Shown here piece after piece: positions 1 to 64,000 of a DNA stretch of 64,000 bases. Under the pieces are notes generated by a model. It ran no database searches. It was not told the origin of the DNA and saw nothing but the letters and a program-made list of their open reading frames with translations. Origin of the DNA: a virus (lineage: Duplodnaviria > Caudoviricetes); IMG/VR virus record IMGVR_UViG_3300050821_001527, positions 64,001 through 128,000 of that record. The stretch is one strand, 5' to 3'. Made by a program: the position numbers and the translations under genes. Positions within the stretch are counted from its first letter, which is position 1. Every line of letters starts with the position of its first letter.

Positions 1-80
1 TTTTAGCCAGTTCCGGGGTTGATTATGACGTAGAAGACGGGGAAATCCTTGTCTTTAACGATAACTCTCTAGTAGAAACG

Positions 81-608
81 TTGACCGTGAGCTACTCCGT
101 GAACCCTGCGATTTCCATGTATTACACCGGACAATTTCCTGTAGATGGTGGTGGGGGTATTTGGGTATCGGCCTCGGGTGTATTGGTCGAAAATCAAGAC
201 GTTTACCTGAATGGCCAGAAGCTTGTCAGAGGCATTGATTTCGAGCATGGGGTGTCTGGGACTTTGTTTAATTCGGGCGTTTTGGAAACTGGATGTGAGA
301 TTGTTTTCATAGCTATGGATGACATACCAATTCAACAAGTGGCGCAATACAACTCCACGTCTTATTTGGTGACTGGCATTTGGGGATTTTCAGAACAGAT
401 ATGGCTTAATGGAGTTTTGCAGACACGCGGGGAGGACTATTATTTGGTTCAACCCTGCACCCCTCCTGAATACTTTTTCTCAGCGAATAACACTCAGCTA
501 GTCTATAATAATGACGGCTACTATCTGAATTTTGTTGACTTTCCGTTTTTGACGGATATTAACGGGGACATCATTTATGATGGCGACGGTTTCCCGATTA
601 CGGTTTAA
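81..608 (+). CDS. Virion structural protein, C-terminal part (ORF probably begins upstream of the window)
   Basis: Repeated YLNGQ/WLNG-x-L-x-RG-x-D motif typical of phage structural beta-repeat proteins; co-oriented with the downstream large ORFs. Confidence 0.55.
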   Translation: MTVSYSVNPAISMYYTGQFPVDGGGGIWVSASGVLVENQDVYLNGQKLVRGIDFEHGVSGTLFNSGVLETGCEIVFIAMDDIPIQQVAQYNSTSYLVTGIWGFSEQIWLNGVLQTRGEDYYLVQPCTPPEYFFSANNTQLVYNNDGYYLNFVDFPFLTDINGDIIYDGDGFPITV

Positions 609-611
609 TTT

Positions 612-3600
612 ATGGCGTTCCAAGCACTCAAAGGCGTAAGCATAATCCCCAAAGGGGCGAACAACAGGTATGTCAGTCAGAACTGGCAGACCTCGCAGGC
701 TTTTGGCGGCTGGATTTTCAAGGCTGATTGCAAAATAGGATTCAGCGATAAGCCTACAGAAATCTCCATGCAGATAGTATTGGAGACGAATTCGGACTTG
801 AGCAACCTTGTTCCGCAGGTTTTCGATATTTCCCCGAACGATTTGCAATGCGGGGCCGGGGCCGGTGGAACCGAACAGGAAAGTCTTTACGATATTGACT
901 TCAATGGAGTGCTTCTGAGCGACTTTGTTTTGTTCAGTTACGACATGGATATTCAACCAAACCAGAAGACCCTTTCCGTAGTCTTCAAGGACTACTCCAT
1001 CGTTCTGGACAAAATCTATGTCGGGCTTATCAAGCGTCAAGGAACTGAATTCATAAAGTCGGCGCAGGCGTCCGGCATTATCCCGGTCGTATGTCCTGAC
1101 TGTGAATTCGGCTCATGGACAGGCGATGGGGCGGTGGTCAGGGATATTGATTACGGCTCTTACGTGGGCATTGGAGGAAAGACCTACGACAACTTGGCCG
1201 GAACCCCAATCACCAATGCTCTCTCGGCTTGGCAATATCTTTACGAACTTCCGACGCAGCAACCGACTTTCGACCTGAACGGTGGTTATATCATCTTGGG
1301 AATGGAGCAGATGTATTCGGATGTTTGTTCCACTGTGCCCGAAATGAAATACACGTTCCACCAACTCCTTGCTTCCTTGAGAGTTAGGGGTCTGAATTTT
1401 GACGGAGCCTTTACAGGATTCCTGCTGACGGGAACGCCATACATGCAGAATTATGTTGGCACTTTGAGGGAAGTGCTTAATAACTGGTGTTCGGATTTCG
1501 GATTACAGTTCTATACCACGGGCAGAACTTTCATCGGACTCAACATGGTCAACCAGATTGACATTGAGAGAATCATGTCAATCGCAGACCCGAAGACGAC
1601 CTTGGGTGCGGAGTTTGACGGGTCTTCTCAAGTGGCCTTGAGCAACTACCGCGAATCCCACACGCTCGAAAATACTTTCAAGCAGTCCGTTATCACGGCT
1701 GACGTTCGCCCGCGTCAAATCAACAATGAATCTAGGGATGTAAAGAACTTCGTCTCGTTCCAGCCTTTGCATCCTTTGGACTTCTACAGCCCTGACTTCT
1801 CCCCTTTGTTTGCGGAAGTATTGCAGAATCATCTGTCAACAGTCAGGCACAGGACAACCGGCGTCCAGTTTGCAAACGATTTCATGGCGACGAAAAAGAG
1901 ATTCTCGTCGTTCACAAACAGATACTTCAAGGATATTGACATCTCGATTGCCTTGACGAAATATGACCCTGATATGAGGGACATCTACTGCGCGAACAGG
2001 GCCATCCAAGCCAACATTGATGAAGGCGGTGTTTTCGACCCGAACACGACCAGTAACGACAATGTTTCGGATTTCTACGCGAACTTTGCAGCCCTTGGTT
2101 TCATTCCTCAGATTCAGATTACCAACGTTACAGCCAAGGAAGCGGCTATCAGAAAGTTACTGGGAGGAAATCTCAGCCAGAATATTTCCCTCAACCCGGA
2201 CTTCTACGAGGTCTTCGTGGGATATTATCAGCCTTACTTGAAGCAGGAAGTCACGTCCTTTGAAGGAACATGGGCCGGGGCGATGTATAAATACGGGGTA
2301 TTGAACATTGGAACTACTGACGTTCCCCCGTTCGTCCACAAAGACTTTAACCAATGGGACACTCCGACAGGGGGGCTATACGGTGTTTCTGGCGATTATC
2401 TAACTAAATTGGTAAACACGTTCACGCCAGCAGCGAATTTCTACCCGATTTATCAAGACGCTCCATATTACGATTTGATGCCGTATCACATCCTCGGTTT
2501 CAATCCTAACGCTTACACGGGCGCGTCACTTGGAAATATCGGGTTCGACTCCAACCAATACTATGTTGGTTCTCTAAGTAACGAATGGGGAACGCTGGAC
2601 TTCCAATACAAACAGGAGCTATACGATGCCCTTTCCCCTGTCTGCGAACAGATGTTCAGCGTGTCTGATAACCTTCAGAAAATCCAGAGGGAACTTCCGC
2701 AAAGCATCCAGCACTTCAATATCAAAGACTTCATGCCAACGTTCCATCCGAACATCGGTGAAGTTTACAACGACTTGAAGGCGGAATTGGACAACCTTTC
2801 CACAACGGCGACAGATGCCATTGGTATCTTGGCTGTCGGAACTGACAGTCGAATCCATCAGGAGTGTGCCAAGTTGCACGTTTGCATCGTTCCTAACATC
2901 GAGACACACCCGAATGCCAGAATCTCGTTCAATATGAACGACTACTATGATTCGTATAATGCAATCATGGCCCGTAATTTGTTCCTGCAATACGAAACCC
3001 AGCGTCTTGAATTGTTAAAGCAGGTTCCACCGAACATCTGTAAATATTCCCCTGTGTCCGTGGTCTGCAATACCGGGCTTCTGCTTAGTGGCGAGGCTCA
3101 TTCAGGGGACTCGAAATTCTCCTGCACGAACATTGATGACCCTATTTCTATTCTGTGGGCGGGATGGCCGTCGGGATTCGCGTCGGGAAACAACGCTCGT
3201 TCCCTGTCCATTACCGTGGAGAGAAACCCGGTAACGAGCATGGAGCAGAAGGGACTGGACGGAGAATATTACTATGACGAGGCTTTGCAGGCAGTCCCAT
3301 CGTTGATTCACAGAATCGCCTCCACCAAAATCATCTACCCAATCTCAAACAAGCCGAACGACCTGTTCGAGTATATCGGGCTAATGAGTTCTACCATCAG
3401 CAGAGAATTGAGAACTCCACCGTTCATGGAAATCTACGGTTCTCCGGTAAGTGAGACGGGGAACAACACTTCAATGGTAAAGACCATCAATAACACCATT
3501 GACCCGGACGTAAAGCCAATCCTAGACCCGAATACCATGCGTTTCAAAAACTACGCCACGGTTTACTCTGGGAATGCCAATGGAACTGTTTTGCAGACGA

Positions 3601-3869
3601 TACAGGACTATCACAATTTCATTTCCGAATTGAACTCCTATCAATCTAATTTCCCAATGAAGTCTGCGACATTCAATGTCGTTGGCTCGCCGAACCTGTT
3701 CGGAGACTTTATCAATTCGGTCACACCGTCCAGTGGGCTTACGAGCTTCACTGTGTCAATCGGGGACAATGGAGTAGAGACAAGTCTTTCGTTCTCCAAT
3801 AAGCCGCCGACGCTACCTAAGCAGGAGGCCATCCTCAACAGTATCGGCCCAAGACTCAAGCCTTTGTAA
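612..3869 (+). CDS. Large virion (tail/baseplate-type) protein, 1085 aa
   Basis: Long ORF abutting its neighbours in a structural operon; no enzyme motif recognised. Confidence 0.55.
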   Translation: MAFQALKGVSIIPKGANNRYVSQNWQTSQAFGGWIFKADCKIGFSDKPTEISMQIVLETNSDLSNLVPQVFDISPNDLQCGAGAGGTEQESLYDIDFNGVLLSDFVLFSYDMDIQPNQKTLSVVFKDYSIVLDKIYVGLIKRQGTEFIKSAQASGIIPVVCPDCEFGSWTGDGAVVRDIDYGSYVGIGGKTYDNLAGTPITNALSAWQYLYELPTQQPTFDLNGGYIILGMEQMYSDVCSTVPEMKYTFHQLLASLRVRGLNFDGAFTGFLLTGTPYMQNYVGTLREVLNNWCSDFGLQFYTTGRTFIGLNMVNQIDIERIMSIADPKTTLGAEFDGSSQVALSNYRESHTLENTFKQSVITADVRPRQINNESRDVKNFVSFQPLHPLDFYSPDFSPLFAEVLQNHLSTVRHRTTGVQFANDFMATKKRFSSFTNRYFKDIDISIALTKYDPDMRDIYCANRAIQANIDEGGVFDPNTTSNDNVSDFYANFAALGFIPQIQITNVTAKEAAIRKLLGGNLSQNISLNPDFYEVFVGYYQPYLKQEVTSFEGTWAGAMYKYGVLNIGTTDVPPFVHKDFNQWDTPTGGLYGVSGDYLTKLVNTFTPAANFYPIYQDAPYYDLMPYHILGFNPNAYTGASLGNIGFDSNQYYVGSLSNEWGTLDFQYKQELYDALSPVCEQMFSVSDNLQKIQRELPQSIQHFNIKDFMPTFHPNIGEVYNDLKAELDNLSTTATDAIGILAVGTDSRIHQECAKLHVCIVPNIETHPNARISFNMNDYYDSYNAIMARNLFLQYETQRLELLKQVPPNICKYSPVSVVCNTGLLLSGEAHSGDSKFSCTNIDDPISILWAGWPSGFASGNNARSLSITVERNPVTSMEQKGLDGEYYYDEALQAVPSLIHRIASTKIIYPISNKPNDLFEYIGLMSSTISRELRTPPFMEIYGSPVSETGNNTSMVKTINNTIDPDVKPILDPNTMRFKNYATVYSGNANGTVLQTIQDYHNFISELNSYQSNFPMKSATFNVVGSPNLFGDFINSVTPSSGLTSFTVSIGDNGVETSLSFSNKPPTLPKQEAILNSIGPRLKPL

Positions 3870-3870
3870 C

Positions 3871-5709
3871 ATGTATCTAACAGGCAACATCAAAAAGGTT
3901 TTTCCACTGACCAAGAGCTTCGCTTTTGAGTTGGATAATCTTTTTCTGTTCGGAACAGGCACGGCCCAGATAGGGTTCTCTGGATACGGAAGCCCAAGCG
4001 GGCAGGACGGAACGTTCTACCTTACGCTGACCAATGACAAGCTTTACGATAACAGCGGCATGTTCGTTTGGGGATACGACAAGCCATTCAATCTGCGCGG
4101 AGAGGTCGTCAGCGGACAATCCCAGCTTTTCATCAATGGCGAACCTTTGAGAATAGAGTCCTGCTCGCCAAACTGGTTCAACATACTAAGTGTCACGTTG
4201 GACGGGGCATCCGGGGTCAACGCAGACGTTTACTTATACACGCCCGCAATCCCAATTTCGATTTCAGTTAGCCCGACATATCTGCCGGGTGGAGAACTGA
4301 CCGTAGATGTAACCAACAACTCGGACATGGATGTTCTTGTTTTTGGATATGACATCCAATTTACCGACAATACATTCTTCCTTCCGCCTCCGCTATCTGG
4401 TATAATTTCAGGTATGGTGTTCGCAAGTGGAACGTCTCACTTTAATCTGTTCGATACGTCAAATACCCAAGACGACAAGACTTACCAGTTCGATTTGTTC
4501 TTGAACACAAGCTTAGGTCAGGTGGCTCAGACGTTTTTCACTTCTTCTGTATCTGGATTCAATTACATAGTTCCATCGCTATCCAAATTAAGTCCAGACC
4601 CTAGCATCCCTACGCTGTTTTACGATGTAACTGGATTAAACACTTTGACGTTCGAGAGTAATCCGGCGCAGGGATTCTTAGCAGCTAGAGTATCGAAGTT
4701 CAATGTTTTTACTCAAACTGACGGAACGGGCGTAGTTCATGTTGACTTTTCTCCGGGTTTGCCAGCTACCAACATTTTCTACACACATGAGTATGTGACG
4801 GGGTTTGAAGTTACTGTGACTGGATTCTATGATTCGTGCCCAAACGCTGAATTCACCCAATACTATTCGGTTAGAAATTTTGATTTCGGGCTTAACATTT
4901 TCACGACTGGGTGCCCGGTGGCCATTCCTCTGCTCTTTTCTGGAATCAATGGCATCGGAAGCGGAGCATCGGGTTGGTTGTATTTGAATCCACAACCCGT
5001 GGTTGACCAAGTTGTCTATGGCTCCATCATCAGTCCGGCGTATTTTTACATTGCAACTGGATTTGAAATCTTGGATAAGGGTTCTGGATATGTGGAACCA
5101 CCTTTTGCTTATTTAGGAACAGGAGGGGGCTGCTCAGACTACACGCTGGACAGCGGGGTCAGATTCCCGTTTAGTGCATTTGCCGGTTTACCGGTCATGG
5201 GATTGGACGCGGGATACCTTACTGGATTCCCAATTTGCGGAGCAACGGGAAGTGGTTATTATTTGCAGGGGTTGATTTTCACGAATCCGGGTTCCGGTTA
5301 TTCGTCGGCCTTTTACCCAAAGGTTTCATTCGTAAGACAATCAGGAGACATGCAGGTTGGTGATGCTTCTGGGGTCATAGTATTAAATTCTACTCACAAT
5401 CATTACGTGTTCAATGACGTGTGGCAACTGTCTAGTGGGCTGAATGCAGAATCATTAAGCCCAGTTACGGGTAGTGTAATACCTTATAGTGGCGAGACTC
5501 CTTTGTATTTCGGACTGACTGTGAATCCGATACCTTATACTGGAATAATGACGGCGATTGTGACTTTGACGGCAGATGGCTCATCAATTTCATTCACCGC
5601 CAGTGGATACAAGGCATACTCCACAAACCCGAAAATCTTGATGACAGACCTGAATTATTTCTCAGACTCTTCATCAGTATTAAATTTCCTGAACCAAGGA
5701 TTGACATAA
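3871..5709 (+). CDS. Virion structural protein, 612 aa, S/T-G rich
   Basis: Beta-rich, Gly/Ser/Thr-rich; repeated GSGY motif; starts 1 nt after the previous stop. Confidence 0.55.
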   Translation: MYLTGNIKKVFPLTKSFAFELDNLFLFGTGTAQIGFSGYGSPSGQDGTFYLTLTNDKLYDNSGMFVWGYDKPFNLRGEVVSGQSQLFINGEPLRIESCSPNWFNILSVTLDGASGVNADVYLYTPAIPISISVSPTYLPGGELTVDVTNNSDMDVLVFGYDIQFTDNTFFLPPPLSGIISGMVFASGTSHFNLFDTSNTQDDKTYQFDLFLNTSLGQVAQTFFTSSVSGFNYIVPSLSKLSPDPSIPTLFYDVTGLNTLTFESNPAQGFLAARVSKFNVFTQTDGTGVVHVDFSPGLPATNIFYTHEYVTGFEVTVTGFYDSCPNAEFTQYYSVRNFDFGLNIFTTGCPVAIPLLFSGINGIGSGASGWLYLNPQPVVDQVVYGSIISPAYFYIATGFEILDKGSGYVEPPFAYLGTGGGCSDYTLDSGVRFPFSAFAGLPVMGLDAGYLTGFPICGATGSGYYLQGLIFTNPGSGYSSAFYPKVSFVRQSGDMQVGDASGVIVLNSTHNHYVFNDVWQLSSGLNAESLSPVTGSVIPYSGETPLYFGLTVNPIPYTGIMTAIVTLTADGSSISFTASGYKAYSTNPKILMTDLNYFSDSSSVLNFLNQGLT

Positions 5710-5710
5710 G

Positions 5711-6622
5711 ATGGACATAAAAGTTGAAAAGGCATATTCCGCATCGCCGCTATTGAACGGGGTCAATAGCAATACTCCCCCATGTAAAGCCTATGTCATC
5801 GGAAATGTCGGTGACCCCGGACTGACGAGCGACTACTATGTGGACATTCTTAGCAGATTTGTTCTGGCCATTAAGGAACCTAGAAAACGCCCGATGGTTA
5901 CTGCCGGTTCGGATGGGGCGGGCATATTCCTGCAAGACAACCTGATTCTGGTGGCTAGACCTCAACAACTATGGATTAGCTGCCCCTCTGGAATGAACGT
6001 CGGCGTAACGCAACCGAGTCAATTAACAAGGGTTGACGCACAAGGGAATGTAAACGTGGGAAGTTACGTGGCTTTTTCAACGAACGAAATCACTCCAATC
6101 AACGCCCCTTACAAAGTGGGGGAGGTAATCACTGTCCAGAAAATGAGGGATTATCTGACTGCTGATACGCAGTTTTTCCAGTCTTGGTTCTCCACCAATG
6201 GAATCAATACCCCGTATCTTGGCAGCAACGCGGCAATGCTTGGGCAAACCCTACCGGCGTCACTTGATGATTCAGGAAAGATTGTGGGCGGGGGCAAGGC
6301 CAATGGAACCGTGGGACAGTTCGACCCTGCAAAAAATTACTTTTATATCAACCTGCCAAAAGCAGACTACGAGAATTTCATCAACTCGTATTTCTTGGGC
6401 AGGGGGTATCAGCCGGGAGCGAATATCCCGCCGAACACGGAATACGTTTTCGGTTCAAGGGACTCCATCACGTTCAAGTGTTCCTCTTACGTGGACTTGA
6501 ATGTGGGTGGTAAGGAAAGAGTCGCCGGTGGGTCTTGCTTGCCGACGATAGTAGCCACGCCCGACTCGTTTCTGACTCCAATGGAGAGGCAGACAACCTA
6601 CTTCTACTACACGCAGATTTAA
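5711..6622 (+). CDS. Hypothetical, probably virion-associated protein, 303 aa
   Basis: Last ORF of the + strand operon, converging on 6619..7362. Confidence 0.5.
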   Translation: MDIKVEKAYSASPLLNGVNSNTPPCKAYVIGNVGDPGLTSDYYVDILSRFVLAIKEPRKRPMVTAGSDGAGIFLQDNLILVARPQQLWISCPSGMNVGVTQPSQLTRVDAQGNVNVGSYVAFSTNEITPINAPYKVGEVITVQKMRDYLTADTQFFQSWFSTNGINTPYLGSNAAMLGQTLPASLDDSGKIVGGGKANGTVGQFDPAKNYFYINLPKADYENFINSYFLGRGYQPGANIPPNTEYVFGSRDSITFKCSSYVDLNVGGKERVAGGSCLPTIVATPDSFLTPMERQTTYFYYTQI

Positions 6623-7362
6623 GCCGGTTCGGGCTTCTCTTTGTTGGAGACGGCCTTTTTGATGCGCTCGATAAGCTCGAATTTCTTGAAGTTCGGAATA
6701 TCCTCGACACGCGTGAATAGCTCGGCTCCGGGGAATTGCTCTTTGACGAGAGTGCTTTTGACCTTCTCGAAGGATACGTTGTGTGCGGCCATGACCGCCA
6801 AAAGGGTAGCAGATGTTTGGTCGGTTTCAGGAGCGTCCTGCGTAGGGCCAGCAGTCCCGCCCAATTCGTCTTGACCAACGATGTTGACCTTGAGGAAGTT
6901 GCGGACGGCACGAACGAAGGCACGATTTTCCGCACAGGCTCCAAGGAAGTTCTTGCCGAAATTAGTAGTGTTGAATGGAGTGGCATCACCAATCGCGCTA
7001 AAAGTGACTGGTCGGTTTTCCGTTTCGTAGTTTGGAAGCCAGCTAATAGCGCAGGAAGAAATAATGCAATCTGCGGCGGGGGATTGAACTGTATGTCTAA
7101 CCTCACTGTAGCCGCGAAGCGCAGCCAAATCCTTGATTCCCCCAAGGAGAATAATCAAGTCCCTGTCTTCCAATCCTTCAATGGATTCTGGAATCTGCTT
7201 GCCGCGACGTTCAAAAGCCTGTTTGTTTGGGACGAGGAATTCGGGTTTGACCATCTTGCGCCAGTTGACCGAACCGTCTTCGTTAAAGACGTATGATATG
7301 GATTCGTCATCAATCAGACCAAACTCGTTTCGCTTGAACAGTTTCGGAGGCGTATTGCTCAT
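6619..7362 (-). CDS. Putative Rad52/Sak-like single-strand annealing protein
   Basis: AIGDA...AENRAFVRAVRNFL resembles the A-E-T-R-A-x-x-R-A helix of Rad52/Sak-type SSAPs; has its own sigma70-like promoter. Confidence 0.4.
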   Translation of the reverse strand: MSNTPPKLFKRNEFGLIDDESISYVFNEDGSVNWRKMVKPEFLVPNKQAFERRGKQIPESIEGLEDRDLIILLGGIKDLAALRGYSEVRHTVQSPAADCIISSCAISWLPNYETENRPVTFSAIGDATPFNTTNFGKNFLGACAENRAFVRAVRNFLKVNIVGQDELGGTAGPTQDAPETDQTSATLLAVMAAHNVSFEKVKSTLVKEQFPGAELFTRVEDIPNFKKFELIERIKKAVSNKEKPEPA

Positions 7363-7368
7363 GGTATA

Positions 7369-7397
7369 AGATTACGGTATGTTTCGGGTTTTGTCAA
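7369..7397 (-). promoter_or_regulatory. Sigma70-like promoter, 6 nt upstream of the ATG (leaderless)
   Basis: TTGACA-N17-TAATCT-N6-ATG on the minus strand. Confidence 0.75.
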
Positions 7398-8562
7398 GCA
7401 TTTCCACAAACATGCAGTTTTCGGCTTCATCGTTCCAGAAGTCCGGGGAGTCAATGACGGGCTGGAAACCCTCAGTTTTGACGACTCCTGCGATTTGGGA
7501 GGCTCGGGAGGCATAAACCTTGCCCTCGCTGTGGACGTTGCGGCAGGATTTAAAATGCAAATTATTGATTTTTTTTAGCTTTTCCAGCAACTCGGGCTTG
7601 ATTTTAGGAATCACGTTGATGTTGGCGTGTTCGTAATAGTCAATCTTTTTGCGCTCGATTTGCTCGGATGGCAAATTACACAGAAGGGCACAGCGAATCC
7701 CAAGTTCGGCCACTTCCCTGACGAAAGCGGGTTCGTCGTTTTCGCGGATAAAGTAGAACATGCCCTCAATCGCGGCCTTGTTTGCGGCGAGGATTTGGAG
7801 ATTGATTCTCCTGTCTGTGAAGATGCGGCAGCGATTCACGCGTAGCTGACGGGCAAGGATTTCTTCGTCGAACAGATAATCCATGCGGACATCCAAAACC
7901 GCCTTCTTGTCATGGACATTGACCACTTGATTAGGCACGAAGTCATTGATTTGAATACGGCCATAACCATCCCCAATGTGGATTGTGCGGAACGCAGGCG
8001 CGTAAGCGATGCCGAGAAGCTTCAAAATGGCTTCGACTATTTCTTCTGGAAAAATAGTGTTGATGGTCTTTGGGTTTTCGTCGGAGGCATACGAAGGCTT
8101 TTGACCAAGACGTTCATAGCATTTGAATACGATGTGCTGGCTCTTGTCGCCGAAATAAGGGCCAGCGTTCTCTGGCTGGATGATGTTGTAGAGGGCAACG
8201 ATGGGGATGTTGAACGCGGAGGCAAGGTGAATGGCGAAACTATCGCATCCAAAATGGAGCGCGGAACGTTTCACGATATAAGCCAACTGGTTGACTGTGG
8301 TTCTTCCGCGATAGTCAATCGCCCCCGCGATTGCTGGGTCGTTAGGGCCACCCGTTTGGACAATCTTGATGTTCTCCTTCGCAAGAATGGGCAGGAGAAG
8401 GCCGATTACGTCCTGCCAGTAATCGTAGTTCTTGGAGTTGAACTTGGTGTTCGTGTGGAAAGAAATGTATTTTCCTTCCGGCAACGGAGTGAAAGACTCG
8501 TAGATAAACGGCTCGTCAATCTTGGCTCCGCAAGCTAGGGCGTATGTTTCAATCAGGTGCAT
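7372..8562 (-). CDS. GT9 (heptosyltransferase-like) glycosyltransferase with C-terminal extension
   Basis: K-x-Y-x-Y-W...VQTGG...DYRGRTTVNQLAYIVKRSALHFGCDSFAIHLASAF is a GT9 signature. Confidence 0.8.
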   Translation of the reverse strand: MHLIETYALACGAKIDEPFIYESFTPLPEGKYISFHTNTKFNSKNYDYWQDVIGLLLPILAKENIKIVQTGGPNDPAIAGAIDYRGRTTVNQLAYIVKRSALHFGCDSFAIHLASAFNIPIVALYNIIQPENAGPYFGDKSQHIVFKCYERLGQKPSYASDENPKTINTIFPEEIVEAILKLLGIAYAPAFRTIHIGDGYGRIQINDFVPNQVVNVHDKKAVLDVRMDYLFDEEILARQLRVNRCRIFTDRRINLQILAANKAAIEGMFYFIRENDEPAFVREVAELGIRCALLCNLPSEQIERKKIDYYEHANINVIPKIKPELLEKLKKINNLHFKSCRNVHSEGKVYASRASQIAGVVKTEGFQPVIDSPDFWNDEAENCMFVEMLDKTRNIP

Positions 8563-10478
8563 TAGTGGTAGCTTTCTAAATCAAAATCAAGCTTATCTTC
8601 CCCGTTGTGCTGATAAGTGAAAATTCTCTGCGTGGGGACGTGCGGAAGATAGGCGATATTGAAATATCCCTTGTTAGTTCCATTGCCTTCCAGCCATAAG
8701 AGATTGTCCATGATTGGATTGTATTCAAGCCAGTGGTCAACGTGCGGGTTTCCATCCAGCACCGACCTGTATTCCGGCTTCGTGGCAACGTAAAGGGCAT
8801 AATCCGGGTAACGGCGTTTGATGGACGGGAAGACGCTCGACAGTAGGAACAAGTCCCCCGCGCTTTCGGGCATGACCACAAGGATTCTGCCCTTGTCGTT
8901 TTTATTCAAGAGTTCATTGAAGTCCGTCTTATTTTTCTCCTGTAGTTCCTTGGCGGCGGTTTGACGGAAGAATTGCTCGATGACTTCGCGCTTCTGGCCC
9001 TTGCTCAATTCCCCAATCCAATACTTGACGCCATCGTCCTCCTTGTCAATGTCTTGACGATTCAGGATTTCCTTATACAGACTGATGACCCATTCCGTGT
9101 TGTCTTCGATTGGCTGGATGGAAACGAATGGATTTGGCAGCGACTCCTTTTCAAGATTGGAGAAGTCCGCTGGCGGGCAGTTGTCAATAAATTCCTCGAA
9201 AATGCCGCCTACGGTCTGCGTGGAGAAATTTTTGATAGTCCATTCCCTCGCCTGCTTGCCCATCGCGGTTTTCTTGGAGGCGTCCATCTTCAATACCTTG
9301 CCCAGTTGTTTGGCGATGGAGGCGGGATAAGTAGAAGCCTTGATGAATTCAGTTTGATGCTCGCGGTATTCCGCCCAGTCTAGGGGGATGGAACCTGCGT
9401 CCGGTTCGCACATTTCTTCACCACACGAATAGTTCGTGACGAGAGTAATCAGTTCGGTAAGCTTTGCTTCCTGAATGGGGATTTCCTGACCGCCCGAAGT
9501 GAACGGGTGACAGTAAACATCCATCAGGTTGTAAATCTCGTTCAGGTATTTTTCGGAAACCCCAAGACCCGGCCCGGTTGTGATTTGGGACTTTTCCGTT
9601 TTACAATGCTTGCAGTTCTGGTCGTGACCCGTGAAAGGCTTGACTTCGTATTTCAGGCACGACTTGCAGACGTAGGTGGTAAGAATCTCGTTCTTGTTGA
9701 CCCCGTATTCGGCGGCAAGCTTATGAATGTCCCAACCCTCAGACCAGTTGGTATGCAGGAGCAAGCGCGGATTCTTGACTTCGGGATGCTCCTTCGTGAA
9801 CATCTTATATCCTTCAAGAAGGTTAGGGACGCTCTTTCTTAGCTGATTACGGAACACGAAACCAACGATGAAGGCATCAAGGGGGATGCCGTTTTTCTTT
9901 CGCAGTTCCGTTCTTTGCAGATTCGGAAGCTTGCAGAAATGCGACGTATCAACCGCACCGTGAACTGTCCTGACGTGAGTATGACCCAGCTTGTGCAGGG
10001 CGTTGGTGGCGAAGCTGCTCCAAATCCAGAAATTCTTGATTTTTGGGGCAATTTTAATGTCGCTTGGTCGCAGAGGAAGTGAGTCAAGAGTAGTCCAAAT
10101 GACCGAATTGGTCTTCTTGAACCATTTCTTTTCGACAGCGAAATCAACGCCCCAAATATCTTGCGAGGCAACGTAAACGTCCGGCTTTTCTTCAAGGATT
10201 ACCTTGTCGAGATTCCATGCCCCGTATCCGGCCTGACGAGCGATGTGAGGGTCTTTATTTAACTCCTGAATCTGTCTTGGGTCGTTGGGGAGACAGCCCA
10301 CGCTTTTCCAAGGGGTGCGGGCGAGTTCTGGATGCCCCACTGGGACTCCGATACAATAATGAACCAAGTCATACTTGCCCGTGCGGAACAGGTATTCAAG
10401 TATGGCTCGGATATTGCGTCCGAACCCGGTTTTAGCTAGGCTAAAATCGGTTTGGAAAACGATTTTCTTTTTCTTCAT
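8562..10478 (-). CDS. GT4 glycosyltransferase fused to a C-terminal GT9-like fragment, 638 aa
   Basis: TGFG N-terminus; VFRNQLRKSVP; YNLMDVYCHPFTSGGQEIPIQEA; C-terminal GDLFLLSSVFPSIK...NPHVD. Confidence 0.8.
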   Translation of the reverse strand: MKKKKIVFQTDFSLAKTGFGRNIRAILEYLFRTGKYDLVHYCIGVPVGHPELARTPWKSVGCLPNDPRQIQELNKDPHIARQAGYGAWNLDKVILEEKPDVYVASQDIWGVDFAVEKKWFKKTNSVIWTTLDSLPLRPSDIKIAPKIKNFWIWSSFATNALHKLGHTHVRTVHGAVDTSHFCKLPNLQRTELRKKNGIPLDAFIVGFVFRNQLRKSVPNLLEGYKMFTKEHPEVKNPRLLLHTNWSEGWDIHKLAAEYGVNKNEILTTYVCKSCLKYEVKPFTGHDQNCKHCKTEKSQITTGPGLGVSEKYLNEIYNLMDVYCHPFTSGGQEIPIQEAKLTELITLVTNYSCGEEMCEPDAGSIPLDWAEYREHQTEFIKASTYPASIAKQLGKVLKMDASKKTAMGKQAREWTIKNFSTQTVGGIFEEFIDNCPPADFSNLEKESLPNPFVSIQPIEDNTEWVISLYKEILNRQDIDKEDDGVKYWIGELSKGQKREVIEQFFRQTAAKELQEKNKTDFNELLNKNDKGRILVVMPESAGDLFLLSSVFPSIKRRYPDYALYVATKPEYRSVLDGNPHVDHWLEYNPIMDNLLWLEGNGTNKGYFNIAYLPHVPTQRIFTYQHNGEDKLDFDLESYH

Positions 10479-11026
10479 TACACGTCGAGACTGGTGGCCT
10501 CGATTGTTTGACCGTCGGAAGCGGCGGGCGATTCACTTTTTGGAGATTTTGCAGCGTAATTGGCAACGTCAATTTCGATGGCCTTGCGGATAAACAAGGT
10601 GAGGGCTTCCTTCAAAAGCCTGCCTTCGCCGAAGTTCAGACCGATGACGAAATTGGTTTTCTTCGAGGAGTCCTCCTTCGAGGATTTGACGACTGAGAAA
10701 GAGTGACCAATCTGCACCCCATCCTTCATATACGGCTCGAATTTGATGGACGTGGAAAACTGGGTGACTGCGCCGTCATGGTAGGCCGAGAATGCACGGC
10801 CCGTGTCAATAGAGTCAAGGATTCCCCCGATTTCAGTGTGGGAGAACTTGACCACAGCCTTCTTCGCCGGGTCTTTTGCGTTTTGGGAGAAGGAGCCGGT
10901 GCGGGTCGCAGGGTTCCATGAGTCTTGTTTGAGGATTTCCGCGTAAAAGCGGTTATCTTGGTTGGATAGTTTGAATGAGCAGGCGTGGCCGGTATTTCTT
11001 GGGTTTGGTTTATAGAAGTTTATCAT
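10478..11026 (-). CDS. Putative PC4/Whirly-like ssDNA-binding protein
   Basis: Two beta-beta-beta-alpha repeats (VKFSHTEIG; GLNFGEGRLL) and an acidic low-complexity tail. Confidence 0.35.
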   Translation of the reverse strand: MINFYKPNPRNTGHACSFKLSNQDNRFYAEILKQDSWNPATRTGSFSQNAKDPAKKAVVKFSHTEIGGILDSIDTGRAFSAYHDGAVTQFSTSIKFEPYMKDGVQIGHSFSVVKSSKEDSSKKTNFVIGLNFGEGRLLKEALTLFIRKAIEIDVANYAAKSPKSESPAASDGQTIEATSLDV

Positions 11027-11071
11027 AGCTTATGTGTATTATAGTATAGAAGGTCGAAGGAATCTAAAAAA

Positions 11072-14000
11072 ATGCAGTTTGTGTTCACAGGTTTCAGGAG
11101 CGGGGACGTGCTGGATTATGCCCCGGCAAGCGGAGGCGAAAACTCCGGGGTTTTCCGTGGCCTGACCCGAGCAAAGACCGCCCCGACTGGCATAAGCTAC
11201 GGCCTCGTTTTCACGACTTCCCCTCCCGACAGTTCGATTGACATTTTCGATTCCAACTTCACAGGCCCGTATTATCTCTATGGATGGGCGGGCGCGGGAA
11301 GGACTTTTTCGGGCGAATACGTTACCCCGTCCTGTTCCATTTACGAAACCTGCCACGGTATCAGGCAACCCGACAAGCCGTTCAAGAACTTCTACAACGC
11401 CTACTATCGTCATGGATTCTTTGAATCTCCGTGGGGAGCAAATCCGACCCGAACATCGGTATTGTCGAACTTTGGAACGTCCAGAACGCTTACCCAATCC
11501 GATGCCGGGGATGCGATAAATTTCGCAGACGCATTCCAAATCACCGTAGAAGAATACCATCAGTTGAACGGAATCGTTCCTATTAACTGTGGTGGTGGAA
11601 AGTCCCCCGAAAACTGCAATCCACTTATCTCCCCCTTGCAGCACTTTCGCTACTTCTATTACGAATGCCCGAGTGACATTGACGCGAATTGTCCGACCTA
11701 TCAGGAAGCGGAAATCAAATGGGTTCCGGGCAACGGAATTGAATATGCGGGGCCGAGTGGTTATCCTTCCTATATCTTCGGGGGAAGCCTATACAACAAT
11801 TCTCCCATCCCTACCGTATTGGACTTGGATGGAAACTTCTTCATGCAGGATGTGTGCGCCGTGGGAGGCAACATCAACATCTACAATAACAATCTCTGCC
11901 CTGCTCTGGTATTGGAAACGGACACGTCCATACTTAGAGGCAGCAACGACCTAATGGCTACCTTCGTGGCCAACGCCATCGCTGGTTTTGGATTCGCCGG
12001 ACTGGGTGGGAATGGCAAGGGCGGAAACGTTGATGGATATGGAGCGGGAGCGCAAGACCTTGGCAATGAAGACTGGTGGTTCTGGAACTTCGTGTATCAA
12101 GAAAACGCGGACACATTTCCGTTTGATAACAGCCCCGACGAAGGAAGGGTAATCGGCAAGCCTGTCACCAGTAACATAGTCAATTCAGACGGCTCTGTTA
12201 CCGTGGTGACTACTCAGAGAACGGACGGAAATAACCCAACCCCTCAGACCTTTGACTCGTCTATCGCTTGGGAAAGCTGGTATTGGCAGCACCGTCTTTG
12301 CGCGGACTATCCGAAATACCTGCCTTGGACTTTCGGGGCCAACATCTTTGCCTCGCCTGAAACCTACTTTGAAGTTCCGTATTACTCTGCCATTGGTAAA
12401 TATGGATTCTATGGAGTGAGGTTCCTTGAGTCTGCCGGGACGTTAATCAACCCGGATGGAACAGTGAACAGTGGATGCACGACGGGAGACAACGCGAATC
12501 CCTTTGATAACGCGACTGTGGGACTCGGCGGGCCTGAAATTTATAACAGGCTGCTGAAGACTTCCGCCCTACAGAGGAAATACAGCGATTACTACGCCGG
12601 AAATCAAGGATTGTTCTTGGCCCTGAACTACGACTTCCTTACCGGGGACGCGGGATACAACAGGCTACAGAACTTCACAAAGAGCGGAATCAAAGTCCTG
12701 CATGACAAGTTTTGGATTGAATGCAAATACTCCCAGATGGGTGAGCCTTACTTGTTGACGGCTTGGATTAACGACATCCCAACGCTCTACAATGACAACG
12801 GCTATCTTGAAATCAACCCTAATGGCTCTGTCACAGACCCAATCAATAACGTCACCCATACTGGGTATTACAGGTCTGGTGTTCCTGACAGTTATCTATA
12901 TACCAACAATCTGTTCGAGAGTGTGTTCTTTAATCAGGGGGACTTGCCTGCCTTCGACGCCGGTTTCATTGGTAAGTATGGCAACTACATCGTTCGTGAC
13001 ACGCAGGGGAGTCTCAACACCGGAAGCTACAACTTCATGGCGAATGTCCAGAGGAATCTTTCCCATAAGAGAAACTTGGGTAACGAATCCTACGGAACGC
13101 CGGTTGACCTGTATCCAATGGGCAGGATTTATTACGGAATGGACGACCCTTCGGGATATTACAATGCGTTCTGGCTGGTCGCCCCGAACAGCAAGAGTAA
13201 GCCCCCGCAAATCCCAAGAAGATATTTCGAGGGGTATTACGCGTCGAACTCGGGAGTATTCCCTAATCTATCCGCACTCCAAACCTACACTCCGGTTGGG
13301 GAGCCATTGGGATTCAACGCCGGGTTCTACAACAAAATTGGCAATGGGAAAATGCACCCGAAACGCGGTTATGTTCCAGTGGCCTCTGGCAACGGACTTA
13401 CGAATAACAATACACATGTGCATTTGGATTATACAGGCGTTCTGCAAGTTTTGGGCTACCACCAAATCGGGGTTTTAGACCCGAGCTTCTCATGCTTTAA
13501 CCCAATCTTTGTTCAACAGCCAAACGACATTATCTGCAAGGTTGGGCAAACGCCTACGTTCAGGTCGCTCGCGGTTGATTACCACACCTTGCCGGAAGAC
13601 AAAGTTCAGGATGGGCGATGGCCGGAAATCAATTATTGGGCTGACAGACTCAAGCTGACCGATGATAATGGAAAGATTATATCCAAGCTTTCCTATAAGT
13701 GGGGAAGGTTCCCTACTGGGCTATACGCTAATTACAACTTGGGGAATCTGAGCGGAGTGGAATGGTCTAATCCCACGGGCGAATGGTGTAACCTAGAAGG
13801 CGACGGAAGCAATAACTGCACAGTCATCCACCCAAATGAATGCGTCCCGAAACTAACGGGATACAGAACTTCAATCACTCCGGGGCTTCCTAACCAATTC
13901 GCTGAGTTTGTAAAGGGTGCCAAGGTGGGTATTGACGACCAATATTACTACTTCTGCGTAGTCTCGGGCATCTTCGGGGAAAGAAGAAGCGAGCCTGCCC

Positions 14001-15931
14001 GATTGATTATTGATGATACTTTGATTTTGGACGTAGCAGTAAAGAACGGAAGTTCCCAAGGATGGCCGTCAAAGCTTGTGTTCACTTCAATGGATGGAAG
14101 TGGGAACCAGAAGAATATCGCCCTGTCCAGTTACACCGGCCCGTATTATGGATACACGCCGAACACAGATGCCATTCCAGAAACGGCGTTTGCGGAACGC
14201 AGGACTCCAAGTGCCGTGGGATGTCTGCCTAGCTGGTCGCCTTGCTGTGACGACAATAAGAAACGAACGATGGGGATGATTGGATACGATACGTGGAACT
14301 TCACTTGGCAACCACCAGCCATTCAGGATTTGCCGCTTCTGAACACTAACTGGGGTCAGGTCGTCCCTTACGGTGCGTTGGTGACGTTCTCGAAAATTCT
14401 GACTCAGGAAGAAGGAGACGCCATGTATGGTAGAACGGCCCTGCCTAAAGTTTCGGAGGGTCAGTTCTTGGGAGATTATTTCGGTATTCCGTTTGACTTG
14501 TATCTGAATGGCGGCACGAAAGTCAAGCATTGGTCTGTTGAGGAGCCAGCTTGGGCTACAGATAATACCAAGCAAGGCATTCCGTTCAACGCCGGGGACA
14601 TAGTTTCCGCCCTGTATCCCGCGTCAGAAGGAGCGAAGAAGTGGTCGGCGTTCCCAACCAAATCGGCCAGTCAAAATTACGGCAAGGGACAATGGCAGTT
14701 TAGCAATAACCTCGGACTTATCAAGAGGCTTGGATATACAGACCTTGTTGGCAAGGATGATACTTGGGACGGAAAAGACAGCCGTGGCGAGACGCTGATT
14801 ACGTTCTCAAATATCCTAACGGATAAGAATAAACTTCTGGATAACATCAGAACCAGCTTGAAGTCCTATCCGGGCGGAAATGCCGGATGGAGGAAAAGTT
14901 CTTTGGGTAGGCACATGGCATACTTCGTGGAAGGATTTAGCTCGTTCTACATATTCTGCGGAAATAAGAAGAAGGAGTTCGTTACCAACTGGTCTTACAT
15001 CGCGCCGGGGCTGCGAGTCGGCAATGCTGGTTTCCAGTATTCTTGGGTCGGGCAACCGAATAGCTCTTACCTTACGCGCCAAACCATGCCGGGGCCATAC
15101 TCGTTCTTCTGGAAGATGAACAGGCACAACCGCGACAAGAATGGCAACGGAATGCCATTGGGTATGTATGCCTATTCTACAGACGGCCCATACACAATGA
15201 TGTATGACCTTCCTGCGGTCTATGGATTGTATATCCGTAACTTCGACAGGGTGAGTAAGAACGACGCGCTGTTTGAAGAAATTAGAAGCATTAGAACCGA
15301 TGCGGCGGGGGGGCAGCCAAACTACATCAACGCTGGCGCGGCGGTGTGGACACAGAAATTTGAGTTCAATCAGACGACCAATGATGACGGGACTATTAGC
15401 TGGTGCGGCGTTCCGTTCGGGACTTGGAGAAACAGGTGCAGCGGTTTGGCCCCGGCAGACGGAACCGACGCCAGATATTGCCAGTATCCGAATGATGCCA
15501 TAGCTGTGGCGGGTTCTCAGGACTTGGACATTTATGAATGTCCTACTTTGGGGGTAAAGGCTAACGTATGTTTCCCGCCATGCCTAAGCCTTAGATACGA
15601 CCAAGGAATTCTACCGGGTGGAAAGAGTCTCGATTTGTTTGGAAATTTGTCATCGAAATACGGGCCTGATAAGATTGTCTCCGACGCGAGATATAACGGC
15701 TTGGACGCAACGAGGGTTCTTGGGCCAGCACAAACGCCTTGGGCGCAGGCTGTTGAGGGGTTCTTGGCCCCGGACTTGCTGCCGAAGCTGGCTGAATACC
15801 AGTCCATAGACCCGTGCCACGGTGGGGGTTCCGACCATTGCAACTACGTGACTCCTACGGCTTGGATTGGTTCGACGCAAAAGGCTTACTCAAACATGAA
15901 CTATATGTCCGATTTGATTAACGGTTTCTAA
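11072..15931 (+). CDS. Very large virion protein (1619 aa) with Ig-like domain(s)
   Basis: PIFVQQPNDIICKVGQTPTF...YYFCVVSG...SEPARLII is an Ig-fold pattern; Cys-rich segments. Confidence 0.6.
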   Translation: MQFVFTGFRSGDVLDYAPASGGENSGVFRGLTRAKTAPTGISYGLVFTTSPPDSSIDIFDSNFTGPYYLYGWAGAGRTFSGEYVTPSCSIYETCHGIRQPDKPFKNFYNAYYRHGFFESPWGANPTRTSVLSNFGTSRTLTQSDAGDAINFADAFQITVEEYHQLNGIVPINCGGGKSPENCNPLISPLQHFRYFYYECPSDIDANCPTYQEAEIKWVPGNGIEYAGPSGYPSYIFGGSLYNNSPIPTVLDLDGNFFMQDVCAVGGNINIYNNNLCPALVLETDTSILRGSNDLMATFVANAIAGFGFAGLGGNGKGGNVDGYGAGAQDLGNEDWWFWNFVYQENADTFPFDNSPDEGRVIGKPVTSNIVNSDGSVTVVTTQRTDGNNPTPQTFDSSIAWESWYWQHRLCADYPKYLPWTFGANIFASPETYFEVPYYSAIGKYGFYGVRFLESAGTLINPDGTVNSGCTTGDNANPFDNATVGLGGPEIYNRLLKTSALQRKYSDYYAGNQGLFLALNYDFLTGDAGYNRLQNFTKSGIKVLHDKFWIECKYSQMGEPYLLTAWINDIPTLYNDNGYLEINPNGSVTDPINNVTHTGYYRSGVPDSYLYTNNLFESVFFNQGDLPAFDAGFIGKYGNYIVRDTQGSLNTGSYNFMANVQRNLSHKRNLGNESYGTPVDLYPMGRIYYGMDDPSGYYNAFWLVAPNSKSKPPQIPRRYFEGYYASNSGVFPNLSALQTYTPVGEPLGFNAGFYNKIGNGKMHPKRGYVPVASGNGLTNNNTHVHLDYTGVLQVLGYHQIGVLDPSFSCFNPIFVQQPNDIICKVGQTPTFRSLAVDYHTLPEDKVQDGRWPEINYWADRLKLTDDNGKIISKLSYKWGRFPTGLYANYNLGNLSGVEWSNPTGEWCNLEGDGSNNCTVIHPNECVPKLTGYRTSITPGLPNQFAEFVKGAKVGIDDQYYYFCVVSGIFGERRSEPARLIIDDTLILDVAVKNGSSQGWPSKLVFTSMDGSGNQKNIALSSYTGPYYGYTPNTDAIPETAFAERRTPSAVGCLPSWSPCCDDNKKRTMGMIGYDTWNFTWQPPAIQDLPLLNTNWGQVVPYGALVTFSKILTQEEGDAMYGRTALPKVSEGQFLGDYFGIPFDLYLNGGTKVKHWSVEEPAWATDNTKQGIPFNAGDIVSALYPASEGAKKWSAFPTKSASQNYGKGQWQFSNNLGLIKRLGYTDLVGKDDTWDGKDSRGETLITFSNILTDKNKLLDNIRTSLKSYPGGNAGWRKSSLGRHMAYFVEGFSSFYIFCGNKKKEFVTNWSYIAPGLRVGNAGFQYSWVGQPNSSYLTRQTMPGPYSFFWKMNRHNRDKNGNGMPLGMYAYSTDGPYTMMYDLPAVYGLYIRNFDRVSKNDALFEEIRSIRTDAAGGQPNYINAGAAVWTQKFEFNQTTNDDGTISWCGVPFGTWRNRCSGLAPADGTDARYCQYPNDAIAVAGSQDLDIYECPTLGVKANVCFPPCLSLRYDQGILPGGKSLDLFGNLSSKYGPDKIVSDARYNGLDATRVLGPAQTPWAQAVEGFLAPDLLPKLAEYQSIDPCHGGGSDHCNYVTPTAWIGSTQKAYSNMNYMSDLINGF

Positions 15932-15956
15932 ACGAAAAATCTATAATAGAGGGAAA

Positions 15957-18900
15957 ATGTCACAGGAATTCTTAACGATGGTAAACGGCAGCAACGAACC
16001 TTTGGATTCGGCGCTGGCGCAAAGCGTTCGCAAGCTGGCTATGGCTATGGCCAGTCTGGACGCCAAGGGCGACCTGAGAAAGTCCTCCATCATTTCCACG
16101 ACATACAACGGAATCGCCAGCGGATTCAGCGTCACATATTCTGACGAAAGCGCGGTCAGTCTGTTCAACACAAACGTTCTTAGCAAGGCCGATTCTCTAG
16201 TATTCGGCGGATACTTGGGATACGATGGTCTTGTCCATGACACCCTCACTGGCTTTGTAACCGAACTTGGGGGAGACACGAATCCGAATTTTGAATCATT
16301 GTTGAGTGCTGTCAACGCCCTTTTCTGTTCCGCAAGCGTAAACAGGTTGAGCCAGTGGCAAACCAAACAGTTACTCACCGCGACTTTCTCCTATTATGCT
16401 TCCGTATATCCAGAGCAGGCTTCGCAGCTTAATGCCACGGGATTCAGGGACGGCGTAATTTCCCGAATCCTTTCGCAGCCGTATAATCTGGTCTTGAGCG
16501 GCATAGCCTTGAACAGCCCGAAGGACGACGAGGTTGATGTTTACCATTATCCATTCTATGATACGACGGGATTGTTTTCGCAGACCGTTGACTATCAAAT
16601 TATGGGGGATTCCGAAACCCAATACTACTATGTATCCGGGGGAATCATCTATGACAACATGCCGTCCTTGGATAACCCCTGCATAAAACAGGCGGTAACT
16701 GGAGAGGATAATACCGTATTCTATGTCTATACCAATCTGCCTTGCACCGACGATGGAAATTCCGTATATCCGGTCAACAACATTTCTTTCTACAGAAAAT
16801 TCCCAGATGCGCCAAATGTTATTGGCTCAGAGGATTTGTCAGAAGTCTTTGCTGGCTTTAACGTTTCGGCGGCACCAGAACTCTACGACCAAAGAACCGG
16901 CTTATGGTCTGACCCTGCTAGACAATACCTGCTAGGCAGAATCAATGTGGACTTGCCGGTTTACGAATCAATCAATACTATTGAGACGGGTCAAGTCCCT
17001 CAAGCTCCTAACCCTACGGGATATAGTCTCTCTCATATCGGGGGAAATAGCCCGCGATGGAGAATCACCGGATACACGAACGACATGCCGCCACAGCCGC
17101 TTTATGATTTCGTGCCGATGACCGGATTCAAAATCATACCTTTGTCTCTGGACAAGAATGTATGGGGCGCGGATTACGCGAAGCTAAGAACCAATCCTGA
17201 TGTCATTCTCGACAAGCTTCTGATTCGTTCCCTAAGTCTGGTGGACTATTTGGATACTGGGACGGTTGGAGGGCCAGCGGTCAACTCTACCTCTTTCGAG
17301 TTGCCGTGTTTGTATGTTAGCGAGCAGCTATACAACAAGACCATGAGCGGCTTTCAAAGCGGGGACTTCTTCTTTGGGACTTTCCAAAATGGTGGAAGCT
17401 TTGATTCTGCTTTGCGTCCGGTTATTAACGGCATGAAATATACCGGCGTTGGCAATTCCGGGGCTTCCTACGATATTGGGGCTACGGGCAACAAACCTAA
17501 GATTTCATTCATGTGGACTGTCCCGAATACGGGATTAACCGGGGCTAACGCGGCATACGCAAAAAAGTGCCTTGGCATGGGAGACGGCGGGGGTGGTATT
17601 CTTTCGACGGAAAGCGGAGCAACCGGATACAATGCCAGTCATCCATACCAAAGCTTTATAGCCAAGAGTGGGGAATCGGTAATCTCAATGGGAGACTTCT
17701 TTAGGGAATTACTGCCGAATGTCATCGGGGCGAATCAGGGGCCAACGCTAAGATTTATTGATGGTTACACTTCCGTTCTCCCGGCGTCCACGACAAATCT
17801 TTGGGGGTATAGCGAAAGTGGCGACCTAATCTCTTTCCACTATTTTCCGGCTTGGGACGGAGGGGTATTGAGTGGTTGGGAAACGCCATTCCCGCAGTCC
17901 GGGCTATTGACTCCAATTATAGTCGAGCAGGATAGAGAAAATTATCTTCCAAGATATTCCACCGGGCCATTCAGTTCGGAAGCCGTGACATTCCTCTACC
18001 CAAGCGCAAGCGGTGTGAATGAGGATTACCCAACCGGATTTCCTTTGGAGGTTATGGTCAATCTTACTGTATCAGAACAGATTGCCAGAGTATTCCATAA
18101 GTCATCCGTAATTTCGAGGGTCTATGTGGGAGGGGTTCCTGTTCTATCTGATAAATTTGACTTGGTGGATAATGACGTATTTGACAGTTACGGCAATTTC
18201 TCAGAGGCTATGCTATGGGCCACGGAGAACAATCCTAACACGGGATTCCTAGAAGCTCTGCCGCCTCCGAATTCGGCCTACGTTGATAACTACTGGTCTG
18301 ACGCTTCTGCTGTATGGGAACACTTTTACGCGGGTGGCGGTGTATCCGCAATGTATTCGGGGCAATGCAGTCAGCCGGGAAAGACTGGGATACTTGTTAC
18401 AAAGGCTCTCGGACTGAATGGTGTGGTTTCCTTGGGCACATACCCTTCTGGTTTCTACGTTTTTGAATACGTGACCGGATGCTATCAGGCCACCGATAAT
18501 CCTTCAACGCCATTTCAGATACAATCAGCAGACCCGCAATCCGGTTATTTCCTGACATATTCTGATGGGGCGGAAATGCAAAAGTTGCCGCTTGATTCGA
18601 CTTTTCATTCGACTGTTCCGGTTTACTCGAACCAGCACCTATCTATTTTCCATACCGGGGGCGCAATGTTTATCTCGGGCAATTTCCCAAGCACTTATTC
18701 AAATCCTTCTAGGGTCGCCCCTGTGACGATAAGGCTTGAAAAGGATTGCGACTCATGCCTGCAAGTATTCCAAGTCATTTCTCCGAATCAGGTTAGCGGA
18801 GGTGGCTGTAAATACCTTGGTGAATCCCAGAATTTCGCATGTTGCCCAATCGTGAAGACTTATCCGAGCGGAATGCTACAGGCTTATTCTGCTAGGGGAA

Positions 18901-20606
18901 ATTCTGTCCCTTCATTTGTCAAGGGGCTTAGGGAAATCTCTTTGGAAAGAGTCGCGGCGTGTGGTGGTCAATGTTTCGCATTTCACTTCGCTAGGCACCG
19001 TTATTCTGCTGATGGCCCGGACTACTACTCAATCATGCCGGACTTGGACAGGGATTTGCCATTCCACGGGCAGCAGAGCCAGAACGTCAACGTTACGCTG
19101 AAATATACATTACCAGCCACAAGTCTGCGAGACATGAACCTGCACCCTGAATACGCCGACAATGCGTTACAGACATTCTTCTGTGGCAGTTCGGGTTCTC
19201 CGATTTCAGCACTTGCAGGATGCTCTAACCCGATTTACAATAGGTCTGGTGAGTTGATTCAAGATGGGTATGACTTGATTTGGTTGGAGAGGGTCGCTGG
19301 TAATTTGGGGGTGGATGGGCAATATCACTCGCAGGGGCTTTACGGGGACGCTTGGTTCGGCATGACCGGGGGTTATGGACTGGATACTTCCGATTGTGAT
19401 TGCGTCAAGAGAAATCCTTCCGCCGACCAATCGCTCATCGAATTAAATCTGCGCCCCGGTTTTGAGGTTGCCCTGCATACTAGAGCCATGAATTTGACAC
19501 CGGGCTTCTATGCCGTTGAGCCGCAGGACGGGCAGAATTGGTTCTACAACTTCGACCTCACTGGAATCGAACGCGCCCATCGTATCGGAGGAGCTTCATC
19601 CTCAATCTCGGAGGCGATAAAAGCTTTCGTGACTACCGGATTTAGCGAGTATGCCTACGAATCCCCGGATTACATCTGGCCTGCTCCGGGCGATGACTAC
19701 GCAACGATTTGCAGCGGGATGGACTCAAGGGGTAATGCCACCACCAAGGGCGTGAAATACTACTGGCAACAGAAGGTTTTGGAGAATGGGGTGCCTATTA
19801 CGGGCTTCCGTTTCCGCGATAAGGCGAGGCTCAACTTCAAAATAAATTCAATAAAATTCAATAAATATGGAAGTCAGCCCATAGACTATGAGCAAAACAT
19901 CCAACTGACCGGCCAATGCAGGATTTCCGGGGAGTTCGGATACGACAGTCAGGCCGAGTCTGCTGTATTCTCGGAGGGCATTTTCCTCAAAGACGTATCC
20001 AAGAACGCTCCATTAGCCTCATTCTATGCCCCTAGCTTCGCTTCTGACGTGCTTTTGAGGCTTCCGCTAGTGGAATCAGGCTCCCCTACCTCTCCGATTC
20101 AACCTGCGCCATCCAAGTGCGTTACGAGGGTGAACGTGCCCCACATCAGCAACAGGGGCAATATCTACGCCCCTCACTTGACACAAGGCCCATTTTACTA
20201 CAACCGTTACGTGGTTCCGGCCATGAGCGACCTATCGGTGTTGAACGAGGGCAACGATTTCGCCGGGTTTGAGCAAGTTCTTGCCAACGACGGCACCATA
20301 TTCCCCAACTCCGTGTTCCTGTTGAGCGCATCCATTTCTCAACATACCGGAACTCCTTATGAGCCATTTATGAGGATTCCGAATGCTCCGAAGATTTACT
20401 ACTTGGAAGACATGAGGCAGTTCTATGATTCATCCGTAACCGACGCCATTCTGAACAGTGGGTGGTTCGTAACGACTGGTAGGGGGCCGAAAGTCACGCT
20501 GAATCAATCCGACGCATCGGGATTCATGGGGCCGTTAAACGCATCCTACAATCTCTGGCAGTTGGGCATATACGACGTGGCCGAATACACGGGTTATTCC
20601 TCCTGA
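15957..20606 (+). CDS. Very large virion protein (1549 aa)
   Basis: Long S/T-G rich ORF co-oriented with 11072..15931. Confidence 0.55.
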   Translation: MSQEFLTMVNGSNEPLDSALAQSVRKLAMAMASLDAKGDLRKSSIISTTYNGIASGFSVTYSDESAVSLFNTNVLSKADSLVFGGYLGYDGLVHDTLTGFVTELGGDTNPNFESLLSAVNALFCSASVNRLSQWQTKQLLTATFSYYASVYPEQASQLNATGFRDGVISRILSQPYNLVLSGIALNSPKDDEVDVYHYPFYDTTGLFSQTVDYQIMGDSETQYYYVSGGIIYDNMPSLDNPCIKQAVTGEDNTVFYVYTNLPCTDDGNSVYPVNNISFYRKFPDAPNVIGSEDLSEVFAGFNVSAAPELYDQRTGLWSDPARQYLLGRINVDLPVYESINTIETGQVPQAPNPTGYSLSHIGGNSPRWRITGYTNDMPPQPLYDFVPMTGFKIIPLSLDKNVWGADYAKLRTNPDVILDKLLIRSLSLVDYLDTGTVGGPAVNSTSFELPCLYVSEQLYNKTMSGFQSGDFFFGTFQNGGSFDSALRPVINGMKYTGVGNSGASYDIGATGNKPKISFMWTVPNTGLTGANAAYAKKCLGMGDGGGGILSTESGATGYNASHPYQSFIAKSGESVISMGDFFRELLPNVIGANQGPTLRFIDGYTSVLPASTTNLWGYSESGDLISFHYFPAWDGGVLSGWETPFPQSGLLTPIIVEQDRENYLPRYSTGPFSSEAVTFLYPSASGVNEDYPTGFPLEVMVNLTVSEQIARVFHKSSVISRVYVGGVPVLSDKFDLVDNDVFDSYGNFSEAMLWATENNPNTGFLEALPPPNSAYVDNYWSDASAVWEHFYAGGGVSAMYSGQCSQPGKTGILVTKALGLNGVVSLGTYPSGFYVFEYVTGCYQATDNPSTPFQIQSADPQSGYFLTYSDGAEMQKLPLDSTFHSTVPVYSNQHLSIFHTGGAMFISGNFPSTYSNPSRVAPVTIRLEKDCDSCLQVFQVISPNQVSGGGCKYLGESQNFACCPIVKTYPSGMLQAYSARGNSVPSFVKGLREISLERVAACGGQCFAFHFARHRYSADGPDYYSIMPDLDRDLPFHGQQSQNVNVTLKYTLPATSLRDMNLHPEYADNALQTFFCGSSGSPISALAGCSNPIYNRSGELIQDGYDLIWLERVAGNLGVDGQYHSQGLYGDAWFGMTGGYGLDTSDCDCVKRNPSADQSLIELNLRPGFEVALHTRAMNLTPGFYAVEPQDGQNWFYNFDLTGIERAHRIGGASSSISEAIKAFVTTGFSEYAYESPDYIWPAPGDDYATICSGMDSRGNATTKGVKYYWQQKVLENGVPITGFRFRDKARLNFKINSIKFNKYGSQPIDYEQNIQLTGQCRISGEFGYDSQAESAVFSEGIFLKDVSKNAPLASFYAPSFASDVLLRLPLVESGSPTSPIQPAPSKCVTRVNVPHISNRGNIYAPHLTQGPFYYNRYVVPAMSDLSVLNEGNDFAGFEQVLANDGTIFPNSVFLLSASISQHTGTPYEPFMRIPNAPKIYYLEDMRQFYDSSVTDAILNSGWFVTTGRGPKVTLNQSDASGFMGPLNASYNLWQLGIYDVAEYTGYSS

Positions 20607-23158
20607 GATTTACAGTCGGATAGCTTGGTGTAAATTTTGTTCTGCTGGACTGCGATAAGGTCGGCGAAAATCGTGCCTTCCTTTTTCGTGCCCTTGACGA
20701 TAACAATGTCGCCCTCTTTGGGTAAGCGGATATTCAAACTTTCGCATTCTTCAAGTTTCTTATTGAAAATCATTACCTTGGTCGAGCCGGTTTCGTCGGC
20801 TACGAACATGGATGCGTATTTGCTGCCCTTGCCTCTGGATACGCCGCGCTTGACTTCCTCGGAGATTTTACCGATGAACACGACACGCGAATCCATGTCG
20901 CTGTCGTTGACCTTGCCGACTTCGGTAAGACCTTCAATCTTCTCCTGAAAAATATCAATCAGTCGGCAGCTAGAAGCATAGCCCAACAAGGAGTTCTCAT
21001 ACCACCAATTAGCGAATCTTTCGCAAAGTATGTTCTGTTCGTAAATGACCTTGTAGTTCTTGGCCTTTTCACGGATGGTGGCGACTCGCGTTTCCTTGAT
21101 TATCAGTTTGCCCTTTTCATTTCTCAACGTGGTCAGATGCTTGAGTGTCTTGACCAAATCGTAGTTGAATGTCGGGGCATACTGCAAGACAAGCGGCTTC
21201 TCCCTGTCCGTGAGGACGTTCCAAAGTTGGGCTTCGTAAACGGTCTTGACGCGGGAATTTTTATAGTCTTCGAGCGCACCGGCTTGGACAAGCGCGGAGA
21301 GAATACCAATGGACAGCCCACACTGTTTAGCCGCCTCAAACATTTCCAACTTGGAGAGCGACTTGGATTTGAATTTGAGAAGCTTGTCAATCGTCTTTTC
21401 GGAAACCCCCTTGATGGATGAAAGACCGAAGCGAATGTTGTTGCCTTCAATGGAAAAGTCCACTTCCGACTTCTGCAAGTGCGGCGGTAAAAGCTTGAGG
21501 TCGAAATGAGCCATTTCTTTCTGGATGATGGAGATTTCCCCAATCGGGTCAGGTTCGTGTCTGCTCATTTGGAGCAACGCCAAGAAAAATTCCTTCGGGT
21601 GGTTGAATTTCAGATAGACCGTCGAGGCGGCGAGGGCGGCATAGGAACAGGAGTGCGACTTGTTGAATGAGTAGTTCGCCGAGTCTTCCAGAACCTTCCA
21701 CAGCACGTCACCGACTTCGACGGGAAGATTACTCTCTTTGACCTTATCGGAAATGCGCTGCTTCCAAGCCTTGACTTCCTCAACCTTTTTCTTACCGACG
21801 ATTCGGCGTAGAATTTCAGCTTCGTCGAGTGTGAAGCCAATCTTGTGAGCCATCTGCATCATCTGCTCCTGATAAAGACAGACGCCGCCCGTAACTTTCA
21901 GGATACTGTCGAAGAACGGATGAATGGCTTCATATTCCCCGTTGTTCGTGTAAGCAGCGAATTTGTCCACGAACGCCATAGCACCGGGGCGGGCCAGAGC
22001 GAGAATCGCGCTCAATTCTTCCATGTTCTTAGGCTTGACCTTCTGCGTAACCTTGAACGCTAGGTCGGCTTCGATTTGGAATAACCCGTGAGGACACTTC
22101 AAGTCGTAGAGATTTTGATAGATGGTAGGATGCTCCAAGTCAAGGTCGGCAACTTTCTTGCCTAGAAGCTTGCATACTCTGTCAATGACGGAAACGCTGC
22201 GAAGACCGAGGGCGTCAAGTTTGACGTTCGACAACGCCACCCAATTCATGTCGTATGACGATACAATGTCTCCATCCGAGGATAGCTCTGTCGGGGAATT
22301 CCCGTCCAAATCGTCGTAGGAAAGCAGGATGCCGGAAGCATGGACGCCTTTGTTCTTAATAAGGTCGCGCAGTTTTAGGGCCGTCTGATAGACTCGCGGA
22401 TTTGCGTCTGCCCATTTTTTGAATTCCTCGGAGTGGGAGTAGGCTACTTCCAAGTCTTCGACGTTGCCGAAAATCTTGGGAATCATGGCCGAGACTTCCT
22501 TCATTTCTTCCTCGGACTTGCTGCCGATGATTTTACCGCACTCCTTGATTAGCAGTTTGCCGCTCAAGGTGGTCAGCGTAAGAATTTTCCCGGTCTTGCC
22601 TTTGAATTTTTGGTCGAGGTATTCGAGAACCTTGTGACGGCTGTAAAAGCAAATGTCCAAGTCAATATCACACATGAGCGAACCATCGAGATACGTCACG
22701 CCGTCAACCACCTGTTTCTTGGCACGGGTCTTGGATATGAAACGCTCGAAATACAAACCATACTTGATAGGGTCAATCTTGGTGACGCCAATCAGGTAGA
22801 GAACCAAACTGCCCGCCGCGCTACCACGACCCACCCCTGTCGGAATGTCATTTTCCACGCAGAAGTTGATTACGTCCCAAACCAGCAGCATGTAATCCAC
22901 GAAGCCAAGCTCGTTGATGATGTTGAGTTCAAGTTTAACCCTGTCCGCATATTGGGCATAGGCAGGGGACTTTTTATCCAATTTTAATGCCTTGAAGCCC
23001 TTGAGACAAAGGCCGTGGAGGAATTCGTAATTGGTGCAGTCATTGTCCAGACCGATTTGTTTCTTGTAGCGAGGCTCAATTTTGAACTGAGGAAGTCTGA
23101 CGCCGTGCATAGGAATATCCACAGTCTCGAAAGACGATATGAAGTTTGATGGTGTCAT
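20594..23158 (-). CDS. dnaE: DNA polymerase III alpha, catalytic core lacking most of the PHP domain
   Basis: GRGSAAGSL, FERF, DIDLD, HASG, KLDALGL, YSFNKSHS motifs; C-terminal OB fold. Confidence 0.95.
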   Translation of the reverse strand: MTPSNFISSFETVDIPMHGVRLPQFKIEPRYKKQIGLDNDCTNYEFLHGLCLKGFKALKLDKKSPAYAQYADRVKLELNIINELGFVDYMLLVWDVINFCVENDIPTGVGRGSAAGSLVLYLIGVTKIDPIKYGLYFERFISKTRAKKQVVDGVTYLDGSLMCDIDLDICFYSRHKVLEYLDQKFKGKTGKILTLTTLSGKLLIKECGKIIGSKSEEEMKEVSAMIPKIFGNVEDLEVAYSHSEEFKKWADANPRVYQTALKLRDLIKNKGVHASGILLSYDDLDGNSPTELSSDGDIVSSYDMNWVALSNVKLDALGLRSVSVIDRVCKLLGKKVADLDLEHPTIYQNLYDLKCPHGLFQIEADLAFKVTQKVKPKNMEELSAILALARPGAMAFVDKFAAYTNNGEYEAIHPFFDSILKVTGGVCLYQEQMMQMAHKIGFTLDEAEILRRIVGKKKVEEVKAWKQRISDKVKESNLPVEVGDVLWKVLEDSANYSFNKSHSCSYAALAASTVYLKFNHPKEFFLALLQMSRHEPDPIGEISIIQKEMAHFDLKLLPPHLQKSEVDFSIEGNNIRFGLSSIKGVSEKTIDKLLKFKSKSLSKLEMFEAAKQCGLSIGILSALVQAGALEDYKNSRVKTVYEAQLWNVLTDREKPLVLQYAPTFNYDLVKTLKHLTTLRNEKGKLIIKETRVATIREKAKNYKVIYEQNILCERFANWWYENSLLGYASSCRLIDIFQEKIEGLTEVGKVNDSDMDSRVVFIGKISEEVKRGVSRGKGSKYASMFVADETGSTKVMIFNKKLEECESLNIRLPKEGDIVIVKGTKKEGTIFADLIAVQQNKIYTKLSDCKSQEE

Positions 23159-23159
23159 G

Positions 23160-23807
23160 TTAGATTTCGATTTGAAACTTCTGCTTGTTCCAGACTTTCA
23201 CGTTCAACTGTAAGTCAACGATGGCGTTGTGCAGGTTTGCGTAGTCATGGTCAATATTATACTCTTTACCAAGGGCGGTCAAGGATGTTTTTGTTCCTCT
23301 GACTGACCTGTTGAGCATTCGATATTGATACTCGATAAGCGACCCCATGTTTCTGTCGTATGGAATGCTGAGTTTCATTCCGAGAGCCAAGCATCGGGTG
23401 TCAATCATCTTGGGGGTGAAATGCTTCCAAGGTCTGTTCAGATATTCCGCCCAGCCTTTTAGGATATAGGCGTCGAAGTTGAGGATGTTGTGTCCGGCGA
23501 TAAAGTCGCATTCCTCAAAATATTTTTCGGCGGTCATCCAAACTTCCTTGGGGTCTTTGCCTAGCGCAAGAAGCTTGCTGTGGTCGTATCGCGTAATGCG
23601 GGCGGCTTCGGCACCGACTCTCAAGTCAGTCTGCTTCGTCCAGTTGACTAGCATGTCCTCCGACCCAATGATGTTGTCGCCTTGGACTTTGACGATACCC
23701 AACTGCCACGCCCTATTCTGCCTGAAATTCAGGCAGAGATTAAAAGTTTCCGCGTCGAAGAAGCAATACGTCTTTTTCTTGTCAAACCTAAGCAGTTCTT
23801 CAAACAT
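23160..23807 (-). CDS. DnaQ-like DEDDh 3'-5' exonuclease
   Basis: ExoI FFDAET, ExoII GHNILNFD, ExoIII LHNAIVD; the ATG overlaps the PHP stop. Confidence 0.9.
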   Translation of the reverse strand: MFEELLRFDKKKTYCFFDAETFNLCLNFRQNRAWQLGIVKVQGDNIIGSEDMLVNWTKQTDLRVGAEAARITRYDHSKLLALGKDPKEVWMTAEKYFEECDFIAGHNILNFDAYILKGWAEYLNRPWKHFTPKMIDTRCLALGMKLSIPYDRNMGSLIEYQYRMLNRSVRGTKTSLTALGKEYNIDHDYANLHNAIVDLQLNVKVWNKQKFQIEI

Positions 23808-24588
23808 TCGCGGCCTCCTTCCATGCTTCAAAGCAAAAATCGTCGCTGCACAAATGGTCTAGGTCTGGATTTTCCAGAGTGGAGCGGTTATTGATACATC
23901 TGGCCGTGAGATAGGCAATGAAGTCATCGCGGTTCTCGTAGAAGATGCTCTTGGCCGCAATTTCCTGATACTTGTTCGTCGCCAAATACTCGGTAAGGCG
24001 CGTTTGCAGGAATTGGTCGAACGGCATGTTATTGTCCTCACGAAAGAACACGGGTTCGATTGAAGAAAAGTCAGGGACGCATGAACCGCAGCTAAGAGTG
24101 TTCATGTAGAGGAACGAATCGTAGAACGGAACCGCCAGTTGCAGATTTTTCGTCCACAGTTTCTTGAGGGTGGGATAATCAATATGTGGAACCTTTGCCT
24201 GCTGGCTGACACCGGAGAAAAGACCTTGTGAAGCGGCAAGGCTCCAAATCCTGCATAGGTCGCCGTAGCCTTCGGTGTTGCGAATGAAGATTATGATTTT
24301 TGACCTTTTGCAGACCGAGGCGGGCGTCATGTCGGCGAGGGATTCGGTTACAAACATCCTGATACCGTAAATCAGCTTCATCTTGGCGGCTTTGGCGTTC
24401 TTAAAAGCTTCCAAAAAGCTTGAAAAATTGTCCTCTACCAAGACAAGCTCCCCAAGACCGGCTTCCTTAGCCAAGGAGATAATCGAAACCGGCGAGTGCG
24501 GCTTCTTCTCGGAGTTTTCCAAGGTTAGGATGGATTTGCCAATGGAGTAGTGAGACTTCCACAACGGCAAGACTTTAAAATCGGTCAT
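23800..24588 (-). CDS. Stand-alone PHP domain of DnaE
   Basis: KSHYSIGKS, LVED, GIR, RNTEGY patterns match the DnaE N-terminal PHP domain; metal ligands degenerate. Confidence 0.85.
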   Translation of the reverse strand: MTDFKVLPLWKSHYSIGKSILTLENSEKKPHSPVSIISLAKEAGLGELVLVEDNFSSFLEAFKNAKAAKMKLIYGIRMFVTESLADMTPASVCKRSKIIIFIRNTEGYGDLCRIWSLAASQGLFSGVSQQAKVPHIDYPTLKKLWTKNLQLAVPFYDSFLYMNTLSCGSCVPDFSSIEPVFFREDNNMPFDQFLQTRLTEYLATNKYQEIAAKSIFYENRDDFIAYLTARCINNRSTLENPDLDHLCSDDFCFEAWKEAANV

Positions 24589-24594
24589 TGTAAT

Positions 24595-24623
24595 ATACTG
24601 GCACGTTTTTCACAAAAAGTCAA
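24595..24623 (-). promoter_or_regulatory. Sigma70-like promoter, 6 nt upstream of the PHP ATG
   Basis: TTGACT-N17-CAGTAT-N6-ATG. Confidence 0.6.
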
Positions 24624-24628
24624 GGGAT

Positions 24629-25669
24629 TTAAAACGTGTCAATCGGAGGGCGGTATTTAGGGCATCCGGCGTAGTGGAGCTTGATGATTGATTGACCCTC
24701 TTTGGCGGTTAAATCATCCTTTAGACTGGTTTGGACGACCTTTCCGTCCTTGTCCTTGAGGGCGTAGTAAAAAAATGGAAATTTATATGGGCAATGCCAC
24801 ATAGGGGTTCCATCCTTCTTTAACTGGTCGGGTCTGGTGGCAAATCCGCAGGCCAGCCTGCCGTGGAACGAGCCGTCCTTGGGGATTGGGTGGTCGGCGG
24901 CGAAATTTGCGTAAGCATCATTGATGTGGAAATTGTCAACCCTTTTCTGCACATCAGCAAGGTAATACTCAAATCCTTTGAGTGTCTGGTCGGAGAATGC
25001 GACTTCCTGATGCGGCTCCTTCGGATACTGCAAAAAGATGAACCTGACTTTGGGAGTCAAATCTGGCCAGAGCTTCTTGCAGGCCAGTGAATACATGAGA
25101 GCCTGAACGCTAGAATTGATGTCCTCGCCGGAATATTTCAGCTTCGAGGATTTGAAGTCGTCAATGACTATGTGCGTTTTGGTTAGGGCGATTTTGTCAA
25201 TCGTTCCGTAAATGAAGTATCTCGGAGTCTCGCTTTGGATTTTAAAACGATGCTCCTTACCCACGACTTTTCCGCCCTTAACGAAGAAGTCCGTCTTTAG
25301 CCCGACGAGAATCATGCCGTCAATCTTCTCGAAGGTTTCCTTATCGTCGAGAAGATGATTGTTCCTAATCAGCTTTCTGACCAGCCTTTCAGTGGAGGGC
25401 TTGGCGCAAATGGTTCCCGCTTTGACTATGGCGGTGAATGTTTTCTTGCGTCTTGGATTAAGCAGGCACTCAAAGAATGAGTGGCAGACGTTCCCCATTA
25501 ACGCCCCTCGGTTGTCCTTCTGCGGGAGCTTGAGAATGTAGTTGCAGTAATAGAGCCAGCTACACGTCTCAAGAGATTTGAGCGCGGAACTTCTGAGGAA
25601 ATTCTCTCCGTCTGACTGATAGAACGAAGCATCTGTTTCGCGCTTCATCCCAACTGGTGCTTTTTCCAA
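24629..25669 (-). CDS. PD-(D/E)XK RecB/Cas4-like nuclease
   Basis: IYGTIDKI...IDDFKSS...QALMY; N- and C-terminal cysteines. Confidence 0.85.
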   Translation of the reverse strand: MEKAPVGMKRETDASFYQSDGENFLRSSALKSLETCSWLYYCNYILKLPQKDNRGALMGNVCHSFFECLLNPRRKKTFTAIVKAGTICAKPSTERLVRKLIRNNHLLDDKETFEKIDGMILVGLKTDFFVKGGKVVGKEHRFKIQSETPRYFIYGTIDKIALTKTHIVIDDFKSSKLKYSGEDINSSVQALMYSLACKKLWPDLTPKVRFIFLQYPKEPHQEVAFSDQTLKGFEYYLADVQKRVDNFHINDAYANFAADHPIPKDGSFHGRLACGFATRPDQLKKDGTPMWHCPYKFPFFYYALKDKDGKVVQTSLKDDLTAKEGQSIIKLHYAGCPKYRPPIDTF

Positions 25670-26544
25670 AGTGCTATCTCCTCATAATTCATCGCTCCGA
25701 AATCCTTCTTAGTAGGAAGGCCAATTTTTATCTGTCTTTCATCAAAGTGTTGCAAGAGTTGCTCGCGGGCATCCTCGGCGGCGTTATTGCCTATCCTATT
25801 ATTGTCTGGTTCGTTGTTAAACGCTAGAATGATTTCATCCATGTCGAATTTGATGAACGTGGAGATAATCGCGGAACTTAGCTCCGTTCCAAAAGAGACA
25901 ATGACATTTTTGATGCTGGAATCCCACAGCGCGAGCAAATCGCCAATACTTTCAACGATGACTACCTTTCTCTCTCGCAGGATGATTTCCTTGTTGAAAA
26001 TCAATGGATAGCACCAACGAGATTTTGAGCCGATGTGTTTCCATTTCGGCCTATAGTCGGAATTCGGCAGAAGGTCGCGCCCGCTGAATCCCACAATATC
26101 CTGCTTGTCGTCGAAGATTGGGAATACGAATCTGTTGGCCATCTTCCCCGTGGACACGACGCCCCCTTGAAATAGTTCGAGCGTCTGTCTTGAAACCCCT
26201 CGGCCTTCCCAATAGGAGTAATCCTTCTGCAACTTGACGAGAAGTTCCTTGGAGAAAATCTTCGGTTGCTCCAATCTGACACACTCGCTGGCGGGAACCG
26301 GGGTGAACCCATCCATGTATTTCCCCATTTCCGTTCCATCGGGCAGTCTCAGGGTAAGCTTGATTAACGATGAAAGGTCGCCGTGCTGGTTTGTGCTAAA
26401 GTCATGCCACTCACCTGTTTCCTTGTTGATGACAAGGCTGGTGTTGTTGCCGGACTCTCGGTAAAGGGGTTTGGCGCGATAAGAGCGTCCAAGGTCGCGC
26501 AAATCGTATCCGATACCAGATAGAATGTCCCTTACGGAACTCAT
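25645..26544 (-). CDS. dnaG: DnaG-type primase (TOPRIM)
   Basis: Degenerate Zn-finger, VFPI.D...VGFSGR, IVESIGDLLAL; adjacent to DnaB. Confidence 0.85.
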   Translation of the reverse strand: MSSVRDILSGIGYDLRDLGRSYRAKPLYRESGNNTSLVINKETGEWHDFSTNQHGDLSSLIKLTLRLPDGTEMGKYMDGFTPVPASECVRLEQPKIFSKELLVKLQKDYSYWEGRGVSRQTLELFQGGVVSTGKMANRFVFPIFDDKQDIVGFSGRDLLPNSDYRPKWKHIGSKSRWCYPLIFNKEIILRERKVVIVESIGDLLALWDSSIKNVIVSFGTELSSAIISTFIKFDMDEIILAFNNEPDNNRIGNNAAEDAREQLLQHFDERQIKIGLPTKKDFGAMNYEEIALWKKHQLG

Positions 26545-28028
26545 ATAGTTTCCGACTCGCCTCTTTCTTTGGCACCTTCGTCAATAACTTCAAACTGGGC
26601 GTTCTGTCGGGCAATGGAATCCCTCAAGGAACCGCGTTCTTCAACGTGGAAGTCTTGAATGTTGATGTTGATGAAGTTCTTGACCCACTTCACTTTTCCG
26701 TTCGGGAATTTCCTTCTGATAAGGTCTTGGTGACCCGCCGCTTCTCGGCCTTGGTGACGAACCACCAACTCGATTAGCTTGTGCGTTCCGCTTTCGGGGG
26801 TGTCCAATACGATTTCCTCCTCGACGCGTCTGCGGAGAATATGAACGGAAGACGCATACCAAGTGATACGGTCAGAGATACCAACCGAGCTTTCGTCGTC
26901 AATAATATCCTCGACTGCTCTGGACGTGGTAATGCCGCTACGGTTGTTCTGAACTGCGGTGACGATTGGAAGGTCAAGTTCTTCCGCCAGTTTTTTCATG
27001 GCGTCAATCTTGTCACCCATCATCTGATATTCTTGCTTATTGCCGGTAAGGGCGTCAACTGCCTTGACATAATCAAGGACAACCATGCACTTCTTGTCGC
27101 GGCCCTGTTTGAGCCTCCAACGGCGGCAGATGGATTTGATTTGCTCGACGTTCTTGTTGCCGACAAAGCGGTGCGTCACCTTATAGCAGGTAACGTCCTT
27201 GAGAAGACCCCTGATTTTCGCCACCATCTGCGGGTGCTTGCGCCAGTTTCCGGTTTCCACAAACCACATTGGGACTCCGGTTTTGGCAGAAATAGCGCGG
27301 AACCTTTGTTCCTCGGTGGACATTTCGGTGTCCAGATACAAGACAGCCATGTCGTGCATCTTGCTCATTTCAGCAGCGACGGCGTTTAGGTATGTGGACT
27401 TACCGGCTTTGGCGCGGGCGGCGATGATGTAGAGGTTTTTCTTGCGGTAGCCACCGTAAAGGCGGTTGTATTCGGGGAATGGCGTGGCATACCCGACTTC
27501 CTCCTGTGGATTGTTTCCGCGTTCCTCGGCCAAGTTCAGAAGACCGGCGAACAAATCTTCGTCCTCGTCATTGAGTGAAAGATGCTGGATTTCCTCCCCG
27601 TAGATTTCGTCAATGGCCGCGACCACTTCGTCCAGCGTGTCGTTTACATGCCTTTCGATGTGAGTCTTGATTGCGTCGGCGTTTTGAGAAAGTTCACGAA
27701 AGACACGTAGCTTGGCTAATTCGCGGAATGCTTCGATGGTAGCCTCCGGGGAAACCGGAATGAAGCTAAGGCTGTCAATATAGTCGAAGATGTTGATTTC
27801 GGACTTGAATGAAATTCCGAGGTTCTTGATTTTTTGGGCGAGAAGAACCTTATCCGGCTTTTCGTTCAGGAGGATGGAATTTTTCAGACAGTTGAAGATT
27901 GTCTGGTGAACGTCAACGAAATAGTCCCTGTCAGAAACAAAACGGTCAATGTCCGCGAAAATATGCGGATTTCGCATCAAGCCCGCGAGAGAGTGTTTTT
28001 CGACTTGGAGGGAGTAAAGCTTAGACAT
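26541..28028 (-). CDS. dnaB: Replicative DNA helicase
   Basis: Walker A AARAKAGKST, YLDTEM, VVLDYV, AVQNNR. Confidence 0.93.
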   Translation of the reverse strand: MSKLYSLQVEKHSLAGLMRNPHIFADIDRFVSDRDYFVDVHQTIFNCLKNSILLNEKPDKVLLAQKIKNLGISFKSEINIFDYIDSLSFIPVSPEATIEAFRELAKLRVFRELSQNADAIKTHIERHVNDTLDEVVAAIDEIYGEEIQHLSLNDEDEDLFAGLLNLAEERGNNPQEEVGYATPFPEYNRLYGGYRKKNLYIIAARAKAGKSTYLNAVAAEMSKMHDMAVLYLDTEMSTEEQRFRAISAKTGVPMWFVETGNWRKHPQMVAKIRGLLKDVTCYKVTHRFVGNKNVEQIKSICRRWRLKQGRDKKCMVVLDYVKAVDALTGNKQEYQMMGDKIDAMKKLAEELDLPIVTAVQNNRSGITTSRAVEDIIDDESSVGISDRITWYASSVHILRRRVEEEIVLDTPESGTHKLIELVVRHQGREAAGHQDLIRRKFPNGKVKWVKNFININIQDFHVEERGSLRDSIARQNAQFEVIDEGAKERGESETI

Positions 28029-28034
28029 ACTATC

Positions 28035-28063
28035 ATACTATCGGATTATGCGGTAAAAGTCAA
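28035..28063 (-). promoter_or_regulatory. Sigma70-like promoter, 6 nt upstream of the dnaB ATG
   Basis: TTGACT-N17-TAGTAT-N6-ATG. Confidence 0.75.
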
Positions 28064-28065
28064 GG

Positions 28066-28317
28066 TTATTCAGGTTCTTCGGTATTGGGCTGTTCCTGAT
28101 AGATTTGCTCCATTGAGTTTTCAAGATTCAGGTTGTCAACGACGGCAAGCCAGTTTTGGATGTATTTCTGCATACCAAGCCCGCGAGCAGGGTCGTCGAA
28201 TGTAGCGTATGGCTTTGGCCTTCCTTCATTATCGTAGATAAAAAGGATGAATCCCCCTCCCGAGTATTCGTTCAATTCGCTCAGGATACTATCTGGAACG
28301 CGAAATTTTTCAGGCAT
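28066..28317 (-). CDS. Hypothetical protein, 83 aa
   Basis: ORF fills the gap in the operon; GTGTAAT motif upstream. Confidence 0.6.
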   Translation of the reverse strand: MPEKFRVPDSILSELNEYSGGGFILFIYDNEGRPKPYATFDDPARGLGMQKYIQNWLAVVDNLNLENSMEQIYQEQPNTEEPE

Positions 28318-28338
28318 CTTACCTATAATTACACTGTC

Positions 28339-28752
28339 CTATAGGGATATACCAAATTTATCGAGAAAAAATGCAGGAGAAATCAAATCAACTTCCTTAG
28401 TGTATATCACCACCAAGGTAAAACCGTTCTTTTCTAGCCATTCGGTTTTGATAACGTCATTTTTAATTCCTTTTAAGTAATTAAATCGAGATTTATTGTG
28501 AAAGTAATGGAACTCCTCATGCTGCGGGCCATGTATCTCTACACCGACTTTCTTAGTGGCATTGAGAATGTCAACCTTGAGACGAGAGCCAAAAACGGGA
28601 AATTCCTCATAACACATATCAAACTGCCAATATGGTTTGAGGAATTGTTTGACCTTGAACTGCGGGGAAGATAGAGAGTCGCCGTCCCATTTGATAGCGA
28701 ATCGGGCGACGTTTAGATTGGTTGGCTTCCCGCGAACATTCAGTAGTCTCAT
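28339..28752 (-). CDS. Vsr/DUF559-like small endonuclease
   Basis: EEFPV...KVDIL...VEIHGPQH...D..K..WLEKNG. Confidence 0.7.
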   Translation of the reverse strand: MRLLNVRGKPTNLNVARFAIKWDGDSLSSPQFKVKQFLKPYWQFDMCYEEFPVFGSRLKVDILNATKKVGVEIHGPQHEEFHYFHNKSRFNYLKGIKNDVIKTEWLEKNGFTLVVIYTKEVDLISPAFFLDKFGISL

Positions 28753-29918
28753 TACGAGGGCAGGATATTCCTGAACTTCTCGACTAGAAATTTTGAGGCT
28801 TCGGGCTTGGACTCAAGATATTCAAGCGCGACTCTGGTTCCCCTAAACTTGTCGGGAATGTCAGCGTCAATTTTCTTGAGTTCTTTGAGCAAACCGGCCT
28901 CGACGTTGAATGACCCCTTGGCGCTTTCACGCTTTAGGAACTCCCAAGCGATAAGCTGGTCGAGAATGTCGCGCTCAATCCAAACGCTGTTACCGTTGGT
29001 TCTGCCATACTTGACGGCATACTCGAACCTTGTATCGTATTTTTCGTTGTCAGACTTGCGGACGATACCCTTGACCAAATGGCCTACTTTGGGGTTTTTC
29101 TTTTCGTCGTATTTGGCGTCCCCGGATTCGTCGGCGAGGATGTAGTCCCCCTCGTAGCGGAGGGAGAAGTCAAGGACGAGGGAGGCTTGATATTGGACGT
29201 TCGTGCCACCGCTGGAACCGCCCTGACGGAGCGGGTCTTTGGCGTATGGGTCAATCTTCGGGGCCGCGCTCTGTTGTGACGTGGCGAGAAGGATGTGCTG
29301 TCCAGAATTGAAAGGCAGGGCAATCTTAGACCAAAGCATCTTGGTCATGTATTGGGGGCCAGCGACCTTGCGGCTCTTGCCGATTTCCTTGTCCATGTCA
29401 TCGGCCAGCATGAGGTAGTCCATGCAGTCAATCATCACGATGAAGTTCTCCCTGTCCTCCATGTCTTTAAGCTCGTTCGTTTTAACGAGCGTCCAAATGA
29501 AGTTGGCGAGCTTATCGTAAATATTCATCGGCAGAATCAAGCAAGTGCCATTCTCCCATTCCTCTGGCGAATGCACGAACTTGACGCCGGAACGTGATTT
29601 TATTTTCTCGGTGAGTCGGGCTTCCGTGGGGATGATAAGGCCACGGCCTTTCTTGCGCGTCTCCAAGAAGTTCTTGATAATCAGCAGACCTTCGGATGAC
29701 TTTCCAGTGGTCGGCGGGCCGAGCAAACGAACGAGGGTGCCGCTTTGGACGCCACCCCCCAACATCGTGTCAAGCCCGATAACGCCCGTGGAGACGTAGA
29801 ATGGCTTAGAGGCTCTGTCCTCTGTGTAAATGTCATCCTTGTGGGCCTTGAAGAAGCTGGTGGCAGCGACCTTTACAGAATCAACTACTTCCTCTTTTTC
29901 TTTAGCTTTTGGTGGCAT
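28752..29918 (-). CDS. recA: RecA/UvsX-family recombinase
   Basis: STGVIGLDTMLGGG, Walker A GPPTTGKS, IDCMD, GG...QYQAS. Confidence 0.9.
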   Translation of the reverse strand: MPPKAKEKEEVVDSVKVAATSFFKAHKDDIYTEDRASKPFYVSTGVIGLDTMLGGGVQSGTLVRLLGPPTTGKSSEGLLIIKNFLETRKKGRGLIIPTEARLTEKIKSRSGVKFVHSPEEWENGTCLILPMNIYDKLANFIWTLVKTNELKDMEDRENFIVMIDCMDYLMLADDMDKEIGKSRKVAGPQYMTKMLWSKIALPFNSGQHILLATSQQSAAPKIDPYAKDPLRQGGSSGGTNVQYQASLVLDFSLRYEGDYILADESGDAKYDEKKNPKVGHLVKGIVRKSDNEKYDTRFEYAVKYGRTNGNSVWIERDILDQLIAWEFLKRESAKGSFNVEAGLLKELKKIDADIPDKFRGTRVALEYLESKPEASKFLVEKFRNILPS

Positions 29919-30297
29919 ATAAATTTAGAAAATCTTTCAGGGACTTCGGCTTCTGCGGGGAAAGAACAGCGTCTTCCCCAATTTTGTCAGTATCTAATAC
30001 TATAGCCGGTTTTTCCGGCATTGTCAAGGTGTTCTTCTTGAAGTTGAAGAATTGCTCCATGAGATACTGCTTCCCGTAATCCGCCATGAAATAAGCCAGC
30101 GACGGAACCGGCTTGCCGTATGGTGGGATGACCCACATTAAAAATTCAATATTATACTCGGCCACCAATTTTGAGGCCATTTTCATCTCCCTTGGCCAAA
30201 AACCCTTGTCTGCGCGGCGGGCGGGGCCAACGAACTTACCAATGAGGACTTGCTGCTTATTGGGCTGTCTTGGCTTTTTCGGCACGGCAGTATTCAT
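29902..30297 (-). CDS. Hypothetical protein
   Basis: ORF between gmd and recA; start reassigned to the ATG at 30297. Confidence 0.55.
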   Translation of the reverse strand: MNTAVPKKPRQPNKQQVLIGKFVGPARRADKGFWPREMKMASKLVAEYNIEFLMWVIPPYGKPVPSLAYFMADYGKQYLMEQFFNFKKNTLTMPEKPAIVLDTDKIGEDAVLSPQKPKSLKDFLNLYATKS

Positions 30298-31354
30298 CAA
30301 TATCTGATAATACCATGACTTCCACCAGTTTGTCAAATGAAATTTCCGGTTTCCAACCCAATTCCGTTCGGGCGGGTGTTGAATCACCCAGTAACAAATC
30401 TACTTCCGCTGGGCGGTAGAATTTGGGGTTGACGCGCACCAGCAAGGGGTAAGCCCCATTTGGCTGGCGTTGGGCGAAAACATCCTTCTGAGGGTCGTAG
30501 GGGCGACTGTCTTGCAGTTCTTGACCGTTGACCCAGTATCCTTCGATGCCAGCGACCCTGAACGCCTGCTCAACAAAACTTCTAATCGAGTGAGTCTCCC
30601 CGGAAGATAGCACGTAATCCTTGGGCTTGGGCTGGTTAATGACCATCCAAATTCCGCGAATGAAGTCCTTGGCGTGTGACCAGTCTCGCTTTGAATCCAA
30701 GTTTCCAAGCTCTAAAGGCTCAAATTGACTTCCGGTATCCAAGGCGTGTTTGATGCGAGCTACGTTCCTTGTGATTTTCCTTGTGACGAATTCAATTCCT
30801 CGGCGTTCGCTTTCGTGATTGTAGAGAATGCAATGGACTGCGTAGAGATTGTAGGATTCTCGGTAAACCTTCGTCAAGTGACGAGCGGCGGCTTTGGCGG
30901 CACCATAAGGGGAGCGGGGGCGAATTGGATGATTGATGTCTTGAGGGCTATAAAGAACGTCTCCCATTTCCTCCGAACTGCCCGCGCTGTAGAAACGGCA
31001 TTGAGGGGCGAATTTACGAATGGATTCCAGACACCTTAGAGTGCCCATAGCCACGGACTCGAAAGTCTGTTCGGGAATCTTCCAGCTATCCCCCACGAAC
31101 GACTGGGCGGCGAAGTTAAAAAGGTAGTCGGGCTGGATTTCACGAACCATTGACTCGATTGATTGCGAGTCAGAAAGGTCGCCAGTAACCAAAGAGAAAC
31201 GAGGGTTCTCCAAGGCATCTTTGAGATTTGAATAGTCCGGCTTCGAGGTTCGGCGAACCATGCCGAAGACTTGGTGGTCGGTATTCTCAAGCAGGTAATC
31301 GGCCATATACGACCCATCCTGTCCGGTCACGCCAGTAATGATTACCTTTTTCAT
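30257..31354 (-). CDS. gmd: GDP-mannose 4,6-dehydratase
   Basis: ITGVTGQDGSY, AAQSFV, SPYGAAK, NHESERRG..FVTRK, GNLDSKRDW, RPAEVDLLLGD. Confidence 0.97.
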   Translation of the reverse strand: MKKVIITGVTGQDGSYMADYLLENTDHQVFGMVRRTSKPDYSNLKDALENPRFSLVTGDLSDSQSIESMVREIQPDYLFNFAAQSFVGDSWKIPEQTFESVAMGTLRCLESIRKFAPQCRFYSAGSSEEMGDVLYSPQDINHPIRPRSPYGAAKAAARHLTKVYRESYNLYAVHCILYNHESERRGIEFVTRKITRNVARIKHALDTGSQFEPLELGNLDSKRDWSHAKDFIRGIWMVINQPKPKDYVLSSGETHSIRSFVEQAFRVAGIEGYWVNGQELQDSRPYDPQKDVFAQRQPNGAYPLLVRVNPKFYRPAEVDLLLGDSTPARTELGWKPEISFDKLVEVMVLSDIDEYCRAEKAKTAQ

Positions 31355-31361
31355 GCTTATA

Positions 31362-32066
31362 CTAACCGTCTTGTATGTCGTAGAAAAATCTTTTTTTGTC
31401 AAAAAACTCTTGGAACTTGCTCGGGAATATCTTTTTCGTCAGAGTTGACGAGTCCAGAGAGCGGTTTGACGAGTGCCATTGATATATGGAAACAAGACGA
31501 TTGATGTGTTTAAACTTACCCAAACGGTATATCGTCTTGGCTAATTCCCAGTCGCATCCCCTTTTAGGGAAGGTGATTGGAATGGTGTGGTAAACGGAAG
31601 CCTTATACATCAACTGCCCGTTATCAACTCCCCATCCGTTAGGCAGGGTGGGATTCCAATGGGGGTTATATATCTCGGGAGAGAGGACTCCATTCCTAAA
31701 ATCCTGTCTGTTGCCATAACACAGCACCGTATATTCATCGAACCCGGAAACCAGATGCTCAAATTTATCAACCAGATTAACCACATCGTCGTCAATCGGA
31801 GCGATGAACTCTCCGTTTGACTGGGAGATACCAACGGCCCTTGGAATGGAAACGCATCCAGAGTTCAGTGGTAGATTGATGACCTTGACCCTTGGGTCGT
31901 TAATGGAATTTAGAAATTCAAAAGTTCCGTCCGTGGAGTAGTCATTGACTACAATTAGTTCCCAATTCTCATAGGTCTGAGCCAGTATCTCTGGCAGGCG
32001 AACCCTGAGAAAGTCGCAGCGGTTGAATGTCGGAAGAACCGCAGATATGAGTCCCTTAGTATTCAT
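31362..32066 (-). CDS. GT2 glycosyltransferase
   Basis: ISAVLPTFNR...LIVVNDYSTDGT...IAPIDDD. Confidence 0.9.
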   Translation of the reverse strand: MNTKGLISAVLPTFNRCDFLRVRLPEILAQTYENWELIVVNDYSTDGTFEFLNSINDPRVKVINLPLNSGCVSIPRAVGISQSNGEFIAPIDDDVVNLVDKFEHLVSGFDEYTVLCYGNRQDFRNGVLSPEIYNPHWNPTLPNGWGVDNGQLMYKASVYHTIPITFPKRGCDWELAKTIYRLGKFKHINRLVSIYQWHSSNRSLDSSTLTKKIFPSKFQEFFDKKRFFYDIQDG

Positions 32067-32691
32067 GCACGAATTTGAATTCAACCGGATGTTCGGAAAG
32101 GAATCTTTCCATCGTCAGGAAGGTCTGCTTGATTCCATTATCACAAACGTTCCATGTGTGTCCGTGGCCGACTATAACATCTGCTTCCGGCGCAGCTTCG
32201 TCTTTCAGGTTCCAGTTATAGATGACGCTTTTGATTTTTGATTCAGATGGAATAAACCCCTTGAACATTTCATGTGTGTAGAAATGGGAGTATCCAAGAG
32301 ACTCCAAGGCTGGGTAGATTGTTCTGTTGCAAGTCCACTGTGGACAGCGGAATGCTTTGACGAAAGGAAGCCCAGCGTTACCAAATTCCCTCTCAGCCGC
32401 GCCAATCGTATCCCTTGATTCGGCGTAGCTCTTATCCTTAAACTCCTCGGTAGAATGAAAAAGTCCATGAACCGCCAAACAGATATTGCCAGAAGATATG
32501 AAACTTCGGATTGCATCGCACCATTTCCTGTTCCTAGACAACGGAAGGTAACTGTGCATTGGAGTGCAGAAAAAAGACATCTTGATACTTGGATACCTGC
32601 TGACTGCCTTCTCAATAACATCGAGGCAGTTCTCCGGGCTTTTCCAATGCAAGTCGTCGTATTCGAGTATTAGGGTTTTCTTACCAGACAT
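32056..32691 (-). CDS. Polysaccharide deacetylase-like (CE4/DUF2334) protein
   Basis: LEYDD, AVHGLFH, FRCPQW, GHGH. Confidence 0.75.
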   Translation of the reverse strand: MSGKKTLILEYDDLHWKSPENCLDVIEKAVSRYPSIKMSFFCTPMHSYLPLSRNRKWCDAIRSFISSGNICLAVHGLFHSTEEFKDKSYAESRDTIGAAEREFGNAGLPFVKAFRCPQWTCNRTIYPALESLGYSHFYTHEMFKGFIPSESKIKSVIYNWNLKDEAAPEADVIVGHGHTWNVCDNGIKQTFLTMERFLSEHPVEFKFVHEY

Positions 32692-33173
32692 GATGTTAGG
32701 TTGTCGGTTGATGTAACATGAAGGATGTCAAAATACGGGCTAAACAGTTCTCGCATTCCGTCCTTGCTGATTCTCCAATAATCTCCGAATCCGGGTTCTG
32801 CATGGTATGGATATAACCAAGGTGTGTCAACAATGGCATATCCTCCCCTGCATAGAATCCTGTTGATTTCTTTGGGGGCTGTCCAGATGGACTTTACATG
32901 TTCCAAAACCTGAACACACACCACTACCCCCCATTCTCCGTCCTCAAACGCGGTTTGCGTTATGTCTCCAACAATGTCTGGGCGAAAGGAGGCATTAACG
33001 TCGAACGTCTTAACCTGAAAGTCTCCCCTGAACAAAGGTGTGTATTCGCCTCCGGGCGGGTCGCCAGCGATGCCCACATAGAGCATGTTCTTTTTCTCTG
33101 GTGGGTTCTTCTTTATTTCCTTCGTGTAGAAGGCCACGGCGTTGTCACAATCAATTCTGGTTTTGCTTCTCAT
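32670..33173 (-). CDS. Class I SAM-dependent methyltransferase
   Basis: LYVG, PDIVGDI, VLEHV, YPYHAEP..DYWR. Confidence 0.85.
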   Translation of the reverse strand: MRSKTRIDCDNAVAFYTKEIKKNPPEKKNMLYVGIAGDPPGGEYTPLFRGDFQVKTFDVNASFRPDIVGDITQTAFEDGEWGVVVCVQVLEHVKSIWTAPKEINRILCRGGYAIVDTPWLYPYHAEPGFGDYWRISKDGMRELFSPYFDILHVTSTDNLTSCLVRKP

Positions 33174-33865
33174 TAAAATCGTCCTTTGAAATAGGCTTCC
33201 CCGTATCGGGCGTGTTGACCCAAAGTGCTTTCCTGATGCTCTACAATTAGGGCGTTCTCCAAGTAATACATCGGGATGTTATTCCTGCCGCAGAACTGGG
33301 AAGTCTCCGTGTCCTCCATCCTGCCATCCGAGAAATTAACCTGCTGCAAGAGATTGGTGGGGATGATTTTGGCAAAGCCCCCTATGTGGTGGACTTTTCT
33401 GAATATGTAATACGTGTCCGTGTCCGGGGAGTATTTGACGGAATGGTCTTTGGATAACACTCCACCGGGGTTATTGATTAACCCAACTGGATACGGGCTA
33501 AACATGGCATTGGGAACCAGCTTGTTAATGGCCAGCACATGATTGAAGTAATCAGGGCTTCTCATTACCGCATCGTCGTCCATCTTCATGGTTAGCGGGA
33601 ACACGCACTTCTTTTTGAGGATGTTCATTGCTGCCCCGTCTTGCTTGACATCCTCCCAATGTTCAGTAGTTATCTTACTGGCGAAGCTAAGATTACTGAT
33701 GAACTTCTCCATATCCGGCGTTGGTCGCGCACCCATGAAAATCAAAAGGTGTTGGAAATCGCAGGCGGTAACATTGCCAAGCTGCTCCATAGACAGTAAC
33801 AGCTTTTTCAGGTAGTATTCCCTACTTATCGTTTTGGTAATAATGCTTATCATATAACAGACCAA
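33173..33865 (-). CDS. GT-A fold (GT2-like) glycosyltransferase
   Basis: MKMDDD acidic motif; GG in the acceptor region; context. Confidence 0.65.
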   Translation of the reverse strand: MVCYMISIITKTISREYYLKKLLLSMEQLGNVTACDFQHLLIFMGARPTPDMEKFISNLSFASKITTEHWEDVKQDGAAMNILKKKCVFPLTMKMDDDAVMRSPDYFNHVLAINKLVPNAMFSPYPVGLINNPGGVLSKDHSVKYSPDTDTYYIFRKVHHIGGFAKIIPTNLLQQVNFSDGRMEDTETSQFCGRNNIPMYYLENALIVEHQESTLGQHARYGEAYFKGRF

Positions 33866-34545
33866 TCAATTACTGGCGACACCCAAGGCTCGTCAGCGTG
33901 AGTTGAATAACCCGGAATCGGGGTGTATAACTTTCTCCCCATTCTTGCCAACTCAAGAAATTTGTCATGGTCGCGTGTTATCGGCCCCATAGTGGAAAAT
34001 CTCTTATGAATTTCCATGTCCTTCATCAGAGTCCCAAAGCGACACGCGTATGTATTAGTGGTTGACGGCGTAGTTCTCCAATGGGAACTCTTTGTCACCC
34101 TAACCTCGGACAAAATCGGCGGATAATACAGAGCCTCGCTGTATTTGTCCGCATGGTCAAACAACGATATATAGTCGGCCTTTAGCTCGTCAATGCCTTC
34201 CAGCAGAATCGTGGGCCATCCGGGTCTATGCAGATAATCGTCTTCAACGATGTAGATTATTGTATCGTCAGGGAACTTAAACGACTTAACAAAATCCAAT
34301 AAAGATAGGAAGGCCGAGGCTTCGGTTCCGCAATTAGCAATCATGTTGGCTTTTCCGTTAAGGAAGTGCCCTTCGATTCCTCCCGCCGCCTCGTCGTAGA
34401 AAAAGTGCAAATCTGTCACCGACCTGTCCGCGCTCTTGAGCAGATTTTCAAAGCATCTCTCCCTGCTAAACCACGCAGGCTTTTCCTTGCTGGCCCCAAC
34501 ATCGGAGAAGTAGCAATGTCTGTTAAATACTTGTAGTCTTTTCAT
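33850..34545 (-). CDS. GT-A fold glycosyltransferase-like protein
   Basis: IYIVEDDYLH, YISLFDHADKY; start reassigned to MKRLQ. Confidence 0.65.
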   Translation of the reverse strand: MKRLQVFNRHCYFSDVGASKEKPAWFSRERCFENLLKSADRSVTDLHFFYDEAAGGIEGHFLNGKANMIANCGTEASAFLSLLDFVKSFKFPDDTIIYIVEDDYLHRPGWPTILLEGIDELKADYISLFDHADKYSEALYYPPILSEVRVTKSSHWRTTPSTTNTYACRFGTLMKDMEIHKRFSTMGPITRDHDKFLELARMGRKLYTPIPGYSTHADEPWVSPVIDWSVI

Positions 34546-35179
34546 GCAGCATGGATAGGTATTCTTTGTGCCAAGGCAAATGCCTGCCGTGGAACCCGAA
34601 TGAGTTTTTTGGCTGGTTTTCCTCCACATCATTCTCCAAAGCAAAGCGAGCGGCCACTTCAACAGGGGCGAATTTTATTCCATTTTTTTGTAAATAAATT
34701 CGGTTATGCAAACACAGAATGTTATCCTCTGGTTCCTTGTAGTCGAAAGTCGCGGGAACATTTTGGTTCAGGAGTTTCTTGCTCCTTAATGAAAACCCAC
34801 CATTGCCGACTCTGGCTATGCGGTTGGGCCATTGCCTCGGCCAAGGCGCACCGATGTAATCGTATTTGAGAAATTCCTTGTCCCACAGATGGGGATTGAC
34901 GATAAAACCATCCCACTGGACGAGAAGAACAAAGTCAGCCCCAACGTAACTCCCCAACTCACAGAGCATGAACTTGTTATATCCCACCAAATCCAATGGC
35001 TTTATTTTAACATGTAGAATTCTCGGGTCACGTAAGGGGTCAATGGGGGAAAGCAATCTGACGGAATTGAAGGTCATGCCCTGAGTCGAATGAATTAAGG
35101 CTCTGGATGAAGCGGCGACTTTATCGTCCTCGCTCCTTCCGTCCACGCAGATAAGGTCAACGTTGGTTAGGTCTTGCAT
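34523..35179 (-). CDS. DUF5672-type glycosyltransferase-like protein
   Basis: LLVQWDGFIVNP..W..EFLKYDYIGAPW...VGNGGFSLRS...PED. Confidence 0.8.
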   Translation of the reverse strand: MQDLTNVDLICVDGRSEDDKVAASSRALIHSTQGMTFNSVRLLSPIDPLRDPRILHVKIKPLDLVGYNKFMLCELGSYVGADFVLLVQWDGFIVNPHLWDKEFLKYDYIGAPWPRQWPNRIARVGNGGFSLRSKKLLNQNVPATFDYKEPEDNILCLHNRIYLQKNGIKFAPVEVAARFALENDVEENQPKNSFGFHGRHLPWHKEYLSMLHEKTTSI

Positions 35180-35919
35180 GGCTTCATATTTGCCCTGACA
35201 ACATCCAAGGAGTAGTTCGGGTGCCAAGAGGCTGTCCCGTATTCTTGGGTGGCGTCGTTCATAGTTATGATTTCGACTTCCGCCTCGGGGCTGGCTAACG
35301 CTCCAATCCAAAATGAATATGAACCAAGGGACAAAACCATCTTGCGGTGGGAGGCTCCTATGACCAAGGTTTCGGAGGCGTTGTTGTATTTTAGTGTCTT
35401 GAACCCATATTTCTTCACCAGAGCGCGGGTGATGTCGTCATTCTCGTCGTGGCTGGCTATTACCCCGTTCTTAAAATCCATCAACGATAATCTGCGGTCA
35501 TAGTATTCAAACGGAAGGACACATGACTTTGGGACGGGGGCGGCAGGGCAACTATTCCTAATATGGATGAACACTGTCTCCGGGTCTGTATCCACCTTCT
35601 TGAAGGAAAACAGGTCGGCTAAATGCTCACCAAAGGCTCGGTGATTAACAACGGAAGGTTGTTGGCAATACGAGAGAATCATGGCTCCTCCATTCAGTTT
35701 CCTATCCATGAACTCGCCAGCGTTGTTTTCGTCTATTCGGTGGACTATCGAAAGCTTTCTTCCGAGTCTCAAGAATTTTGAACGCGCCAGATTGAAGGAC
35801 TGTTCGATGTCGCAATCCCAATACAGGTCGTTATTCTTGGATAGAAAACTAGCGTAGGCGTGGCGAAAAAGCTTGTTGCCTAAGTTAGTGTTCCATATCC
35901 CGAATGGGACGGTAATCAT
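35167..35919 (-). CDS. GT11 (alpha-1,2-fucosyltransferase-like) protein
   Basis: NLGNKLFRHA (cf. GLGNQMFQY), FIHIR, SLGSYSFWIGAL. Confidence 0.7.
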   Translation of the reverse strand: MITVPFGIWNTNLGNKLFRHAYASFLSKNNDLYWDCDIEQSFNLARSKFLRLGRKLSIVHRIDENNAGEFMDRKLNGGAMILSYCQQPSVVNHRAFGEHLADLFSFKKVDTDPETVFIHIRNSCPAAPVPKSCVLPFEYYDRRLSLMDFKNGVIASHDENDDITRALVKKYGFKTLKYNNASETLVIGASHRKMVLSLGSYSFWIGALASPEAEVEIITMNDATQEYGTASWHPNYSLDVVRANMKPCKT

Positions 35920-36260
35920 TACGGGCCTTTCGCTTGAGGGTGTGGCTTCTTCGTTCTCTTGGAATAGTCCGACTTGGCCTTTTCCTTGATTGGGTCATTG
36001 CCTAAAACACGCGCCCTCTTTTCGGACATTTCCGCACTCTTATCCCACATATCCCCTATCGTGTAATTCTTCTTGGAGGTTTTATCCGTGAAGTCTTTTT
36101 GGGAATGAGGATTGATTTTAGTGTCAATGGAGGCGTTGGGAATTGTGAAAATCCTATTCCATTTCACTCCGTTCTCCTCAAAGGTATGCGACTCGTTCAC
36201 TCTTTGAACGATTTCTCTGACCTCTTTCGAGGATGGGTGCTGGAATATGTAGATTGGCAT
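35919..36260 (-). CDS. FmdB-like small regulatory protein
   Basis: MPIYIF N-terminus (cf. MPIYEY); Zn ligands absent. Confidence 0.45.
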   Translation of the reverse strand: MPIYIFQHPSSKEVREIVQRVNESHTFEENGVKWNRIFTIPNASIDTKINPHSQKDFTDKTSKKNYTIGDMWDKSAEMSEKRARVLGNDPIKEKAKSDYSKRTKKPHPQAKGP

Positions 36261-36445
36261 TAGTTAGCCCAAATGAACTTCACCTTTTCAAGCGGGACGG
36301 TCACCCACTTGTTTTCCTTGTTCAAGACTTCCACGGTGACCTGTTCGGTTTTTCCGATAATCTTAGGCTCGCTGCAAGCCAGTTGATTGACCAAAATACC
36401 GGCGACTTCCGCCCCGGTTAGTTCTGCGCTAATGTTGAGTTTCAT
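36260..36445 (-). CDS. Hypothetical protein, 61 aa
   Basis: ORF coupled to its neighbours. Confidence 0.5.
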   Translation of the reverse strand: MKLNISAELTGAEVAGILVNQLACSEPKIIGKTEQVTVEVLNKENKWVTVPLEKVKFIWAN

Positions 36446-36446
36446 G

Positions 36447-36755
36447 TTATTTTAGATGCTTCCCTTCGACGCCACGTTGCTGACGCTCATACGTCCTCGA
36501 TTGCTGGGCATATAATGCCGACTTGAGATGACCGATAGAGCAAAGAGTTTCCTCGGACGGGAACTTGTTGTAGAGACTCTGCATACGGTCAATCAACATT
36601 TTGAGGACTTCCTCGTTGGTTGTCCCGTCGTTGAGGGTGACAAGCTCGCCGGGATTGGCCGTAGGAGTCTTCTCGATAAACTGGATGGTCTGTCCAGCTT
36701 CCTTGTTCTCGAAATTCTCAAGAACGTATTTGTGTCCGGGTGTTAGGATTTTCAT
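36447..36755 (-). CDS. tad1: Tad1-like anti-defence sponge protein
   Basis: GH.Y...TIQF...G...E.L....DR.......F.S.E....HL..AL.....R...R..R.V.G matches the Tad1 pattern as recalled. Confidence 0.72.
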   Translation of the reverse strand: MKILTPGHKYVLENFENKEAGQTIQFIEKTPTANPGELVTLNDGTTNEEVLKMLIDRMQSLYNKFPSEETLCSIGHLKSALYAQQSRTYERQQRGVEGKHLK

Positions 36756-36758
36756 AAA

Positions 36759-37100
36759 TTAGTCAACCTTGAAGTGCATCAGTTCTCCGATGGGAGCCTT
36801 TGCTTCGGTTTCTACTGCAAGTTCCGATAAACGTGCGGGTGCGCCGTTTTGCTCCATGCAGGCGACGGCGATTCCGGCAATTTTTCTGATATTGTCCAGA
36901 CTTGGCCTTTCCGCTACCGGGCCTGAATCTGACTCCTTGATATACGCATCCTCCGCTTTTCGCAGGTAGGCGCGAAGGATGGTCAGATACTCACCGACAC
37001 GCTTGGGGTCAATCCAACCGTTTTCCTTGATAAGAGCGTCCTGATAATCCCTTTCGCCGTCAATCAGGGAGTAAACTTGCTGTCTAGTTAGAGGGTTCAT
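36759..37100 (-). CDS. MazG-like all-alpha NTP pyrophosphohydrolase family protein
   Basis: I..ER.YQD...E.L.....YL.KA......IRKIA..AVACME helical pattern. Confidence 0.55.
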   Translation of the reverse strand: MNPLTRQQVYSLIDGERDYQDALIKENGWIDPKRVGEYLTILRAYLRKAEDAYIKESDSGPVAERPSLDNIRKIAGIAVACMEQNGAPARLSELAVETEAKAPIGELMHFKVD

Positions 37101-37818
37101 AATTTCTTGATTTCAAATCTTCCACGTCAAATGCGTCCGTCAGTTTATTCTTTGAGAAAAATCCCAAGAATCCAAAATTTTGTCCCTTGTCTTTCAGTTC
37201 AAGAACAAGGTTATCGGAGAATCCAATGGACGCCAGCTTGGACTTCAAATATTTAAGCTCGTTCGGGGAGTGTGGAATTTCAAAACATACGTTCTCCACG
37301 TTCCCAAAAGCCTGCTCATTCAACGATACGAAATCAAACAGGTAGGCACCAATGTTGATTTTTAAAAGATTGATACGCTGCTCGGTTATTAGTCCTTGTA
37401 GTATCTCAATCATGGACAGGGACAGAACATTCTCTCCGCTATCCGACGGCTGGATAGTCCCGTAGTCGAGGACGTGTTGGGAATTGATTTTTGGTTCAGG
37501 AAGCTTGAACGTGGTGTGTCTGTGAAACGCGGCAATCTGGTAAGGCGAAACTGCGTCAGTGAATACTTCCGTATTCTTCAACAGCATCCTGTAATTGTCC
37601 GCGAAAGGCTCGAAGGCGTAGCATTTCGTGTAATTCGCGGCCAAAGCAGCCAGAACAAAATACCCGCAATGTGCCCCAATATCAACAGCCACTATCCTGC
37701 TTCCGGCTTGGGGGTCAACATCCAATTTCTTGAGGCGATAAAAATTGGAATAAAATACCTTGTCCAAGTAATACTGGTCAGTGGAGTAGCTGCGGATATG
37801 GATGTTAGGCGTTTGCAT
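37084..37818 (-). CDS. FkbM-family methyltransferase
   Basis: VDIGAHCGYF...AFEP...N...L..N...LLKINI. Confidence 0.85.
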   Translation of the reverse strand: MQTPNIHIRSYSTDQYYLDKVFYSNFYRLKKLDVDPQAGSRIVAVDIGAHCGYFVLAALAANYTKCYAFEPFADNYRMLLKNTEVFTDAVSPYQIAAFHRHTTFKLPEPKINSQHVLDYGTIQPSDSGENVLSLSMIEILQGLITEQRINLLKINIGAYLFDFVSLNEQAFGNVENVCFEIPHSPNELKYLKSKLASIGFSDNLVLELKDKGQNFGFLGFFSKNKLTDAFDVEDLKSRNYEPSN

Positions 37819-38914
37819 CGAAGGTCTTGATTATGGATTCAGCGAGCTTCTCCTTGGAGAATTGGGTTTGTAACTTGAGTCCGGGAGAATTGAGTCTGCT
37901 CTGACCGACTCGCGCAATCACCTTTTCACATGCCGCGATAAAGGCTTCCTCGTCCCAAGTGAAGATGGAGCCTTGGTTGAATGGCTGTCCCTTTTGGAAG
38001 AACATTCCGTCGTATGCTTCTTCCTTGCCGTTAGTAGGAACGATAACAGAGTTTGACTCGTTTGACCAATCCGAATATCCGGGGCCGTCGAGGATTACCG
38101 CGTGTTTTCCGAGGGCGACAGATTGGAACTCTGGTAGCCCCCAGCCTTCGCCACCAGACATGCCAAGCACAATATCTCCCGAGTTGAGGAACTCGTTATA
38201 CGAGGCGTTTTCCTGCATGGAAGGAAGGAAAGTAACGTTGAACGGCTTTGGCTTTCCTTCAAGAATCAGATTGGCCGCGATATGGTTATTCTGTTGAGCG
38301 TTGATGAAGGGGTTGTAGATGGCACATTGCAGGGCGTAGCGGGAGTTGTTCCCATATTTCTTAATCCAAGCCTTAATCATCTTCAAGTGCTGCTTGCGCT
38401 TTTCAAACTTTCCGCAAATATTGAACACGATTCTCCCGTCGGGGAAGTATGTCTTGTTCGTGTTTTGGAAGTTATAAGAGTCGAACGCCAGCGGCATGTG
38501 CGACGTTTCAACCCCGAATTTCTTGAAGACTTCGCAGGTAAACTTGCTTGAGAAGAACGTCTTGTTATTTCTGGCGATGTTAAGCTCGACTGGCGTGGGA
38601 GCATCAAGTTCATAGAATGATAACAGGGTTTGCTTCTCCGAGAACGACTCCATTGAGCCATTAAGATGCCACAGCTTGAAAATGGGATTCGAGCGTTCGT
38701 GCATGTTGTAGGCTGCGTGAATACAGTCCTCCAACCATTTGAGAAATTCAGGGTCTTGCTTTTGAGAGGCGAGGTCGTATCCGCCACCCACCGGGAAAAG
38801 CCTGACATCATAATCTGCGCCCGTCTTTATCAGGTCATAGATAGTCCTGAGAATCAATACGGATGTTTGTCCGAACGATACTCCATTAACGGGTAGATTG
38901 AATGTCAGAATCAT
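37805..38914 (-). CDS. GT4 glycosyltransferase
   Basis: GKFEKRK, EGWGLPEFQSVALGK. Confidence 0.88.
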   Translation of the reverse strand: MILTFNLPVNGVSFGQTSVLILRTIYDLIKTGADYDVRLFPVGGGYDLASQKQDPEFLKWLEDCIHAAYNMHERSNPIFKLWHLNGSMESFSEKQTLLSFYELDAPTPVELNIARNNKTFFSSKFTCEVFKKFGVETSHMPLAFDSYNFQNTNKTYFPDGRIVFNICGKFEKRKQHLKMIKAWIKKYGNNSRYALQCAIYNPFINAQQNNHIAANLILEGKPKPFNVTFLPSMQENASYNEFLNSGDIVLGMSGGEGWGLPEFQSVALGKHAVILDGPGYSDWSNESNSVIVPTNGKEEAYDGMFFQKGQPFNQGSIFTWDEEAFIAACEKVIARVGQSRLNSPGLKLQTQFSKEKLAESIIKTFDANA

Positions 38915-39116
38915 TTTTTCTTTGTTCGAGCGTTGATTTTATCTCGGCCCATAGGGTTTCCCATCGCTCCTTGAAGATTCCGCCTTTCGCATATCCATCT
39001 TCTCGGATTTTATCCACTCTCCAATAGCATGGAGAGCAGTAAAGGGCGTCCGTTGGTATCCTACACGGACATAGTAGGCAAACTTTCATAAGCGAAACGG
39101 GCGGCGGGATTGCCAC
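38886..39116 (-). CDS. Small Cys-containing hypothetical protein
   Basis: CxxC...CxxC; true start possibly internal. Confidence 0.45.
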   Translation of the reverse strand: MAIPPPVSLMKVCLLCPCRIPTDALYCSPCYWRVDKIREDGYAKGGIFKERWETLWAEIKSTLEQRKNDSDIQSTR

Positions 39117-39133
39117 CGCCCGTCACGAAGACA

Positions 39134-39451
39134 TTAAATGTCCAGTTCGGTCGGTTCGAGGACGGGCGCGGCAGCAGGCTTCGCGGCTGGTGCCTGAGCC
39201 TTCGGAGCCGGGGATGCGGCGGCAGGAGCGGGCTGACCGTTCCCTTCGCGGTTGGACAGGTAAATCTTGAAGTCCGGGTGCTTTGGTTCCTTCTTACCCT
39301 TGTTCTTGAATGCAACAAGGTTTACCTTCTGGTTGATTCCCCACTGATTGAGGTCAATGGAGAGAGAGATGAACTGTGCGCCGGATGCGGCCTTCTTGAC
39401 CCATACTGCGCCCAAGTCCTTCTCGAACTGCTTTTCATTTGGATTTTCCAT
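39134..39451 (-). CDS. DUF736-like small protein with Ala/Pro-rich tail
   Basis: LGAVW.K....G..F.S......F.N..K....PDF.I; acidic C-terminus resembles SSB tails. Confidence 0.6.
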   Translation of the reverse strand: MENPNEKQFEKDLGAVWVKKAASGAQFISLSIDLNQWGINQKVNLVAFKNKGKKEPKHPDFKIYLSNREGNGQPAPAAASPAPKAQAPAAKPAAAPVLEPTELDI

Positions 39452-39467
39452 GTTATTTAGTTTCGGT

Positions 39468-40070
39468 TTATACTATGTCAGCGAAGTCCGTGCTACGGAG
39501 CTTCGTGCGAAGAAAATTCATTCCTCGCTCATGTAGATTGATTACCGTCTGAGACGAAATATTCATTTTTTCTGCAATTTGTTTCCACTCCTTCTTTTCC
39601 GGGGACAAATGGCGCATTTCAATGATTTGCGGGATTCTCTTATCCTTCATTTGGGACAGTAGATTTTTCAGGAAGTCGTAAGTCTCTTTGTTTTCCTCTT
39701 TCTCCCTTGAGCCGTGCATGGAGTCTGCATTATCCAGCATTTCCCTCATTTCGTCAGTGTCAACACTTATCAGACACTTCCTCTTGGTTATCGAATTCAG
39801 ACACAGAAATCTCGCGTAGTTGCAGATGTGGGTGGACAATTTCGCGCCCCTTTTAGGGTCGTATGTTTTAATGCAGTTAAATATAATGATATTTTTCTCA
39901 TTAAATATGTCCGTCGGACTGATACCTGAGTTGATTAACGCCGGGGTAAATTTGTGGCACATCTTGTAAAAGACGTTTTCATACCTTCGGCATAGTTCGA
40001 GGAAACTGTCATTACAACCGTCCTTCTTGACTCTACGAATCAAGGTTTTATCGGGGATATTGGTCATCAA
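39468..40070 (-). CDS. Sigma70-family phage sigma factor
   Basis: Region 2 (YDPKRGAKLSTHI) and region 4 HTH (WKQIAEKMNISSQTVINLH). Confidence 0.88.
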   Translation of the reverse strand: MMTNIPDKTLIRRVKKDGCNDSFLELCRRYENVFYKMCHKFTPALINSGISPTDIFNEKNIIIFNCIKTYDPKRGAKLSTHICNYARFLCLNSITKRKCLISVDTDEMREMLDNADSMHGSREKEENKETYDFLKNLLSQMKDKRIPQIIEMRHLSPEKKEWKQIAEKMNISSQTVINLHERGMNFLRTKLRSTDFADIV

Positions 40071-40675
40071 TAAGGATAGACCATTTTTTTGAAATAAAAT
40101 TCACGAACGCACGGGACTGCCCCTGTATGATGTTTCTTAGCAAATATAGGCAGACATCCCCTTACCGGAGTAATGGTTACACTACTCTAGTAAGGAGATT
40201 CTGTATGCCGTTTCTTGAGGGCTTGAAATATTTAATGTGGTAAGCCACTCCACGCAGCATTGAAACTTTGTTAGTCAGCAGCTACCGGAAGTCCGGGGAT
40301 GCGAAAGGTCTTAAAACGCATTTACGCTGCCGTCCCCGTGCTTACGCACAACGGCGGGTGAGCCTCTACGATTTCTCGTAGCCTTTTTATTTTCTCGTCA
40401 AATCGAGAGCCTAGCCCTTGTTGCGTCTGTTTGGCTTCAGCGCGTCCGCGATGGAGCAACGTGGGAAAACCTTACTGTTTGTTCTCAGCAGGCTGAAAAT
40501 GGATACAACCATTTGTTCTATACTACGGAAAGTTTACAAAGGAGTCAAGGATAAAATTCCGCTTGACAAAACTTCTGGTTATCAATTACACTTGAAAGGT
40601 GAACATTGGCCCTTTAATATTCTTCGGTTTGATTTTCTTGTATGCGGCTATTTTCTTCGCTAATATAAGGAAGAC

Positions 40676-41029
40676 ATGATAGACCAATTTCTAATTTGGG
40701 CGGTAGCTCTGGTGATGATTTTCATTTGGCTGGACACGGACGCGGTTGTGGAATATGCGGTTTTGCTCAATATTCCGCTGCCCCTCATCGTGGATTATCT
40801 GGCTTACAAGCAAACCCAAAACGTAACTTACCCCGATTTCCTAGCGTTTCACATGAATTCGTTCGGAACCCGCCTGCTGACGTGCCCATATTGCCTCACC
40901 GTGGTCTTGAACGCCATGTTCTACAGCATCTACGCGGGACTGCATTATACTTTCAACCCCATCGTCCTGTGTGTAAACATTGTAGTAGGGTGGGCGGTTT
41001 ACCCGTTCTTGTCCAAGGTCAGCAAGTAA
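40676..41029 (+). CDS. Membrane protein (DUF1360-like, CPYC motif)
   Basis: Three hydrophobic segments; LLTCPYCL. Confidence 0.55.
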   Translation: MIDQFLIWAVALVMIFIWLDTDAVVEYAVLLNIPLPLIVDYLAYKQTQNVTYPDFLAFHMNSFGTRLLTCPYCLTVVLNAMFYSIYAGLHYTFNPIVLCVNIVVGWAVYPFLSKVSK

Positions 41030-41030
41030 A

Positions 41031-41507
41031 ATGCAGAGATTCATTAACAGGCTTAACGCCCAAAAGAGGGCGAATATAGGAGAACCTGTTGCAGCAAAGC
41101 AGACCGGGCTGGACGATACCTGTGCCTCCCAAACGGTTCTCGATGAGCCGCTATCAGCAAAAGAGATTGAATTTTATTTAAAAAAATTGGACACGCAAGC
41201 CAACACTTTACCGGAGAATACGGTTGTTTTTGACTCAATACAGGCTTTCGCGTCTTGGTATGAGGGTAATAAGCATAGCTTTAACGATAAACAGAACGTG
41301 GCCTTGGGAACGCTCGTCACCGTAAGGAACCAAATCAACCTCGGGTGTTCGTGCCGACTGCATATTCGTCAAAACATGGGCAACGATTACTTCAAGCACT
41401 TCTTCATTAAGAACGCTAATACCGACATTATTCCCTCCATCAAACAGGCGTTCGCAGGTCAAAACGTCATCTTGAAAGTCGGAGACGTTGAGTTCATGCG
41501 AATCTGA
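41031..41507 (+). CDS. Hypothetical protein, 158 aa
   Basis: ORF coupled to 40676..41029. Confidence 0.6.
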   Translation: MQRFINRLNAQKRANIGEPVAAKQTGLDDTCASQTVLDEPLSAKEIEFYLKKLDTQANTLPENTVVFDSIQAFASWYEGNKHSFNDKQNVALGTLVTVRNQINLGCSCRLHIRQNMGNDYFKHFFIKNANTDIIPSIKQAFAGQNVILKVGDVEFMRI

Positions 41508-41586
41508 TACACCTAATTCCAACAGTGGGAGTTGCTACGAAACAATTCTTTACACTCATGGAAAAATGCTGTAATATCTTCTTGCA

Positions 41587-44166
41587 ATGGATAATAAATT
41601 TGGTTACGAAGAATCTCTGGAAGCCTCGATTTCTTACTTTAACGGCGATGAACTGGCCGCGAAAGTCTTTCTCGACAAATACGCCCTGAAAAACGAGCAG
41701 TCCGAAATCTTGGAGAAGTCGCCGTATATGATGCACAGCAGACTGGCGAAGGAGTTTGCCCGCATCGAGAAAAACAAATTCAAGGTCGCCCTCACCGAAG
41801 CTGAAATATTTTCGTTCTTCGACAGGTTCAAATACATCGTCCCTCAAGGGTCGCCGATGTTCGGCATCGGTAACAATTTCCAAATCATTTCGCTGTCCAA
41901 CTGCTACGTTGTGGAAACGCCGAGTGACAGCATCGGCGGCATTCTAAAGACCGACCAGCAGCTTGCTCAGATTTCCAAGCGCAGGGGCGGCAATGGAGCA
42001 TCACTCAATTCACTTCGCCCTTCCGGTGCGCCGACCAAAAACTCCTCCCGTTCTTCAACCGGAGTTCCGTCTTTCGCAGAAAGATACTCCAACACGATTC
42101 GTGAGATTGGACAGTCTGGTCGTCGTGGAGCCTTGATGCTTACCTTGTCAGTTCATCACCCGGACTGCTGCAAGATTGACGACGCCCAATGGGAATCTCC
42201 TAAGAAAATCGTTCTCAAGGGTGACGCCGAAAAACAGGAGCGCGACATTGTTACCGACTCCCGATTCTACGACGAGAACAACGTTGACTTTTGCTCAATG
42301 AAGTTAAACAGAAAGAAAGTCACGGGAGCAAATATCTCCATCCAGCTTTCGGACGAGTTTCTCAACGCCGTTAAGAAGGGCACAAAATACGAGCAGCGTT
42401 TCCCTCTCGACTATAAGGAGAAGGGTGTCAAGCCGATGGTATCGAAGATGGTTGACGCCCGCAAGGTGTGGCAAAAAATCATTCATTGCGCGTGGCAGTC
42501 TGCCGAACCCGGATTGCTTTTTTGGGATTTGATTAGACAGTTCAACGCGGTTGACTGCTATGCAAAACATGGGTTCGCCACGGAGTCCACAAACCCTTGT
42601 TCCGAATTGCCGCTCTGCATACTCGACTCTTGCAGGCTGATGGTGCAGAACCTATACTCTTACGTTCTCCATCCGTTTTCCAAAGACGCAAGGTTTGACT
42701 ACGACTTGTTCTACGCCCACGCGAAAATCTCGCAGAGGCTCATGGATGATTTGATTGACCTTGAACTCGAAAAGATTTATCAGATTATCGCCAAAATCAA
42801 GTCAGACCCGGAACCCGAAGAAATCAAGAGAGAAGAACTGACGCTGTGGGAAAAGATAGCTGAGAAATGTTCCTCTGGTCGAAGGACTGGGCTTGGCGTT
42901 ACTGGTGAAGGCGATGCCATTGCCGCCGTAGGTCTGAAATACGGTTCCGACGAAAGCATTAAGTTCGTGGAAAAAATCCACAAGACTCAGAAACTTGCCT
43001 CATTCGATTCGTCCTGTGAAATGGCCCAAGAGATTGGGGCTTTCCCTGTTTGGGATTGGGAATTGGAAAAGGATTCGGCGTTTCTTCTTCAAATCAAAAA
43101 GGAGGATGAAGCTCTTTATGAGCGCATCAAGAAATACGGACGCCGTAATATTGCGAACCTGACGATTGCCCCTGCGGGAACAGTTAGCATTATGACGCAG
43201 ACTACTTCCGGCGTAGAGCCGTTGTTCGACATTAAGCCATACGAACGCCGCAAGAAAATCAACCCCAACGACAGTTCCTCTAGGGTGGACTTCACCGATA
43301 CTAACGGAGACAAGTGGCAGAAGTTCGAGGTTAAACATCCCAAGCTCCAAATATGGATGGATGTAACCGGGGAGAAGGACTGGAAGAAGTCCCCTTGGTA
43401 TGGTTCCTGCGCTCCTGATATTGACTGGAAGCAGCGCGTCAAACTGCAAGCCGCCGCGCAGAGGCACATTGACCACGCCATTAGCAGCACCATCAATCTC
43501 CCGGCAGAAGTCACCGAAGAAAAGGTAGCCGAGATTTATCTTGAGGCTTGGGAGAGTGGGTGCAAGGGGATTACGGTTTATCGTGAAGGATGCCGTAGTG
43601 GAGTCCTTATCCGCAAGGACAAGGAAGAAGGCCCGAAGATTACCAAGACCGTAGCTCCTAAAAGGCCAAAGAGTCTGGAAGGAAAGCTTCACTTCTTCAA
43701 TTTCCGTGGCGACAAGTATTTCGTTGCCGTGGGGTTATTGGGTGGAACACCGTATGAAATCTTCACCGGATTCAACAGCGAGAAAAAGCGCGACTTTATC
43801 CCGAAAGACTGTAATACTGGGCAAATCAAAAAGCACCGCAGAGGGCATTATGTATTCGAGTCCGCAACGGATGGCGAGACGTATGCTCTTAACAATGGTC
43901 ACTCCGACGACAACGCCGACGCTTTGACCCGCATGATTTCTTGCAGTCTTCGCCACGGCAGCGACATTGCCTTCGTCATTCACCAGCTTGAAAAAACTTC
44001 CGGCGACTTGTCCTCGTTCTCGAAGTGCTTGGCTAGAACGCTAAAGTGCTACGTCGAAAACGGTAAAGAGGTTTCCGGCGAAGAATGTTCGGAATGCGGA
44101 AGCAAGCTCCACAGGGAGAACGGCTGCATTATTTGCAAGAACTGCGGAAACTCAAAATGTGGATAA
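41587..44166 (+). CDS. nrdJ: Class II (adenosylcobalamin) ribonucleotide reductase
   Basis: LSNCY, KRRGGNG, GRRGALM, TNPCSE, IAPAGT, C-terminal TSCPD domain plus Zn ribbon. Confidence 0.93.
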   Translation: MDNKFGYEESLEASISYFNGDELAAKVFLDKYALKNEQSEILEKSPYMMHSRLAKEFARIEKNKFKVALTEAEIFSFFDRFKYIVPQGSPMFGIGNNFQIISLSNCYVVETPSDSIGGILKTDQQLAQISKRRGGNGASLNSLRPSGAPTKNSSRSSTGVPSFAERYSNTIREIGQSGRRGALMLTLSVHHPDCCKIDDAQWESPKKIVLKGDAEKQERDIVTDSRFYDENNVDFCSMKLNRKKVTGANISIQLSDEFLNAVKKGTKYEQRFPLDYKEKGVKPMVSKMVDARKVWQKIIHCAWQSAEPGLLFWDLIRQFNAVDCYAKHGFATESTNPCSELPLCILDSCRLMVQNLYSYVLHPFSKDARFDYDLFYAHAKISQRLMDDLIDLELEKIYQIIAKIKSDPEPEEIKREELTLWEKIAEKCSSGRRTGLGVTGEGDAIAAVGLKYGSDESIKFVEKIHKTQKLASFDSSCEMAQEIGAFPVWDWELEKDSAFLLQIKKEDEALYERIKKYGRRNIANLTIAPAGTVSIMTQTTSGVEPLFDIKPYERRKKINPNDSSSRVDFTDTNGDKWQKFEVKHPKLQIWMDVTGEKDWKKSPWYGSCAPDIDWKQRVKLQAAAQRHIDHAISSTINLPAEVTEEKVAEIYLEAWESGCKGITVYREGCRSGVLIRKDKEEGPKITKTVAPKRPKSLEGKLHFFNFRGDKYFVAVGLLGGTPYEIFTGFNSEKKRDFIPKDCNTGQIKKHRRGHYVFESATDGETYALNNGHSDDNADALTRMISCSLRHGSDIAFVIHQLEKTSGDLSSFSKCLARTLKCYVENGKEVSGEECSECGSKLHRENGCIICKNCGNSKCG

Positions 44167-44168
44167 TT

Positions 44169-44372
44169 ATGGACGAGCAACTTACATTTCCCTTCGATAA
44201 AAAGGTATTCGCCACGCAATTCCTTAGTGGGCTTGATATAAAATGCAATTTATCGAAAGCACTTGGCAAGGCTTACTGCCCCAAATGCGTCATCAGGCAG
44301 GTAGGAACCTGTAGTTGCCGTTTCTGCATGATTTGCCCAAAGTGCGGCGGGCACATGGAAGAAATTACTTGA
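44169..44372 (+). CDS. Cys-rich zinc-finger protein, 67 aa
   Basis: CPKC...CSC.FC.ICPKCGG. Confidence 0.55.
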   Translation: MDEQLTFPFDKKVFATQFLSGLDIKCNLSKALGKAYCPKCVIRQVGTCSCRFCMICPKCGGHMEEIT

Positions 44373-44401
44373 CTTAAACCGCAATCCGTGTAGAATAGTA
44401 T

Positions 44402-44602
44402 ATGAAGAAGTCATTTGATTACGCCATCGGCGAGACAGTGGAATGGAACGGCATGACGTTGGTAAAGACCGTTCAAGGCACGGGTGAATTGACCAACCAA
44501 GAATCGGAAGAAATTTGGAAGTGCAAGAAGTCGGGGAAGAAGTATTCCCCCGCACTCCGATTCGAGCAGGGGTTGAGTGGCCCTGACTTCGAGAGTTACT
44601 AA
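44402..44602 (+). CDS. Hypothetical protein, 66 aa
   Basis: TTGACT-N16-TAGAAT promoter 5 nt upstream. Confidence 0.55.
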   Translation: MKKSFDYAIGETVEWNGMTLVKTVQGTGELTNQESEEIWKCKKSGKKYSPALRFEQGLSGPDFESY

Positions 44603-44617
44603 TTTGTTCTTTGTAAT

Positions 44618-45001
44618 GGGGACGTAATGGTTTCGACATTTATTGTTGAAAGCCGAACGCAAGCACGGGATGATTGTTGGCCCGTTAAAAATTCAATCAA
44701 AACATAAATGCTAACAAAGTAGCACTTAGAAATGCAGTTGACTGCGGAGTAGTTCGCGGTTTTGCAGCATTTGCGATGGCTTAATGCCGTCCCGTCCACC
44801 ACTCCGATTCTCGCTACGAGTGAATGGGCGTAAAAACAGCGGGAAAAAACCCTAGAGCCGGTTCGAGGGTAACGGAACCGGATATTGATGGTGAGTTTTG
44901 CTGCCAGTGTAGCCAATCAAGAATATCAAAGGCTGATAAGCTTGTAGTGTTTTTCTTGCAAACGTAAGTGGACGCGGGTTCAACTCCCGCCGTCTCCACC
45001 A
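44618..45001 (+). ncRNA. ssrA: tmRNA, tag ORF 44710-44784 (A)ANKVALRNAVDCGVVRGFAAFAMA*
   Basis: 5' GGGGACG...GGTTTCGAC and 3' GCGGGTTCAACTCCCGCCGTCTCCACCA; G3.U70, A73; TA-N3-GCT resume context. Confidence 0.95.
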
Positions 45002-45006
45002 TTTTC

Positions 45007-45122
45007 GGGGCTACTGGTCAGACTTGATGAACGAAAGCTAATACCGACAAACCGGATTGCTAGAGAATAGCATTTACGCAGGCCGTCATTGAGGCACGGT
45101 TTAACTCCGTGTAGCTCCACCA
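45007..45122 (+). ncRNA. Mini tmRNA-like RNA (tRNA-like domain plus about 55-nt insert)
   Basis: GGGGCTA/TAGCTCC-A-CCA with G3.U70; stemless D loop ending GAC; 8-bp P2 CTTGATGA/TCATTGAG; T arm CACGG-TTTAACT-CCGTG. Confidence 0.75.
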
Positions 45123-45123
45123 A

Positions 45124-45504
45124 TTACGCCTGCTGGTTTACTTCGACATTGACTCCCAATGCCTTCAAACGGCTGACGAGAGAATCAACTTCCGCGCTTG
45201 CGGCATCAGCGGCAGTCTTAACGGCTTGTTGGGCGGTTGCTTGAGCAGTCTGGATGGCATCCTTGGCCACCTGAACCGGCTGATACTTTTCCTGAAACTT
45301 GGTCAACTGGTGACTGGCAATGCCGATTAACAGCAGCTTCCAATTCGCCTGAGTCAAATCAGCCCCGCTGGATTCGATAGCCGCCTTCACTTGAGGGAAC
45401 AGCGCGGTCAAGGTCGTGAGCAAAGCAATAACACGGCCCATTGAAATGTTGCCTTCCCCGTCCCCAAGGCCAAGGGTGTGCAGAAAATTCTGGAGTGCTT
45501 TCAT
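45124..45504 (-). CDS. Holin-like membrane protein
   Basis: Two hydrophobic helices (SMGRV..LL motif) plus Ala/Gln-rich coiled tail; GTGTAAT-N7-ATG. Confidence 0.5.
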   Translation of the reverse strand: MKALQNFLHTLGLGDGEGNISMGRVIALLTTLTALFPQVKAAIESSGADLTQANWKLLLIGIASHQLTKFQEKYQPVQVAKDAIQTAQATAQQAVKTAADAASAEVDSLVSRLKALGVNVEVNQQA

Positions 45505-45543
45505 ACCTTTTATTACACTAAAAGTAAATAAAAATTCAATTTA

Positions 45544-45831
45544 ATGGGTCTATTAGGTATGGAACTTGATAAATCATCGGTGGCCGAGAAGGATATATTT
45601 AACACCTTGCTCGCGCTGAAAAGTGTGACGTTTTTGGAGGAAGAATCCGCAAAGCTTCTCCGAAAGATGGACAGGCTTGAAGTGAGGCGTTCACTGAGCC
45701 GAGATTATGCGGAAAGGGAGCGTCTCTTGGCGCAGATAGAATCCCACCTACCCCAGTTGAGAGTCCTCAAGGCCAGATGTGACGTGGAGTATAGAAATAT
45801 TACCAACCTGTCTCGCCGCAAGATACAATAG
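45544..45831 (+). CDS. Hypothetical coiled-coil protein
   Basis: Helical charged ORF. Confidence 0.5.
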   Translation: MGLLGMELDKSSVAEKDIFNTLLALKSVTFLEEESAKLLRKMDRLEVRRSLSRDYAERERLLAQIESHLPQLRVLKARCDVEYRNITNLSRRKIQ

Positions 45832-45978
45832 TCGTGAAAGACTATATTCTGGTTCTTGAAAAGAAAAAGCGTTACCAATACGGAGCCTTCCCCCGCACGA
45901 AGGCCGGTAGGGAGAACGCGAAGAAATACGTGAAGAAGCTTAAAAAGGAACACAATATGGACTTCGTTTTGAAGTAAC

Positions 45979-46164
45979 ATGAAAGACCTTGACGACATTA
46001 TTGCCCTTTTGAACGACATCATTCTGGTAAGCCGCGTCCAAGATGCGAAGCTTGACCCCATGAGGCCGGGGGAGGGTTTCGTGACTTTTCATATCAAGCT
46101 GGTGCGAGACAGATTACAGGAGATGAACGCCGGTTCGGGCAATCAGGAGACGAAAACATGCTAA
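45979..46164 (+). CDS. Hypothetical protein, 61 aa
   Basis: ORF overlapping the next start. Confidence 0.45.
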   Translation: MKDLDDIIALLNDIILVSRVQDAKLDPMRPGEGFVTFHIKLVRDRLQEMNAGSGNQETKTC

Positions 46165-46439
46165 CGGTTGGGGTAATCAGGGAGTTGAATTTCATGTCAG
46201 AGTTGACCAGCCTGCCGCTCAAGGCGGATTTGTGCCTTTCTGACGTTTTGTGCCTGACGGTCAATATATCGAATAAAATTCTGACCGTCCATCACGAAGG
46301 GGAACTCATTTGGGAGGAGTCCTTGGATGATGAATTTGGGAACTTTGGCATCGAATCCTGCCACCGTATCGCTCAAATTCTGCAAGCCAAACACTCCAAA
46401 AGTGACTATAAACACCTGATTTACAGAGAAAAATCTTGA
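46158..46439 (+). CDS. Hypothetical protein, 93 aa
   Basis: ORF in operon. Confidence 0.45.
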   Translation: MLTVGVIRELNFMSELTSLPLKADLCLSDVLCLTVNISNKILTVHHEGELIWEESLDDEFGNFGIESCHRIAQILQAKHSKSDYKHLIYREKS

Positions 46440-46473
46440 CCGTAACGGAAAACTCGTATATGCTGGTATTACG

Positions 46474-47061
46474 ATGTCGTGTGAAAAAACTCTGATTGAA
46501 AGAATCCAGACTGGGAAAGATGAAAAAGCGTTTGAAGAACTTATGGAGTTACATAGGGAAAGAACGCTTGGCTCCATAAAAAGCCAATGCCGTTTCTCTC
46601 CGGTTGACCCAAATGAAGTCTGGAATATCGCGCTCGTCAAGGTCTGGAACTCAATCGGGGCTTTTCGAGGCGACAGCAAATTCAGCACATGGCTGTATCA
46701 TATTGTCCGAAACGTCATTTATAATGAGTGGGCCAAACTGAATCGAATTTCCCGCAACGAGGTTCATCTTGAAAATATTGACACTCAGACCAGCGAATTT
46801 TCCACGTCAGAAACCCCGTTGTCAACAATTTCCAAGGAGGAATTTCAAGCCGAACTGGGTAATAGAATTTGCGGGTTGAAAATGGAGTTGGGGGAAAAGC
46901 ACAGGAAGGTTTTTGAATTAGTGTTTGAACAGGGCAAGTCTTACTCCGAAGTCGCGCAGTTGCTTGATTGCCCGCGTGGAACCGTAATGAGTCGAGTCTT
47001 TGCTGTCAGGAGAAAACTCCAAGCCGCCCTTGAAAAATATGAACATATTACAGCTAACTAA
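46474..47061 (+). CDS. ECF (RpoE-like) sigma factor
   Basis: AFEELM..H, FRGDSKFSTWLYHI..N, region 4 SYSEVAQLLDCPRGTVMSR. Confidence 0.92.
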   Translation: MSCEKTLIERIQTGKDEKAFEELMELHRERTLGSIKSQCRFSPVDPNEVWNIALVKVWNSIGAFRGDSKFSTWLYHIVRNVIYNEWAKLNRISRNEVHLENIDTQTSEFSTSETPLSTISKEEFQAELGNRICGLKMELGEKHRKVFELVFEQGKSYSEVAQLLDCPRGTVMSRVFAVRRKLQAALEKYEHITAN

Positions 47062-47587
47062 CAGCCCCAGCCGAATCGTGGTTGATTACGCGCTTCCCAA
47101 TCTTCCCGAGGAAGTCAAGGCTGCGGTTGCCGCCCCGGAATACTGCTTCTATGTCATGGGGTTCTTGGAGGCGAATACTATGTATGATTTCTCCGCTCAA
47201 CAGCTTTACAAGAAAAAAAAGGACGGCATCGAGGCCACGTATCACACCGGGATAATATTCTTCGGCGACACGTTCTACCTTGAAGGAGCCAAAGACCTGA
47301 ACCTTATCTACCGCGCTGTTTTTCACAAGGGAGTCCTTGAAGAAATTGAATTGCATTCGGCGGAATGGTATGACAATTCGGAACGAAAGCGCACGATGAA
47401 AAAGGTCATCGCCCGAATCGAGAACAAGGGCAAGCTGGAAAAGAACTGTCTCTATCGCTGGCTCTACGTTCCCTATAAGGTTTGCGCGGACGTTGTGCTG
47501 AAACTTGTCAGAACCTTGTTGTTCCTGATTTTTAGCTGGATTGATTATGGGTTTCTGTGGCTGCACAATCTTTTGACTCCGCTGTGA
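47039..47587 (+). CDS. Hypothetical protein with C-terminal TM helix (possible anti-sigma position)
   Basis: Overlaps the ECF sigma stop; hydrophobic C-terminus. Confidence 0.5.
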   Translation: MNILQLTNSPSRIVVDYALPNLPEEVKAAVAAPEYCFYVMGFLEANTMYDFSAQQLYKKKKDGIEATYHTGIIFFGDTFYLEGAKDLNLIYRAVFHKGVLEEIELHSAEWYDNSERKRTMKKVIARIENKGKLEKNCLYRWLYVPYKVCADVVLKLVRTLLFLIFSWIDYGFLWLHNLLTPL

Positions 47588-47605
47588 AAATCCGTATGAT
47601 AGACT

Positions 47606-47830
47606 ATGGAAACCGCTCCTAAAATTAAACTCGATGAAATGGAAGAATTGAACTGTGGCTCTTGCGGCCATAACCGATTTGTCCAGAAGATTACCATGCG
47701 CCGAATCAGCCCGCTTCAAATGACCGCCCTGACCGGGGGCGCGACGGACGCGAAGATTCAACCCTTCGGAATCATCTGCTGCGACAAGTGCGGAGCCATC
47801 TACGAAGCTCCCAAAATCATCACGAAATAA
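47606..47830 (+). CDS. Zinc-ribbon protein, 74 aa
   Basis: CGSCG...CDKCG. Confidence 0.65.
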   Translation: METAPKIKLDEMEELNCGSCGHNRFVQKITMRRISPLQMTALTGGATDAKIQPFGIICCDKCGAIYEAPKIITK

Positions 47831-47854
47831 GGGCAATCTGGTGTAATAGATAGT

Positions 47855-48442
47855 ATGCCCATCCCAACACCTAGAACCGGCGAGCAGCAAAAGGACTTCA
47901 TCAACCGATGTATGTCGGACAAGACCATGATGGGGGATTTTACTCAGAACGACCAGCGTTTCGCCGTGTGCATCAACAAATGGGAAAAGTCGCATCTGAA
48001 AGAAAACTCCACCGCTGGACTCAGCATTGACGCTACCCAGCCCTTCAAAGTCCAGTTTTCCATCGAAGCCTCAACAGGAACCGAGGTACTCGGAAACGTT
48101 CTTACCAACATCATCCAGATGCAGGAACAGTTCCGCCTTTTTCGTTACAACCATAAGGCCAACGCAAGTGTTCTGGCCGCTTACGACAAGATGGACAAGG
48201 AGCTTGGAAGCATGGTTGACTATTTCATTGATACCTTTGGCAAAAGTCTGAAAGACTCCGAAGTCGAAATCAATGTGCTGGATTTCAAAAGCGGCCTTGC
48301 TCGTCAAGCCGTTGCCCGTCAATACAAGGACTACATGGTAAATATTCCCCAATTCCTGTCCGTGGGGTATGCCGAAGTCTTAGCGTTCAGGGATAGGGTC
48401 GTGGATGACCTTAGCGAGCTACAAACACTTTTAAGCGCGTGA
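47855..48442 (+). CDS. Phage protein: MP.P...E....FI.RCM N-terminal module plus ferritin-like helical bundle
   Basis: Recurrent phage N-terminal motif; four-helix C-terminal pattern. Confidence 0.55.
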   Translation: MPIPTPRTGEQQKDFINRCMSDKTMMGDFTQNDQRFAVCINKWEKSHLKENSTAGLSIDATQPFKVQFSIEASTGTEVLGNVLTNIIQMQEQFRLFRYNHKANASVLAAYDKMDKELGSMVDYFIDTFGKSLKDSEVEINVLDFKSGLARQAVARQYKDYMVNIPQFLSVGYAEVLAFRDRVVDDLSELQTLLSA

Positions 48443-48984
48443 AACTAACCGCAAAGCTTTGCACTATCCTTCTGCTATTTTTGGCCTGCCAGTCTTTCGC
48501 CGGGACAAACTCTTGGTTCACCACGTTTAAGCAAAGGGTTCTTCTCTCCACCAACCAGTTCTATGCCGCGAAGGAGATGACTTATGAAATCACTCCTACG
48601 ATTTCCGCCCCCTCTTTCTTAGGCAAGCCCAATTACACCATTGGTATGTCTATGGAATATGAGTATTGGCAGACCCCAAGCATGGGCACGGGAATGGAAA
48701 TCGGCACCTACGACTACAAGCACTTCGTTGACCATATTTCTGTGATGGAAGATTACCGTATCGTTCCGTTCATTTCCCCGATTTGGAACCGCGTGGCTTT
48801 GGAGGGCAAGATTGCCACCGAACACTTCTTCGTGGACAACTCCCACGACATTGGATTCGGCCTTGGAGTGGACTTTGCTTTCACCAGAAGGATTCGAGGG
48901 GAGTTCGATTTCATGCAGCATTACCGCCTAGATAGCTCGAAAAACGGGGCTACTTTAAGGGTGGGACTGCAATGGGTATTTTAA
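48439..48984 (+). CDS. Small outer-membrane beta-barrel protein
   Basis: Signal peptide, alternating beta strands, C-terminal beta-signal LRVGLQWVF. Confidence 0.7.
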   Translation: MKLTAKLCTILLLFLACQSFAGTNSWFTTFKQRVLLSTNQFYAAKEMTYEITPTISAPSFLGKPNYTIGMSMEYEYWQTPSMGTGMEIGTYDYKHFVDHISVMEDYRIVPFISPIWNRVALEGKIATEHFFVDNSHDIGFGLGVDFAFTRRIRGEFDFMQHYRLDSSKNGATLRVGLQWVF

Positions 48985-49020
48985 TTTGGATTTTGGATAG
49001 GAGGTTGTGTAATATAGGTT

Positions 49021-49518
49021 ATGAAATATTTCAATAAATTCATTCTCGGTTTGGCCTTGGTTGCCTCGCTGTTCCTTGGTGTTGGCTGTGCCACTGGCCC
49101 TCAAATCAACCCAGCCTTGGAACAGGCCGGTATCACCACGGCTGCTGCCGTTGGAACGCAAATCGCCATTACCCCGCCAACGGGTAACGCTGCAAATATC
49201 CCTTATTTCAAGGCCGGGGAAAGCGCCCTGAACGTCCTTTCGGGCGAAACCAACCAGCTTTCCATCGCGGATATTACTGCCGCCTTGGATAAGGCCATCG
49301 GCAACAACCAATATGCGAATCTAATTGCCCCATTGGTTTTGAACATCCTGAACGCTGACTTGCAGAACACTGGCACCAACTCTGTCGTCCAGAACCAGCA
49401 ATTACGCGATGCCTGCGGTTGGATTGCCACGGGTATTGGTGAAGGTTTGGGCAACGCCAATCTGCCACCGGCTTCCGTCGCGCTCAAGTTGAGCCTCGTC
49501 AAGCCGAACAAGAAGTAA
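49021..49518 (+). CDS. Lipoprotein
   Basis: Signal peptide with lipobox LGVG-C. Confidence 0.75.
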   Translation: MKYFNKFILGLALVASLFLGVGCATGPQINPALEQAGITTAAAVGTQIAITPPTGNAANIPYFKAGESALNVLSGETNQLSIADITAALDKAIGNNQYANLIAPLVLNILNADLQNTGTNSVVQNQQLRDACGWIATGIGEGLGNANLPPASVALKLSLVKPNKK

Positions 49519-50426
49519 TGAAAGCGTTGTGCTTGCAGGGTGGCGGTATCCTCGGATACGGCCAGTCTGTGATGTTGAGCGAGCTAGAGTCGGGGCTTAA
49601 CAGCCCTAGCTCTGGCTTGTTTGACATTATAGGGGGCACATCTGTTGGTTCTATCGTCGGAGCGCACCTAGCTCTTGGCATCCCCGCCTCTACCTGCAAG
49701 CAGTTCTTTACTACTCACTCTCCGCTTATCTTCAAGAAAAACTGGCTTTCGCTTATCTCGGTGTTATGGGGAGCTAAATACAATTCCTCAATTATCGAAG
49801 CAAAGCTTCAAGAATGTTTGGGTGATGCAACCCTTGCAGATTGCAAGACCAGATTTATCGCCACGTCCTACGATTGGGCAACCGACAGGCCGGTCTATTT
49901 CAAGTCGTTCGAGAAGTCTTCTGAAACGAAAGATTGGGTGGTCTTGGGCTACGATAGCCCGATAAAGCTTTGGCAGGTTTGCCGAGCGTCGTCAGCCGCC
50001 CAAACCTATTTCCCGGCCTACAAGTATCAAGATATGATTTTGATGGACGGCGGGAACATCGGGGATAACGCCTGTGACATGCTCGTTATCTCAGAGTGCG
50101 CTCAAATCGCGCCATTGACCGAATGGCAGGTTTTGTCGCTTGGGGCGGGTGATACCGTCTGGAAGGAGCGTCCGAGCCTCATGGTCAATCCTAGTGCGGC
50201 TGTAGCGGGTTTGGCAACCATCAAAATTATCTTTTCAGCCGGGGAGTCCTCGGACGTTTACAAAGCTTACCAAATACTTGGGGATAAAAATTACTTGAGG
50301 GTGTCGCCTGACTTGGGGAATGGCTATGCTATTGACGACGCTTCCGTGAAAACCTTGAACGCTCTCGGTGCCGCTGCTGACAAAGCAGGAATCTTGAAAC
50401 TGTTCAAAGACTCGTTCGGGGCTTAA
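49518..50426 (+). CDS. Patatin-like phospholipase
   Basis: QGGG oxyanion loop, GTSVG nucleophile, DGG catalytic Asp. Confidence 0.92.
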   Translation: MKALCLQGGGILGYGQSVMLSELESGLNSPSSGLFDIIGGTSVGSIVGAHLALGIPASTCKQFFTTHSPLIFKKNWLSLISVLWGAKYNSSIIEAKLQECLGDATLADCKTRFIATSYDWATDRPVYFKSFEKSSETKDWVVLGYDSPIKLWQVCRASSAAQTYFPAYKYQDMILMDGGNIGDNACDMLVISECAQIAPLTEWQVLSLGAGDTVWKERPSLMVNPSAAVAGLATIKIIFSAGESSDVYKAYQILGDKNYLRVSPDLGNGYAIDDASVKTLNALGAAADKAGILKLFKDSFGA

Positions 50427-51004
50427 TCCAGCCTCAAAATCGAACCAATATAGCCCCCCTGCGTCTTGTTGGCTATAACCTTCACCTTGACTACCCTGTC
50501 CTTTGCCAGAACCCTGAACGTATCTTCTGCGTCAATCCCATCCCTAATACACTCGTTCCAATGAGCCTCTACGCGCTCTCGGTCATCCGGGTGAATAATG
50601 TTCTTCCATCCGTTCCCTAAAAACACCGTCGAACTTTTGCCAAAGAACTGGGCATACTTCTCATTGACCCAAGTGCAGAAACCTGTGGGGTCGCTTTCAA
50701 AAATCGGGATTTCTTGGTTTTCCATAATCCAACGCTGGCGATAGAAGATTTTTTCAGTAAGCTCGTTGTTACGGGTAATGTCTTTCTCCATTTTGGAGAT
50801 TTTATCTTTCAGGGAGGAGCCGTGGTTCGGGGTAAGTTCAGTAAATACAACCATCAGCCTTTCTCTATCCTGCTTGAGAGATACCACAGTTTTTCGCAGC
50901 CACCTAATCATAACATGGCCCGTTTTCCACAGAAAGCCTAGTCCAGCTATGGCAGCAGCGATAGTATAGTAGATATTCTCCGGTGATGTCAAGTGAAAAG
51001 TCAT
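50423..51004 (-). CDS. TM helix plus coiled coil plus PAS domain protein
   Basis: PNHGSSLKD motif; PAS pattern IFESD..G.CTWVN......G......LG.GW..IIHPDDR..V. Confidence 0.75.
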   Translation of the reverse strand: MTFHLTSPENIYYTIAAAIAGLGFLWKTGHVMIRWLRKTVVSLKQDRERLMVVFTELTPNHGSSLKDKISKMEKDITRNNELTEKIFYRQRWIMENQEIPIFESDPTGFCTWVNEKYAQFFGKSSTVFLGNGWKNIIHPDDRERVEAHWNECIRDGIDAEDTFRVLAKDRVVKVKVIANKTQGGYIGSILRLD

Positions 51005-51167
51005 ATTGTTCCTGCCAATAATTACACACATTGATTGGATAAGAGACATTTGTAGGGTAAATACGGACAAATTTTTTGAATAAAACACCCGTTCCGTGTA
51101 TCATATACTTGAAGGCGGAACTGTGTTCCCCTTCGTAAAAGTCGCCCAAGGGCGCAGAAAGGCAAAA

Positions 51168-52028
51168 ATGTATCGCTACGATACCGAAGTAGAAATACTG
51201 GTCAATGGGAAACCAGTCCGCAAATACTCCCACGAAGGCAAAACCTTCATTCAGGCCAACCGAGGCACTCCCTACGCAATCAGAGTCAAGAACAACTCCC
51301 CAAACAGGCGCATGTTCAATGTTTCTGTTGACGGGGTAAATGTCGTCAACGGTCAGCCCGCAGGTTCCTCGAACCTTGGATACGTCATTCCCGGTTATTC
51401 GTCTTACGAAGTCGTCGGTTTCCGCACGTCCAACGAGGAAGTCCACCCGTTCAAATTCAACATCAAGGAGCGCAGCTATGCCGCGAAATCCGATGAAACC
51501 CAAGGTGATACGTCGAATTGTGGCGTGATTGGGGTTGAGGTTTACGAGGAAAAAGAGAAGCCACAGCCTGTCGTTAAGCACGTTCACCACTACCACAAGG
51601 AGAAGGAATACATTCCTTACGACCCATATCCGTGGCGTTCAAGACCTTGGCGTCCTTGGAGCGAGCCTATCTGGACGTGTAATTTGGGCGACTCTGGTGC
51701 TGGGGAAATGCTCCGCAGTTCTTCCGCGACACGCGGCCTGAGTGCGGGAAACATCACCGCCAAGTGTGCGAACATGAGCTTCTCGGCGGAATCCGCTAAT
51801 CTGGCCGGTGCCGAATCATGGAGTGCCGGGACAGAATTCTCGAAAGATGCTGTGGAAGACCGTGTTACCACAACCAGTTTCGAGATTGGAAGCCTGTTGA
51901 CGACCTTTGAAATCTTCTACGACTTCAAGGAAGGCTTGCTCAAGACTGGCGTTCCTATCACGAAGGAGGCTAAAGTCGCAGCCCCTTCCGCGTTCCCGAG
52001 CCGCTTCTGCAAGCCGCCAAGGGATTAA
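51168..52028 (+). CDS. Conserved phage hypothetical protein
   Basis: EILVNGK..R.Y...YAIRVKNN...VSVDG.NV..G; followed by a terminator. Confidence 0.7.
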   Translation: MYRYDTEVEILVNGKPVRKYSHEGKTFIQANRGTPYAIRVKNNSPNRRMFNVSVDGVNVVNGQPAGSSNLGYVIPGYSSYEVVGFRTSNEEVHPFKFNIKERSYAAKSDETQGDTSNCGVIGVEVYEEKEKPQPVVKHVHHYHKEKEYIPYDPYPWRSRPWRPWSEPIWTCNLGDSGAGEMLRSSSATRGLSAGNITAKCANMSFSAESANLAGAESWSAGTEFSKDAVEDRVTTTSFEIGSLLTTFEIFYDFKEGLLKTGVPITKEAKVAAPSAFPSRFCKPPRD

Positions 52029-52046
52029 AATTCAATAAATATGCAG

Positions 52047-52076
52047 CCCGCCCTTAGAGATGGGGGCGGGTTTTTT
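52047..52076 (+). terminator. Intrinsic terminator
   Basis: CCCGCCC/GGGCGGG hairpin plus T6. Confidence 0.85.
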
Positions 52077-52091
52077 CTTTTCAGAAAGCCC

Positions 52092-52120
52092 TTGACACAA
52101 ACAGAAAACTCGCGTAATCT
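52092..52120 (+). promoter_or_regulatory. Sigma70 promoter P1 of the tRNA array
   Basis: TTGACA-N17-TAATCT. Confidence 0.75.
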
Positions 52121-52181
52121 TAGTAAAGATGAGCGAAGTTCGAGAGTCGAAAAAGATTCTTGAAAAAAGTTCAAAAAAGAT

Positions 52182-52210
52182 TTGACATTAGGTGAAAATC
52201 TGTGTAATAT
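52182..52210 (+). promoter_or_regulatory. Sigma70 promoter P2 (overlaps a GTGTAAT motif)
   Basis: TTGACA-N17-TAATAT. Confidence 0.8.
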
Positions 52211-52220
52211 AGTTTTGAAG

Positions 52221-52334
52221 ATGAAATTTAGTTCGACAATTAGTAAACAGCGTAGAGGCGAGAGCCTCGATAGGGCTTTGTGCCCCGTGCTGCAAACTAA
52301 TTATGCGTGGACGGGGGAAACTATGGGCGGCTAA
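52221..52334 (+). CDS. Putative 37-aa leader peptide MKFSSTISKQRRGESLDRALCPVLQTNYAWTGETMGG
   Basis: Lies between P2 and a terminator; its last codons can pair with the terminator 5' strand. Confidence 0.45.
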   Translation: MKFSSTISKQRRGESLDRALCPVLQTNYAWTGETMGG

Positions 52335-52362
52335 TCGAACCCTAAAAAGGTAAGAAAGGTCG

Positions 52363-52395
52363 CCCGAGAGAGAAATCTTTCGGGTTTTTTGTTTT
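52363..52395 (+). terminator. Intrinsic terminator / attenuator
   Basis: CCCGAGAG/CTTTCGGG hairpin plus TTTTTTGTTTT. Confidence 0.8.
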
Positions 52396-52432
52396 GTCGG
52401 TAAGTCGGAAAGTCAGGCAGAAAAGAAAAAGC

Positions 52433-52461
52433 TTGACAAGGTTAGAAAAGTCGGATACAAT
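52433..52461 (+). promoter_or_regulatory. Sigma70 promoter P3 of the tRNA array
   Basis: TTGACA-N17-TACAAT. Confidence 0.8.
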
Positions 52462-52681
52462 GGGTTGAGCGGTGAGTGAAGCTCCCCAAAAAGAATTTAG
52501 GCTTAGACCAGTAGATGTGCCTTAAACATCATGCTGCGTTCGGTATCGCCAGCAGGGTTGTCCCTGAACAGATATTTGAGCGACTGAAACAGGTGTTCTC
52601 CTTGTATCGTTTACCCGAGCAAGTCGAGATACTGTTAAGTGTTATGGGATTCATCAGTCTAGCAGAAAAATCCCAATATTT

Positions 52682-52755
52682 GCGGTAGTGGTGAAATAGT
52701 ATCACACGACGTTGCCAACGTTGAAGCGTCGGGGCAGAACCGACTTACCGCACCA
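52682..52755 (+). tRNA. trnG-GCC: tRNA-Gly(GCC)
   Basis: Cloverleaf, CCA; T loop GGCAGAA. Confidence 0.85.
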
Positions 52756-52833
52756 ATTACTTCTCGCAGGAGTGCGATGGGCCAATCCAAAAGGTTCGCC
52801 CGCTAAAAACTCCCCGTCCAACGACGGGCATAC

Positions 52834-52905
52834 ATCCAGTTGTTCAAGAGAACAATGCGAACTCCAAATCCGCAGAGCAGGGCGCGATACCTTGACTGGA
52901 TGCCA
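52834..52905 (+). tRNA. trnW-CCA: tRNA-Trp(CCA), miniature D arm
   Basis: Loop CTCCAAA, G73, T loop CGCGATA. Confidence 0.65.
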
Positions 52906-52906
52906 T

Positions 52907-53386
52907 TTAATGAGGGTTGTGTTTGACGACCCTTTCGCATAGAGCGATAAACTCGTCAACCGAAAGGTCTTGTTTAGCGTAGTTCACTTCGCTAGTAACC
53001 AAGCCACAGTTCGCCAGAGATGATTCGCCGCCTTTTGAAACTGCGACGATATGGTCTAGGGAATAGGTTTCCGGCTTGGAAATGTCAATTCTTTCACCAG
53101 TAAGATAGCAGCGTGGCTCACTTCCGATTTTATCCTTGAGTTGTTGAACGGTGAATTTGACGACTTTTGGGCGCACAGAACTTCTTCGATTGCCCCTGTA
53201 AAACGTCGCAATCTTAGAAACGAGAGGATTAGTTTCTCGGTAGTTTTTGGTGTTCTTTTGCATAGAAAGCTTTCTGTTCGGGCTGAAACGGTAGATAAGA
53301 GTCCATTTTGAGATTCCGGTTTCCTTGGCAACCGCGTCATAGCTCATTCCGTCAGTAAGCATTTTTTGAATTTTTTCATCGTTCAT
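52907..53386 (-). CDS. HTH-HNH endonuclease inserted antisense in the tRNA array
   Basis: CYLTG...SLDHIV..SKGG...LANCGL....N.AK; GTGTAAT-N7-ATG start. Confidence 0.88.
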   Translation of the reverse strand: MNDEKIQKMLTDGMSYDAVAKETGISKWTLIYRFSPNRKLSMQKNTKNYRETNPLVSKIATFYRGNRRSSVRPKVVKFTVQQLKDKIGSEPRCYLTGERIDISKPETYSLDHIVAVSKGGESSLANCGLVTSEVNYAKQDLSVDEFIALCERVVKHNPH

Positions 53387-53437
53387 ACAAGATATTACAC
53401 TTGCAAATTGCCAGTGGGAACTTGCAATGACGATTTT

Positions 53438-53509
53438 GGGCGTGTGTAGAAGGCTACTGGTTTGCTTTGCAAGCAAATTGTCGGGGAGCGTTACCCCGCA
53501 TGTCCACCA
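53438..53509 (+). tRNA. trnA-UGC: tRNA-Ala(UGC)
   Basis: G3.U70, loop TTTGCAA, T loop AGCGTTA. Confidence 0.85.
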
Positions 53510-53515
53510 ATTTTA

Positions 53516-53678
53516 CGGGTGTTGGCGAAAGTCAGTCAAGCTGACAGCGGAACCGTTAGAAAACCCGCCAAACGCAACCTCAAGTGTGGAGAATACTGGC
53601 TCATATAATTGCCTGAAAAGGCGATACAATGGGGGTTTTTAATGTCTCCTTGTGGGTATAACTCCCACACACCCGCCA
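53516..53678 (+). ncRNA. tRNA shell with about 90-nt structured insert in the anticodon arm (Lys-UUU-like if excised)
   Basis: GGGTGT/ACACCC-G-CCA, D arm, GACA/TGTC stem, T arm GTGGG-TATAACT-CCCAC. Confidence 0.55.
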
Positions 53679-53679
53679 A

Positions 53680-53875
53680 TTTCAGTAGCATTAGCGGTTA
53701 AGGCAATACGATTAGTTACGTGAGCCTCCGTCCACAAGGTAGTGGGTATAATCAAGAAACAAGTGACTCGGTGCCTAAAAGGAGTCATCCCAATGAGCGG
53801 GCGAAAGCTTGTCGCGTTCACCGATTACAAGGTGCATTGGTGCGATAAATGCAGGGTGCGAATCCCAAGCTGAAA
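53680..53875 (+). ncRNA. Multi-hairpin RNA with 3' T-arm mimic
   Basis: TTTCAGT/GCTGAAA closing stem, at least 5 internal hairpins, GGG-TGCGAAT-CCC. Confidence 0.5.
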
Positions 53876-53997
53876 GTATTTCTATCGGCATCAACACAAT
53901 GAACACACCGGCTTAAATGAGTTTCATAACTATGTTGAGTTAGCCGCGTGGTGCTGGTGAGTCGGCGGGTAATCAATCCCGTATGGAGAAAAGTTTC

Positions 53998-54071
53998 GGG
54001 GTTGTGGTTCAATAGCAGAACGGCGGATTCGCAATTCGCAGACGACGGCGCGATACCGTCCTACTCCACCA
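53998..54071 (+). tRNA. trnA-CGC: tRNA-Ala(CGC)
   Basis: G3.U70, loop TTCGCAA. Confidence 0.85.
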
Positions 54072-54081
54072 ATTTCAATTT

Positions 54082-54158
54082 CCGGCCTGCCGTTTGGGTG
54101 CGAGTCCCAAGTTTAAGCAAGTGAAAGCGGCTAACTAGCATAGGTCAATGGTCGGCCA
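54082..54158 (+). ncRNA. T-arm-first (permuted) tRNA-like RNA ending in CCA
   Basis: CCGGCC/GGTCGG-CCA; TTGGG-TGCGAGT-CCCAA near the 5' end. Confidence 0.45.
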
Positions 54159-54162
54159 ATTT

Positions 54163-54236
54163 GGGGTCATAGTTCAATAGTAGAACGCGAGGCTGGCAGT
54201 CTTGTAATCAGAGTGCGATTCTCTGTGGCTCCACCA
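54163..54236 (+). tRNA. trnA-GGC: tRNA-Ala(GGC)
   Basis: G3.U70, loop CTGGCAG. Confidence 0.85.
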
Positions 54237-54343
54237 ATTTCTGAAACGTTCGGGATGGTGTAACGCGCTTTGGCGGTTCATTCGCCATTGCGAACTTCCG
54301 TTGTATCGAGAGAAGCGAAACGGCGTTTCGGGCAAACTTTAAT

Positions 54344-54437
54344 GGCCGGTGTCCCCATCGGGAGTCTGTAAAACTTCTATGCTTACAAATGTGATGGGAA
54401 GTTGCACCGAAGGAGCGTTACCTTCACCGCGCCACCA
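54344..54437 (+). tRNA. Atypical tRNA-Tyr(GUA), D-armless
   Basis: Loop CTGTAAA, bulged acceptor, T loop AGCGTTA, ACCA. Confidence 0.55.
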
Positions 54438-54651
54438 ATTTCTTCTTGACCGAAAACCAGACCTGTAAACCGAATGTCCCGGTAGGTTGCACGTATTGGT
54501 GAGTAAGAGGACACAGGAAGGAAAATTTTCATCCACTGGCGCACTGGCGCTAGTGCGAGATTCGGGGTGGGTGGCAATGAAGACCGAAGCCCCGACAACG
54601 CGAAACCTGCAAAAAGTGGTTTAACTACCGAGAGAGAGGACTCGGCGTAAT

Positions 54652-54727
54652 GGTGGTATTGATGTAATAGTTAGCATCTTCCCCTGTGAAGGGAACTGTG
54701 CGGGTGCGAATCCCGTATATCACCCCA
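54652..54727 (+). tRNA. trnH-GUG: tRNA-His(GUG)
   Basis: Encoded G-1:C73, loop CTGTGAA. Confidence 0.9.
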
Positions 54728-54767
54728 ATTTCATTCACGTAGAACATGAAAGTGTGTAATAAAAGTT

Positions 54768-55214
54768 ATGAGCAGCGTTGACTCACTCGAAAACCACGAC
54801 CAGTTCCATTTGGAACAACTGCACAAGCTTTCCTGTCAAAGCGGCTCGAAGGACATTCTCGTTATTGACGATAGCACGGGCGACTTGATGGACATTCAGA
54901 AGATTATGAACCTCAAGTATGCAGACCAATTTCACGTAAGGTATTGTCTGGACGCTGAAAAGGGGATTGAGATTCTCAAGGAAAACAATTTCTTTTTGGT
55001 TTTGCTCGATTTCAAGATGCCGAAGTTGAACGGTCTTGAAGTAATCGAGACGGTAAACAAGATGAAGCAGAACGTTCCGTTCGTAGTTTTGACGGGATAC
55101 GGCGACCCATCCATGCGCGAAGCATTGACAAGATTGGGCGTAATGCTCCTGTTGGACAAGCCAATCACGGAGAAGAAGCTGGACATGCTCCTGACTTTGA
55201 CTCACGCGAAATAA
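54768..55214 (+). CDS. Stand-alone CheY-like receiver domain
   Basis: IDD, LLD.KMP..NG, LTG, DKP all intact. Confidence 0.92.
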   Translation: MSSVDSLENHDQFHLEQLHKLSCQSGSKDILVIDDSTGDLMDIQKIMNLKYADQFHVRYCLDAEKGIEILKENNFFLVLLDFKMPKLNGLEVIETVNKMKQNVPFVVLTGYGDPSMREALTRLGVMLLLDKPITEKKLDMLLTLTHAK

Positions 55215-55219
55215 TTTCT

Positions 55220-55296
55220 GGCCGCATAGCTCAAATAGATAGAGCAGCACCCCGCGAAGGTGAAGGTTGTAGGTGCGACTCCTACTGTGGCTACCA
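55220..55296 (+). tRNA. trnR-GCG: tRNA-Arg(GCG), C33
   Basis: Loop CCGCGAA; D loop AAATAGATA; T loop TGCGACT. Confidence 0.75.
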
Positions 55297-55493
55297 TTTT
55301 CCCGCATAGTCCGTTGAGCAGCCCCGTAGCAACGAGGAAACAAAAGCTTGATGGTTCAGCCAAGCCGTGCGCCAGCGCGGTATTTGCGTGGTGCGAGTCC
55401 ACGGGGAACGATTTATCCCCCTGCTGGTATAGTCCAGCGAAGTAGGTGAGGCTAACCTATGAGTGGTTCGTAACGCACAAGAGGGAATTTTAT

Positions 55494-55576
55494 GGGCATG
55501 TAACCGAAGCAGTCCTCGAAACTGATTAACCGTAATTATGTTGCAAATGTGGGTGAGATTCCCTCCATGCCTACCA
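55494..55576 (+). tRNA. tRNA-like gene, anticodon unresolved (possible pseudo-tRNA)
   Basis: GGGCATG/CATGCCT-A-CCA and T arm present; anticodon stem poorly paired. Confidence 0.45.
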
Positions 55577-55662
55577 ATTTCTCTGTTTGACAATCGAGCC
55601 TAAATAGTCTGCACAGACGGCGCGGGTTCGTAGATGTTGTGCGAAACGGAGGATTCATTTCT

Positions 55663-55755
55663 GTTCCCGTAGCTGAAAGACAGCCGGTGCCCTTATAAAG
55701 CACTTAATCGCTAGATTGGCGTAAGACTCAGGAGCGTTACCTGACGGGAATACCA
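55663..55755 (+). tRNA. tRNA with UAU anticodon and long variable arm
   Basis: Loop CTTATAA; TAATC-GCTA-GATTG variable hairpin. Confidence 0.7.
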
Positions 55756-55762
55756 AATTTTA

Positions 55763-55846
55763 CGCATCGTGACATAAGCGCGAATAGCACAGCCACACGT
55801 CTCAAAAATGTGAGTTTTAAGGGTGCGAGTCCCTTCGATGCGACCA
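55763..55846 (+). tRNA. trnL-CAA: tRNA-Leu(CAA), short V region, insertion before the D stem
   Basis: Loop CTCAAAA, A73. Confidence 0.75.
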
Positions 55847-55852
55847 ATTTAT

Positions 55853-55928
55853 GTGCCTATGATGGAATAGCATACATACCAGCCTCAGAAGTTGGGTTTT
55901 GCAGGTGCGAGTCCTGCTAGGCATACCA
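55853..55928 (+). tRNA. trnL-CAG: tRNA-Leu(CAG), class I-like short V loop
   Basis: Loop CTCAGAA. Confidence 0.8.
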
Positions 55929-55933
55929 TTTCC

Positions 55934-56017
55934 CGCTCCGTGACCTTGTAGCGAACAGCACAGCTTGCCGTCTTAGACACGGTGGTTTTGCAGGTGCGAG
56001 TCCTGTCGGAGCGACCA
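55934..56017 (+). tRNA. trnL-UAG: tRNA-Leu(UAG), short V region, insertion before the D stem
   Basis: Loop CTTAGAC. Confidence 0.75.
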
Positions 56018-56022
56018 ATTTA

Positions 56023-56110
56023 GCCAGTGTGGTGAAAGAGCAGACACACCATCTTGAGAAGGTGGCGCGAATAAAGTAGCGTGTAGGTGCGAATCCTATC
56101 ACTGGCACCA
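56023..56110 (+). tRNA. trnL-GAG: tRNA-Leu(GAG), long V arm
   Basis: Loop TTGAGAA. Confidence 0.85.
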
Positions 56111-56192
56111 ATTTCCTAATGGAAGGTCTGTTAGGACACAGTAGCAGTCGAGATTCTAACCGCCTCGCCGGGGCGTTGCTACACGGCATTAC

Positions 56193-56267
56193 GGTCTATT
56201 GTTGAATGAGTTATCATAGTTCCCTGTCACGGAGCAATAACGGGTGCGAGTCCCGTATAGACCGCCA
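56193..56267 (+). tRNA. trnD-GUC: tRNA-Asp(GUC)
   Basis: Loop CTGTCAC, G73. Confidence 0.85.
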
Positions 56268-56272
56268 TTTTA

Positions 56273-56340
56273 CGGCTGAGTTAGCGATTCCTGCGCGTGG
56301 GAACGAGACGATTCACTTCGTTTAACTGATGAAGCCGCCA
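56273..56340 (+). ncRNA. 68-nt CCA-ended RNA with a T-loop-like hairpin first
   Basis: CGGCT/AGCCG-CCA; AGTTAG/TTAACT; TTCC-TGCGCGT-GGGA. Confidence 0.4.
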
Positions 56341-56345
56341 ATTTT

Positions 56346-56422
56346 GGGATAGAAGGTAAAGTAGTGGAACCGTTCCGTTGTCTGCGGAAAAAAAGTGGGT
56401 GCGACTCCCATCTATCTCGCCA
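56346..56422 (+). tRNA. trnD-GUC: tRNA-Asp(GUC), second copy, U37
   Basis: Loop TTGTCTG, G73. Confidence 0.75.
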
Positions 56423-56517
56423 TTTTGTCAGAGAAGTCCGTCAACCATGCGGTTGACCCGTATGGAGAACGTCGAGTTCAGACATATTGTATAGCTGGCC
56501 ACTTAGGACTTCCGTTC

Positions 56518-56595
56518 AGTCAGTGAGGGAGTAAGATAACCCCGACGCCTGCAAAGCGTTTCGTATAGTCGGAGCATTACCGACACTGACTTCCA
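56518..56595 (+). tRNA. trnC-GCA: tRNA-Cys(GCA)
   Basis: Loop CTGCAAA, U73, T loop AGCATTA. Confidence 0.85.
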
Positions 56596-56599
56596 TTTC

Positions 56600-56676
56600 G
56601 TCCTAATGGTGTAAGGGAATTACAACACGGTAGTCTTCGGACTACAGATGCAAGCCAACTATTGCAAGGGACTCCA
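56600..56676 (+). ncRNA. tRNA-like RNA with a cUUCGg tetraloop replacing the anticodon loop
   Basis: GTAGTC-TTCG-GACTAC; D and T arms; CCA end. Confidence 0.5.
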
Positions 56677-56680
56677 ATTT

Positions 56681-56757
56681 CGGTTTGTCGCCTAGTGTTC
56701 ATGGCACTCGCCTTGGGAGCGAGCATAACGCGGGTTAAAATCCCGCCAAGCCGACCA
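56681..56757 (+). tRNA. trnP-UGG: tRNA-Pro(UGG)
   Basis: Loop CTTGGGA; T loop TTAAAAT with D-loop GT (U19-A56). Confidence 0.85.
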
Positions 56758-56766
56758 TTTTTTAGA

Positions 56767-56843
56767 CGGGGTATAATGTCAGCAGCTAGACGGCTCCCTT
56801 CGGAGGGGAGAGGCCGTGGGTGCGAATCCCACTACCCCGACCA
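56767..56843 (+). tRNA. trnP-CGG: tRNA-Pro(CGG)
   Basis: Loop TTCGGAG. Confidence 0.85.
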
Positions 56844-56847
56844 TTTA

Positions 56848-56918
56848 TGCAGGAAGAATGAGATTCAAGCGGGCCTCATAAGCCTACCCCCGTGGACGCG
56901 ACTTCCACTCCTGCTTCC
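56848..56918 (+). tRNA. tRNA-Met(CAU)-like, 1:72 mismatch, short D arm
   Basis: Loop CTCATAA; T loop CGCGACT. Confidence 0.55.
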
Positions 56919-56963
56919 ATTTTTTATCGAACAGAAACCGTTCTCCGATATAATAGATATTTA

Positions 56964-57041
56964 CGCGGGGTGGACAAGTAGTAAGTCGTTGGCCTCATAA
57001 GCCAAATATCGTCAGGTGCGATTCCTGACCTCACGCAACCA
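56964..57041 (+). tRNA. trnfM-CAU: Initiator tRNA-fMet(CAU), bulged acceptor
   Basis: CGCGGGG 5' end, C1:A72, loop CTCATAA. Confidence 0.8.
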
Positions 57042-57044
57042 TTT

Positions 57045-57461
57045 ATGGAAGACGCCGTTCTCAACACGCAAAAAGCCTTGGACACCGCATTGGCATCATT
57101 GAATGCGCTGGCTAAAAAAGATTACGTTCCTCCGACAACCCCCGACATTGACCCCGAAACTGAAATGCCGATTAAAGGGAATGGCACGGAAGAATATGAT
57201 ACCGAAGACGCTTACGAGGATGGGGAAGAAGCAGTCCGTCTGTGCATTGAAATTGCCCAGTTGAGGCTAGAGGTCGAGGGCCAGCCCCGCCGTGCTATCG
57301 TCAACACGGAAAAGGCGGCAGAAATCCGAGCAAGGGGAGCGATTGACAAGGTAAGACCAGAGCGTCACCTGAGCGTTTCTCCCGAACTTATCAAGAGTAT
57401 CGAACATTCCGTAGCTAAACCGGAAATGATGTTCTTCGTTTTGGAAGAACCCAAGGAATAA
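57045..57461 (+). CDS. Hypothetical acidic protein, 138 aa, within the tRNA array
   Basis: ORF exactly fills the gap between two tRNAs. Confidence 0.65.
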   Translation: MEDAVLNTQKALDTALASLNALAKKDYVPPTTPDIDPETEMPIKGNGTEEYDTEDAYEDGEEAVRLCIEIAQLRLEVEGQPRRAIVNTEKAAEIRARGAIDKVRPERHLSVSPELIKSIEHSVAKPEMMFFVLEEPKE

Positions 57462-57467
57462 GATTTC

Positions 57468-57542
57468 GCGTTGTTGGCAGAGAAGTGATGCGCTTGCCTT
57501 CCAAGCAAGTTTAAGTGGGAGCATTACCCACACAACGCTCCA
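57468..57542 (+). tRNA. trnG-UCC: tRNA-Gly(UCC)
   Basis: Loop CTTCCAA, U73. Confidence 0.85.
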
Positions 57543-57545
57543 ATT

Positions 57546-57970
57546 TGTCCGAAGCTATAATCCCCGTGCGTAATAGCACTAAGCGCAAGTAGGCCGAAAG
57601 GCAGAACCGTGATGGTGGATGAACTGCTCGTCTAAAATATCGGCTACATAATTTAGTCAGGTCGTCGGTCTGTCGTTGCGGTGAGCAATCACCAAGCCTA
57701 TGGGACGGCGGCTCGAAAAGGTATCCGTAAGCTGGCAGGAATCGCTTGTGCAAGATTCCACTACCGAAGGAGAATGCGGCGAAAGCCAAGTTCGTTCGCA
57801 CTTGTAGTAGGTCAGTCATCTCAGCCGAGGCAGGCATTTTCAAAATCGTTAGGGTTAGTCCAACCACGGTAAAACGTGAGAGGGGTCATAAAAGACTGCA
57901 AGCGTCACCCTGCCTAAAACCCCCTGTTGGTGAGTGGATAGTTGAAAACGAGGTCAGCGATGACCTGACT
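57546..57970 (+). ncRNA. Large ornate structured RNA (GOLLD/ROOL-like candidate)
   Basis: 13-bp long-range helix 57655-57667/57958-57970; several GNRA-capped hairpins. Confidence 0.6.
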
Positions 57971-57973
57971 TTT

Positions 57974-58049
57974 AGCCGCATGGTGAAATTACAATCACAC
58001 AATCCTGCGAAGATTGAAGTCCCGGTGAGATTCCGGGTGCTGGCTACCA
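57974..58049 (+). tRNA. trnR-GCG: tRNA-Arg(GCG), second copy, bulged acceptor
   Basis: Loop CTGCGAA. Confidence 0.75.
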
Positions 58050-58053
58050 TTTT

Positions 58054-58128
58054 GCGACATAGGTGTTTATAGATACACGCGAGTCTTCCAAACTTGAGTA
58101 GTGAGTGCGATACTCACACGTCGCTCCA
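58054..58128 (+). tRNA. trnG-UCC: tRNA-Gly(UCC), second copy
   Basis: Loop CTTCCAA, U73. Confidence 0.8.
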
Positions 58129-58133
58129 ATTTA

Positions 58134-58186
58134 TGCACCCAAAACTTGCAAGTTACTCGACCCATGAATCGAGTGTGGTGCAACCA
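58134..58186 (+). ncRNA. 53-nt two-hairpin RNA ending in ACCA (armless tRNA-like)
   Basis: TGCACC/GGTGCA-A-CCA; ACTCGA-CCCATGAA-TCGAGT. Confidence 0.4.
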
Positions 58187-58192
58187 ATTTAT

Positions 58193-58267
58193 TCCCTAGT
58201 AGTGTCAAAGTAGCACGTCTCCCTGTTAAGGAGTTTAGTGTTGGTGCGAGTCCAACCTTCGGAACCA
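58193..58267 (+). tRNA. trnN-GUU: tRNA-Asn(GUU), mismatched acceptor
   Basis: Loop CTGTTAA. Confidence 0.65.
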
Positions 58268-58279
58268 TTTAGTCAGCAT

Positions 58280-58364
58280 TCCAGAGTAGGAGAATTGGTA
58301 AACCCAGCGGACTGTTAATCCGCCGCGAAAGCAACTGCTCGTTCAAGTCGAGCCTCTGGAGCCA
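58280..58364 (+). tRNA. trnN-GUU: tRNA-Asn(GUU), canonical elbow, extra variable hairpin
   Basis: D loop GG, T loop TTCAAGT, GC-GAAA-GC variable arm, G73. Confidence 0.9.
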
Positions 58365-58474
58365 TTTTCAAGACATTTCCCCTGACGAAAGCTCTACGAT
58401 GTAGAACATCGCACCAGCAAGTCATGGTTACATGACGTGTCCGTGGACGCACGGAAGCGGGGAGTTTGAATTTT

Positions 58475-58552
58475 GCATCCGTCAACCAAACGCGTAAATG
58501 ACTCGGGCTTTTAACCCAAAGGATGTGGTCACGCAAGCCACCGGATGCACCA
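58475..58552 (+). tRNA. trnK-UUU: tRNA-Lys(UUU)
   Basis: Loop CTTTTAA; divergent T loop. Confidence 0.7.
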
Positions 58553-58670
58553 ATTTCTACCTGAACACAAGTGCTATGTCATCGAGCCAAGTCACGGTTA
58601 TTGTGTATCGTGAAAATTCCGTTGACAATGTAGCAATGCGCGAGAAAGACGCGCACGGGTTCCTTTTCAT

Positions 58671-58744
58671 AGGGATATAGTATAAAAGTAGAACGGCACC
58701 CTGACACGGTGAAGGCGAAGGAGCGTTACCTTCTATCCCTACCA
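58671..58744 (+). tRNA. trnV-GAC: tRNA-Val(GAC)
   Basis: Loop CTGACAC. Confidence 0.85.
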
Positions 58745-58750
58745 TTTTAT

Positions 58751-58830
58751 GAGAATCGAGACGCGGGTGCATATCCCGCCTGCCTGTTTAAATACTTGCA
58801 GTAGCTTAGTAGCAGAGCGCGATTCGTCTC
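58751..58830 (+). ncRNA. YrlA-type Y RNA (permuted tRNA mimic), A18.G55 version
   Basis: Outer GAATCG/CGATTC, T arm, loop-closed acceptor CTGC/GCAG, TA, D arm GCTT-AGTAGCA-GAGC. Confidence 0.75.
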
Positions 58831-58838
58831 CCTTTTAC

Positions 58839-58917
58839 GGAACGGTAACTCAAATGGGTCAAGAGTGTTCGCCCGATTAGCGAAAGGTTGTGGACTCCCA
58901 AGCCACTCGTTCTACCA
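58839..58917 (+). tRNA. trnI-GAU: tRNA-Ile(GAU)
   Basis: Loop CCGATTA. Confidence 0.75.
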
Positions 58918-58922
58918 ATCAC

Positions 58923-58995
58923 GGTTCCATACGATAAAGCAGTCCCCATGCCCGATTAGCGTGGTGTCTTGGTGCGAGTCCAAGTGGAACTACCA
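58923..58995 (+). tRNA. trnI-GAU: tRNA-Ile(GAU), second copy
   Basis: Loop CCGATTA. Confidence 0.7.
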
Positions 58996-59000
58996 TTTAC

Positions 59001-59076
59001 TGCCCTTTAGCTCATTCAGCAGAGCGGCGTCTTGATAAGGCGAAGGTGGTCGGGGCAGAGCCGACAAGGGCAACCA
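59001..59076 (+). tRNA. trnI-GAU: tRNA-Ile(GAU), third copy
   Basis: Loop TTGATAA. Confidence 0.85.
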
Positions 59077-59079
59077 ATT

Positions 59080-59244
59080 ATGAAACCATACGGATTGACA
59101 AAGAAAATCCTACACAACCATCCCGATGTTCACCCGCCGAAGGGCTGGGTCAACTGGTGGGAAAGCGAAACGAGGGACTGTCTCCGCAAGAAAGCAGAAC
59201 GCCAACAGGCGAAAAAACAGATTTTACAAGATTTGGCTTCGTAG
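59080..59244 (+). CDS. 54-aa basic peptide (HPPKGWVNWWE motif); stop lies inside the next tRNA
   Basis: ATG directly after a tRNA CCA-ATT spacer. Confidence 0.6.
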   Translation: MKPYGLTKKILHNHPDVHPPKGWVNWWESETRDCLRKKAERQQAKKQILQDLAS

Positions 59245-59311
59245 CTCAAGCGTCAAGAGCAGCCGCCTTTTAAGCGGAAGCGTCCGGGCAGTCAATCCGG
59301 TGGGGCCACCA
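59235..59311 (+). tRNA. trnK-UUU: tRNA-Lys(UUU), second copy
   Basis: Loop CTTTTAA; T loop CAGTCAA. Confidence 0.8.
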
Positions 59312-59457
59312 ATTTATAAACACCTAGACCGTGTGCGATACCGGCATGGTTTCGTGAGTCGGCTATGTCGAAGCCGAAGAAGATTCGCGGGACTTGGAGT
59401 GTGAAAGAAGCACGGGTGTATTTTTTTGAATAAAAAGCGGATTCGTTTATCATAGGT

Positions 59458-59835
59458 ATGCAAAACGTTTATCTGAACCGCGACGAACTCCTGCCGATTG
59501 TCAAGGAGAACAAGCAAAAGCACGACAACATTTTTTCCACAGCCGTTTCCGGCTATTGGGTCAAGGCCGAAGAAATCCTGAACGGCAAACTGAACAAGGT
59601 CAAAGCCAAGCAGCAAGTTGACAATTACCTTGGACTCAGCTATCCCGAAGACCATTCTGATGAATATGACCGAGTAATCAGGATGCTGGAACTTTCGTCT
59701 GATGACAAGATTCAGCTTACGTCTTCCGAGTTTGATTGCTATGTTCGCAATCAATGGAACTGGCGCAAGGCGTTCTTGACGGTCAATTCAACATACATTT
59801 CGGACTGGAACCCCATTTCCGGGGCTTCATTCTAA
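59458..59835 (+). CDS. Hypothetical helical protein, 125 aa
   Basis: TATCAT -10-like element 4 nt upstream; plausible fold. Confidence 0.7.
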   Translation: MQNVYLNRDELLPIVKENKQKHDNIFSTAVSGYWVKAEEILNGKLNKVKAKQQVDNYLGLSYPEDHSDEYDRVIRMLELSSDDKIQLTSSEFDCYVRNQWNWRKAFLTVNSTYISDWNPISGASF

Positions 59836-59915
59836 CAGTCTTGGTCGAGGCGTGGGTTCGATTCCGCCGTGTGGCTCCATGCCGCACGTAGCTTAGTGGC
59901 AGAGCGCGACCTGTT
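59834..59915 (+). ncRNA. YrlA-type Y RNA, canonical G18.U55 version
   Basis: GGTCG/CGACC outer stem, TTCGATT loop, 7-bp loop-closed acceptor GTGTGGC/GCCGCAC, D arm GCTT-AGTGGCA-GAGC. Confidence 0.8.
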
Positions 59916-59916
59916 C

Positions 59917-59991
59917 GGGGCTATGGTGCAGAAGTAAGCACGTTAGGTTCTCAACCTGAAAACGTCGGAGCGTTACCGACTAGCCCTACCA
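59917..59991 (+). tRNA. trnE-CUC: tRNA-Glu(CUC)
   Basis: Loop TTCTCAA. Confidence 0.85.
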
Positions 59992-59997
59992 ATTTAC

Positions 59998-60073
59998 GGG
60001 GGAGTGGTGCATAAGTAAGCACGGTTGGCTTTCACCCAGCAGAAGCTCGGAGCGTTACCGGCCTCCCCTACCA
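59998..60073 (+). tRNA. trnE-UUC: tRNA-Glu(UUC)
   Basis: Loop CTTTCAC. Confidence 0.85.
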
Positions 60074-60078
60074 TTTCT

Positions 60079-60156
60079 GTAGCTGACCAGTAAGTCGTCG
60101 TCTGCTCTGGCTTTCAACCAGATGTGTAGTGGGTGCGAGTCCCACCAGCTATGCCA
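60079..60156 (+). tRNA. trnE-UUC: tRNA-Glu(UUC), second copy
   Basis: Loop CTTTCAA, G73. Confidence 0.8.
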
Positions 60157-60219
60157 TTTCCGGGGTGCGCCTCGTCAATTCGTTGATAGGACGGCGAATA
60201 TATCACCCCACTTTTTCTC

Positions 60220-60297
60220 GGTTCCGTGGTGTAAATGGATTAAGCACAAGAGACTTTGACCCTCTTAGCTCCGGGTGCCAGCCGGACGGAACTGCCA
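60220..60297 (+). tRNA. trnQ-UUG: tRNA-Gln(UUG)
   Basis: Loop CTTTGAC, G73. Confidence 0.8.
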
Positions 60298-60304
60298 TTT
60301 TTAT

Positions 60305-60380
60305 TCCCTCTTGGATTGTAATAGTAGCAACTCGGGCTTTGAACCCGAAAGCGGTGGGGCAGAACCATCAGAGGGAGCCA
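60305..60380 (+). tRNA. trnQ-UUG: tRNA-Gln(UUG), second copy
   Basis: Loop CTTTGAA, U1-A72, G73. Confidence 0.88.
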
Positions 60381-60465
60381 TTTATCGGGGTAAGGGTGTA
60401 TTCGTGTAACGACCACTCGGAAGGAGTCTGGAAGCTTACGGACAAACTTCGTCCCCATCTATTTT

Positions 60466-60541
60466 CGGAGTGTATTGTCAACAGCAGACGGCCCGCCTTG
60501 GAAGTGGGAGGTAGTTGGGGCAGCACCAACCATTCCGACCA
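60466..60541 (+). tRNA. trnP-UGG: tRNA-Pro(UGG), second copy, A37
   Basis: Loop CTTGGAA. Confidence 0.85.
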
Positions 60542-60545
60542 ATTT

Positions 60546-60728
60546 ATGAACACTGAAAAAATCGTAGGTCAAGAATATCCAGCCGAATGTCTCGTTGATT
60601 CCAAGACGGGTCTGCCGGTGATGATTCGTCATACCGAAGATTCGGACAGGATTCGTCAGTTGGCGAAGGCCAGCGCGGAGAACCTTCTGAGGGCTTTGCG
60701 AGACGAAACGGGGCTGACGCCCATTTAA
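60546..60728 (+). CDS. Hypothetical protein, 60 aa, between tRNAs
   Basis: ORF fills the tRNA spacer exactly. Confidence 0.55.
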   Translation: MNTEKIVGQEYPAECLVDSKTGLPVMIRHTEDSDRIRQLAKASAENLLRALRDETGLTPI

Positions 60729-60733
60729 TTTAC

Positions 60734-60809
60734 GGGTCTATAACTCAAATAGATAGAGCCTCGCCTTCTAAGCGATGGGATTCAGGTGCGACTCCTGATA
60801 GACCTACCA
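60734..60809 (+). tRNA. trnR-UCU: tRNA-Arg(UCU)
   Basis: Loop CTTCTAA. Confidence 0.88.
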
Positions 60810-60866
60810 TTTCTAGTATAGCCACATGGCGTTTCACAAGTGCTTCAACTAGGTGTAATTCTAGGT

Positions 60867-61343
60867 ATGGGCCACAAAGCTACAAACGAACAACTGGCGG
60901 TTATTATCGCAGAGTCTATTTCCTTCTCTGAGGCAATGAGAAAATGCGATATGAAGCCAAGGGGAGCGTCTTACCAATGGTTTCAAAAACGAGTTAAGAA
61001 GCTCGGATTAGACACGTCTCATTTTAAGGGATACTCGGCTGGTGGTCTGGAAAGGGCCAAGCAGATAAAGAAGCATTGGTCGGAGATTCTTGTTTTAGGA
61101 GACGGTTCGGGCAGAGAAAGGTCAGAGCCTCTTAGGAGGGCTTTTAAAGAATACTGCTTAGAGCAGGCAGTCCCACATATTTGCAACGTCTGCAACGTCT
61201 GCAAGATGGAACCAATTTGGAATGGCCAGCCAATGATATTTCAAATTGACCACATCAATTCAATCAATTTCGATAACAGACCGCTGAACCTTCAATGGAT
61301 TTGCGGCAACTGTCATCAACAGAAAAATTCTAACGGCTACTAA
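60867..61343 (+). CDS. HNH endonuclease (second) in the tRNA array
   Basis: LDTSHF N-terminal module; C..C...FQIDHIN....DNR..NL.W.C.NCH. Confidence 0.9.
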   Translation: MGHKATNEQLAVIIAESISFSEAMRKCDMKPRGASYQWFQKRVKKLGLDTSHFKGYSAGGLERAKQIKKHWSEILVLGDGSGRERSEPLRRAFKEYCLEQAVPHICNVCNVCKMEPIWNGQPMIFQIDHINSINFDNRPLNLQWICGNCHQQKNSNGY

Positions 61344-61410
61344 GCTAATCAAGTGAAAGCAGCGGACTGAAAATCCGTGGAGTTTGGCGCGATACCAAAA
61401 GTAGCCACCA
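61335..61410 (+). tRNA. trnF-GAA: tRNA-Phe(GAA)
   Basis: Loop CTGAAAA; overlaps the HNH stop. Confidence 0.85.
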
Positions 61411-61415
61411 ATTTT

Positions 61416-61563
61416 GGGTATATGTTGTAATGGCAGCAAAAAGGGCGGGAGAGTCGAGGGAATAGCAGACCAACTATAGCTCTGTAAGCCTAGTAGCTCG
61501 ATTTGAAAACCTGAATACTCGTCTATACGAGTGGCCTCGGTTCGATTCCGGGTATATCCACCA
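61416..61563 (+). ncRNA. 148-nt tRNA shell (G3.U70, canonical elbow) with about 60-nt insert
   Basis: GGGTATA/TATATCC-A-CCA; D loop GG; T loop TTCGATT; variable hairpin; GTCGAG/CTCGAT-closed insert. Confidence 0.65.
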
Positions 61564-61567
61564 ATCT

Positions 61568-61646
61568 CCGTCAGTAGCTCAAATGTGGTAAGAGCGTTGG
61601 TTTGAAACACCAAAGGTTGTCGTTCCCCAAACGACTTGACGGGCCA
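61568..61646 (+). tRNA. trnF-GAA: tRNA-Phe(GAA), second copy, G73
   Basis: Loop TTGAAAC; T loop TCCCCAA. Confidence 0.7.
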
Positions 61647-61666
61647 TTTTAAGTGTATAATTCTGT

Positions 61667-61921
61667 GTGGAAGCACTAGCAAAACAGACCCTTCAATGTG
61701 ATGACTGCAAGAAAGTCATTGACACCCGCCGCGATACTGACCTTGAGGACAGCATCCAAGCGAAGTTGAAGAACCTCAAGGGCGACCCGCAGGTTTATCA
61801 TTTCTGCGCGGAAAGCTGCCTTGCCTCCTTTTTGCAGAAGCGCATCAAGAAAAAGAACGCCCGCGCCTCATACGACGCTTTCGCCTACGAGATTGATTTG
61901 TCCGGGGCAAAGGTTAAATAA
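61667..61921 (+). CDS. Small metal-binding (TRASH-like) protein
   Basis: CDDC...HFC..SC; TATAAT 5 nt upstream of GTG. Confidence 0.6.
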   Translation: MEALAKQTLQCDDCKKVIDTRRDTDLEDSIQAKLKNLKGDPQVYHFCAESCLASFLQKRIKKKNARASYDAFAYEIDLSGAKVK

Positions 61922-62130
61922 TGAAATTTTCATCTTTCGCCAAGCTTGTGTTGATTTTCGGGGCAGCGATTATGCTCCTTGATGGTTGCGCTCTCGTTGG
62001 TTGTAATCACGCATTCCCGCAAGTCGAATGGTATTGGTCAGCCGATGCTAAAGCCTGTCGCAAGGAACACGCGATGGAAGCCCAGTGGCGACAGTCCGCA
62101 ACAAACAATTTAAGGCAGTCGTTCAAGTGA
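61921..62130 (+). CDS. Small predicted lipoprotein
   Basis: Hydrophobic signal plus LDG-C. Confidence 0.5.
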   Translation: MKFSSFAKLVLIFGAAIMLLDGCALVGCNHAFPQVEWYWSADAKACRKEHAMEAQWRQSATNNLRQSFK

Positions 62131-62184
62131 ACAAGATGCTCTCATAAGGCGTCAAGGATGGAGCGTTACCATCGTCTGCTACCA
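62114..62184 (+). tRNA. trnM-CAU: tRNA-Met(CAU), miniature D arm
   Basis: Loop CTCATAA; GTTC-AAGT-GAAC. Confidence 0.65.
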
Positions 62185-62189
62185 ATTTC

Positions 62190-62266
62190 GGATTCGTAGC
62201 TCAAATGCTAAGAGCAGCCGGTTCTTACCCGGAAGGTTGTGGCTCGTCAAGCCACCGAGTCCACCA
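62190..62266 (+). tRNA. trnK-CUU: tRNA-Lys(CUU)
   Basis: Loop TTCTTAC; D-loop GC with T loop TCGTCAA (C19-G56). Confidence 0.85.
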
Positions 62267-62270
62267 TTTA

Positions 62271-62340
62271 TGGCCGTCAGCCTGAACCCCATCAGGCTAG
62301 TCCACCAAGGACGATGCAGAGGGTTATGCAACGGCATCCA
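62271..62340 (+). ncRNA. Three-hairpin cloverleaf ending in TCCA, no canonical loops
   Basis: GCCGT/ACGGC; AGCCTGA/TCAGGCT; GTCC/GGAC; TGCA/TGCA. Confidence 0.4.
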
Positions 62341-62344
62341 TTTC

Positions 62345-62416
62345 GCCAGTGCCGTCAGCACGGATTCGAGTTTTGTAAACTTGAAGCAGTCGGGGCAGCA
62401 CCGACCTCTGGCTCCA
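62345..62416 (+). tRNA. trnT-UGU: tRNA-Thr(UGU)
   Basis: Loop TTTGTAA. Confidence 0.8.
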
Positions 62417-62420
62417 TTTC

Positions 62421-62556
62421 GCCGTTCTAGTTCAATGTAGAACACGTCTCTCGAAAAGCCGATAGGCTCCCTGAACGGAGCAGTTAGTGGGGTGTTTGCC
62501 CTGCGATGTAATAAGGCCAGATGAACTGCTGGTGCCAAGTCCAGCGAACGGCTCCA
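62421..62556 (+). tRNA. tRNA-Ser(CGA)-like with about 65-nt variable region
   Basis: GCCGTTC/GAACGGC-T-CCA; loop CTCGAAA; multi-hairpin variable region. Confidence 0.6.
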
Positions 62557-62626
62557 AACTAGGCTGCGCGTGGTAGCCTCAGAGGGGTGAAAGTCCCTAA
62601 CCACGACAAATTTAATTCAATTTAAT

Positions 62627-62701
62627 CGCCCGTTCTGAATAATAGTAGTTCGTCGCGCTCTGAACGCGAAGGCGGTGGGGCAGAACCATCACGGGTGGCC
62701 A
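62627..62701 (+). tRNA. trnQ-CUG: tRNA-Gln(CUG)
   Basis: Loop CTCTGAA, G73. Confidence 0.85.
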
Positions 62702-62706
62702 TTTAC

Positions 62707-62780
62707 GCGGGATTAGCTCAAAAGTAGAGCGAGTCGTTTACACCGACAGGACGAGGGAGCATTACCTTCATTCCGCACCA
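62707..62780 (+). tRNA. trnV-UAC: tRNA-Val(UAC)
   Basis: Loop TTTACAC. Confidence 0.88.
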
Positions 62781-62785
62781 TTTAC

Positions 62786-62862
62786 GCAATCGAAGCTACA
62801 GCAGACCGGCTCCCGGCTCTTAACCGGATTTGGTGAGGTTGCAACTACCTCCGATTGCACCA
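62786..62862 (+). tRNA. trnK-CUU: tRNA-Lys(CUU), second copy
   Basis: Loop CTCTTAA. Confidence 0.8.
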
Positions 62863-62866
62863 TTTC

Positions 62867-62946
62867 GCGGTCTTAGCTTAAACGGATAAAAGCCCTTCGC
62901 TCTTAACGAATGAGATGTCGCCCTCCAAGCAGGACAGACCGCACCA
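62867..62946 (+). tRNA. trnK-CUU: tRNA-Lys(CUU), third copy, irregular T arm
   Basis: Loop CTCTTAA. Confidence 0.7.
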
Positions 62947-62957
62947 ATTTGATTACA

Positions 62958-62998
62958 CCCCTGCCGCCTCTTGACAATGCGTAATCGCAGGGGTTTTT
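62958..62998 (+). terminator. Probable terminator near the end of the array
   Basis: CCCCTGC/GCAGGGG plus T5. Confidence 0.55.
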
Positions 62999-63006
62999 CC
63001 ATTTAT

Positions 63007-63092
63007 GGCCGTGTGTAGCGTAAGGGAAAAGCAGAACCGATAGACTTAAAATCTGTTGCTACTTGAGGGTGCAAGACCGTCCACGGCTACCA
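63007..63092 (+). tRNA. trnL-UAA: tRNA-Leu(UAA), insertion before the D stem pairing with the V region
   Basis: Loop CTTAAAA; GTAGCG/TGCTAC extra helix. Confidence 0.75.
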
Positions 63093-63111
63093 ATTTAGTG
63101 TAATGTTTGTC

Positions 63112-63189
63112 ATGGACAACTCAAAGCCTTGGTGGAAAGAAGAATGGTTTGAAACTTGGCTGAAAATTGCCCGCCGTCAGTTCTCGTAA
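63112..63189 (+). CDS. 25-aa Trp-rich peptide MDNSKPWWKEEWFETWLKIARRQFS
   Basis: GTGTAAT-N7-ATG start context. Confidence 0.4.
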   Translation: MDNSKPWWKEEWFETWLKIARRQFS

Positions 63190-63207
63190 ATGCGTGTAAT
63201 AAGAAGT

Positions 63208-63966
63208 ATGGGAAAGTTACTAAGACTCGGAAGAAAGCAAGCCCGCTTCGACAAGCGCACTTTGAAGCTGGAAGACTACATTTCTGCTGATTTACAGTTC
63301 CCCCGCAAGGTTGTTTGGCAGAACAAGATTCCAAATTGGGGCATGATGCTTAACGACCAGTTGGGAGATTGCACCTGTGCCGCTGCCGGTCACATGATTA
63401 TGAACTGGACGGCCAATGCGGGCGTCCTCGTCACCCCAAACGACAACCAAATTCTTTCCGCTTACGAAGCCGTTGGGGGATACAACCCAAATGCCGCTCC
63501 CGACGCCAATGGAAACAACCCAACCGATAACGGTGCCGTTGAACTTGACGTTTTGAAGTATTGGCAGGGAACCGGAATCGCCGGTCACAAAATCGGGGCT
63601 TACGTCAGCATTGACCCGAAGAACAGACGCCACTTGAAGTTGGCTATCTGGCTGTTTGGGGGAATTTACACAGGTGTCAACCTCACGCAAGCGGACATGG
63701 ACGCCACCAACGCAAACCAGCCTTGGAAATACACCACCGGTTCCTCGATTGGCGGTCACGCCATTCCTGCCTTGGGATTCAACCAGCACGGCTTTCAATT
63801 CATTACATGGGGAGCCGTTCAAACGGCCACTCCTGAATGGGTCGCCAACCAAACCGAAGAAGTTTACGCCTTGATTTCCGCAGATTGGCTTGAAAACAAT
63901 GGCAATGCTCCCTCTGGTTTTGATGCTCAACAACTTGCCGCCGACTTAAAAAGCGTCCAAAACTAA
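63208..63966 (+). CDS. Papain-like (C1-type) cysteine peptidase
   Basis: NDQLGDCTCA (catalytic Cys), GGHAI (His), ITWG; GTGTAAT-N7-ATG. Confidence 0.8.
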   Translation: MGKLLRLGRKQARFDKRTLKLEDYISADLQFPRKVVWQNKIPNWGMMLNDQLGDCTCAAAGHMIMNWTANAGVLVTPNDNQILSAYEAVGGYNPNAAPDANGNNPTDNGAVELDVLKYWQGTGIAGHKIGAYVSIDPKNRRHLKLAIWLFGGIYTGVNLTQADMDATNANQPWKYTTGSSIGGHAIPALGFNQHGFQFITWGAVQTATPEWVANQTEEVYALISADWLENNGNAPSGFDAQQLAADLKSVQN

Positions 63967-64000
63967 TTCAAAATATTTGCTTGGGCCAAGCCATCCGGGT

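Follow-up and report, generated by a model that had tools for sequence, protein, structure and literature searches.

The window, a 64,000-nucleotide stretch of phage DNA, contains a tRNA gene array that continues past its end. In this soil phage the array comprises 50-57 tRNA or tRNA-like genes that encode CCA, the majority with G55. ARAGORN reported 16 tRNAs in the array and the Rfam tRNA model 20-27; a scan for T arm, acceptor and CCA across the full array located 56 T arms, and R1, an array-specific covariance model seeded with 24 Rfam-confirmed tRNAs of the array, gave 51 matches at E<=0.01. Inside 52682-62780 the scan found 47 T arms with a CCA end, which we classed by the nucleotides at positions 54 and 58: 21 are U/A, 10 A/U, 6 G/G and 4 C/A, and the remaining six loops have another architecture with C58. 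The sequence-only reading had put the A54/U58, G54/G58 and C54/A58 genes at about 10, 6 and 4, counts that the scan reproduced exactly. Past the window end, the array adds two further A/U and two further G/G loops, and 26 tRNAs of the full array keep both U54 and A58. The array additionally contains tRNA-like oddities. The array, the phage tmRNA used as a comparator and the 20 variant-loop genes are as follows:

52682..64000 (window end), + strand: tRNA gene array, running beyond the window to ~69825
44618..45001, + strand: phage tmRNA, comparator; ARAGORN, Rfam 140.5 bits; T loop canonical (U54, U55, C56, A58)
53438..53509, + strand: tRNA-Ala(TGC), A54/U58, G3-U70 kept; R1 39.6 bits, non-seed
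54409..54437, + strand: T arm, 3' acceptor strand, CCA end of Tyr(GTA)-like RNA lacking a normal D arm, A54/U58; read from sequence, whole RNA 54344-54437
55663..55755, + strand: tRNA with anticodon TAT and long variable arm, A54/U58; ARAGORN, R1 30.8 bits
56518..56595, + strand: tRNA-Cys(GCA), U73, A54/U58; syntenic L083 orthologue C54/A58; R1 29.2 bits
57468..57542, + strand: tRNA-Gly(TCC), A54/U58; ARAGORN, Rfam 45.4 bits
58671..58744, + strand: tRNA-Val(GAC), A54/U58; Rfam 46.7 bits
59917..59991, + strand: tRNA-Glu(CTC), A54/U58; ARAGORN, Rfam 52 bits
59998..60073, + strand: tRNA-Glu(TTC), A54/U58; ARAGORN, Rfam 36.1 bits
62114..62184, + strand: tRNA(CAT), shortened D region, A54/U58; R1 only 17.7 bits
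62707..62780, + strand: tRNA-Val(TAC), A54/U58; Rfam 45.6 bits
52682..52755, + strand: tRNA-Gly(GCC), G54/G58; L083 orthologue of the same class; Rfam 46.8 bits with alignment
59001..59076, + strand: tRNA-Ile(GAT), G54/G58; Rfam 38.3 bits
60305..60380, + strand: tRNA-Gln(TTG), G54/G58; R1 35.1 bits
60466..60541, + strand: tRNA-Pro(TGG), G54/G58; nearest paralogue Pro(CGG) is U54/A58; R1 47.7 bits
62345..62416, + strand: tRNA-Thr(TGT), shortened D region, G54/G58; R1 19.2 bits
62627..62701, + strand: tRNA-Gln(CTG), G54/G58; R1 33.7 bits
52834..52905, + strand: tRNA-Trp(CCA), shortened D region, C54/A58; L083 orthologue A54/U58; R1 18.5 bits
53998..54071, + strand: tRNA-Ala(CGC), G3-U70 kept, C54/A58; Rfam 51.4 bits with alignment
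56848..56919, + strand: tRNA(CAT), shortened D region, C54/A58; R1 15.8 bits
61335..61410, + strand: tRNA-Phe(GAA), C54/A58; Rfam 47.6 bits

The A/U loops read AGCGTTA or AGCATTA, the G/G loops GGCAG followed by AA, CA or AG, and the C/A loops CGCGA followed by TA or CT. As these loops align in register with the Rfam tRNA consensus UUCGAAU, the T-loop numbering was confirmed. The A/U class spans Ala-TGC, the Tyr-like RNA, Ile-TAT, Cys, Gly-TCC, Val-GAC, Glu-CTC, Glu-TTC, Met and Val-TAC. R1 recovered 10 of the 11 flagged genes absent from its seed, six at 29-48 bits and four with shortened D regions at 16-19 bits, and no model, R1 included, recovered a whole tRNA from the Tyr-like RNA at 54344-54437; five of the 20 flagged genes (the four short-D genes and the Tyr-like RNA) are thus weak as tRNAs. 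In the variant-loop genes the acceptor, anticodon and T stems are preserved. G3-U70 is retained in all three Ala tRNAs of the array, each of which belongs to a different 54/58 class, and other identity elements are kept as well (U73 in Cys, C73 in His).

The mutual information between positions 54 and 58 in the array, 1.32 bit, is the highest among all T-loop position pairs and was reached in none of 5000 column shuffles, and none of the 56 T arms carries a half-changed pair. The substitutions are therefore paired and non-random, as had been proposed. We extended the 54/58 tabulation to two IMG/VR samples of ~1,950 unique phage tRNAs, with loci picked by T-loop motif and comparison sets limited to CCA-encoding tRNAs taken by our own parser. 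In the sample ascertained on the A/U loop, with that motif excluded, U54 was paired with A58 in 815 of 819 tRNAs, A54 with U58 in 61 and with A58 in 23, G54 with G58 in 29 of 31, and C54 with A58 in 18. The independent sample ascertained on the U/A loop gave U54 with A58 in 693/695, A54 with U58 in 56/68, C54 with A58 in 36/40 and G54 with G58 in 41/44 (mutual information 0.56 bit for 54 and 58, and 0.44 bit for 54 and 60). The covariation expected across homologous arrays is thus present in both samples, although related arrays are non-independent and p-values are consequently overstated. Among 2060 unique tRNAs we counted 1589 U-A, 254 A-U, 212 further pairs that the trans Watson-Crick/Hoogsteen family permits and just 5 further ones that it does not; 98% of the non-canonical pairs other than A-U are of allowed types.

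Matched 54/58 sets were found in hundreds of phage tRNA arrays, mostly with just 1-3 variant-loop tRNAs per array, and identical heptamers reappear in very distant phages. In both samples the variant loops go together with A60, a four-nucleotide variable loop and a changed 15/48 pair, positions 15 and 48 being set by a simple rule that is possibly off in odd D arms. Non-U54 loops make up 46% of G55 tRNAs versus 7.6% of U55 tRNAs. A-A and C-C pairs occur in related arrays, and the IMG/VR samples include A-A loops as well as U-A loops that have A60. In the cultured Pseudomonas phage 16Q, annotated tRNA-Ile and tRNA-Pro genes have variant loops, and a tRNA-Met of coliphage ESCO13 has A54, A58 and A60. 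Across the phage comparison tRNAs, non-U54 loops are common in Ile (43/114), Glu (42/112) and His (21/50) and rare in Leu (1/167), Arg (5/139) and Ser (7/98). The near absence from tRNA-Leu and tRNA-Arg is new here, and their staying U-A may reflect constraints from the synthetases that recognise this part of the molecule. Literature searches found no paper on A54/U58 loops or a rewired T loop.

Of nine syntenic orthologue pairs shared with a relative, L083, four differ in class, both positions having changed; in total, 17 pairs of close orthologues show a class difference. The short-D array members also have conserved orthologues in L083. The array start order Gly-GCC, Trp-CCA, Ala-TGC is common to L083 and Verrucomicrobia arrays, and 6 of 10 G55-type arrays have an A/U-class Ala-TGC. 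The trait resides in mobile tRNA arrays of this 'G55-type', a family common to phages and Verrucomicrobia. Class switches between orthologues are frequent, and no mismatched intermediate is visible today. The A/U loop is also used by cells: 11 Saccharibacteria species share a syntenic tRNA-Cys in which the loop is invariant while the stems vary with compensatory changes, and which has U73 and G15-G48. One of these genomes yielded no other tRNA-Cys, and its remaining 43-44 tRNAs are canonical.

Since the same matched sets occur in hundreds of phage arrays and in a sole bacterial tRNA-Cys, they point to a working alternative design. We consider it probable (roughly 80%), from sequence comparison, that the flagged genes encode functional tRNAs whose T loop follows an alternative plan with structural compensation. 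Stacked on G53-C61, the non-Watson-Crick 54-58 pair closes the loop and keeps the 59-60 bulge in place; here it would have been replaced on both sides at once. U54-A58 belongs to the trans Watson-Crick/Hoogsteen family, from which the A-U combination is absent (PMC2673412). Pair tables place C-A and G-G, along with the A-A and C-C of relatives, in the same family as U-A, so these pairs could do the same job within the same fold. A-U is always accompanied by U or A at 59 and by A60, usually with a four-nucleotide variable loop and a non-canonical 15/48 combination; as it lies outside the family and has a context of its own, the loop and the neighbouring stack are probably remodelled. Covariation suggests that 54 and 58 pair in the A-U class, presumably in a non-standard geometry, as the pair tables exclude the standard one. 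The sequence-only reading had described a mirror-image A54-U58 swap recurring across unrelated isotypes; the recurrence stands, whereas A-U, not being allowed in the family of U54-A58, is not a simple mirror image.

We give almost no credence to the variant loops being pseudogenes or tRNA-like debris of a bloated array. The five weak tRNA scores and the oddities in the array would fit such decay, but the pairs are never half-changed, stems and identity elements are kept, L083 orthologues are conserved down to the short-D members, and a sole cellular tRNA-Cys uses the same loop; the earlier judgement against decay is upheld on these grounds. It is also very unlikely that one ancestral tRNA per loop type was duplicated and its anticodon changed, making the recurrence across isotypes only apparent. 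Isoacceptor pairs do share a class (Glu CTC/TTC, Gln TTG/CTG, Val GAC/TAC), yet class does not cluster with body similarity (nearest paralogue in the array of the same class in 11/44, versus a permutation mean of 9.9, p=0.40), close paralogues differ (Pro CGG/TGG, two Gly-TCC genes, three Ala tRNAs), and so do syntenic L083 orthologues. Neutral compensated drift, in which a rewired elbow (A18-G55) leaves 54-58 less constrained to wander among foldable combinations without benefit, is an account we entertain tentatively. It is favoured by the frequent switches among close relatives, by the sixfold higher frequency of non-U54 among G55 than among U55 tRNAs, by plausible one-step intermediates in nature (A-A loops; U-A loops with A60) and by the loose tie between class and isotype within the array; the invariant Saccharibacteria loop, the Ala-TGC genes that stay A/U and the exact heptamers of very distant phages argue against it.

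The variant loops cannot receive m5U54, pseudouridine 55 or m1A58, and they lack the U54-U55 motif needed by T-loop-cutting defence nucleases; either consequence may be a candidate for a selected benefit, and only that. By losing U54 and/or U55, phage tRNAs could resist such nucleases and replace cleaved host tRNAs. CbCash, a CRISPR-associated Schlafen nuclease, cleaves tRNAs chiefly at a UUC motif of the T loop and no longer cuts once either U54 or U55 is mutated, phage-tRNA targeting being left open by the authors (PMC13462974). They cite as a precedent phage tRNAs that evade anticodon nucleases by loop changes (Azam 2024, PMC11555353), and phage arrays are rich in variant loops. Nuclease escape is nevertheless doubtful: G55 alone should block the nuclease, leaving the added 54/58 change unexplained, the near-absence from Leu and Arg requires a second assumption, the phage tmRNA retains its UUC loop, and a core bacterial tRNA-Cys shares the loop. 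Selection favouring T loops able to fold in the absence of m5U54 and m1A58, or unable to receive them, seems unlikely. A54, G54 or C54 cannot become m5U and U58 or G58 cannot become m1A (TrmA, TrmI; review PMC7912444), the phage has no gene for a TruB or TrmA family protein, and phage tRNAs must act within minutes of synthesis. However, C54/A58 loops retain A58, 26 array tRNAs and the phage tmRNA retain U54 with A58, evasion would accept any substitution although only matched pairs occur, most other phages carry few such tRNAs, and the Leu and Arg exclusion is unexplained. Moreover, with one tRNA of ~44 carrying the loop in Saccharibacteria, a missing enzyme does not account for it there.

The canonical tRNA T loop has a near-universal U54-A58 trans Watson-Crick/Hoogsteen pair, pseudouridine 55, C56, R57 and Y60. 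The loops described here resemble it in their seven nucleotides, the 5-bp stem closed by G53-C61, the retained C56 and purine 57, and a matched 54-58 partner followed by 59-60; they differ in having A-U, G-G or C-A, G55 and mostly A rather than a pyrimidine at 60, and in lacking the classical modification targets. The eukaryotic initiator tRNA, in the yeast structure as cited in a review (PMC7912444), has A54-A58 with A60, which indicates that a purine at 54 is able to close a working T loop. Our variants likewise combine non-U54 with A60, and phage arrays do contain loops identical in type to the initiator's, such as the ESCO13 tRNA-Met, but none of the 20 genes is A-A, and they are phage-borne elongators of many isotypes with G55. 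Zagryadskaya, Doyon and Steinberg (2003, NAR 31:3946) reportedly selected suppressor tRNAs in vivo from randomised T loops, are said to have recovered G54-G58 and G54-A58 as functional substitutes for U54-A58, and reportedly proposed that the pair serves to hold the dinucleotide 59-60. Such a role would agree with our covariation of 54/58/60 and of 15/48. A-U and C-A, both present in this array, are not known to be among the combinations from that work, and unlike those laboratory selections in one tRNA body, the variants here are natural, abundant and spread over many isotypes. Like nuclease-escaping phage tRNAs (Azam 2024, PMC11555353, as cited in the CbCash paper, PMC13462974), they are altered at nuclease-required nucleotides, which for CbCash are U54 and U55, although the known escape cases concern the anticodon loop and ours the T loop. 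Finally, the array resembles the bacterial and phage 'tRNA array units' in crowding dozens of tRNA genes, for most isotypes, onto mobile DNA; the two papers on such long mobile arrays reportedly treat gene content and distribution (PMC5966550, PMC6409571).

The source record, a 202,882-bp soil phage from IMG/VR with a CheckV completeness of 91%, carries a dense array of tRNA genes, within and beside which the following features were located:

52682 to about 69825, + strand: tRNA gene array, extending past the window end
55494-55576: tRNA-like gene in which A56 replaces C56 in the T loop
57045-57461: small ORF inside the array; used as a query, it returned no relatives
57659-57966: raiA RNA motif, matched within the array at 54.9 bits (E 2.6e-11), under the Rfam threshold of 101
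57974-58049: tRNA-like gene in which A56 likewise replaces C56 and G19 is missing from the D loop, suggesting a swap of the 19-56 pair
44618-45001: phage tmRNA whose T loop is canonical and whose predicted tag peptide is unusual; most tRNAs of the phage have G55

ARAGORN reported only 16 tRNAs in the array and Rfam 20-27, while a scan for a T arm, an acceptor and CCA gave 56 T arms. R1, a covariance model built on this array and seeded with 24 Rfam-confirmed members, gave 51 matches at E<=0.01. Since ARAGORN recovers only 16 of the more than 50 genes here, phage tRNA repertoires are under-annotated, with many such genes missed by standard gene finders. Among the 20 genes at 52682-62780 whose T loops lack the U54-A58 combination, nine scored above the Rfam gathering score (RF00005), six outside the R1 seed scored 29-48 bits with R1, and four with shortened D regions scored 16-19 bits; the last, a Tyr-like RNA, was recognised by its 3' half only and is not recovered by R1. 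These genes have the cloverleaf of elongator tRNAs (7-bp acceptor stem, anticodon arm, 5-bp T stem and 7-nt T loop). In place of the near-invariant U54, U55 and A58, all 20 have A, G or C at 54, all 20 have G55, and 16 of 20 have U or G at 58. Identity elements, looked at in Ala, Cys and His, were as follows: G3-U70 and A73 are kept in all three Ala tRNAs, and the array has U73 in its Cys and C73 in its His tRNA. Each array gene encodes CCA with TTT or ATTT immediately after it, a trailer that also occurs in the syntenic array of the related contig L083 and may be a processing signal. The array belongs to the G55-type, the mobile tRNA arrays of phages and Verrucomicrobia: it is long, has G55 in 30 of 38 parsed genes and A18 in the D loop, and shares gene order with its relatives, being syntenic with L083 and having its first three genes in the order of Verrucomicrobia arrays.

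The 47 T arms in 52682-62780 comprised 21 U/A, 10 A/U, 6 G/G and 4 C/A loops by their bases at 54/58, and the remaining six were of a different build with C58. This agrees with the sequence-only reading, which had counted about 10, 6 and 4 genes in the three variant classes. The Rfam alignment placed the variant loops in register with its consensus T loop, which confirms the 54/58 numbering. Not one tRNA in the array carried a one-sided change at 54/58, and the mutual information between these positions (1.32 bit) was the highest of all pairs of loop positions and was reached by none of 5000 shuffles. The substitutions are thus paired and not random, as had been claimed. Decay was ruled out, in line with the same reading, by the complete absence of half-changed pairs together with the conservation of the loops elsewhere. 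A60 was common in the array loops; none of them combined A54 with A58, and the A54, A58 and A60 set of the eukaryotic-initiator type was therefore absent. A further T-arm type with C58 was seen at 58475-58552, 58839-58917, 59235-59311, 60220-60297, 61568-61646, 62190-62266 and 62867-62943, in Lys, Phe, Gln and Ile-like tRNAs. Its loops end in CAA (CAG in one), mostly lack the G53-C61 pair and resemble a loop in phage contig L036; they could be a third elbow design.

Tabulation of 54/58 over homologous arrays in IMG/VR showed that the matched pairing recurs. Both samples are to be read with the limits that our parser takes only tRNAs with an encoded CCA, that loci were picked by T-loop motifs and that related arrays are non-independent. 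When IMG/VR was scanned for one A/U loop together with its stem ends and CCA, 119 loci came back, and almost all were tRNA arrays; with the ascertained motif left out, their 1052 unique tRNAs showed A58 with U54 (815/819), U58 (61) or A58 (23) with A54, G58 with G54 (29/31) and A58 with C54 (18). The second sample, independent of the first, was ascertained by means of a U/A loop with G55; its 917 unique tRNAs from 83 loci gave U54 with A58 in 693/695, A54 with U58 in 56/68, C54 with A58 in 36/40 and G54 with G58 in 41/44. Mutual information in this sample was 0.56 bit for 54 and 58 and 0.44 bit for 54 and 60, and non-U54 loops made up 46% of G55 tRNAs versus 7.6% of U55 tRNAs. The proposal that the matched substitutions recur is therefore supported by both samples. 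Non-U54 loops had A60 where a pyrimidine is usual, more frequently had a 4-nt variable loop, and at 15/48, for which the assignment is approximate, were mostly non-canonical (A-C, A-A, C-G) and not A-U or G-C. A18G19 accompanied G55 in 395 tRNAs, with 44 exceptions. No description of the natural A-U, G-G and C-A classes was found in the open-access literature searched.

The loop classes might have been paralogue lineages within the array; this was ruled out by a nearest-neighbour test and by class differences between L083 orthologues. When each gene was paired with the one most similar to it outside the loop, the two shared a class in 11 of 44 cases (9.9 expected, p=0.40), and close paralogues fell into different classes (Pro-CGG and Pro-TGG, two Gly-TCC genes, and the three Ala tRNAs). 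In L083 the genes follow the order seen here and likewise end in CCA-(A)TTT trailers, and of nine orthologous pairs with it five were of the same class and four were not.

Orthologous tRNA genes that differ in 54/58 class between this array and L083
Trp: C/A in this array, A/U in L083
Ala-TGC: A/U in this array, U/A in L083
His: U/A in this array, A/U in L083
Cys: A/U in this array, C/A in L083 (87-88% identity)

In all four class-switched orthologues both 54 and 58 had changed. Over the full set of loci, a difference in class was seen in 17 pairs that share an anticodon and are at least 85% identical outside the loop, among them a Gly-TCC series running from U/A with A60 to C/A to A/U.

The prokaryote scan for the A/U loop, with one genome per species, found it in real tRNAs at 36 of the 120 loci returned, in two main settings; matches in Nostoc, Leptolyngbya and actinomycete contigs lay outside tRNA arrays and were rejected as chance. 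One setting was long G55-type arrays in Verrucomicrobia contigs, which have the same four loop classes and a gene order matching the start of this array. The other was a tRNA-Cys(GCA) adjoining tRNA-Leu(TAA) in 11 Saccharibacteria species (L276:1522-1595; L251, L261, L262, L271, L292, L302, L318, L336, L339 and L348). This tRNA-Cys combines A18-G55 with A54-U58 and has U73 and G15-G48; its loop is invariant, and its acceptor and anticodon stems show compensatory changes. In the one Saccharibacteria genome checked, ARAGORN found 43 tRNAs around 44 Rfam matches, all with canonical T loops and covering 19 amino acids with Cys absent, and the variant gene was the only tRNA-Cys found, which is indirect evidence that tRNAs with such a loop are used. 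Among cultured phages, the annotated tRNA-Ile and tRNA-Pro of Pseudomonas phage 16Q carry A/U loops.

The variant loops were unevenly distributed over isotypes, a bias that is new in this work. Among 1938 phage tRNAs (IMG/VR loci L002-L239), non-U54 was rare in Leu (1/167), Arg (5/139) and Ser (7/98) and common in His (21/50), Ile (43/114), Glu (42/112) and Phe (23/62). In 24 G55-type arrays U-A was kept in 33/33 Leu and 38/41 Arg tRNAs, and in this array Leu-CAG, Leu-GAG, Arg-GCG and Arg-TCT all keep it. Such sparing of certain amino acids is not what a general evasion strategy would produce. Since LeuRS and ArgRS recognise the corner formed by the D and T loops as well as the 'variable pocket' (16, 17, 20, 59, 60), constraint by these synthetases is the likeliest cause of the Leu and Arg exclusion.

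The U54-A58 pair is a trans Watson-Crick/Hoogsteen (tWH) pair (PMC7912444), a family that comprises UA, CC, CA, CG, UU, AG, AA, GU, UG and GG and from which AU, CU, GA, GC and UC are absent (PMC2673412). Among 2060 unique tRNAs with a standard T arm, 54-58 was U-A in 1589, A-U in 254 and some other pair in 217; 212 of these others were tWH-allowed (G-G 93, C-A 66, A-A 37, C-C 9, U-U 5 and a few more) and five were disallowed. Because nearly all the other pairs are of allowed types, the G-G and C-A classes, whose bases at loop positions 1 and 5 belong to this family, would be ordinary substitutes for U-A inside it. The base combination of the A-U class does not belong, and another geometry must be assumed for it. 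The description of A54-U58 as a mirror-image swap is accordingly not established, given that AU lies outside the tWH family (PMC2673412) and that A-U has fixed neighbours; with these neighbours, the A-U loop is probably remodelled and not a mirror image. A triloop closed by an ordinary Watson-Crick A54-U58 pair is disfavoured, since G-C (0/2060) and C-G (1/2060) are nearly absent at 54-58. Steinberg's laboratory has reportedly obtained functional suppressor tRNAs with G54-G58 by selection, and is said to have proposed that the 54-58 pair holds the dinucleotide 59-60, a role that fits the covariation with A60 and 15/48.

Variant loops cannot take m5U54, pseudouridine 55 or m1A58, and no TruB or TrmA family gene was found in the phage. 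Outside the window, a 235-aa ORF (genome 9726-10106, minus strand) matches the PolyA_pol/CCA-adding nucleotidyltransferase head domain (77.6 bits), even though CCA is already encoded in every tRNA gene. Rfam searches covering the genome, and separately the region about 9.9 kb beyond the window end, gave no RNase P RNA. We consider it probable (roughly 0.8), judging from sequence comparison, that the variants are an alternative T loop that is functional and compensated in structure, is passed on within mobile arrays of the G55-type and is restricted by the demands of synthetases. As to why such loops might be selected, the modification evasion proposed in the sequence-only reading is not established, and escape from T-loop-cutting nucleases is a concrete rival to it with literature precedent: CRISPR-associated Schlafen nucleases cleave tRNAs chiefly within the T loop, at UUC, mutation of U54 or U55 abolishes cleavage, and that study left open whether phage tRNAs are targets (PMC13462974, 2026). 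G55 alone should suffice for such escape, however, so the change at 54/58 is unexplained by it. The frequent class switching is matched at least as well by neutral, compensated drift of an elbow that had already been rewired. It seems doubtful that the matched 54-58 set (A-U, G-G, C-A, A-A, C-C), with A60, A18-G55 and altered 15/48, is a second discrete elbow architecture serving phages and mobile arrays as a counter-defence, one that would hide tRNAs from readers of the universal T loop, notably Schlafen/Cash-type nucleases, and be forbidden by the Leu and Arg synthetases.

The alternative T loop that we favour bears on a pair that is taught as one of tRNA's invariant tertiary pairs and that serves as platform to three RNA modifications ranking among the most conserved. 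Its natural matched replacements show which alternatives evolution accepts, which co-changes are required (A60, 15/48, variable-loop length) and which tRNAs are barred (Leu, Arg), and so offer a mutational map of this elbow that is ready for use. The variant loops are also natural templates for tRNAs without need of T-loop modification, and make phage tRNA escape from T-loop nucleases testable. Elsewhere among phages, A54, A58 and A60 occur together in about 35 tRNAs, mainly Glu, Asp and His, in addition to the tRNA-Met(CAT) of Escherichia phage ESCO13 (L122:2213-2287), where they form the T-loop signature otherwise of eukaryotic initiator tRNAs.

Follow-up and report, generated by a model that had tools for sequence, protein, structure and literature searches.

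Comparative sequence analysis of leucine tRNA genes from a group of phages shows a secondary structure with five helices and two nested three-way junctions, in which the acceptor stem, an additional helix (the strut) and the T arm meet in the outer junction and the strut, the D arm and the anticodon arm meet in the inner one. Judging from their sequences, we think it likely, with a probability of about 0.8, that these are working leucine tRNAs of the phage lineage, with the short strut helix in place of the class II variable arm. Three genes of this type lie in a dense tRNA array at 52.6-63.1 kb of the window analysed here, a stretch of 64,000 nucleotides (bases 64001-128000) of a virus record of 202,882 bp (~203 kb; 49% G+C, an estimated 91% complete). 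The best protein relatives of this phage are uncultured huge phages, and the sequencing runs that contain it carry the label soil.

Leucine tRNA genes of the array

Standard searches of the window gave 16 tRNAs with ARAGORN and 28 matches at E<=1 with the Rfam tRNA model. The three genes were detected neither by ARAGORN nor by the Rfam model (RF00005; E<=1; gathering threshold 29 bits), and ARAGORN also failed on relatives in two further contigs (L136 and L137). [quoted passage not shown] All three have 7/7 acceptor pairs, 5/5 anticodon-stem pairs and 4-5/5 T-stem pairs, and each ends in A73 and CCA. The segment from nt 8 to nt 26 is 26 nt long in each, versus 12-21 nt in the array's other tRNAs, 16-22 nt in those of the genome and a usual length of 16-21 nt, and the variable region measures 6 nt in Leu(CAA), 6 nt in Leu(UAG) and 8 nt in Leu(UAA). 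These two linked features set the three genes apart from all other tRNAs of the genome. Comparison with the insert-less Leu(CAG) gene, which has the same T loop and the D loop GAAYAGCAYA in common with them, places an insert of 7-8 nt directly after U8-G9 (ACATAAG in Leu(CAA), ACCTTGT in Leu(UAG) and TAGCGTAA in Leu(UAA)).

A first-pass annotation had claimed these genes, their inserts and a complementarity between insert and variable region. Coordinates and inserts agreed with the sequence and the parser, and the pairing proved exact, with three pairs in Leu(CAA) (GAC/GUU, followed by an A.A mismatch at the innermost position), four in Leu(UAG) and six in Leu(UAA). These complementarities share one register, which starts at G9 and stops 2 nt before the T stem; with 6/16 as the chance of a pair at each position, contiguous runs of 3, 4 and 6 pairs in this fixed register would arise with a probability of ~3e-6. 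The annotation had also called Leu(CAG) class I-like and Leu(GAG) normal, and we likewise found no insert and a 5-nt variable region in the former and a class II arm of 17 nt in the latter, with A73 and the AGCA D-loop motif kept in all five Leu tRNAs of the window. The phage thus has exactly one tRNA per Leu anticodon, three of them of the extra-helix type, and it uses all six Leu codons. A search of the phage genome for a LeuRS or class Ia synthetase domain found none, so a host enzyme would be needed for charging.

Table 1. Positions of leucine tRNA genes, their parts and neighbouring features in the window.
Feature	Position	Strand	Description	Basis
tmRNA	44618-45001			ARAGORN
Patatin-like phospholipase gene	49518-50426			
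tRNA-like gene	55494-55576		83-84 nt	
Receiver domain gene	54768-55214		inside tRNA array	PF00072
tRNA(UAU, Ile)	55663-55755		93 nt	
tRNA-Leu(CAA)	55763-55846	+	extra-helix type, 84 nt, encoded CCA	parser; model R1, 97.4 bits
Leu(CAA) acceptor stem	55763-55769 / 55836-55842	+		parser
Leu(CAA) helix, 5' strand	55771-55774	+	GACA, G9 and inserted bases 1-3	pairs with 55813-55816
Leu(CAA) linker	55775-55778	+	UAAG, inserted bases 4-7, the last opposite nt 26	sequence; columns 20:39 covary
Leu(CAA) anticodon	55803-55805	+		parser
Leu(CAA) variable region	55813-55818	+	AGUUUU, helix 3' strand (4 bases), then U47, U48	
Leu(CAA) A73	55843	+		parser
tRNA-Leu(CAG)	55853-55928	+	insert-less sibling, class I-like	ARAGORN/Rfam
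tRNA-Leu(UAG)	55934-56017	+	extra-helix type, 84 nt	parser; model R1
Leu(UAG) helix	55942-55945 / 55984-55987	+	GACC/GGUU, 4 bp	
Leu(UAG) linker	55946-55949	+		
Leu(UAG) anticodon	55974-55976	+		
tRNA-Leu(GAG)	56023-56110	+	ordinary class II, completes Leu set	ARAGORN, parser
raiA-motif-like RNA	57659-57966		between two tRNA genes	RF03072
tRNA-Leu(UAA)	63007-63092	+	extra-helix type, 86 nt	parser; model R1
Leu(UAA) helix	63015-63020 / 63057-63062	+	GUAGCG/UGCUAC, 6 bp	
Leu(UAA) linker	63021-63023	+	UAA	
Leu(UAA) anticodon	63047-63049	+		

Several further features accompany these genes. An encoded CCA followed by AUUU ends nearly all tRNAs of the array and recurs in the arrays of related phages, and this AUUU may be a common 3' processing signal. 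The receiver domain in the array is that of a stand-alone response regulator (E 2.5e-18); a search for related loci by means of this gene found none. Directly upstream of Leu(CAA), the UAU tRNA has A73, a 24-nt variable region and a 5-nt D loop, and the same gene precedes extra-helix Leu tRNAs in a MAG contig (L136 4237-4329). In reading AUA with a long arm and A73, it resembles the V-arm tRNAs of nematodes, which receive leucine. The tRNA-like gene, which is kept in two other phage contigs (L021 4664-4746 and L033 4377-4460), forms its acceptor stem and T arm well; a hairpin resembling an anticodon arm (loops, e.g., CUACGAA and CUUCGAA) follows the acceptor stem after only ~8-16 nt and precedes a long region of ~25 nt. 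The raiA-motif-like RNA scores 54.9 bits, below the gathering threshold of 101.3. In one RNA-library run (X4), a 350-nt contig with a depth of 242 joins 57971 back to 57652, which suggests an abundant circular or tandem RNA of ~320 nt. Contigs from the RNA-library runs X3 and X4 also span the Leu genes (e.g., 55869-56925 and 62717-64000); these data are contigs only, which do not resolve mature ends, strand or level and may stem from DNA carry-over.

Covariation between the insert and the variable region

Pattern and covariance-model searches of viral, metagenome and MAG contigs gave a family of 101 unique sequences at 94 loci. A first DNA pattern returned mostly chance matches in a protein gene, L009 being the only useful locus, while a pattern of T loop plus trailer yielded 33 related viral contigs. 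A pattern that combined the ends of the D loop and the variable region with the T loop had 7 viral matches, all of them family members. When the insert and the paired variable-region bases were left free, 98 matches were found in 76 metagenome contigs (93 insert-bearing Leu tRNAs and 5 matches by chance), and the same pattern gave three real matches among prokaryotes represented by one genome per species. The search patterns fixed parts of the D loop, the UU, the T loop and the ACCA, so that invariance there is partly built in for members found by pattern; the insert and the variable-region bases that pair with it were not fixed.

The covariance model R1 was built from five members and held the plain cloverleaf only, and the alignment made with it (alignment A2; 145 matches, 116 of them distinct and 113 insert-bearing) was thus not fitted to the proposed helix. 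In this alignment, 87.2% of the cells of columns 9-12 are paired with their partners in columns 62-59, versus 63.9 ± 1.5% in shuffles, of which 0/500 reached the observed value. The covariation score of 0.629 drops to 0.263 in shuffles and does not exceed 0.24 once the partner is displaced by 1-3 columns. This level of pairing is comparable to that of the D stem (85.6%) and the anticodon stem (91.4%); all cloverleaf stems covary as well, with 91-99% of cells paired in the acceptor, anticodon and T stems. Each of the three inner pairs is represented by four to six types of standard pair, chiefly GC (50), AU (36) and UA (7) at 10:61, CG (39), GC (28), UG (18) and AU (10) at 11:60, and CG (34), UA (25) and UG (9) at 12:59. 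These are the compensatory changes in homologues that the first-pass annotation had named as a check on its helix. G9 is invariant and stands opposite U (84) or C (29); since G9 never varies, its pair is attested by one-sided U/C changes alone. In a mutual-information scan of all column pairs with average-product correction, 11:60, 10:61 and 12:59 rank 14, 15 and 20, only cloverleaf pairs rank above them, and no partner of the insert besides the variable region stood out.

Counted in the fixed register from G9, the 101 members comprise 37 helix variants. The mean number of contiguous pairs is 3.71, versus 2.09 ± 0.08 when variable regions are swapped between members (maximum 2.47 in 2000 swaps), with short helices of 1-3 contiguous pairs in 30/101 members. 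Close relatives illustrate the exchange of whole pairs. The members at L088:5828 and L148:8442 have seven other differences, and all three inner pairs have changed on both sides and are still complementary; those at L127:1809 and L093:627 have four other differences and an A:U pair in one versus a G:C pair in the other.

Folding programs recovered the helix in part. The RNAalifold consensus of alignment A2 is the cloverleaf only; a 4-bp helix that closes a multiloop is penalised, and some rows are out of register. Among single sequences, the RNAfold minimum-energy structure of Leu(UAA) contains the helix, which encloses the D and anticodon hairpins; Leu(CAA) and Leu(UAG) were folded without it, and these two and the two ordinary Leu tRNAs were not even folded as cloverleaves. 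The original proposal of an extra helix that joins the 8-10 connector to the variable region in a nested junction is supported at the level of secondary structure by covariation in 113 distinct homologues.

Anatomy, probable leucine identity and distribution of the family

From the 5' end, a 7-bp acceptor stem is followed by U8, the 5' strand of the strut, a linker, the base opposite nt 26 and the D arm; nt 26, the anticodon arm, the 3' strand of the strut (immediately after the anticodon stem), U47-U48 and the T arm complete the molecule. This refines the first description, in that the helix begins at G9 itself (G9:U or G9:C) and that pairing within the insert is confined to its first 3-5 bases. 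Their antiparallel partners, and that of G9, are the first 4-6 bases of the variable region, whose terminal UU precedes the T stem. The remainder of the insert consists of a conserved UAA-type linker (UAA in 42 of the 71 members with a 6-nt variable region) and a single base opposite nt 26, with which it covaries (columns 20:39), mostly in non-Watson-Crick combinations like those of 26:44. The D arm is of the Leu type, with 2-3 bp plus G13.A22 and with A14 and A15 in the D loop. Among the 113 aligned sequences, A14 is conserved in 113, A15 in 112, G13 in 111, A22 in 113 and the terminal UU in 113; U8, G9, G13, A14, A15, A22, U47 and U48 are thus invariant or nearly so, in part because the search patterns impose this on the members they found. 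In a second subtype, the 7-nt variable region ends in CUU, G9 pairs with C and the D stem is 4 bp long; a third, which includes Leu(UAA) of the window, has a 6-bp strut. The T stem of this 6-bp-strut subtype carries a conserved G.G mismatch in its middle (GAGGG/CCGUC; window 63065-63081 and relatives in L103).

The generic features of a tRNA cloverleaf are all present, i.e., a 7-bp acceptor stem, anticodon and T arms that each consist of 5 bp and a 7-nt loop, and a discriminator base followed by CCA. The acceptor/T branch is 7 bp/5 bp throughout, and 8/4, 9/3, 8/5 and 9/4 branches were not encountered in the family. A class II tRNA has a variable arm of at least 10 nt that forms its own hairpin, whereas all members have a variable region of 6-8 nt; a class I tRNA has a variable loop of 4-5 nt and a 2-nt connector (nt 8-9), whereas the three window genes have connectors of 9-10 nt, and the 8-to-26 segment spans 23-28 nt across the family. 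With this connector, this variable region and no class II arm, these tRNAs belong to neither class.

The elbow contacts (18:55 and 19:56) covary in three states, with D loop/T loop combinations AG/UGC, AC/UGG and GG/UUC, and the corresponding column pair 29:74 is within the top 30 of the mutual-information scan. The three-state covariation indicates that the L-shape is kept. In most members across the phage group, G18-U55 is replaced by A18.G55. Work on E. coli LeuRS emphasises G18/G19, and recognition by a standard LeuRS is not guaranteed because of this replacement.

The conserved features of the family point to leucine. The anticodons of the 101 members are CAA (38), UAA (38), UAG (14), CAG (8) and GAG (3), so that 101/101 are Leu anticodons, and A73 is present in 101/101; the ACCA in the patterns partly imposes A73, yet members found only by the model or the parser have it too. 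A search for other amino-acid identities with the same layout and a full acceptor stem found none except one unrelated Ile tRNA with a long D stem. A14, the Leu-type D arm and an A15-U48 pair, which we infer from sequence, complete the leucine features. C1:G72 occurs in 40/101 members, and G3:U70, which was looked for across the family, is absent. Insert-less class I-like Leu tRNAs are found among the relatives as well (L026, L028, L018 and L037). Several extra-helix Leu(GAG) and Leu(UAA) genes have C33 instead of U33 (loops UCGAGAG and CCUAAAC), which is kept across distinct sequences (e.g., L022 9158-9240, L074 5741-5824, L067 153-236 and L080 2381-2464).

Members come from many metagenome projects. 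Neither a megablast search of GenBank phages with the array nor a blastn search with Leu(UAG) gave a match, and no cultured phage with the family was found there. In cellular assemblies, extra-helix Leu tRNAs occur in tRNA islands only. In the chromosome of an Opitutaceae MAG (L151, ~4.2937 Mb), two lie in an island of 13 tRNAs, with a LysR gene on one side and a TROVE/Ro60 gene on the other (L151 10810-12420). That they are a native feature of Opitutaceae was rejected, as only 1/121 genomes searched has them, and has them in a tRNA island. Three islands in an 11-Mb MAG contain three to four such tRNAs each, and two of these islands lie beside RtcB genes among glycoside hydrolases. In the islands of MAG G007, RtcB is at L149 5190-5915 and L150 11551-12648, and phage-type T loops are present in the chromosomal islands. 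The phage itself encodes RtcB, and a tRNA array with RNA-repair genes may be a mobile module.

Proposed function and place among known tRNAs

In a standard tRNA, nt 8-9 and nt 44-48 are antiparallel strands in the deep groove of the D stem, with which they form base triples. Both strands keep their end points here, with U8 before the helix, the UU before the T stem and the first variable base after the anticodon stem, yet they pair with each other, and the strut is thus most likely positioned beside the D stem, where it would follow the normal path of nt 9 and nt 44-48 and its Watson-Crick pairs would replace the usual base triples. It would then lie on the face of the class II long arm, where LeuRS, EF-Tu and the ribosome already accommodate bulk. 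Alternatively, the strut could be stacked onto the anticodon stem, with the D stem displaced. Host LeuRS probably charges these tRNAs through A73, A14, A15:U48 and the elbow, and the charged tRNAs would read UUA, UUG and CUA/CUN codons for the phage. The first-pass annotation had noted that bacterial LeuRS relies on A73 and D-loop geometry more than on the anticodon or variable arm, and this agrees with a review, in which the E. coli Leu identity set is A73, A14 and A15-U48 and the variable arm is dispensable (PMC9976931). Leucine appears to be the only identity compatible with the conserved features.

Instead of decoding, these RNAs could act as decoys or regulatory RNAs (e.g., as baits for host anticodon nucleases or as ligands of the RNA-repair proteins Ro60 and RtcB), with the fold as described. 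Chromosomal islands with such tRNAs do adjoin TROVE/Ro60 and RtcB genes, RtcB is encoded by the phage, and some members have C33. However, the anticodon loops are canonical, with 7 nt, Y32, U33 (C33 members aside) and a purine at position 37, and although the parser requires U33 and R37, 88/93 insert-bearing pattern matches pass it (93/98 matches belonging to the family). The family is also restricted to the five Leu anticodons in 101/101 members and conserves A73 and a Leu-type D arm, and the Leu set of the phage is non-redundant, such that UUA, UUG and CUA have no other phage tRNA. We consider a decoy role improbable, and decoding is favoured because there is one Leu tRNA per anticodon and all six Leu codons are used. 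A different departure would be that Leu codons are decoded with another amino acid or that a synthetase other than LeuRS charges these tRNAs, i.e., that they recode. The missing class II arm, C1:G72 in 40/101 members and the non-standard elbow (A18.G55) leave room for this. Under known identity rules, other synthetases that accept A73 read anticodons that are missing in these tRNAs, which argues against recoding. The G3:U70 of AlaRS is absent, as are both the long arm and the G73 of SerRS, all five Leu anticodons and no others are used, and A73, A14 and A15-U48 are known bacterial Leu determinants (PMC9976931). We regard recoding as very unlikely.

The remaining alternatives concern whether the strut exists in the mature tRNA at all. 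The complementarity could matter in the precursor only, as a processing or folding signal, or the insert could be removed, and the mature tRNA would then be plain and class I-like, as is the CAG sibling. This would suit the presence of insert-less siblings in the same array and in relatives; however, two observations fit a structural role in the mature tRNA, namely the covariation of nt 26 with the final base of the insert and a variable region that exceeds that of the insert-less form by one base. No mechanism known from bacteria or phages excises 7 nt at the 9/10 junction, a length far below that of group I introns, and an archaeal-type splicing endonuclease is not expected here. A precursor-only role is thus very unlikely. 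Finally, short helices and rejection by standard tRNA finders are what one might expect of chance complementarity in decaying tRNA pseudogenes, but 101 unique sequences are conserved with compensatory change in every stem, and 7/7 viral and 93/98 metagenome pattern matches are family members. The covariation results rule this reading out.

Taking these molecules as working leucine tRNAs, the arm may have been replaced for stability of the core without it, or for escape from factors that recognise class II tRNAs or the host tRNA-Leu. Because RNA-repair genes are associated with the tRNAs, an arms race over tRNA cleavage is a reasonable putative cause of the remodelling. A broader scenario, tentative and in its entirety rather unlikely, is that this is a new natural fold that is active on the ribosome and charged by host LeuRS, that it spread in phages and mobile tRNA islands through conflict over tRNA integrity, that the loss of the class II arm with retention of a class II-type core lets these tRNAs escape a nuclease of the host or of a phage, or another factor, that recognises class II tRNAs or host tRNA-Leu, and that the link to RtcB and Ro60 is functional.

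Bacterial class II tRNA-Leu (E. coli; RF00005) has in common with the family the Leu anticodons, A73, U8-G9, the 3-bp D stem with G13.A22, A14, A15/U48 and the 7/5 branch. In contrast to it, the family has no variable hairpin of 10-20 nt, pairs a 7-8-nt insert (nt 9/10) with a 6-8-nt variable region, has A18.G55 rather than G18.U55 in most members and does not reach the Rfam threshold. Animal mitochondrial tRNA-Leu, said to be the only tRNA-Leu without a long arm (PMC9976931), likewise lacks the class II arm and is still defined by A73 and A14, but it is organellar, a plain and often weakened class I cloverleaf with a 2-nt 8-9 connector and no insert or extra helix. The insert-less phage tRNA-Leu (55853-55928 and the four relatives) is probably the nearest evolutionary neighbour; it belongs to the same phage group and has the same D loop, T loop and short variable region ending in UU, but it lacks the insert and the strut and its variable region is 5 nt. 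Other natural departures from the cloverleaf are tRNA-Sec, allo-tRNAs (8/5, 8/4 and 9/3 branches; PMC5389517), which were likewise found in metagenomes and phages, tRNA-Pyl and armless mitochondrial tRNAs (PMC7609411). These have altered stem lengths or lost arms and no helix between the 8-10 connector and the variable region, whereas the branch here is 7/5. In the open-access literature (including PMC7609411 and PMC5389517), a helix between these two connectors was nowhere described.

The family contradicts the statement that tRNA-Leu has a long arm everywhere except in animal mitochondria (PMC9976931), and it does so as a large natural family in bacterial phages and a few bacterial chromosomes. 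Because standard finders miss these genes, this phage group is annotated as lacking tRNAs for UUA, UUG and CUA, and analyses of codon compensation are distorted. The family is a natural experiment in how far the core of a tRNA can be remodelled in molecules that presumably still serve LeuRS, EF-Tu and the ribosome, and a possible scaffold for orthogonal or engineered tRNAs. Phage tRNAs are known to escape tRNA-directed defence through changes in the anticodon loop (PMC10264068); if escape from defence is the purpose of the strut, these tRNAs would extend that principle to remodelling of the whole tRNA body.

Follow-up and report, generated by a model that had tools for sequence, protein, structure and literature searches.

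A raiA-type RNA encoded in the tRNA arrays of phages and Planctomycetota

A 316-nt RNA gene in the tRNA array of a phage is identified by sequence comparison as belonging to a divergent and enlarged subtype of raiA/ModT RNA, of the same stock as the bacterial family. It lies on the + strand at 57655-57970 of the analysed window, a 64,000-nt stretch of DNA (bases 64001-128000) from an IMG/VR virus record that measures 203 kb, is 91 per cent complete and has 49 per cent GC. Eight further distinct members, 57-64 per cent identical to the window copy, bring the total to nine. All nine sit inside tRNA arrays, at differing array positions and across three unrelated genome types. Bacterial raiA RNA is abundant. 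The raiA motif RNA, or ModT, has been described in earlier work (PMC5737381, PMC10861870, PMC11706538), and its structures, including that of a subtype with P2 and P8 (PDB 9E74), have been published (PMC12968392). The published record limits raiA to the chromosomes of Bacillota and Actinomycetota and speaks against horizontal spread of the gene.

The phage tRNA array

No close relative of the phage is in culture; the best match of its helicase among cultured relatives reaches 27 per cent. About forty-five co-oriented tRNA genes, together with a few HNH genes and small ORFs, run from window position 52834 to past the window end. At the head of the array is a sigma70-like promoter (52433-52461, + strand) recognized by consensus match alone (TTGACA-17-TACAAT, eleven of twelve consensus positions). 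This promoter is the likely source of the RNA's precursor, and no convincing terminator was found on the + strand between the two. The upstream neighbour of the RNA, identified by a tRNA scan, is tRNA-Gly(TCC) (57468-57542, +). Downstream, a weak tRNA-Arg(GCG) gene (57975-58045, +; Rfam tRNA score 36.6 bits) starts 4 nt 3' of the RNA. Default ARAGORN missed this tRNA-Arg gene, as well as a tRNA-Gly(TCC) gene at 58054-58128 and a tRNA-Cys-like gene at 56519-56592, of which L005 carries an evident homologue. T-loop position 55 is G (TGC for TTC) in eleven of the sixteen tRNAs parsed from the window array (52834-64000), and the same base is found in 10/14 parsed tRNAs of the L152 array and 8/20 of the L145 array; tRNAs of this kind also occur in the L005 and L121 arrays.

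Genes for HNH-type endonucleases lie in or beside the arrays (window 52907-53476 on the - strand and 60840-61343 on the + strand; L153:2088-2717; 139696-140331 of the phage genome, G000), and one HNH family is common to the phage, the Planctomycetota arrays and the array of a GC-rich phage. A phage tmRNA is present at window 44618-45001 (140 bits). Outside the window, a 389-aa ORF (G000 155297-156466) is one that we take, judging by eye, to be RtcB RNA ligase-like. Neither hpf nor KhpA/B-type KH genes were found in the 203-kb phage genome, and searches of viral contigs did not find relatives of the neighbouring 138-aa ORF.

The array also holds three tRNA-sized elements that are not tRNAs and have closing helices or hairpins (57546-57650, 58376-58470 and 58556-58665). 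None has a homologue in related arrays, and the first two have no Rfam match; the second and third have a CAAGTCA-GGTTA motif in common. The 109 nt from 57546 to 57654 (+) had been counted as part of the RNA in the first-pass annotation, which was made from the sequence alone. They fold no better than shuffles (z -0.07), match nothing in Rfam and gave no homologue in related arrays with nhmmer, and we class them as a spacer or an unclassified small element separate from the raiA-type RNA. Candidate readings of this upstream stretch of about 105 nt as a Y RNA, ribozyme or riboswitch were rejected (no Rfam match), and the idea that short motifs pointed to a group I intron or to RNase P was given up for want of a model match.

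Extent and family of the RNA

The first-pass annotation had proposed a large, ornate non-coding RNA of about 420 nt, flanked by Gly and Arg tRNA genes in a phage tRNA cluster. Homology and covariation bear out the RNA and its setting. Its size is revised to 316 nt, because a 13-bp closing helix (57655-57667/57958-57970) marks the ends at 57655 and 57970. That helix had been singled out in the annotation, rightly: there are eleven such 13-bp helices in the 203-kb genome, and about 0.02 are expected per 425 nt. The other named helices are likewise all present where they had been placed, though one of them, the GCC-GAAA-GGC hairpin, falls within 57546-57654 and so outside the closing helix. The overlapping ORFs are shadows, as had been suspected, because the lengths of the relatives differ modulo 3 and the aligned frames hold stops.

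Covariation, on which the annotation had made its RNA depend, is present. Given a simple MAFFT alignment, RNAalifold independently finds P1a-c, P3a-b and P5-P8, with double-sided change in thirty-four of fifty-eight pairs, and a further covarying pseudoknot, PK3, is described below. Folding energy is unremarkable against shuffles (z -0.59 for the 425 nt and z -2.07 for the 316 nt). The modest advantage of the 316-nt fold is expected, as the RNA is pseudoknotted, and the RNA's reality rests on homology and covariation, not on folding energy.

At its gathering score Rfam missed the RNA; a scan by E-value revealed raiA (RF03072) at 57659-57966, with 54.9 bits, E 2.9e-12 and coverage of the full model (positions 1-209). 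This score is below the RF03072 gathering score of 101.3 bits. Relatives of the same subtype score 35-59 bits with RF03072, and canonical controls 136-199 bits. The Rfam scans gave no covariance-model match to GOLLD (RF02032), ROOL (RF03087), OLE, RNase P or SRP RNA. The first four were those that the annotation had proposed to scan for, and none appeared up to E 10. Its expectation of a GOLLD/ROOL relative thus fails, and so does its alternative of a wholly new class, since raiA was matched full-length instead.

The core grammar of raiA has a single occurrence in the 203-kb genome and none in thirty shuffles. Mapped onto the cryo-EM numbering (PMC12968392), every core element is in register, in the order P1a, GU bulge, P1b, P1c, U19-G20, P2, P3a, AU/GAAA bend, P3b, A70, 6-nt loop, P4, GUAAG, P5, PK2, G117, PK1, linker, P6, P7, P8, GAGU, the 8-nt PK2 linker and the GGU bulge. 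The assignment of the gene to a tRNA-array subtype draws on the RF03072 match, the eight homologues and our own sequence-only models, R1 and R2. We set the subtype apart from ordinary RF03072 members because of its score, the lack of a 6-bp PK1, the lack of the canonical loop E and its context, the tRNA array of a phage without hpf in place of a comFC/hpf neighbourhood in Bacillota or Actinomycetota.

The conserved core

The 5' strand of P1 (57655-57678, +) comprises the 13-bp P1a, a GU bulge at 57668-69, P1b (CUG), P1c (UCGU) and U19-G20, and is supported by covariation. P1c occurs as UCGU/ACGA, UCAU/AUGA, UAAC/GUUA and UCGC/GCGA, with UGGU/ACCA in the canonical RNA. By simple extension P1a has 6-15 bp, and by the same rule 6-14 bp in canonical controls, which makes this a weak comparison. 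The GU bulge is kept in eight of nine members (it is lost in L153), the GGU bulge and P1b in all nine, and the G10-G14-C242 triple bases are in place along with P1a, P1b, P1c and their bulges. P2 (57680-57693, +), here a hairpin with a GCAA tetraloop, is optional: it is missing in three of nine members and reaches 48 nt in others.

P3a and P3b, with their A-rich bend, occupy 57696-57722 (+) in the canonical 27-nt register (PMC12968392), and their loop CGGCGG (57706-57711) is the PK1 donor. The 5' strand of P4 (AUCC) and the conserved GUAAG follow at 57723-57731 (+), AUCC pairing with GGAU at 57936-39 where canonical RNAs have CCAC/GUGG. From the bend through A70 and the 6-nt loop to P4, spacing is identical and all pairs are kept by compensatory changes. 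Pairing rules alone place the PK2 strand UCA (57821-23), the invariant G117 (57824) and the short PK1 strand CCG (57825-27) together at 57821-57827 (+), and this is the single solution in the window sequence. The PK2 strand covaries as UCA/UUG/UCG, matching the 3' linker in all nine members next to G117, and the PK1 strand as CCG/UCG/CCA.

Covariation also supports P6 (57860-64/57926-30), P7 (57865-78), P8 (57882-85/57920-23) and a distal hairpin, which together span 57860-57930 (+). The 3' part (57932-57970, +) was placed by homology and contains GAGU, the P4 3' strand, the PK2 linker AGUUGAAA (57940-47), the P1c 3' strand, the GGU bulge (57952-54) and then P1b CAG and the P1a 3' strand.

The core helices pair in all nine members and in the canonical control, with differing sequences; there are five versions of P1c, three of P3a, three of P4, four of PK2 and several of PK1. 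Twelve bases are invariant in 9/9 members: G14, G20, A65, A70, A81, A82, G228, A232, A233, G239, G240 and C242. From these comparisons, the raiA core of P1, P3, P4, PK2 and part of PK1 has almost certainly been kept.

Features specific to the subtype

The comparison set consisted of fourteen canonical Bacillota RNAs and the published structures. PK1 has 3-4 bp in all nine members, against 5-6 bp in the thirteen canonical RNAs that could be parsed, and the distance from PK1 to P6 is 28-48 nt, against 15 in canonical RNAs. The CGGCT/AGCCG helix of the first-pass annotation is, in its CGG/CCG part, this PK1; the CU/AG extension, which relatives have not preserved, would compete with P3b and PK2 for pairing. 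After the insertion, a second half of PK1 amounts to 2-3 bp in three members and 1 bp in most, with none in L129. A fully re-formed second half was rejected on re-parsing, which gave 2-3 bp in those three members only; UCG at 57846-48 is a weak candidate for pairing with the rest of the P3 loop.

Directly after the short PK1 comes the 5' strand of a new pseudoknot, PK3 (AGGCAGG, 57828-57834, +), whose 3' strand (CCUGCCU, 57909-57915, +) lies inside P8 before the RAA. AGGCAGG/CCTGCCT had been annotated as a helix; the pairing stands, as a pseudoknot and not as a nested helix. PK3 joins the PK linker, through the 6-7 nt that follow PK1, to P8 by 5-7 bp, and 40/42 pairs are kept across seven distinct types. 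Four columns show exchanges between G-C, C-G, U-A and A-U. Both mismatches are a U-U in the first position, in members where the same U can extend PK1 instead. In a permutation test that ignores relatedness and allows a one-base offset for all, this result is reached by 6 of 5040 permutations. Both strands were assigned by covariation.

P8 carries an invariant CAURAA with RAA in all nine members, replacing the canonical AGUA/GAA loop E, of which it may be a degenerate form. In the canonical RNA, the docking of P8 onto the 6-bp PK1 relies on a ribose zipper formed by loop E (PMC12968392). The canonical G227-A114 pair is A-U in all nine subtype members. An A/U-rich insert followed by an exposed linker, UUAGGGUUAG at 57849-58, fills 57835-57859 (+) and resembles the canonical UUAGAAGUAA linker. 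Before P6 the linker reads UUAGGGUUA here; it is similar in five of nine members and degenerate in four (canonical UUAGA(C/A)GUAA).

P5 (57732-57820, +; homology and covariation) has grown from 26-27 nt in canonical RNAs to 85-131 nt in the subtype, here a branched domain of about 90 nt made of the P5 stem, hairpin P5a (57738-57759) and arm P5b (57761-57807). The hairpin covaries. P5b ends in a variable tip and contains a 2x7 internal loop (GA/GUUCGCA), which is present in eight of nine members (missing in L152) and T-loop-like (U-N-R-N-A) in seven, the loop U being C in L153. Taken together, these features suggest that P8 is very probably clamped to the core by the base-paired PK3, and that P5 carries a new branched domain.

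Homologues and distribution

The further members were found by patterns built from the conserved ends. One (L005) comes from viral contigs and four (L120, L121, L122 and L129) from metagenome contigs, and these five belong to related jumbo phages. L005 and L120-L122 have genes in common with the phage studied here; the phage origin of L129 is inferred from the same Asn-Asn-Met tRNA neighbourhood on its short contig. L145 and L152 come from two Planctomycetota genomes (carriers G030 and G194), L145 in a chromosomal array amid metabolic genes. L153 belongs to an unrelated GC-rich phage with what we take, reading by eye, to be a T4-type capsid gene. Directly 3' of the L153 RNA is a mini-tRNA of about 40 nt, with acceptor stem, D-arm-like loop and CCA and without anticodon and T arms. 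A chromosomal array of twenty-four tRNA genes was also seen in Planctomycetota genome G030 (L150:109-5659), with two ordinary protein genes inside it and metabolic, not phage, genes alongside.

The nine sequences represent about seven lineages, and three have an identical PK3 sequence. A model built from five phage copies gives 89-107 bits to the three distant members that had been withheld from it, against 13 bits for canonical raiA, and a wider sequence model scores canonical raiA RNAs at 10-22 bits. By these scores the nine members form their own group within the raiA fold.

The subtype is present in 2/29 related viral records, nearly all of them incomplete. Since most sampled relatives have no match, the RNA is not essential to this phage group. 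A blastn search of three members against 50,697 GenBank phages gave no match. A model search was positive in two of about 190 Planctomycetota genomes, and no member beyond G030 and G194 was found in 150 Planctomycetota genomes, 400 searched by short pattern or 150 Acidobacteriota genomes. The two carrier Planctomycetota genomes, which may be incomplete, showed no canonical raiA and no KhpA/B-type KH domain.

The matches to one DNA pattern were all canonical raiA genes, lying at the ends of prophages or contigs. In two viral contigs of Clostridium-like composition, canonical raiA lies at the extreme end (L003:12-217 and L002:1-45); these are either host flank or the result of prophage integration next to a raiA gene.

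Proposed role and alternative explanations

We propose that a raiA-fold RNA gene of a distinct subtype is carried along by long tRNA arrays that spread horizontally among large phages and into some Planctomycetota chromosomes. Long tRNA arrays are known to spread horizontally and to be induced by translational stress (PMC8421152). The RNA would be carried on the array's polycistronic precursor, and RNase P and the trimming nucleases that mature the neighbouring tRNAs would probably release it. Processing of the 5' end of the downstream tRNA-Arg would free the RNA's 3' end, and the closing helix would protect both ends. The RNA lies 4-10 nt upstream of a tRNA in six members, and in the others a tRNA is present within 45-81 nt. 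Once free, it could well act in trans as a stable scaffold for upkeep of the translation apparatus (the tRNA pool or idle ribosomes) under stress such as infection, alongside the array tRNAs, tmRNA and repair genes.

The trans role is suggested by the array context, the stress induction of arrays and two lines of published work on raiA: it acts in trans and adjoins hpf and prfB (PMC10861870), and a modT knockout raises 75 of 90 tRNA loci as well as 5S RNA (PMC11706538). As every relative found lies in a tRNA gene cluster, there is a hint that this RNA family may work with tRNAs or ribosomes; among canonical loci, 0/14 have a tRNA within 1.5 kb. The array may instead be a convenient carrier that supplies a promoter and a processing route, a caution already voiced for GOLLD and ROOL (Weinberg 2017). 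We put the whole chain, from subtype through PK3 and P5 to release by tRNA processing and upkeep in trans, at roughly 50 per cent.

An unlikely alternative is that the RNA acts as a decoy, mimicking a host raiA-like RNA and using its exposed linker to titrate an RNA-binding protein of the host (an anti-phage nuclease or a KhpA/KhpB-like protein), with no direct action on tRNA. The linker between PK1 and P6 is a proposed protein-binding site (PMC12968392) and survives as UUAGGGU in five of nine members, and any protein partner would be a host protein because the phage genome encodes neither a KH protein nor hpf. However, L129, L145, L152 and L153 have a degenerate linker or none, the carrier Planctomycetota genomes, as far as they are complete, offer neither a KhpA/B-type protein nor a canonical raiA to mimic, and a decoy would have no need of a conserved new P5 and PK3.

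We think it less probable still that the gene is a captured raiA whose function is unrelated to translation (e.g. c-di-GMP or stationary phase), or one with a cis role in folding the precursor. ModT phenotypes do include c-di-GMP and sporulation (PMC11706538), arrays gather unrelated cargo such as HNH genes, and the presence of the RNA is patchy. Such a passenger is harder to reconcile with nine of nine members residing in arrays of three unrelated genome types at different array positions. Neutral decay is excluded by the strong structural conservation at 57-64 per cent identity.

A catalytic or substrate-binding RNA, with the core as its active site and the P5b loop gripping the tRNA elbow to mature or turn over unusual array tRNAs, also seems improbable. 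The compact core does hold invariant tertiary bases, the T-loop-like U-N-R-N-A recurs in seven of nine members, and many array tRNAs have G55 instead of U55; a ribozyme role for ModT has been raised speculatively (PMC11706538). Yet no raiA RNA is known to have such activity, the loop changes in L153 and is missing in L152, and one candidate T-loop is present here. Known elbow readers (RNase P, T-box and the L1 stalk) have two interleaved T-loops. The wider idea that raiA RNAs act directly on tRNA, by elbow binding via the P5b loop or by processing or protecting it, and that the phage copies control the tRNA pool in infection, strikes us as speculative and improbable.

There is next to no chance that the RNA is akin to GOLLD or ROOL, that it founds an unrelated class or that the region codes for protein: a phage tRNA island is a GOLLD/ROOL-type context (PMC12286853) and the raiA score is under the family cut-off, but the RNA is far shorter than GOLLD or ROOL and matches neither up to E 10, its raiA landmarks are in exact register with a core grammar that shuffling never reproduced, and its reading frames are broken in relatives.

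Comparison with known systems

The subtype extends the raiA family to viruses and a third phylum. It separates what must be kept (the fold and a dozen tertiary bases) from what can change, where canonical raiA gives little covariation because its core is nearly invariant. It also offers a natural structural swap, a base-paired PK3 for loop-E docking, and an independent genomic pointer to tRNA or translation that agrees with the rise in tRNA seen when modT is knocked out. In the openly readable papers searched, raiA was not described from phages, from tRNA arrays or from Planctomycetota, nor was a raiA-type RNA mentioned as cargo of long tRNA arrays (L-arrays).

With raiA/ModT the subtype has in common the order and register of its elements and the invariant tertiary bases. 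It differs in length (286-376 nt versus about 180-280 nt), in its rewritten core sequence (P1c, P3a, the P3 loop and P4) and in location, since it occupies phage and Planctomycetota tRNA arrays whereas canonical raiA lies by comFC/hpf in Bacillota and Actinomycetota. GOLLD and ROOL, too, are large and structured; they are encoded in tRNA islands of phages or prophages and are probably transcribed together with the tRNAs (PMC12286853, PMC5737381). They are longer, however (GOLLD about 800 nt or more with a conserved 3' domain, ROOL about 580 nt, versus 316 nt here), have no sequence or model match to the RNA, and assemble into nanocages, in contrast to the monomeric canonical raiA. The array itself resembles the L-arrays with HNH endonuclease described previously (PMC8421152, PMC5966550), with the same twenty to fifty co-oriented tRNAs, patchy spread and HNH genes nearby.

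Follow-up and report, generated by a model that had tools for sequence, protein, structure and literature searches.

Two short elements lie 1 kb apart within the big tRNA gene cluster of an uncultured soil phage, and each reads like a tRNA whose halves have changed places. Are they RNAs of the YrlA type, as a first-pass annotation of this DNA had called them, remnants of duplicated tRNA genes, or mimics of the tRNA body in their own right? The phage genome (203 kb; 202,882 bp) is 91% complete, and the window analyzed is a 64,000-nt stretch of it (positions 64,001 to 128,000 of IMG/VR record IMGVR_UViG_3300050821_001527). The elements, termed mod1 and mod2, are listed with their neighbors and with a related pair in Table 1.

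Table 1. Positions of the two permuted modules and flanking features in the window, and of the related modules on contig L008 (L008 coordinates).
Feature	Position	Strand	Details
Upstream tRNA, encoded CCA	58671..58744	+	Ends 9 nt 5' of mod1 core
mod1, permuted closed-acceptor tRNA mimic, phage-type elbow	58751..58830	+	Fold, descriptor, pair counts
mod1 outer stem	58754-58758/58820-58824	+	Extension 58751-58753/58825-58830, one bulge
mod1 variable region			AGAC
mod1 T arm	58763-58779	+	Loop TGCATAT, G55
mod1 acceptor-like hairpin	58780-58801	+	6/8 pairs, loop TTAAAT
mod1 T8-A9	58802-58803	+	
mod1 D arm	58804-58818	+	Loop AGTAGCA, A18 G19
ORF, 125 aa, function unassigned	59458..59835	+	Stop codon abuts mod2
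mod2, permuted closed-acceptor tRNA mimic, canonical elbow	59834..59916	+	Fold, descriptor, pair counts
mod2 possible outer-stem extension	59834-59837/59912-59915	+	AACA/TGTT, across 5-nt bulge
mod2 outer stem	59843-59847/59907-59911	+	
mod2 variable region			AGGC
mod2 T arm	59852-59867	+	Loop TTCGAT, U55
mod2 acceptor-like hairpin	59868-59888	+	8/8 pairs, loop T-CCA-T 59876-59880
mod2 T8-A9	59889-59890	+	
mod2 D arm	59891-59905	+	Loop AGTGGCA, G18 G19
tRNA-Glu(CTC)	59917..59991	+	Starts 5 nt past mod2 outer stem
L008 module a	5761-5834		TGCAAAT / AACAGTA
L008 module b	5843-5949		TTCGATG / AATTGGCA

Both modules follow the order outer stem, T arm, loop-closed acceptor-like hairpin, U8-A9, D arm, outer stem. 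The ViennaRNA minimum-energy fold of each is a four-way junction of outer stem, T arm, closed hairpin and D arm, and pairing, counted by script, is complete in the outer stems (5/5), T stems (5/5) and D stems (4/4) of both, with modest fold-energy z-scores (about -1.4). A permuted-cloverleaf descriptor matched only mod1 and mod2 on the + strand of the 202,882-bp genome; its looser form gave ~0.1 matches per shuffled genome, and its specific form gave none in 20 shuffles and no spurious match in ~1.8 Mb of other loci. Loose structural descriptors returned thousands of chance matches and were discarded. The permuted-cloverleaf architecture is real and non-random, and the topology of T arm, closed acceptor and D arm claimed in the first-pass annotation was borne out by the minimum-energy folds and the descriptor. 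The T loop that it gave for the A copy, mod1 (TGCATAT, G55), also stood, whereas the 7-nt loop TTCGATT that it gave for the G copy, mod2, leaves two mismatched stem pairs, pairing being perfect only with the 6-nt loop TTCGAT. Mod1 looks slightly degraded, as T54/T58 replaces the T54-A58 pair and the acceptor hairpin contains two mismatches, and its 5' extension is limited since the upstream tRNA ends so close to its core. Neither module was called as a tRNA by ARAGORN or by the Rfam tRNA model. In both, the helix of the outer stem runs on and a loop seals the acceptor; since as transcribed they have no anticodon loop and no free, aminoacylatable 3' end, they cannot decode. An apparent third copy at 54082-54158 was rejected despite its good T arm: both the D arm and the closed acceptor are missing, and constraining the fold costs 2.9 kcal/mol relative to the minimum-energy structure.

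Aligned with each other, mod1 and mod2 are about 77-81% identical. Their D-arm 22-mers, GTAGCTTAGT[A/G]GCAGAGCGCGA (58801-58822 and 59888-59909), are as the earlier annotation described them, the sole difference lying at position 18; with up to 3 mismatches allowed, the window contains no further match to the 22-mer, and chance alone would be expected to give none. Position 55 of the T loop covaries with position 18, mod1 having G55/A18 and mod2 U55/G18. The broader statement that the copies differ at exactly the 18/55 pair holds for the D-arm 22-mer only: the T loops differ at four positions, the T stems and outer stems also differ, mostly in a compensatory manner, and the acceptor hairpins are unrelated in sequence. 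Because MAFFT failed to bring the hairpins into structural register, a script was used to count pairs; by this count, six double changes preserve the helices (outer stem, 2 pairs; acceptor hairpin, 4). Since flanks are common to both copies (TCGAG[A/G]CG[C/T]GGGT plus the 22-mer), mod1 and mod2 are, judged from their sequences, paralogues of one already-permuted unit. The annotation had read one elbow as phage-type (G55/A18) and the other as canonical (U55/G18), and this proved correct. Indeed, about 21 of the 29 parsed tRNAs of the phage array combine G55 with AG, and covariation of 18 with 55 is seen across the array and in 4/4 modules, i.e., mod1, mod2, and two modules of a related phage contig, L008, in which the dimorphic pair recurs. 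The T loop TGCA[A/T]AT is common to the G55-type modules of both phages and is absent among the 29 parsed tRNAs. With near-identical D arms and 18/55 bases that switch jointly, in the relative as well, the pair constitutes a natural control for the unusual A18/G55 elbow.

In L008, which likewise has G55-type tRNAs, the 125-aa ORF has a homologue of 65% identity. On this contig the pair of modules recurs in the same order, in tandem and beside the same gene, the homologue lying about 50 nt downstream of the pair. The outer, T and D stems of its modules are perfect, yet they are built of sequences different from those of mod1 and mod2. Since L008 keeps the ordered pair with entirely different stem sequences, selection on structure is indicated, conservation of the modules resting on this single related contig. 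The acceptor hairpin is the least conserved part, ranging from 20 to 57 nt, while the geometry of elbow and junction is constant, so the tRNA elbow is likely the selected surface. A second relative, L006, has at a comparable place a T-arm element only, without a D arm. Homologues of the 125-aa ORF in L007, L009, L010, L011, L115, and L116 are not located in tRNA arrays and are not accompanied by modules, and the sequence of L114 ends just upstream of its homologue; the 125-aa protein is not consistently linked to such modules. The protein belongs to no Pfam family and has no known fold; its structure model (pLDDT 82) had no PDB match and retrieved only uncharacterised proteins from the AlphaFold DB. 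IMG/VR yielded nothing to an exact scan with the 22-mer and no relative to protein-pattern scans with the neighboring ORF, the RNR gene or an alignment of the ORF family, and blastn against GenBank phages gave no match. The tRNA arrays are rapidly rearranged among the loci compared, and a response-regulator gene considered as an array anchor was unusable because its copies share only 19% identity.

Metatranscriptome contigs cover both modules, at a very uneven depth (70, then 0, then 8) that derives from assembled contigs only and may include DNA carry-over; DNA runs are flat at ~9.5. In run X3, assembled contigs leave the stretch 58954-59243 uncovered. The annotation had proposed a search for RtcB, and the phage genome does encode it, together with a CCA-adding-type nucleotidyltransferase, a combination that fits a conflict over tRNAs. 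The RtcB gene lies among PcfJ-like and dGTP diphosphohydrolase-like genes, with nothing RNA-related nearby, and Archease was not found.

Could each module simply be the leftover junction of two tandem tRNA gene copies, non-functional and still transcribed in the operon? Such a remnant would run from the 3' half of copy 1 through CCA and a spacer to the 5' half of copy 2, and the hairpin loop of mod2, N73-CCA plus 1 nt, does resemble a tRNA 3' end followed by a short spacer. The mismatched acceptor hairpin and non-canonical T54/T58 of mod1, the speed at which tRNA arrays rearrange, and the lack of close relatives in the IMG/VR scans that would show purifying selection directly are all in keeping with a remnant. 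However, the shared flanks make the copies paralogues of a unit that was already permuted, all four helices were kept through the six double compensatory changes, the D-arm 22-mer is nearly invariant while neighboring parts diverged, and L008 has the ordered pair with the same elbow dimorphism on different stem sequences. We consider an inert remnant rather unlikely. A different possibility, compatible with the decoy or adaptor reading preferred below, is that mod2 is matured to a CCA-ended tRNA-like RNA while mod1 is not, and that the free CCA end is what functions. Cleavage by RNase P would fall within the loop, 5' of G59881 (or C59882), and leave a 5' piece that ends ...GGC-U-CCA(U), and the free CCA could be bait for CCA-targeting toxins or a substrate for aminoacylation. 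Of the YrlA RNAs studied by Chen et al. (2014; PMC4201824), only the one with a 7-bp acceptor stem was cleaved by RNase P and CCA-tailed; the M. smegmatis YrlA is cut in the loop and carries CCA. In mod2, a 7-8-bp acceptor stem is combined with a T arm and with N73-CCA, which occupies the same loop position in unrelated modules of three other loci (L025, L059, and L060), and the phage supplies a CCA-adding-type enzyme. Mod2 also has a G.U wobble, at 3.70 or 4.69 by register, but the register with CCA at 74-76 puts it at 4.69, which is not the alanine identity position. RNA contigs run uncut through the mod2 loop, although contigs cannot exclude a cut form, and since mod1 and both L008 modules lack CCA in the loop, a CCA end cannot be the shared function. 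A matured two-piece mod2 is a doubtful addition.

YrlA RNAs are bound by Rsr and modified by TruB and DusA, and to our knowledge YrlA-type tRNA mimics are known only as Ro60/Rsr partners. Were the modules true Y RNAs, the outer stem would bind host Ro60/Rsr and tether it to PNPase as YrlA does. Their tRNA-like domain has the topology of YrlA, and the phage encodes RtcB, linked in Salmonella to rsr-yrlA. In addition, GGTCGAGG of mod2 agrees with GNCGAANG, a motif from PMC4201824, at 7/8 positions. However, the Rfam YrlA model (RF02553) matched mod2 at 15.9 bits (E = 6.5), far below its gathering score of 69 bits, and only locally, at model positions 30-81, which represent the T arm, closed acceptor and D arm; it did not match mod1 at E <= 10. 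True YrlAs in L059 score 90.6 and 69.5 bits with the same model, and the latter contains the 19-mer GTAGCTTAGTGGCAGAGCG of the D arm, so that genuine YrlA RNAs with the same D arm reach 69-91 bits and have the handle. The Rsr-binding stem of YrlA is a distal one with the motif GNCGAAN0-1G (PMC4201824). Neither module has such a terminal stem, and the flanking tRNAs, separated from mod1 by 9 nt and from mod2 by 5 nt, leave no room for a YrlA-type handle. The GGTCG/CGACC stem that had been likened to the Ro60-binding helix is instead the anticodon-stem equivalent, and the outer stems of the L008 modules are unrelated. Sequence-similarity searches with TROVE (PF05731) and vWA_Ro60 (PF25045) found no match across the 203-kb, 91%-complete genome, which extends the reported absence of an Rsr gene from the window to the whole genome. 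The modules are not members of the YrlA family, "YrlA-type" being apt for the permuted tRNA-like domain alone, and a role as Y RNAs is very unlikely. It is also highly improbable that the modules are permuted tRNA genes whose transcript is circularised or ligated, e.g., by the phage RtcB, to form an anticodon loop and then opened at the acceptor, as in Cyanidioschyzon merolae. The permuted order, the CCA after the acceptor 3' strand of mod2 and the RtcB gene are as this would require, but the flanks extend the outer stem and offer no sequence for a 7-nt loop with U33 and a purine at 37, RNase P products have 5'-P/3'-OH ends that RtcB does not join, no splicing endonuclease motif is evident, and mod1 has no CCA and a mismatched acceptor stem. 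When compared by hand, the 5'-half-like part of mod1 and the 3'-half-like part of mod2 form no acceptor stem together. A gene split across the 1-kb gap was rejected as well, since these parts would pair in the anticodon stem instead, and an attP-type tRNA fragment is ruled out by the complementary 5' half that comes directly after the 3' half.

The reading that we favor, at a probability of about one half, is that mod1 and mod2 are paralogous non-coding RNAs of ~80 nt, Ro-independent mimics of the tRNA body that act as elbow-presenting decoys or adaptors. Since a related phage carries the same pair, they are probably working RNAs of this kind; and since in this phage, which has neither Ro60 nor DUF7873, the tRNA-like domain is found by itself among tRNA genes, its use would be independent of Ro. 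Both modules would be transcribed within the phage tRNA operon, as the metatranscriptome contigs weakly suggest, and presumably released by the enzymes that process the neighboring tRNAs, with 3' processing of the upstream tRNA freeing mod1 and the RNase P cut at the 5' end of tRNA-Glu setting the 3' end of mod2. Each RNA is predicted to form an L-shaped body of acceptor/T and D/outer-stem arms with an intact elbow, and mod2, given its 7-8-bp acceptor stem and N73-CCA loop, might be nicked by RNase P to a two-piece, CCA-ended form. As competitive decoys or as adaptors, the mimics would tie up a protein or RNP by which the tRNA body or elbow is recognized; a nuclease or toxin aimed at tRNAs is one candidate, an enzyme of processing or modification another. 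Mod2 would imitate canonical host-type tRNAs (G18/U55), and mod1 the phage's own rewired tRNAs (A18/G55). Competitive inhibition of an anticodon nuclease is a role proposed in PMC7790460 and counts for the decoy reading; a literature search on phage tRNA-like decoys brought up no publication describing RNAs of this type. Should the mimics prove to be decoys for enzymes that target tRNAs, they would represent an RNA-based layer of phage counter-defence, beside the spare tRNAs, RtcB and CCA-adding enzyme of the phage. More speculatively, and in our opinion improbably, this phage clade may have rewired its own tRNA elbow and kept the host-type/phage-type pair as decoys or regulators of at least one factor that uses the elbow to distinguish host tRNAs from phage tRNAs, e.g., a phage nuclease destroying host tRNAs or a tRNA-attacking defence of the host. 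The tRNA elbow would then be a mark of self and non-self in the conflict between phage and host.

Among known RNAs, YrlA offers the closest parallel in layout: the modules share with it the order T arm, loop-closed acceptor-like stem, UA and D arm within a stem at the anticodon-stem position, and their D-arm sequence is near its consensus. Phages and tRNA arrays can also contain YrlA-type RNAs; L066 is an example, with a TROVE gene next door. In contrast to YrlA (~115 nt), the modules are only ~80 nt long, have no distal Rsr-binding stem in a genome without an rsr/TROVE gene, include a G55/A18 elbow (mod1) that TruB could not pseudouridylate, and occur as a dimorphic pair. The module of L060, likewise permuted and closed at the acceptor, has the identical D-arm 19-mer and lies right after a DUF7873 gene; unlike L060, which served as the positive control at 311.8 bits, the phage genome gave no match to DUF7873 (PF25283) even at E <= 1, and none is on record in L008. 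Permuted tRNA genes are found in C. merolae, and two-piece (permuted) tmRNA genes in alpha-proteobacteria. There too the 3' half precedes the 5' half, tandem duplication is the likely origin, and the CCA-bearing junction of mod2 is a further likeness. However, those genes give rise to functional tRNA or tmRNA after processing, whereas the phage modules have neither an anticodon loop nor a tag template, and their acceptor is sealed.

The window carries a tmRNA gene and, on the + strand, a tRNA array with over 30 recognisable genes, and within this array lie two permuted tRNA mimics, mod1 and mod2, each with a closed acceptor-like hairpin. The source record is a linear soil virus genome of 202,882 bp (G000, cited below in its own numbering), estimated to be 91% complete, of which the window forms bases 64001-128000. 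Helix-by-helix reading of the sequence (table) showed full pairing of the outer, T and D stems in both modules, with 6/8 pairs in the hairpin of mod1 and 8/8 in that of mod2. The resulting four-way junction was the RNAfold minimum-energy structure for each, with a fold-energy z versus shuffles of only about -1.4. A permuted-cloverleaf descriptor matched mod1 and mod2 as its sole + strand hits in the whole genome (~0.1 per shuffled genome), and a specific descriptor, demanding perfect outer, T and D stems, G52, G53, C56, U8, A14, A21 and at least 6/8 hairpin pairs, found these two alone in the genome and none in 20 shuffled genomes. Sequence, folds and descriptor specificity thus bear out the two T arm/closed acceptor/TA/D arm elements described in the first-pass annotation, and the elements are real. 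The 7-nt T loop read there for mod2 (TTCGATT) would leave two T-stem mismatches; a 6-nt loop pairs well and was picked by both Infernal and RNAfold. A candidate third copy at 54082-54158, which has an outer stem and a good T arm (TTGGG-TGCGAGT-CCCAA) but neither D arm nor closed acceptor hairpin, was rejected. The interval 58831-59000, which separates mod1 from the tRNA at 59001, also contains tRNA-like sequences that ARAGORN and the Rfam tRNA model both leave uncalled, for example around 58836-58924, with a 3' end of ...TACCA.

Permuted modules; positions refer to the window for mod1 and mod2 and to the named contig otherwise
Module	Coordinates	Strand	Outer stem (5'/3')	After 5' strand	T arm	Closed hairpin	Then	D arm	Remark
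mod1 core	58754-58824	+	AATCG/CGATT	AGAC	GCGGG-TGCATAT-CCCGC	CTGCCTGT-TTAAAT-ACTTGCAG	TA	GCTT-AGTAGCA-GAGC, then G	
mod2 core	59843-59911	+	GGTCG/CGACC	AGGC	GTGGG-TTCGAT-TCCGC	CGTGTGGC-TCCAT-GCCGCACG	TA	GCTT-AGTGGCA-GAGC, then G	
L008 module 1	5761-5834		GCCAG/CTGGC	ATTC	CTTGG-TGCAAAT-CCAAG	AU-rich	TG	ATGT-AACAGTA-ACAT	
L008 module 2	5843-5949		TACGG/CCGTA	AAGT	TAGGG-TTCGATG-CCCTA	57 nt	TG	ATGT-AATTGGCA-GCAT	
L120 module	7328-7400	-				closed acceptor			canonical elbow; 67-kb contig
L139 module	4887-4957					closed acceptor			canonical elbow; 111-kb contig
L187 module	11882-11950					closed acceptor			canonical elbow; 318-kb contig

Mod1 and mod2 are paralogues under structural constraint. They share TCGAG[A/G]CG[C/T]GGGT on the 5' side and, on the 3' side, a 22-mer (last acceptor base, D arm and start of the outer stem) that occurs exactly twice, with one base different; given this conservation on either side, the two descend from one already-permuted unit. 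Two double substitutions separate their outer stems (A-T, A-T to G-C, G-C) and four their hairpins. They differ at far more positions than the 18/55 pair to which the difference had been confined. The possibility that they are halves of one gene divided by 1 kb was rejected, because the 5'-half-like part of mod1 and the 3'-half-like part of mod2 form no acceptor stem.

The position 18/55 difference itself follows the surrounding tRNAs. Of the 29 array tRNAs parsed (window 52682-63092 and onward; G000 116.6-131.2 kb), about 21 combine G at T-loop position 55 with AG rather than GG in the D loop (T loops TGCGAxT, AGCGTTA, GGCAGAA, CGCGATA and AGCATTA); TTC-type tRNAs are rare in the array and keep GG, e.g., the tRNA at 58280. 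Mod1 has the phage-type elbow (A18/G55) and mod2 the canonical one (G18/U55), and the proposed match between positions 18 and 55 (A with G, G with U) therefore held. Since the T arm TTGG-TGCAWAT-CCAA occurs in >118 IMG/VR contigs, G55-type T arms are not confined to this phage, and G55 T loops may be widespread among phage tRNAs.

Neither GenBank phages nor IMG/VR yielded a close relative of the phage. Other metagenome contigs encode homologues (35-65% identity) of the 125-aa ORF ending at mod2, mostly outside any tRNA array. In one NCBI metagenome contig, L008, the 65%-identical ORF lies within a tRNA/tmRNA array whose tRNAs are likewise G55-type, and ~50 nt upstream of it, directly 3' of two tRNAs, stand two tandem modules that pass the specific descriptor. 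For module 1 the expected junction was the minimum-energy fold (z = -2.05); for module 2 it was within 0.6 kcal/mol of the minimum. Order (G55/A18, then U55/G18) and adjoining gene are those of the G000 pair and the stem sequences differ; the dimorphic pair is thus conserved in one relative. Both G55-type modules share a TGCA[A/T]AT loop absent from the parsed array tRNAs, which supports orthology. Across the four modules, elbow and junction geometry are constant, and the acceptor hairpin is least conserved (20-57 nt, imperfect in 3/4). In ~0.6 Mb of metagenome loci, the specific descriptor matched only known modules. In a third relative, L006, only a T arm plus hairpin was present, lacking a D arm; inside the tRNA array of this 202-kb phage contig, 9848-10151 weakly matches the raiA RNA motif (52.9 bits; gathering score 101).

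In a soil metatranscriptome (X3), a depth-70 contig covers 56975-58953, including mod1, and a depth-8 contig covers 59391-60431, i.e., the ORF, mod2 and a tRNA-Glu pair, with no contig coverage between 58953 and 59391; these are assembled contigs, from which ends, strand and nicks are not readable. Two DNA runs were flat at a depth of ~9.5. The uneven X3 depth is suggestive of RNA, not of carried-over DNA. Just upstream of the ORF there is a sigma-70-like site.

We propose that the RNAs would be freed through processing of the adjoining tRNAs and would act by displaying the body and elbow of a tRNA to a factor that binds tRNAs. The two elements are probably functional. The domain treated in PMC7790460 was proposed there as a possible competitive inhibitor of an anticodon nuclease. 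N73-CCA directly follows the closed acceptor 3' strand in four unrelated permuted modules (mod2, 59876-59880; and modules of contigs L025, L059 and L060), as either a relic of tandem-tRNA origin or an RNase P/CCA recognition signal. That mod1 and mod2 are simply relics of tandem tRNA genes is unlikely, given compensatory change and a pair conserved in L008. Among the YrlA RNAs tested, only that of M. smegmatis has a 7-bp stem; it is cut at the corresponding place and carries CCA (Chen et al., 2014; PMC4201824). Because mod2 has a 7-8-bp stem followed by U-CCA-U, nicking of its hairpin loop by RNase P is plausible. That mod2 functions as a nicked RNA with a CCA end is compatible with the tRNA-body reading and somewhat less likely than the relic reading. 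The phage encodes a PolyA_pol/CCA-adding-type nucleotidyltransferase (G000 9726-10106, -), and a search for RtcB, suggested by the first-pass annotation, found this RNA ligase (G000 155117-156286, 389 aa, 363 bits); no Archease was found in the phage genome. That the modules are permuted genes for decoding tRNAs is very improbable. Mod2 has a G.U wobble whose position is 3.70 in one register and 4.69 in another, and we claim no alanine identity.

The modules had been called YrlA-type, and a rival reading takes them for true Y RNAs serving a host Rsr. The Rfam YrlA model matched mod2 only locally, over the tRNA-like domain (positions 30-81; 15.9 bits, gathering score 69), and did not match mod1. 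In YrlA, Rsr is bound by a GNCGAAN0-1G module (Chen et al., 2014; PMC4201824), formed in the consensus by the distal stem GGCGAAUGC ... AAAACUUGUCGCC; unlike YrlA, mod1 and mod2 lack this handle and have no space for one, a tRNA ending 9 nt before mod1 and tRNA-Glu starting 5 nt past the mod2 outer stem. The GGTCG/CGACC stem once likened to a Ro60-binding helix is instead the anticodon-stem equivalent. The noted lack of an Rsr gene extends to the whole genome, which has no TROVE, vWA_Ro60 or DUF7873 gene. Service to a host Rsr is improbable. Scanning JGI metagenomes with the D-arm 19-mer recovered ordinary tRNAs and several permuted modules. Contig L059 carries three tandem YrlAs (90.6, 69.5 and 33.9 bits), the 69.5-bit copy with the identical 19-mer, and in L060 (4147-5222) a DUF7873 (PF25283) gene precedes a permuted mimic with mod2's 19-mer and the hairpin loop GCCAAACCAT. 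L066 (1-5218) is a phage-like array of ~25 tRNAs with a TROVE/Ro60 gene (2754-4076) and, just 3' of it, a YrlA-like RNA (4287-4399, 30 bits); the contig opens with a fragment that matches bacterial RNase P RNA. Among unrelated IMG/VR loci totalling 1.18 Mb, the specific descriptor picked out three further short permuted modules (L120, L139 and L187), and therefore the general design is not new. Mod1 and mod2 are Ro-independent tRNA-body mimics, a conserved pair of two elbow types, and represent a new variant on the YrlA-like design rather than members of YrlA.
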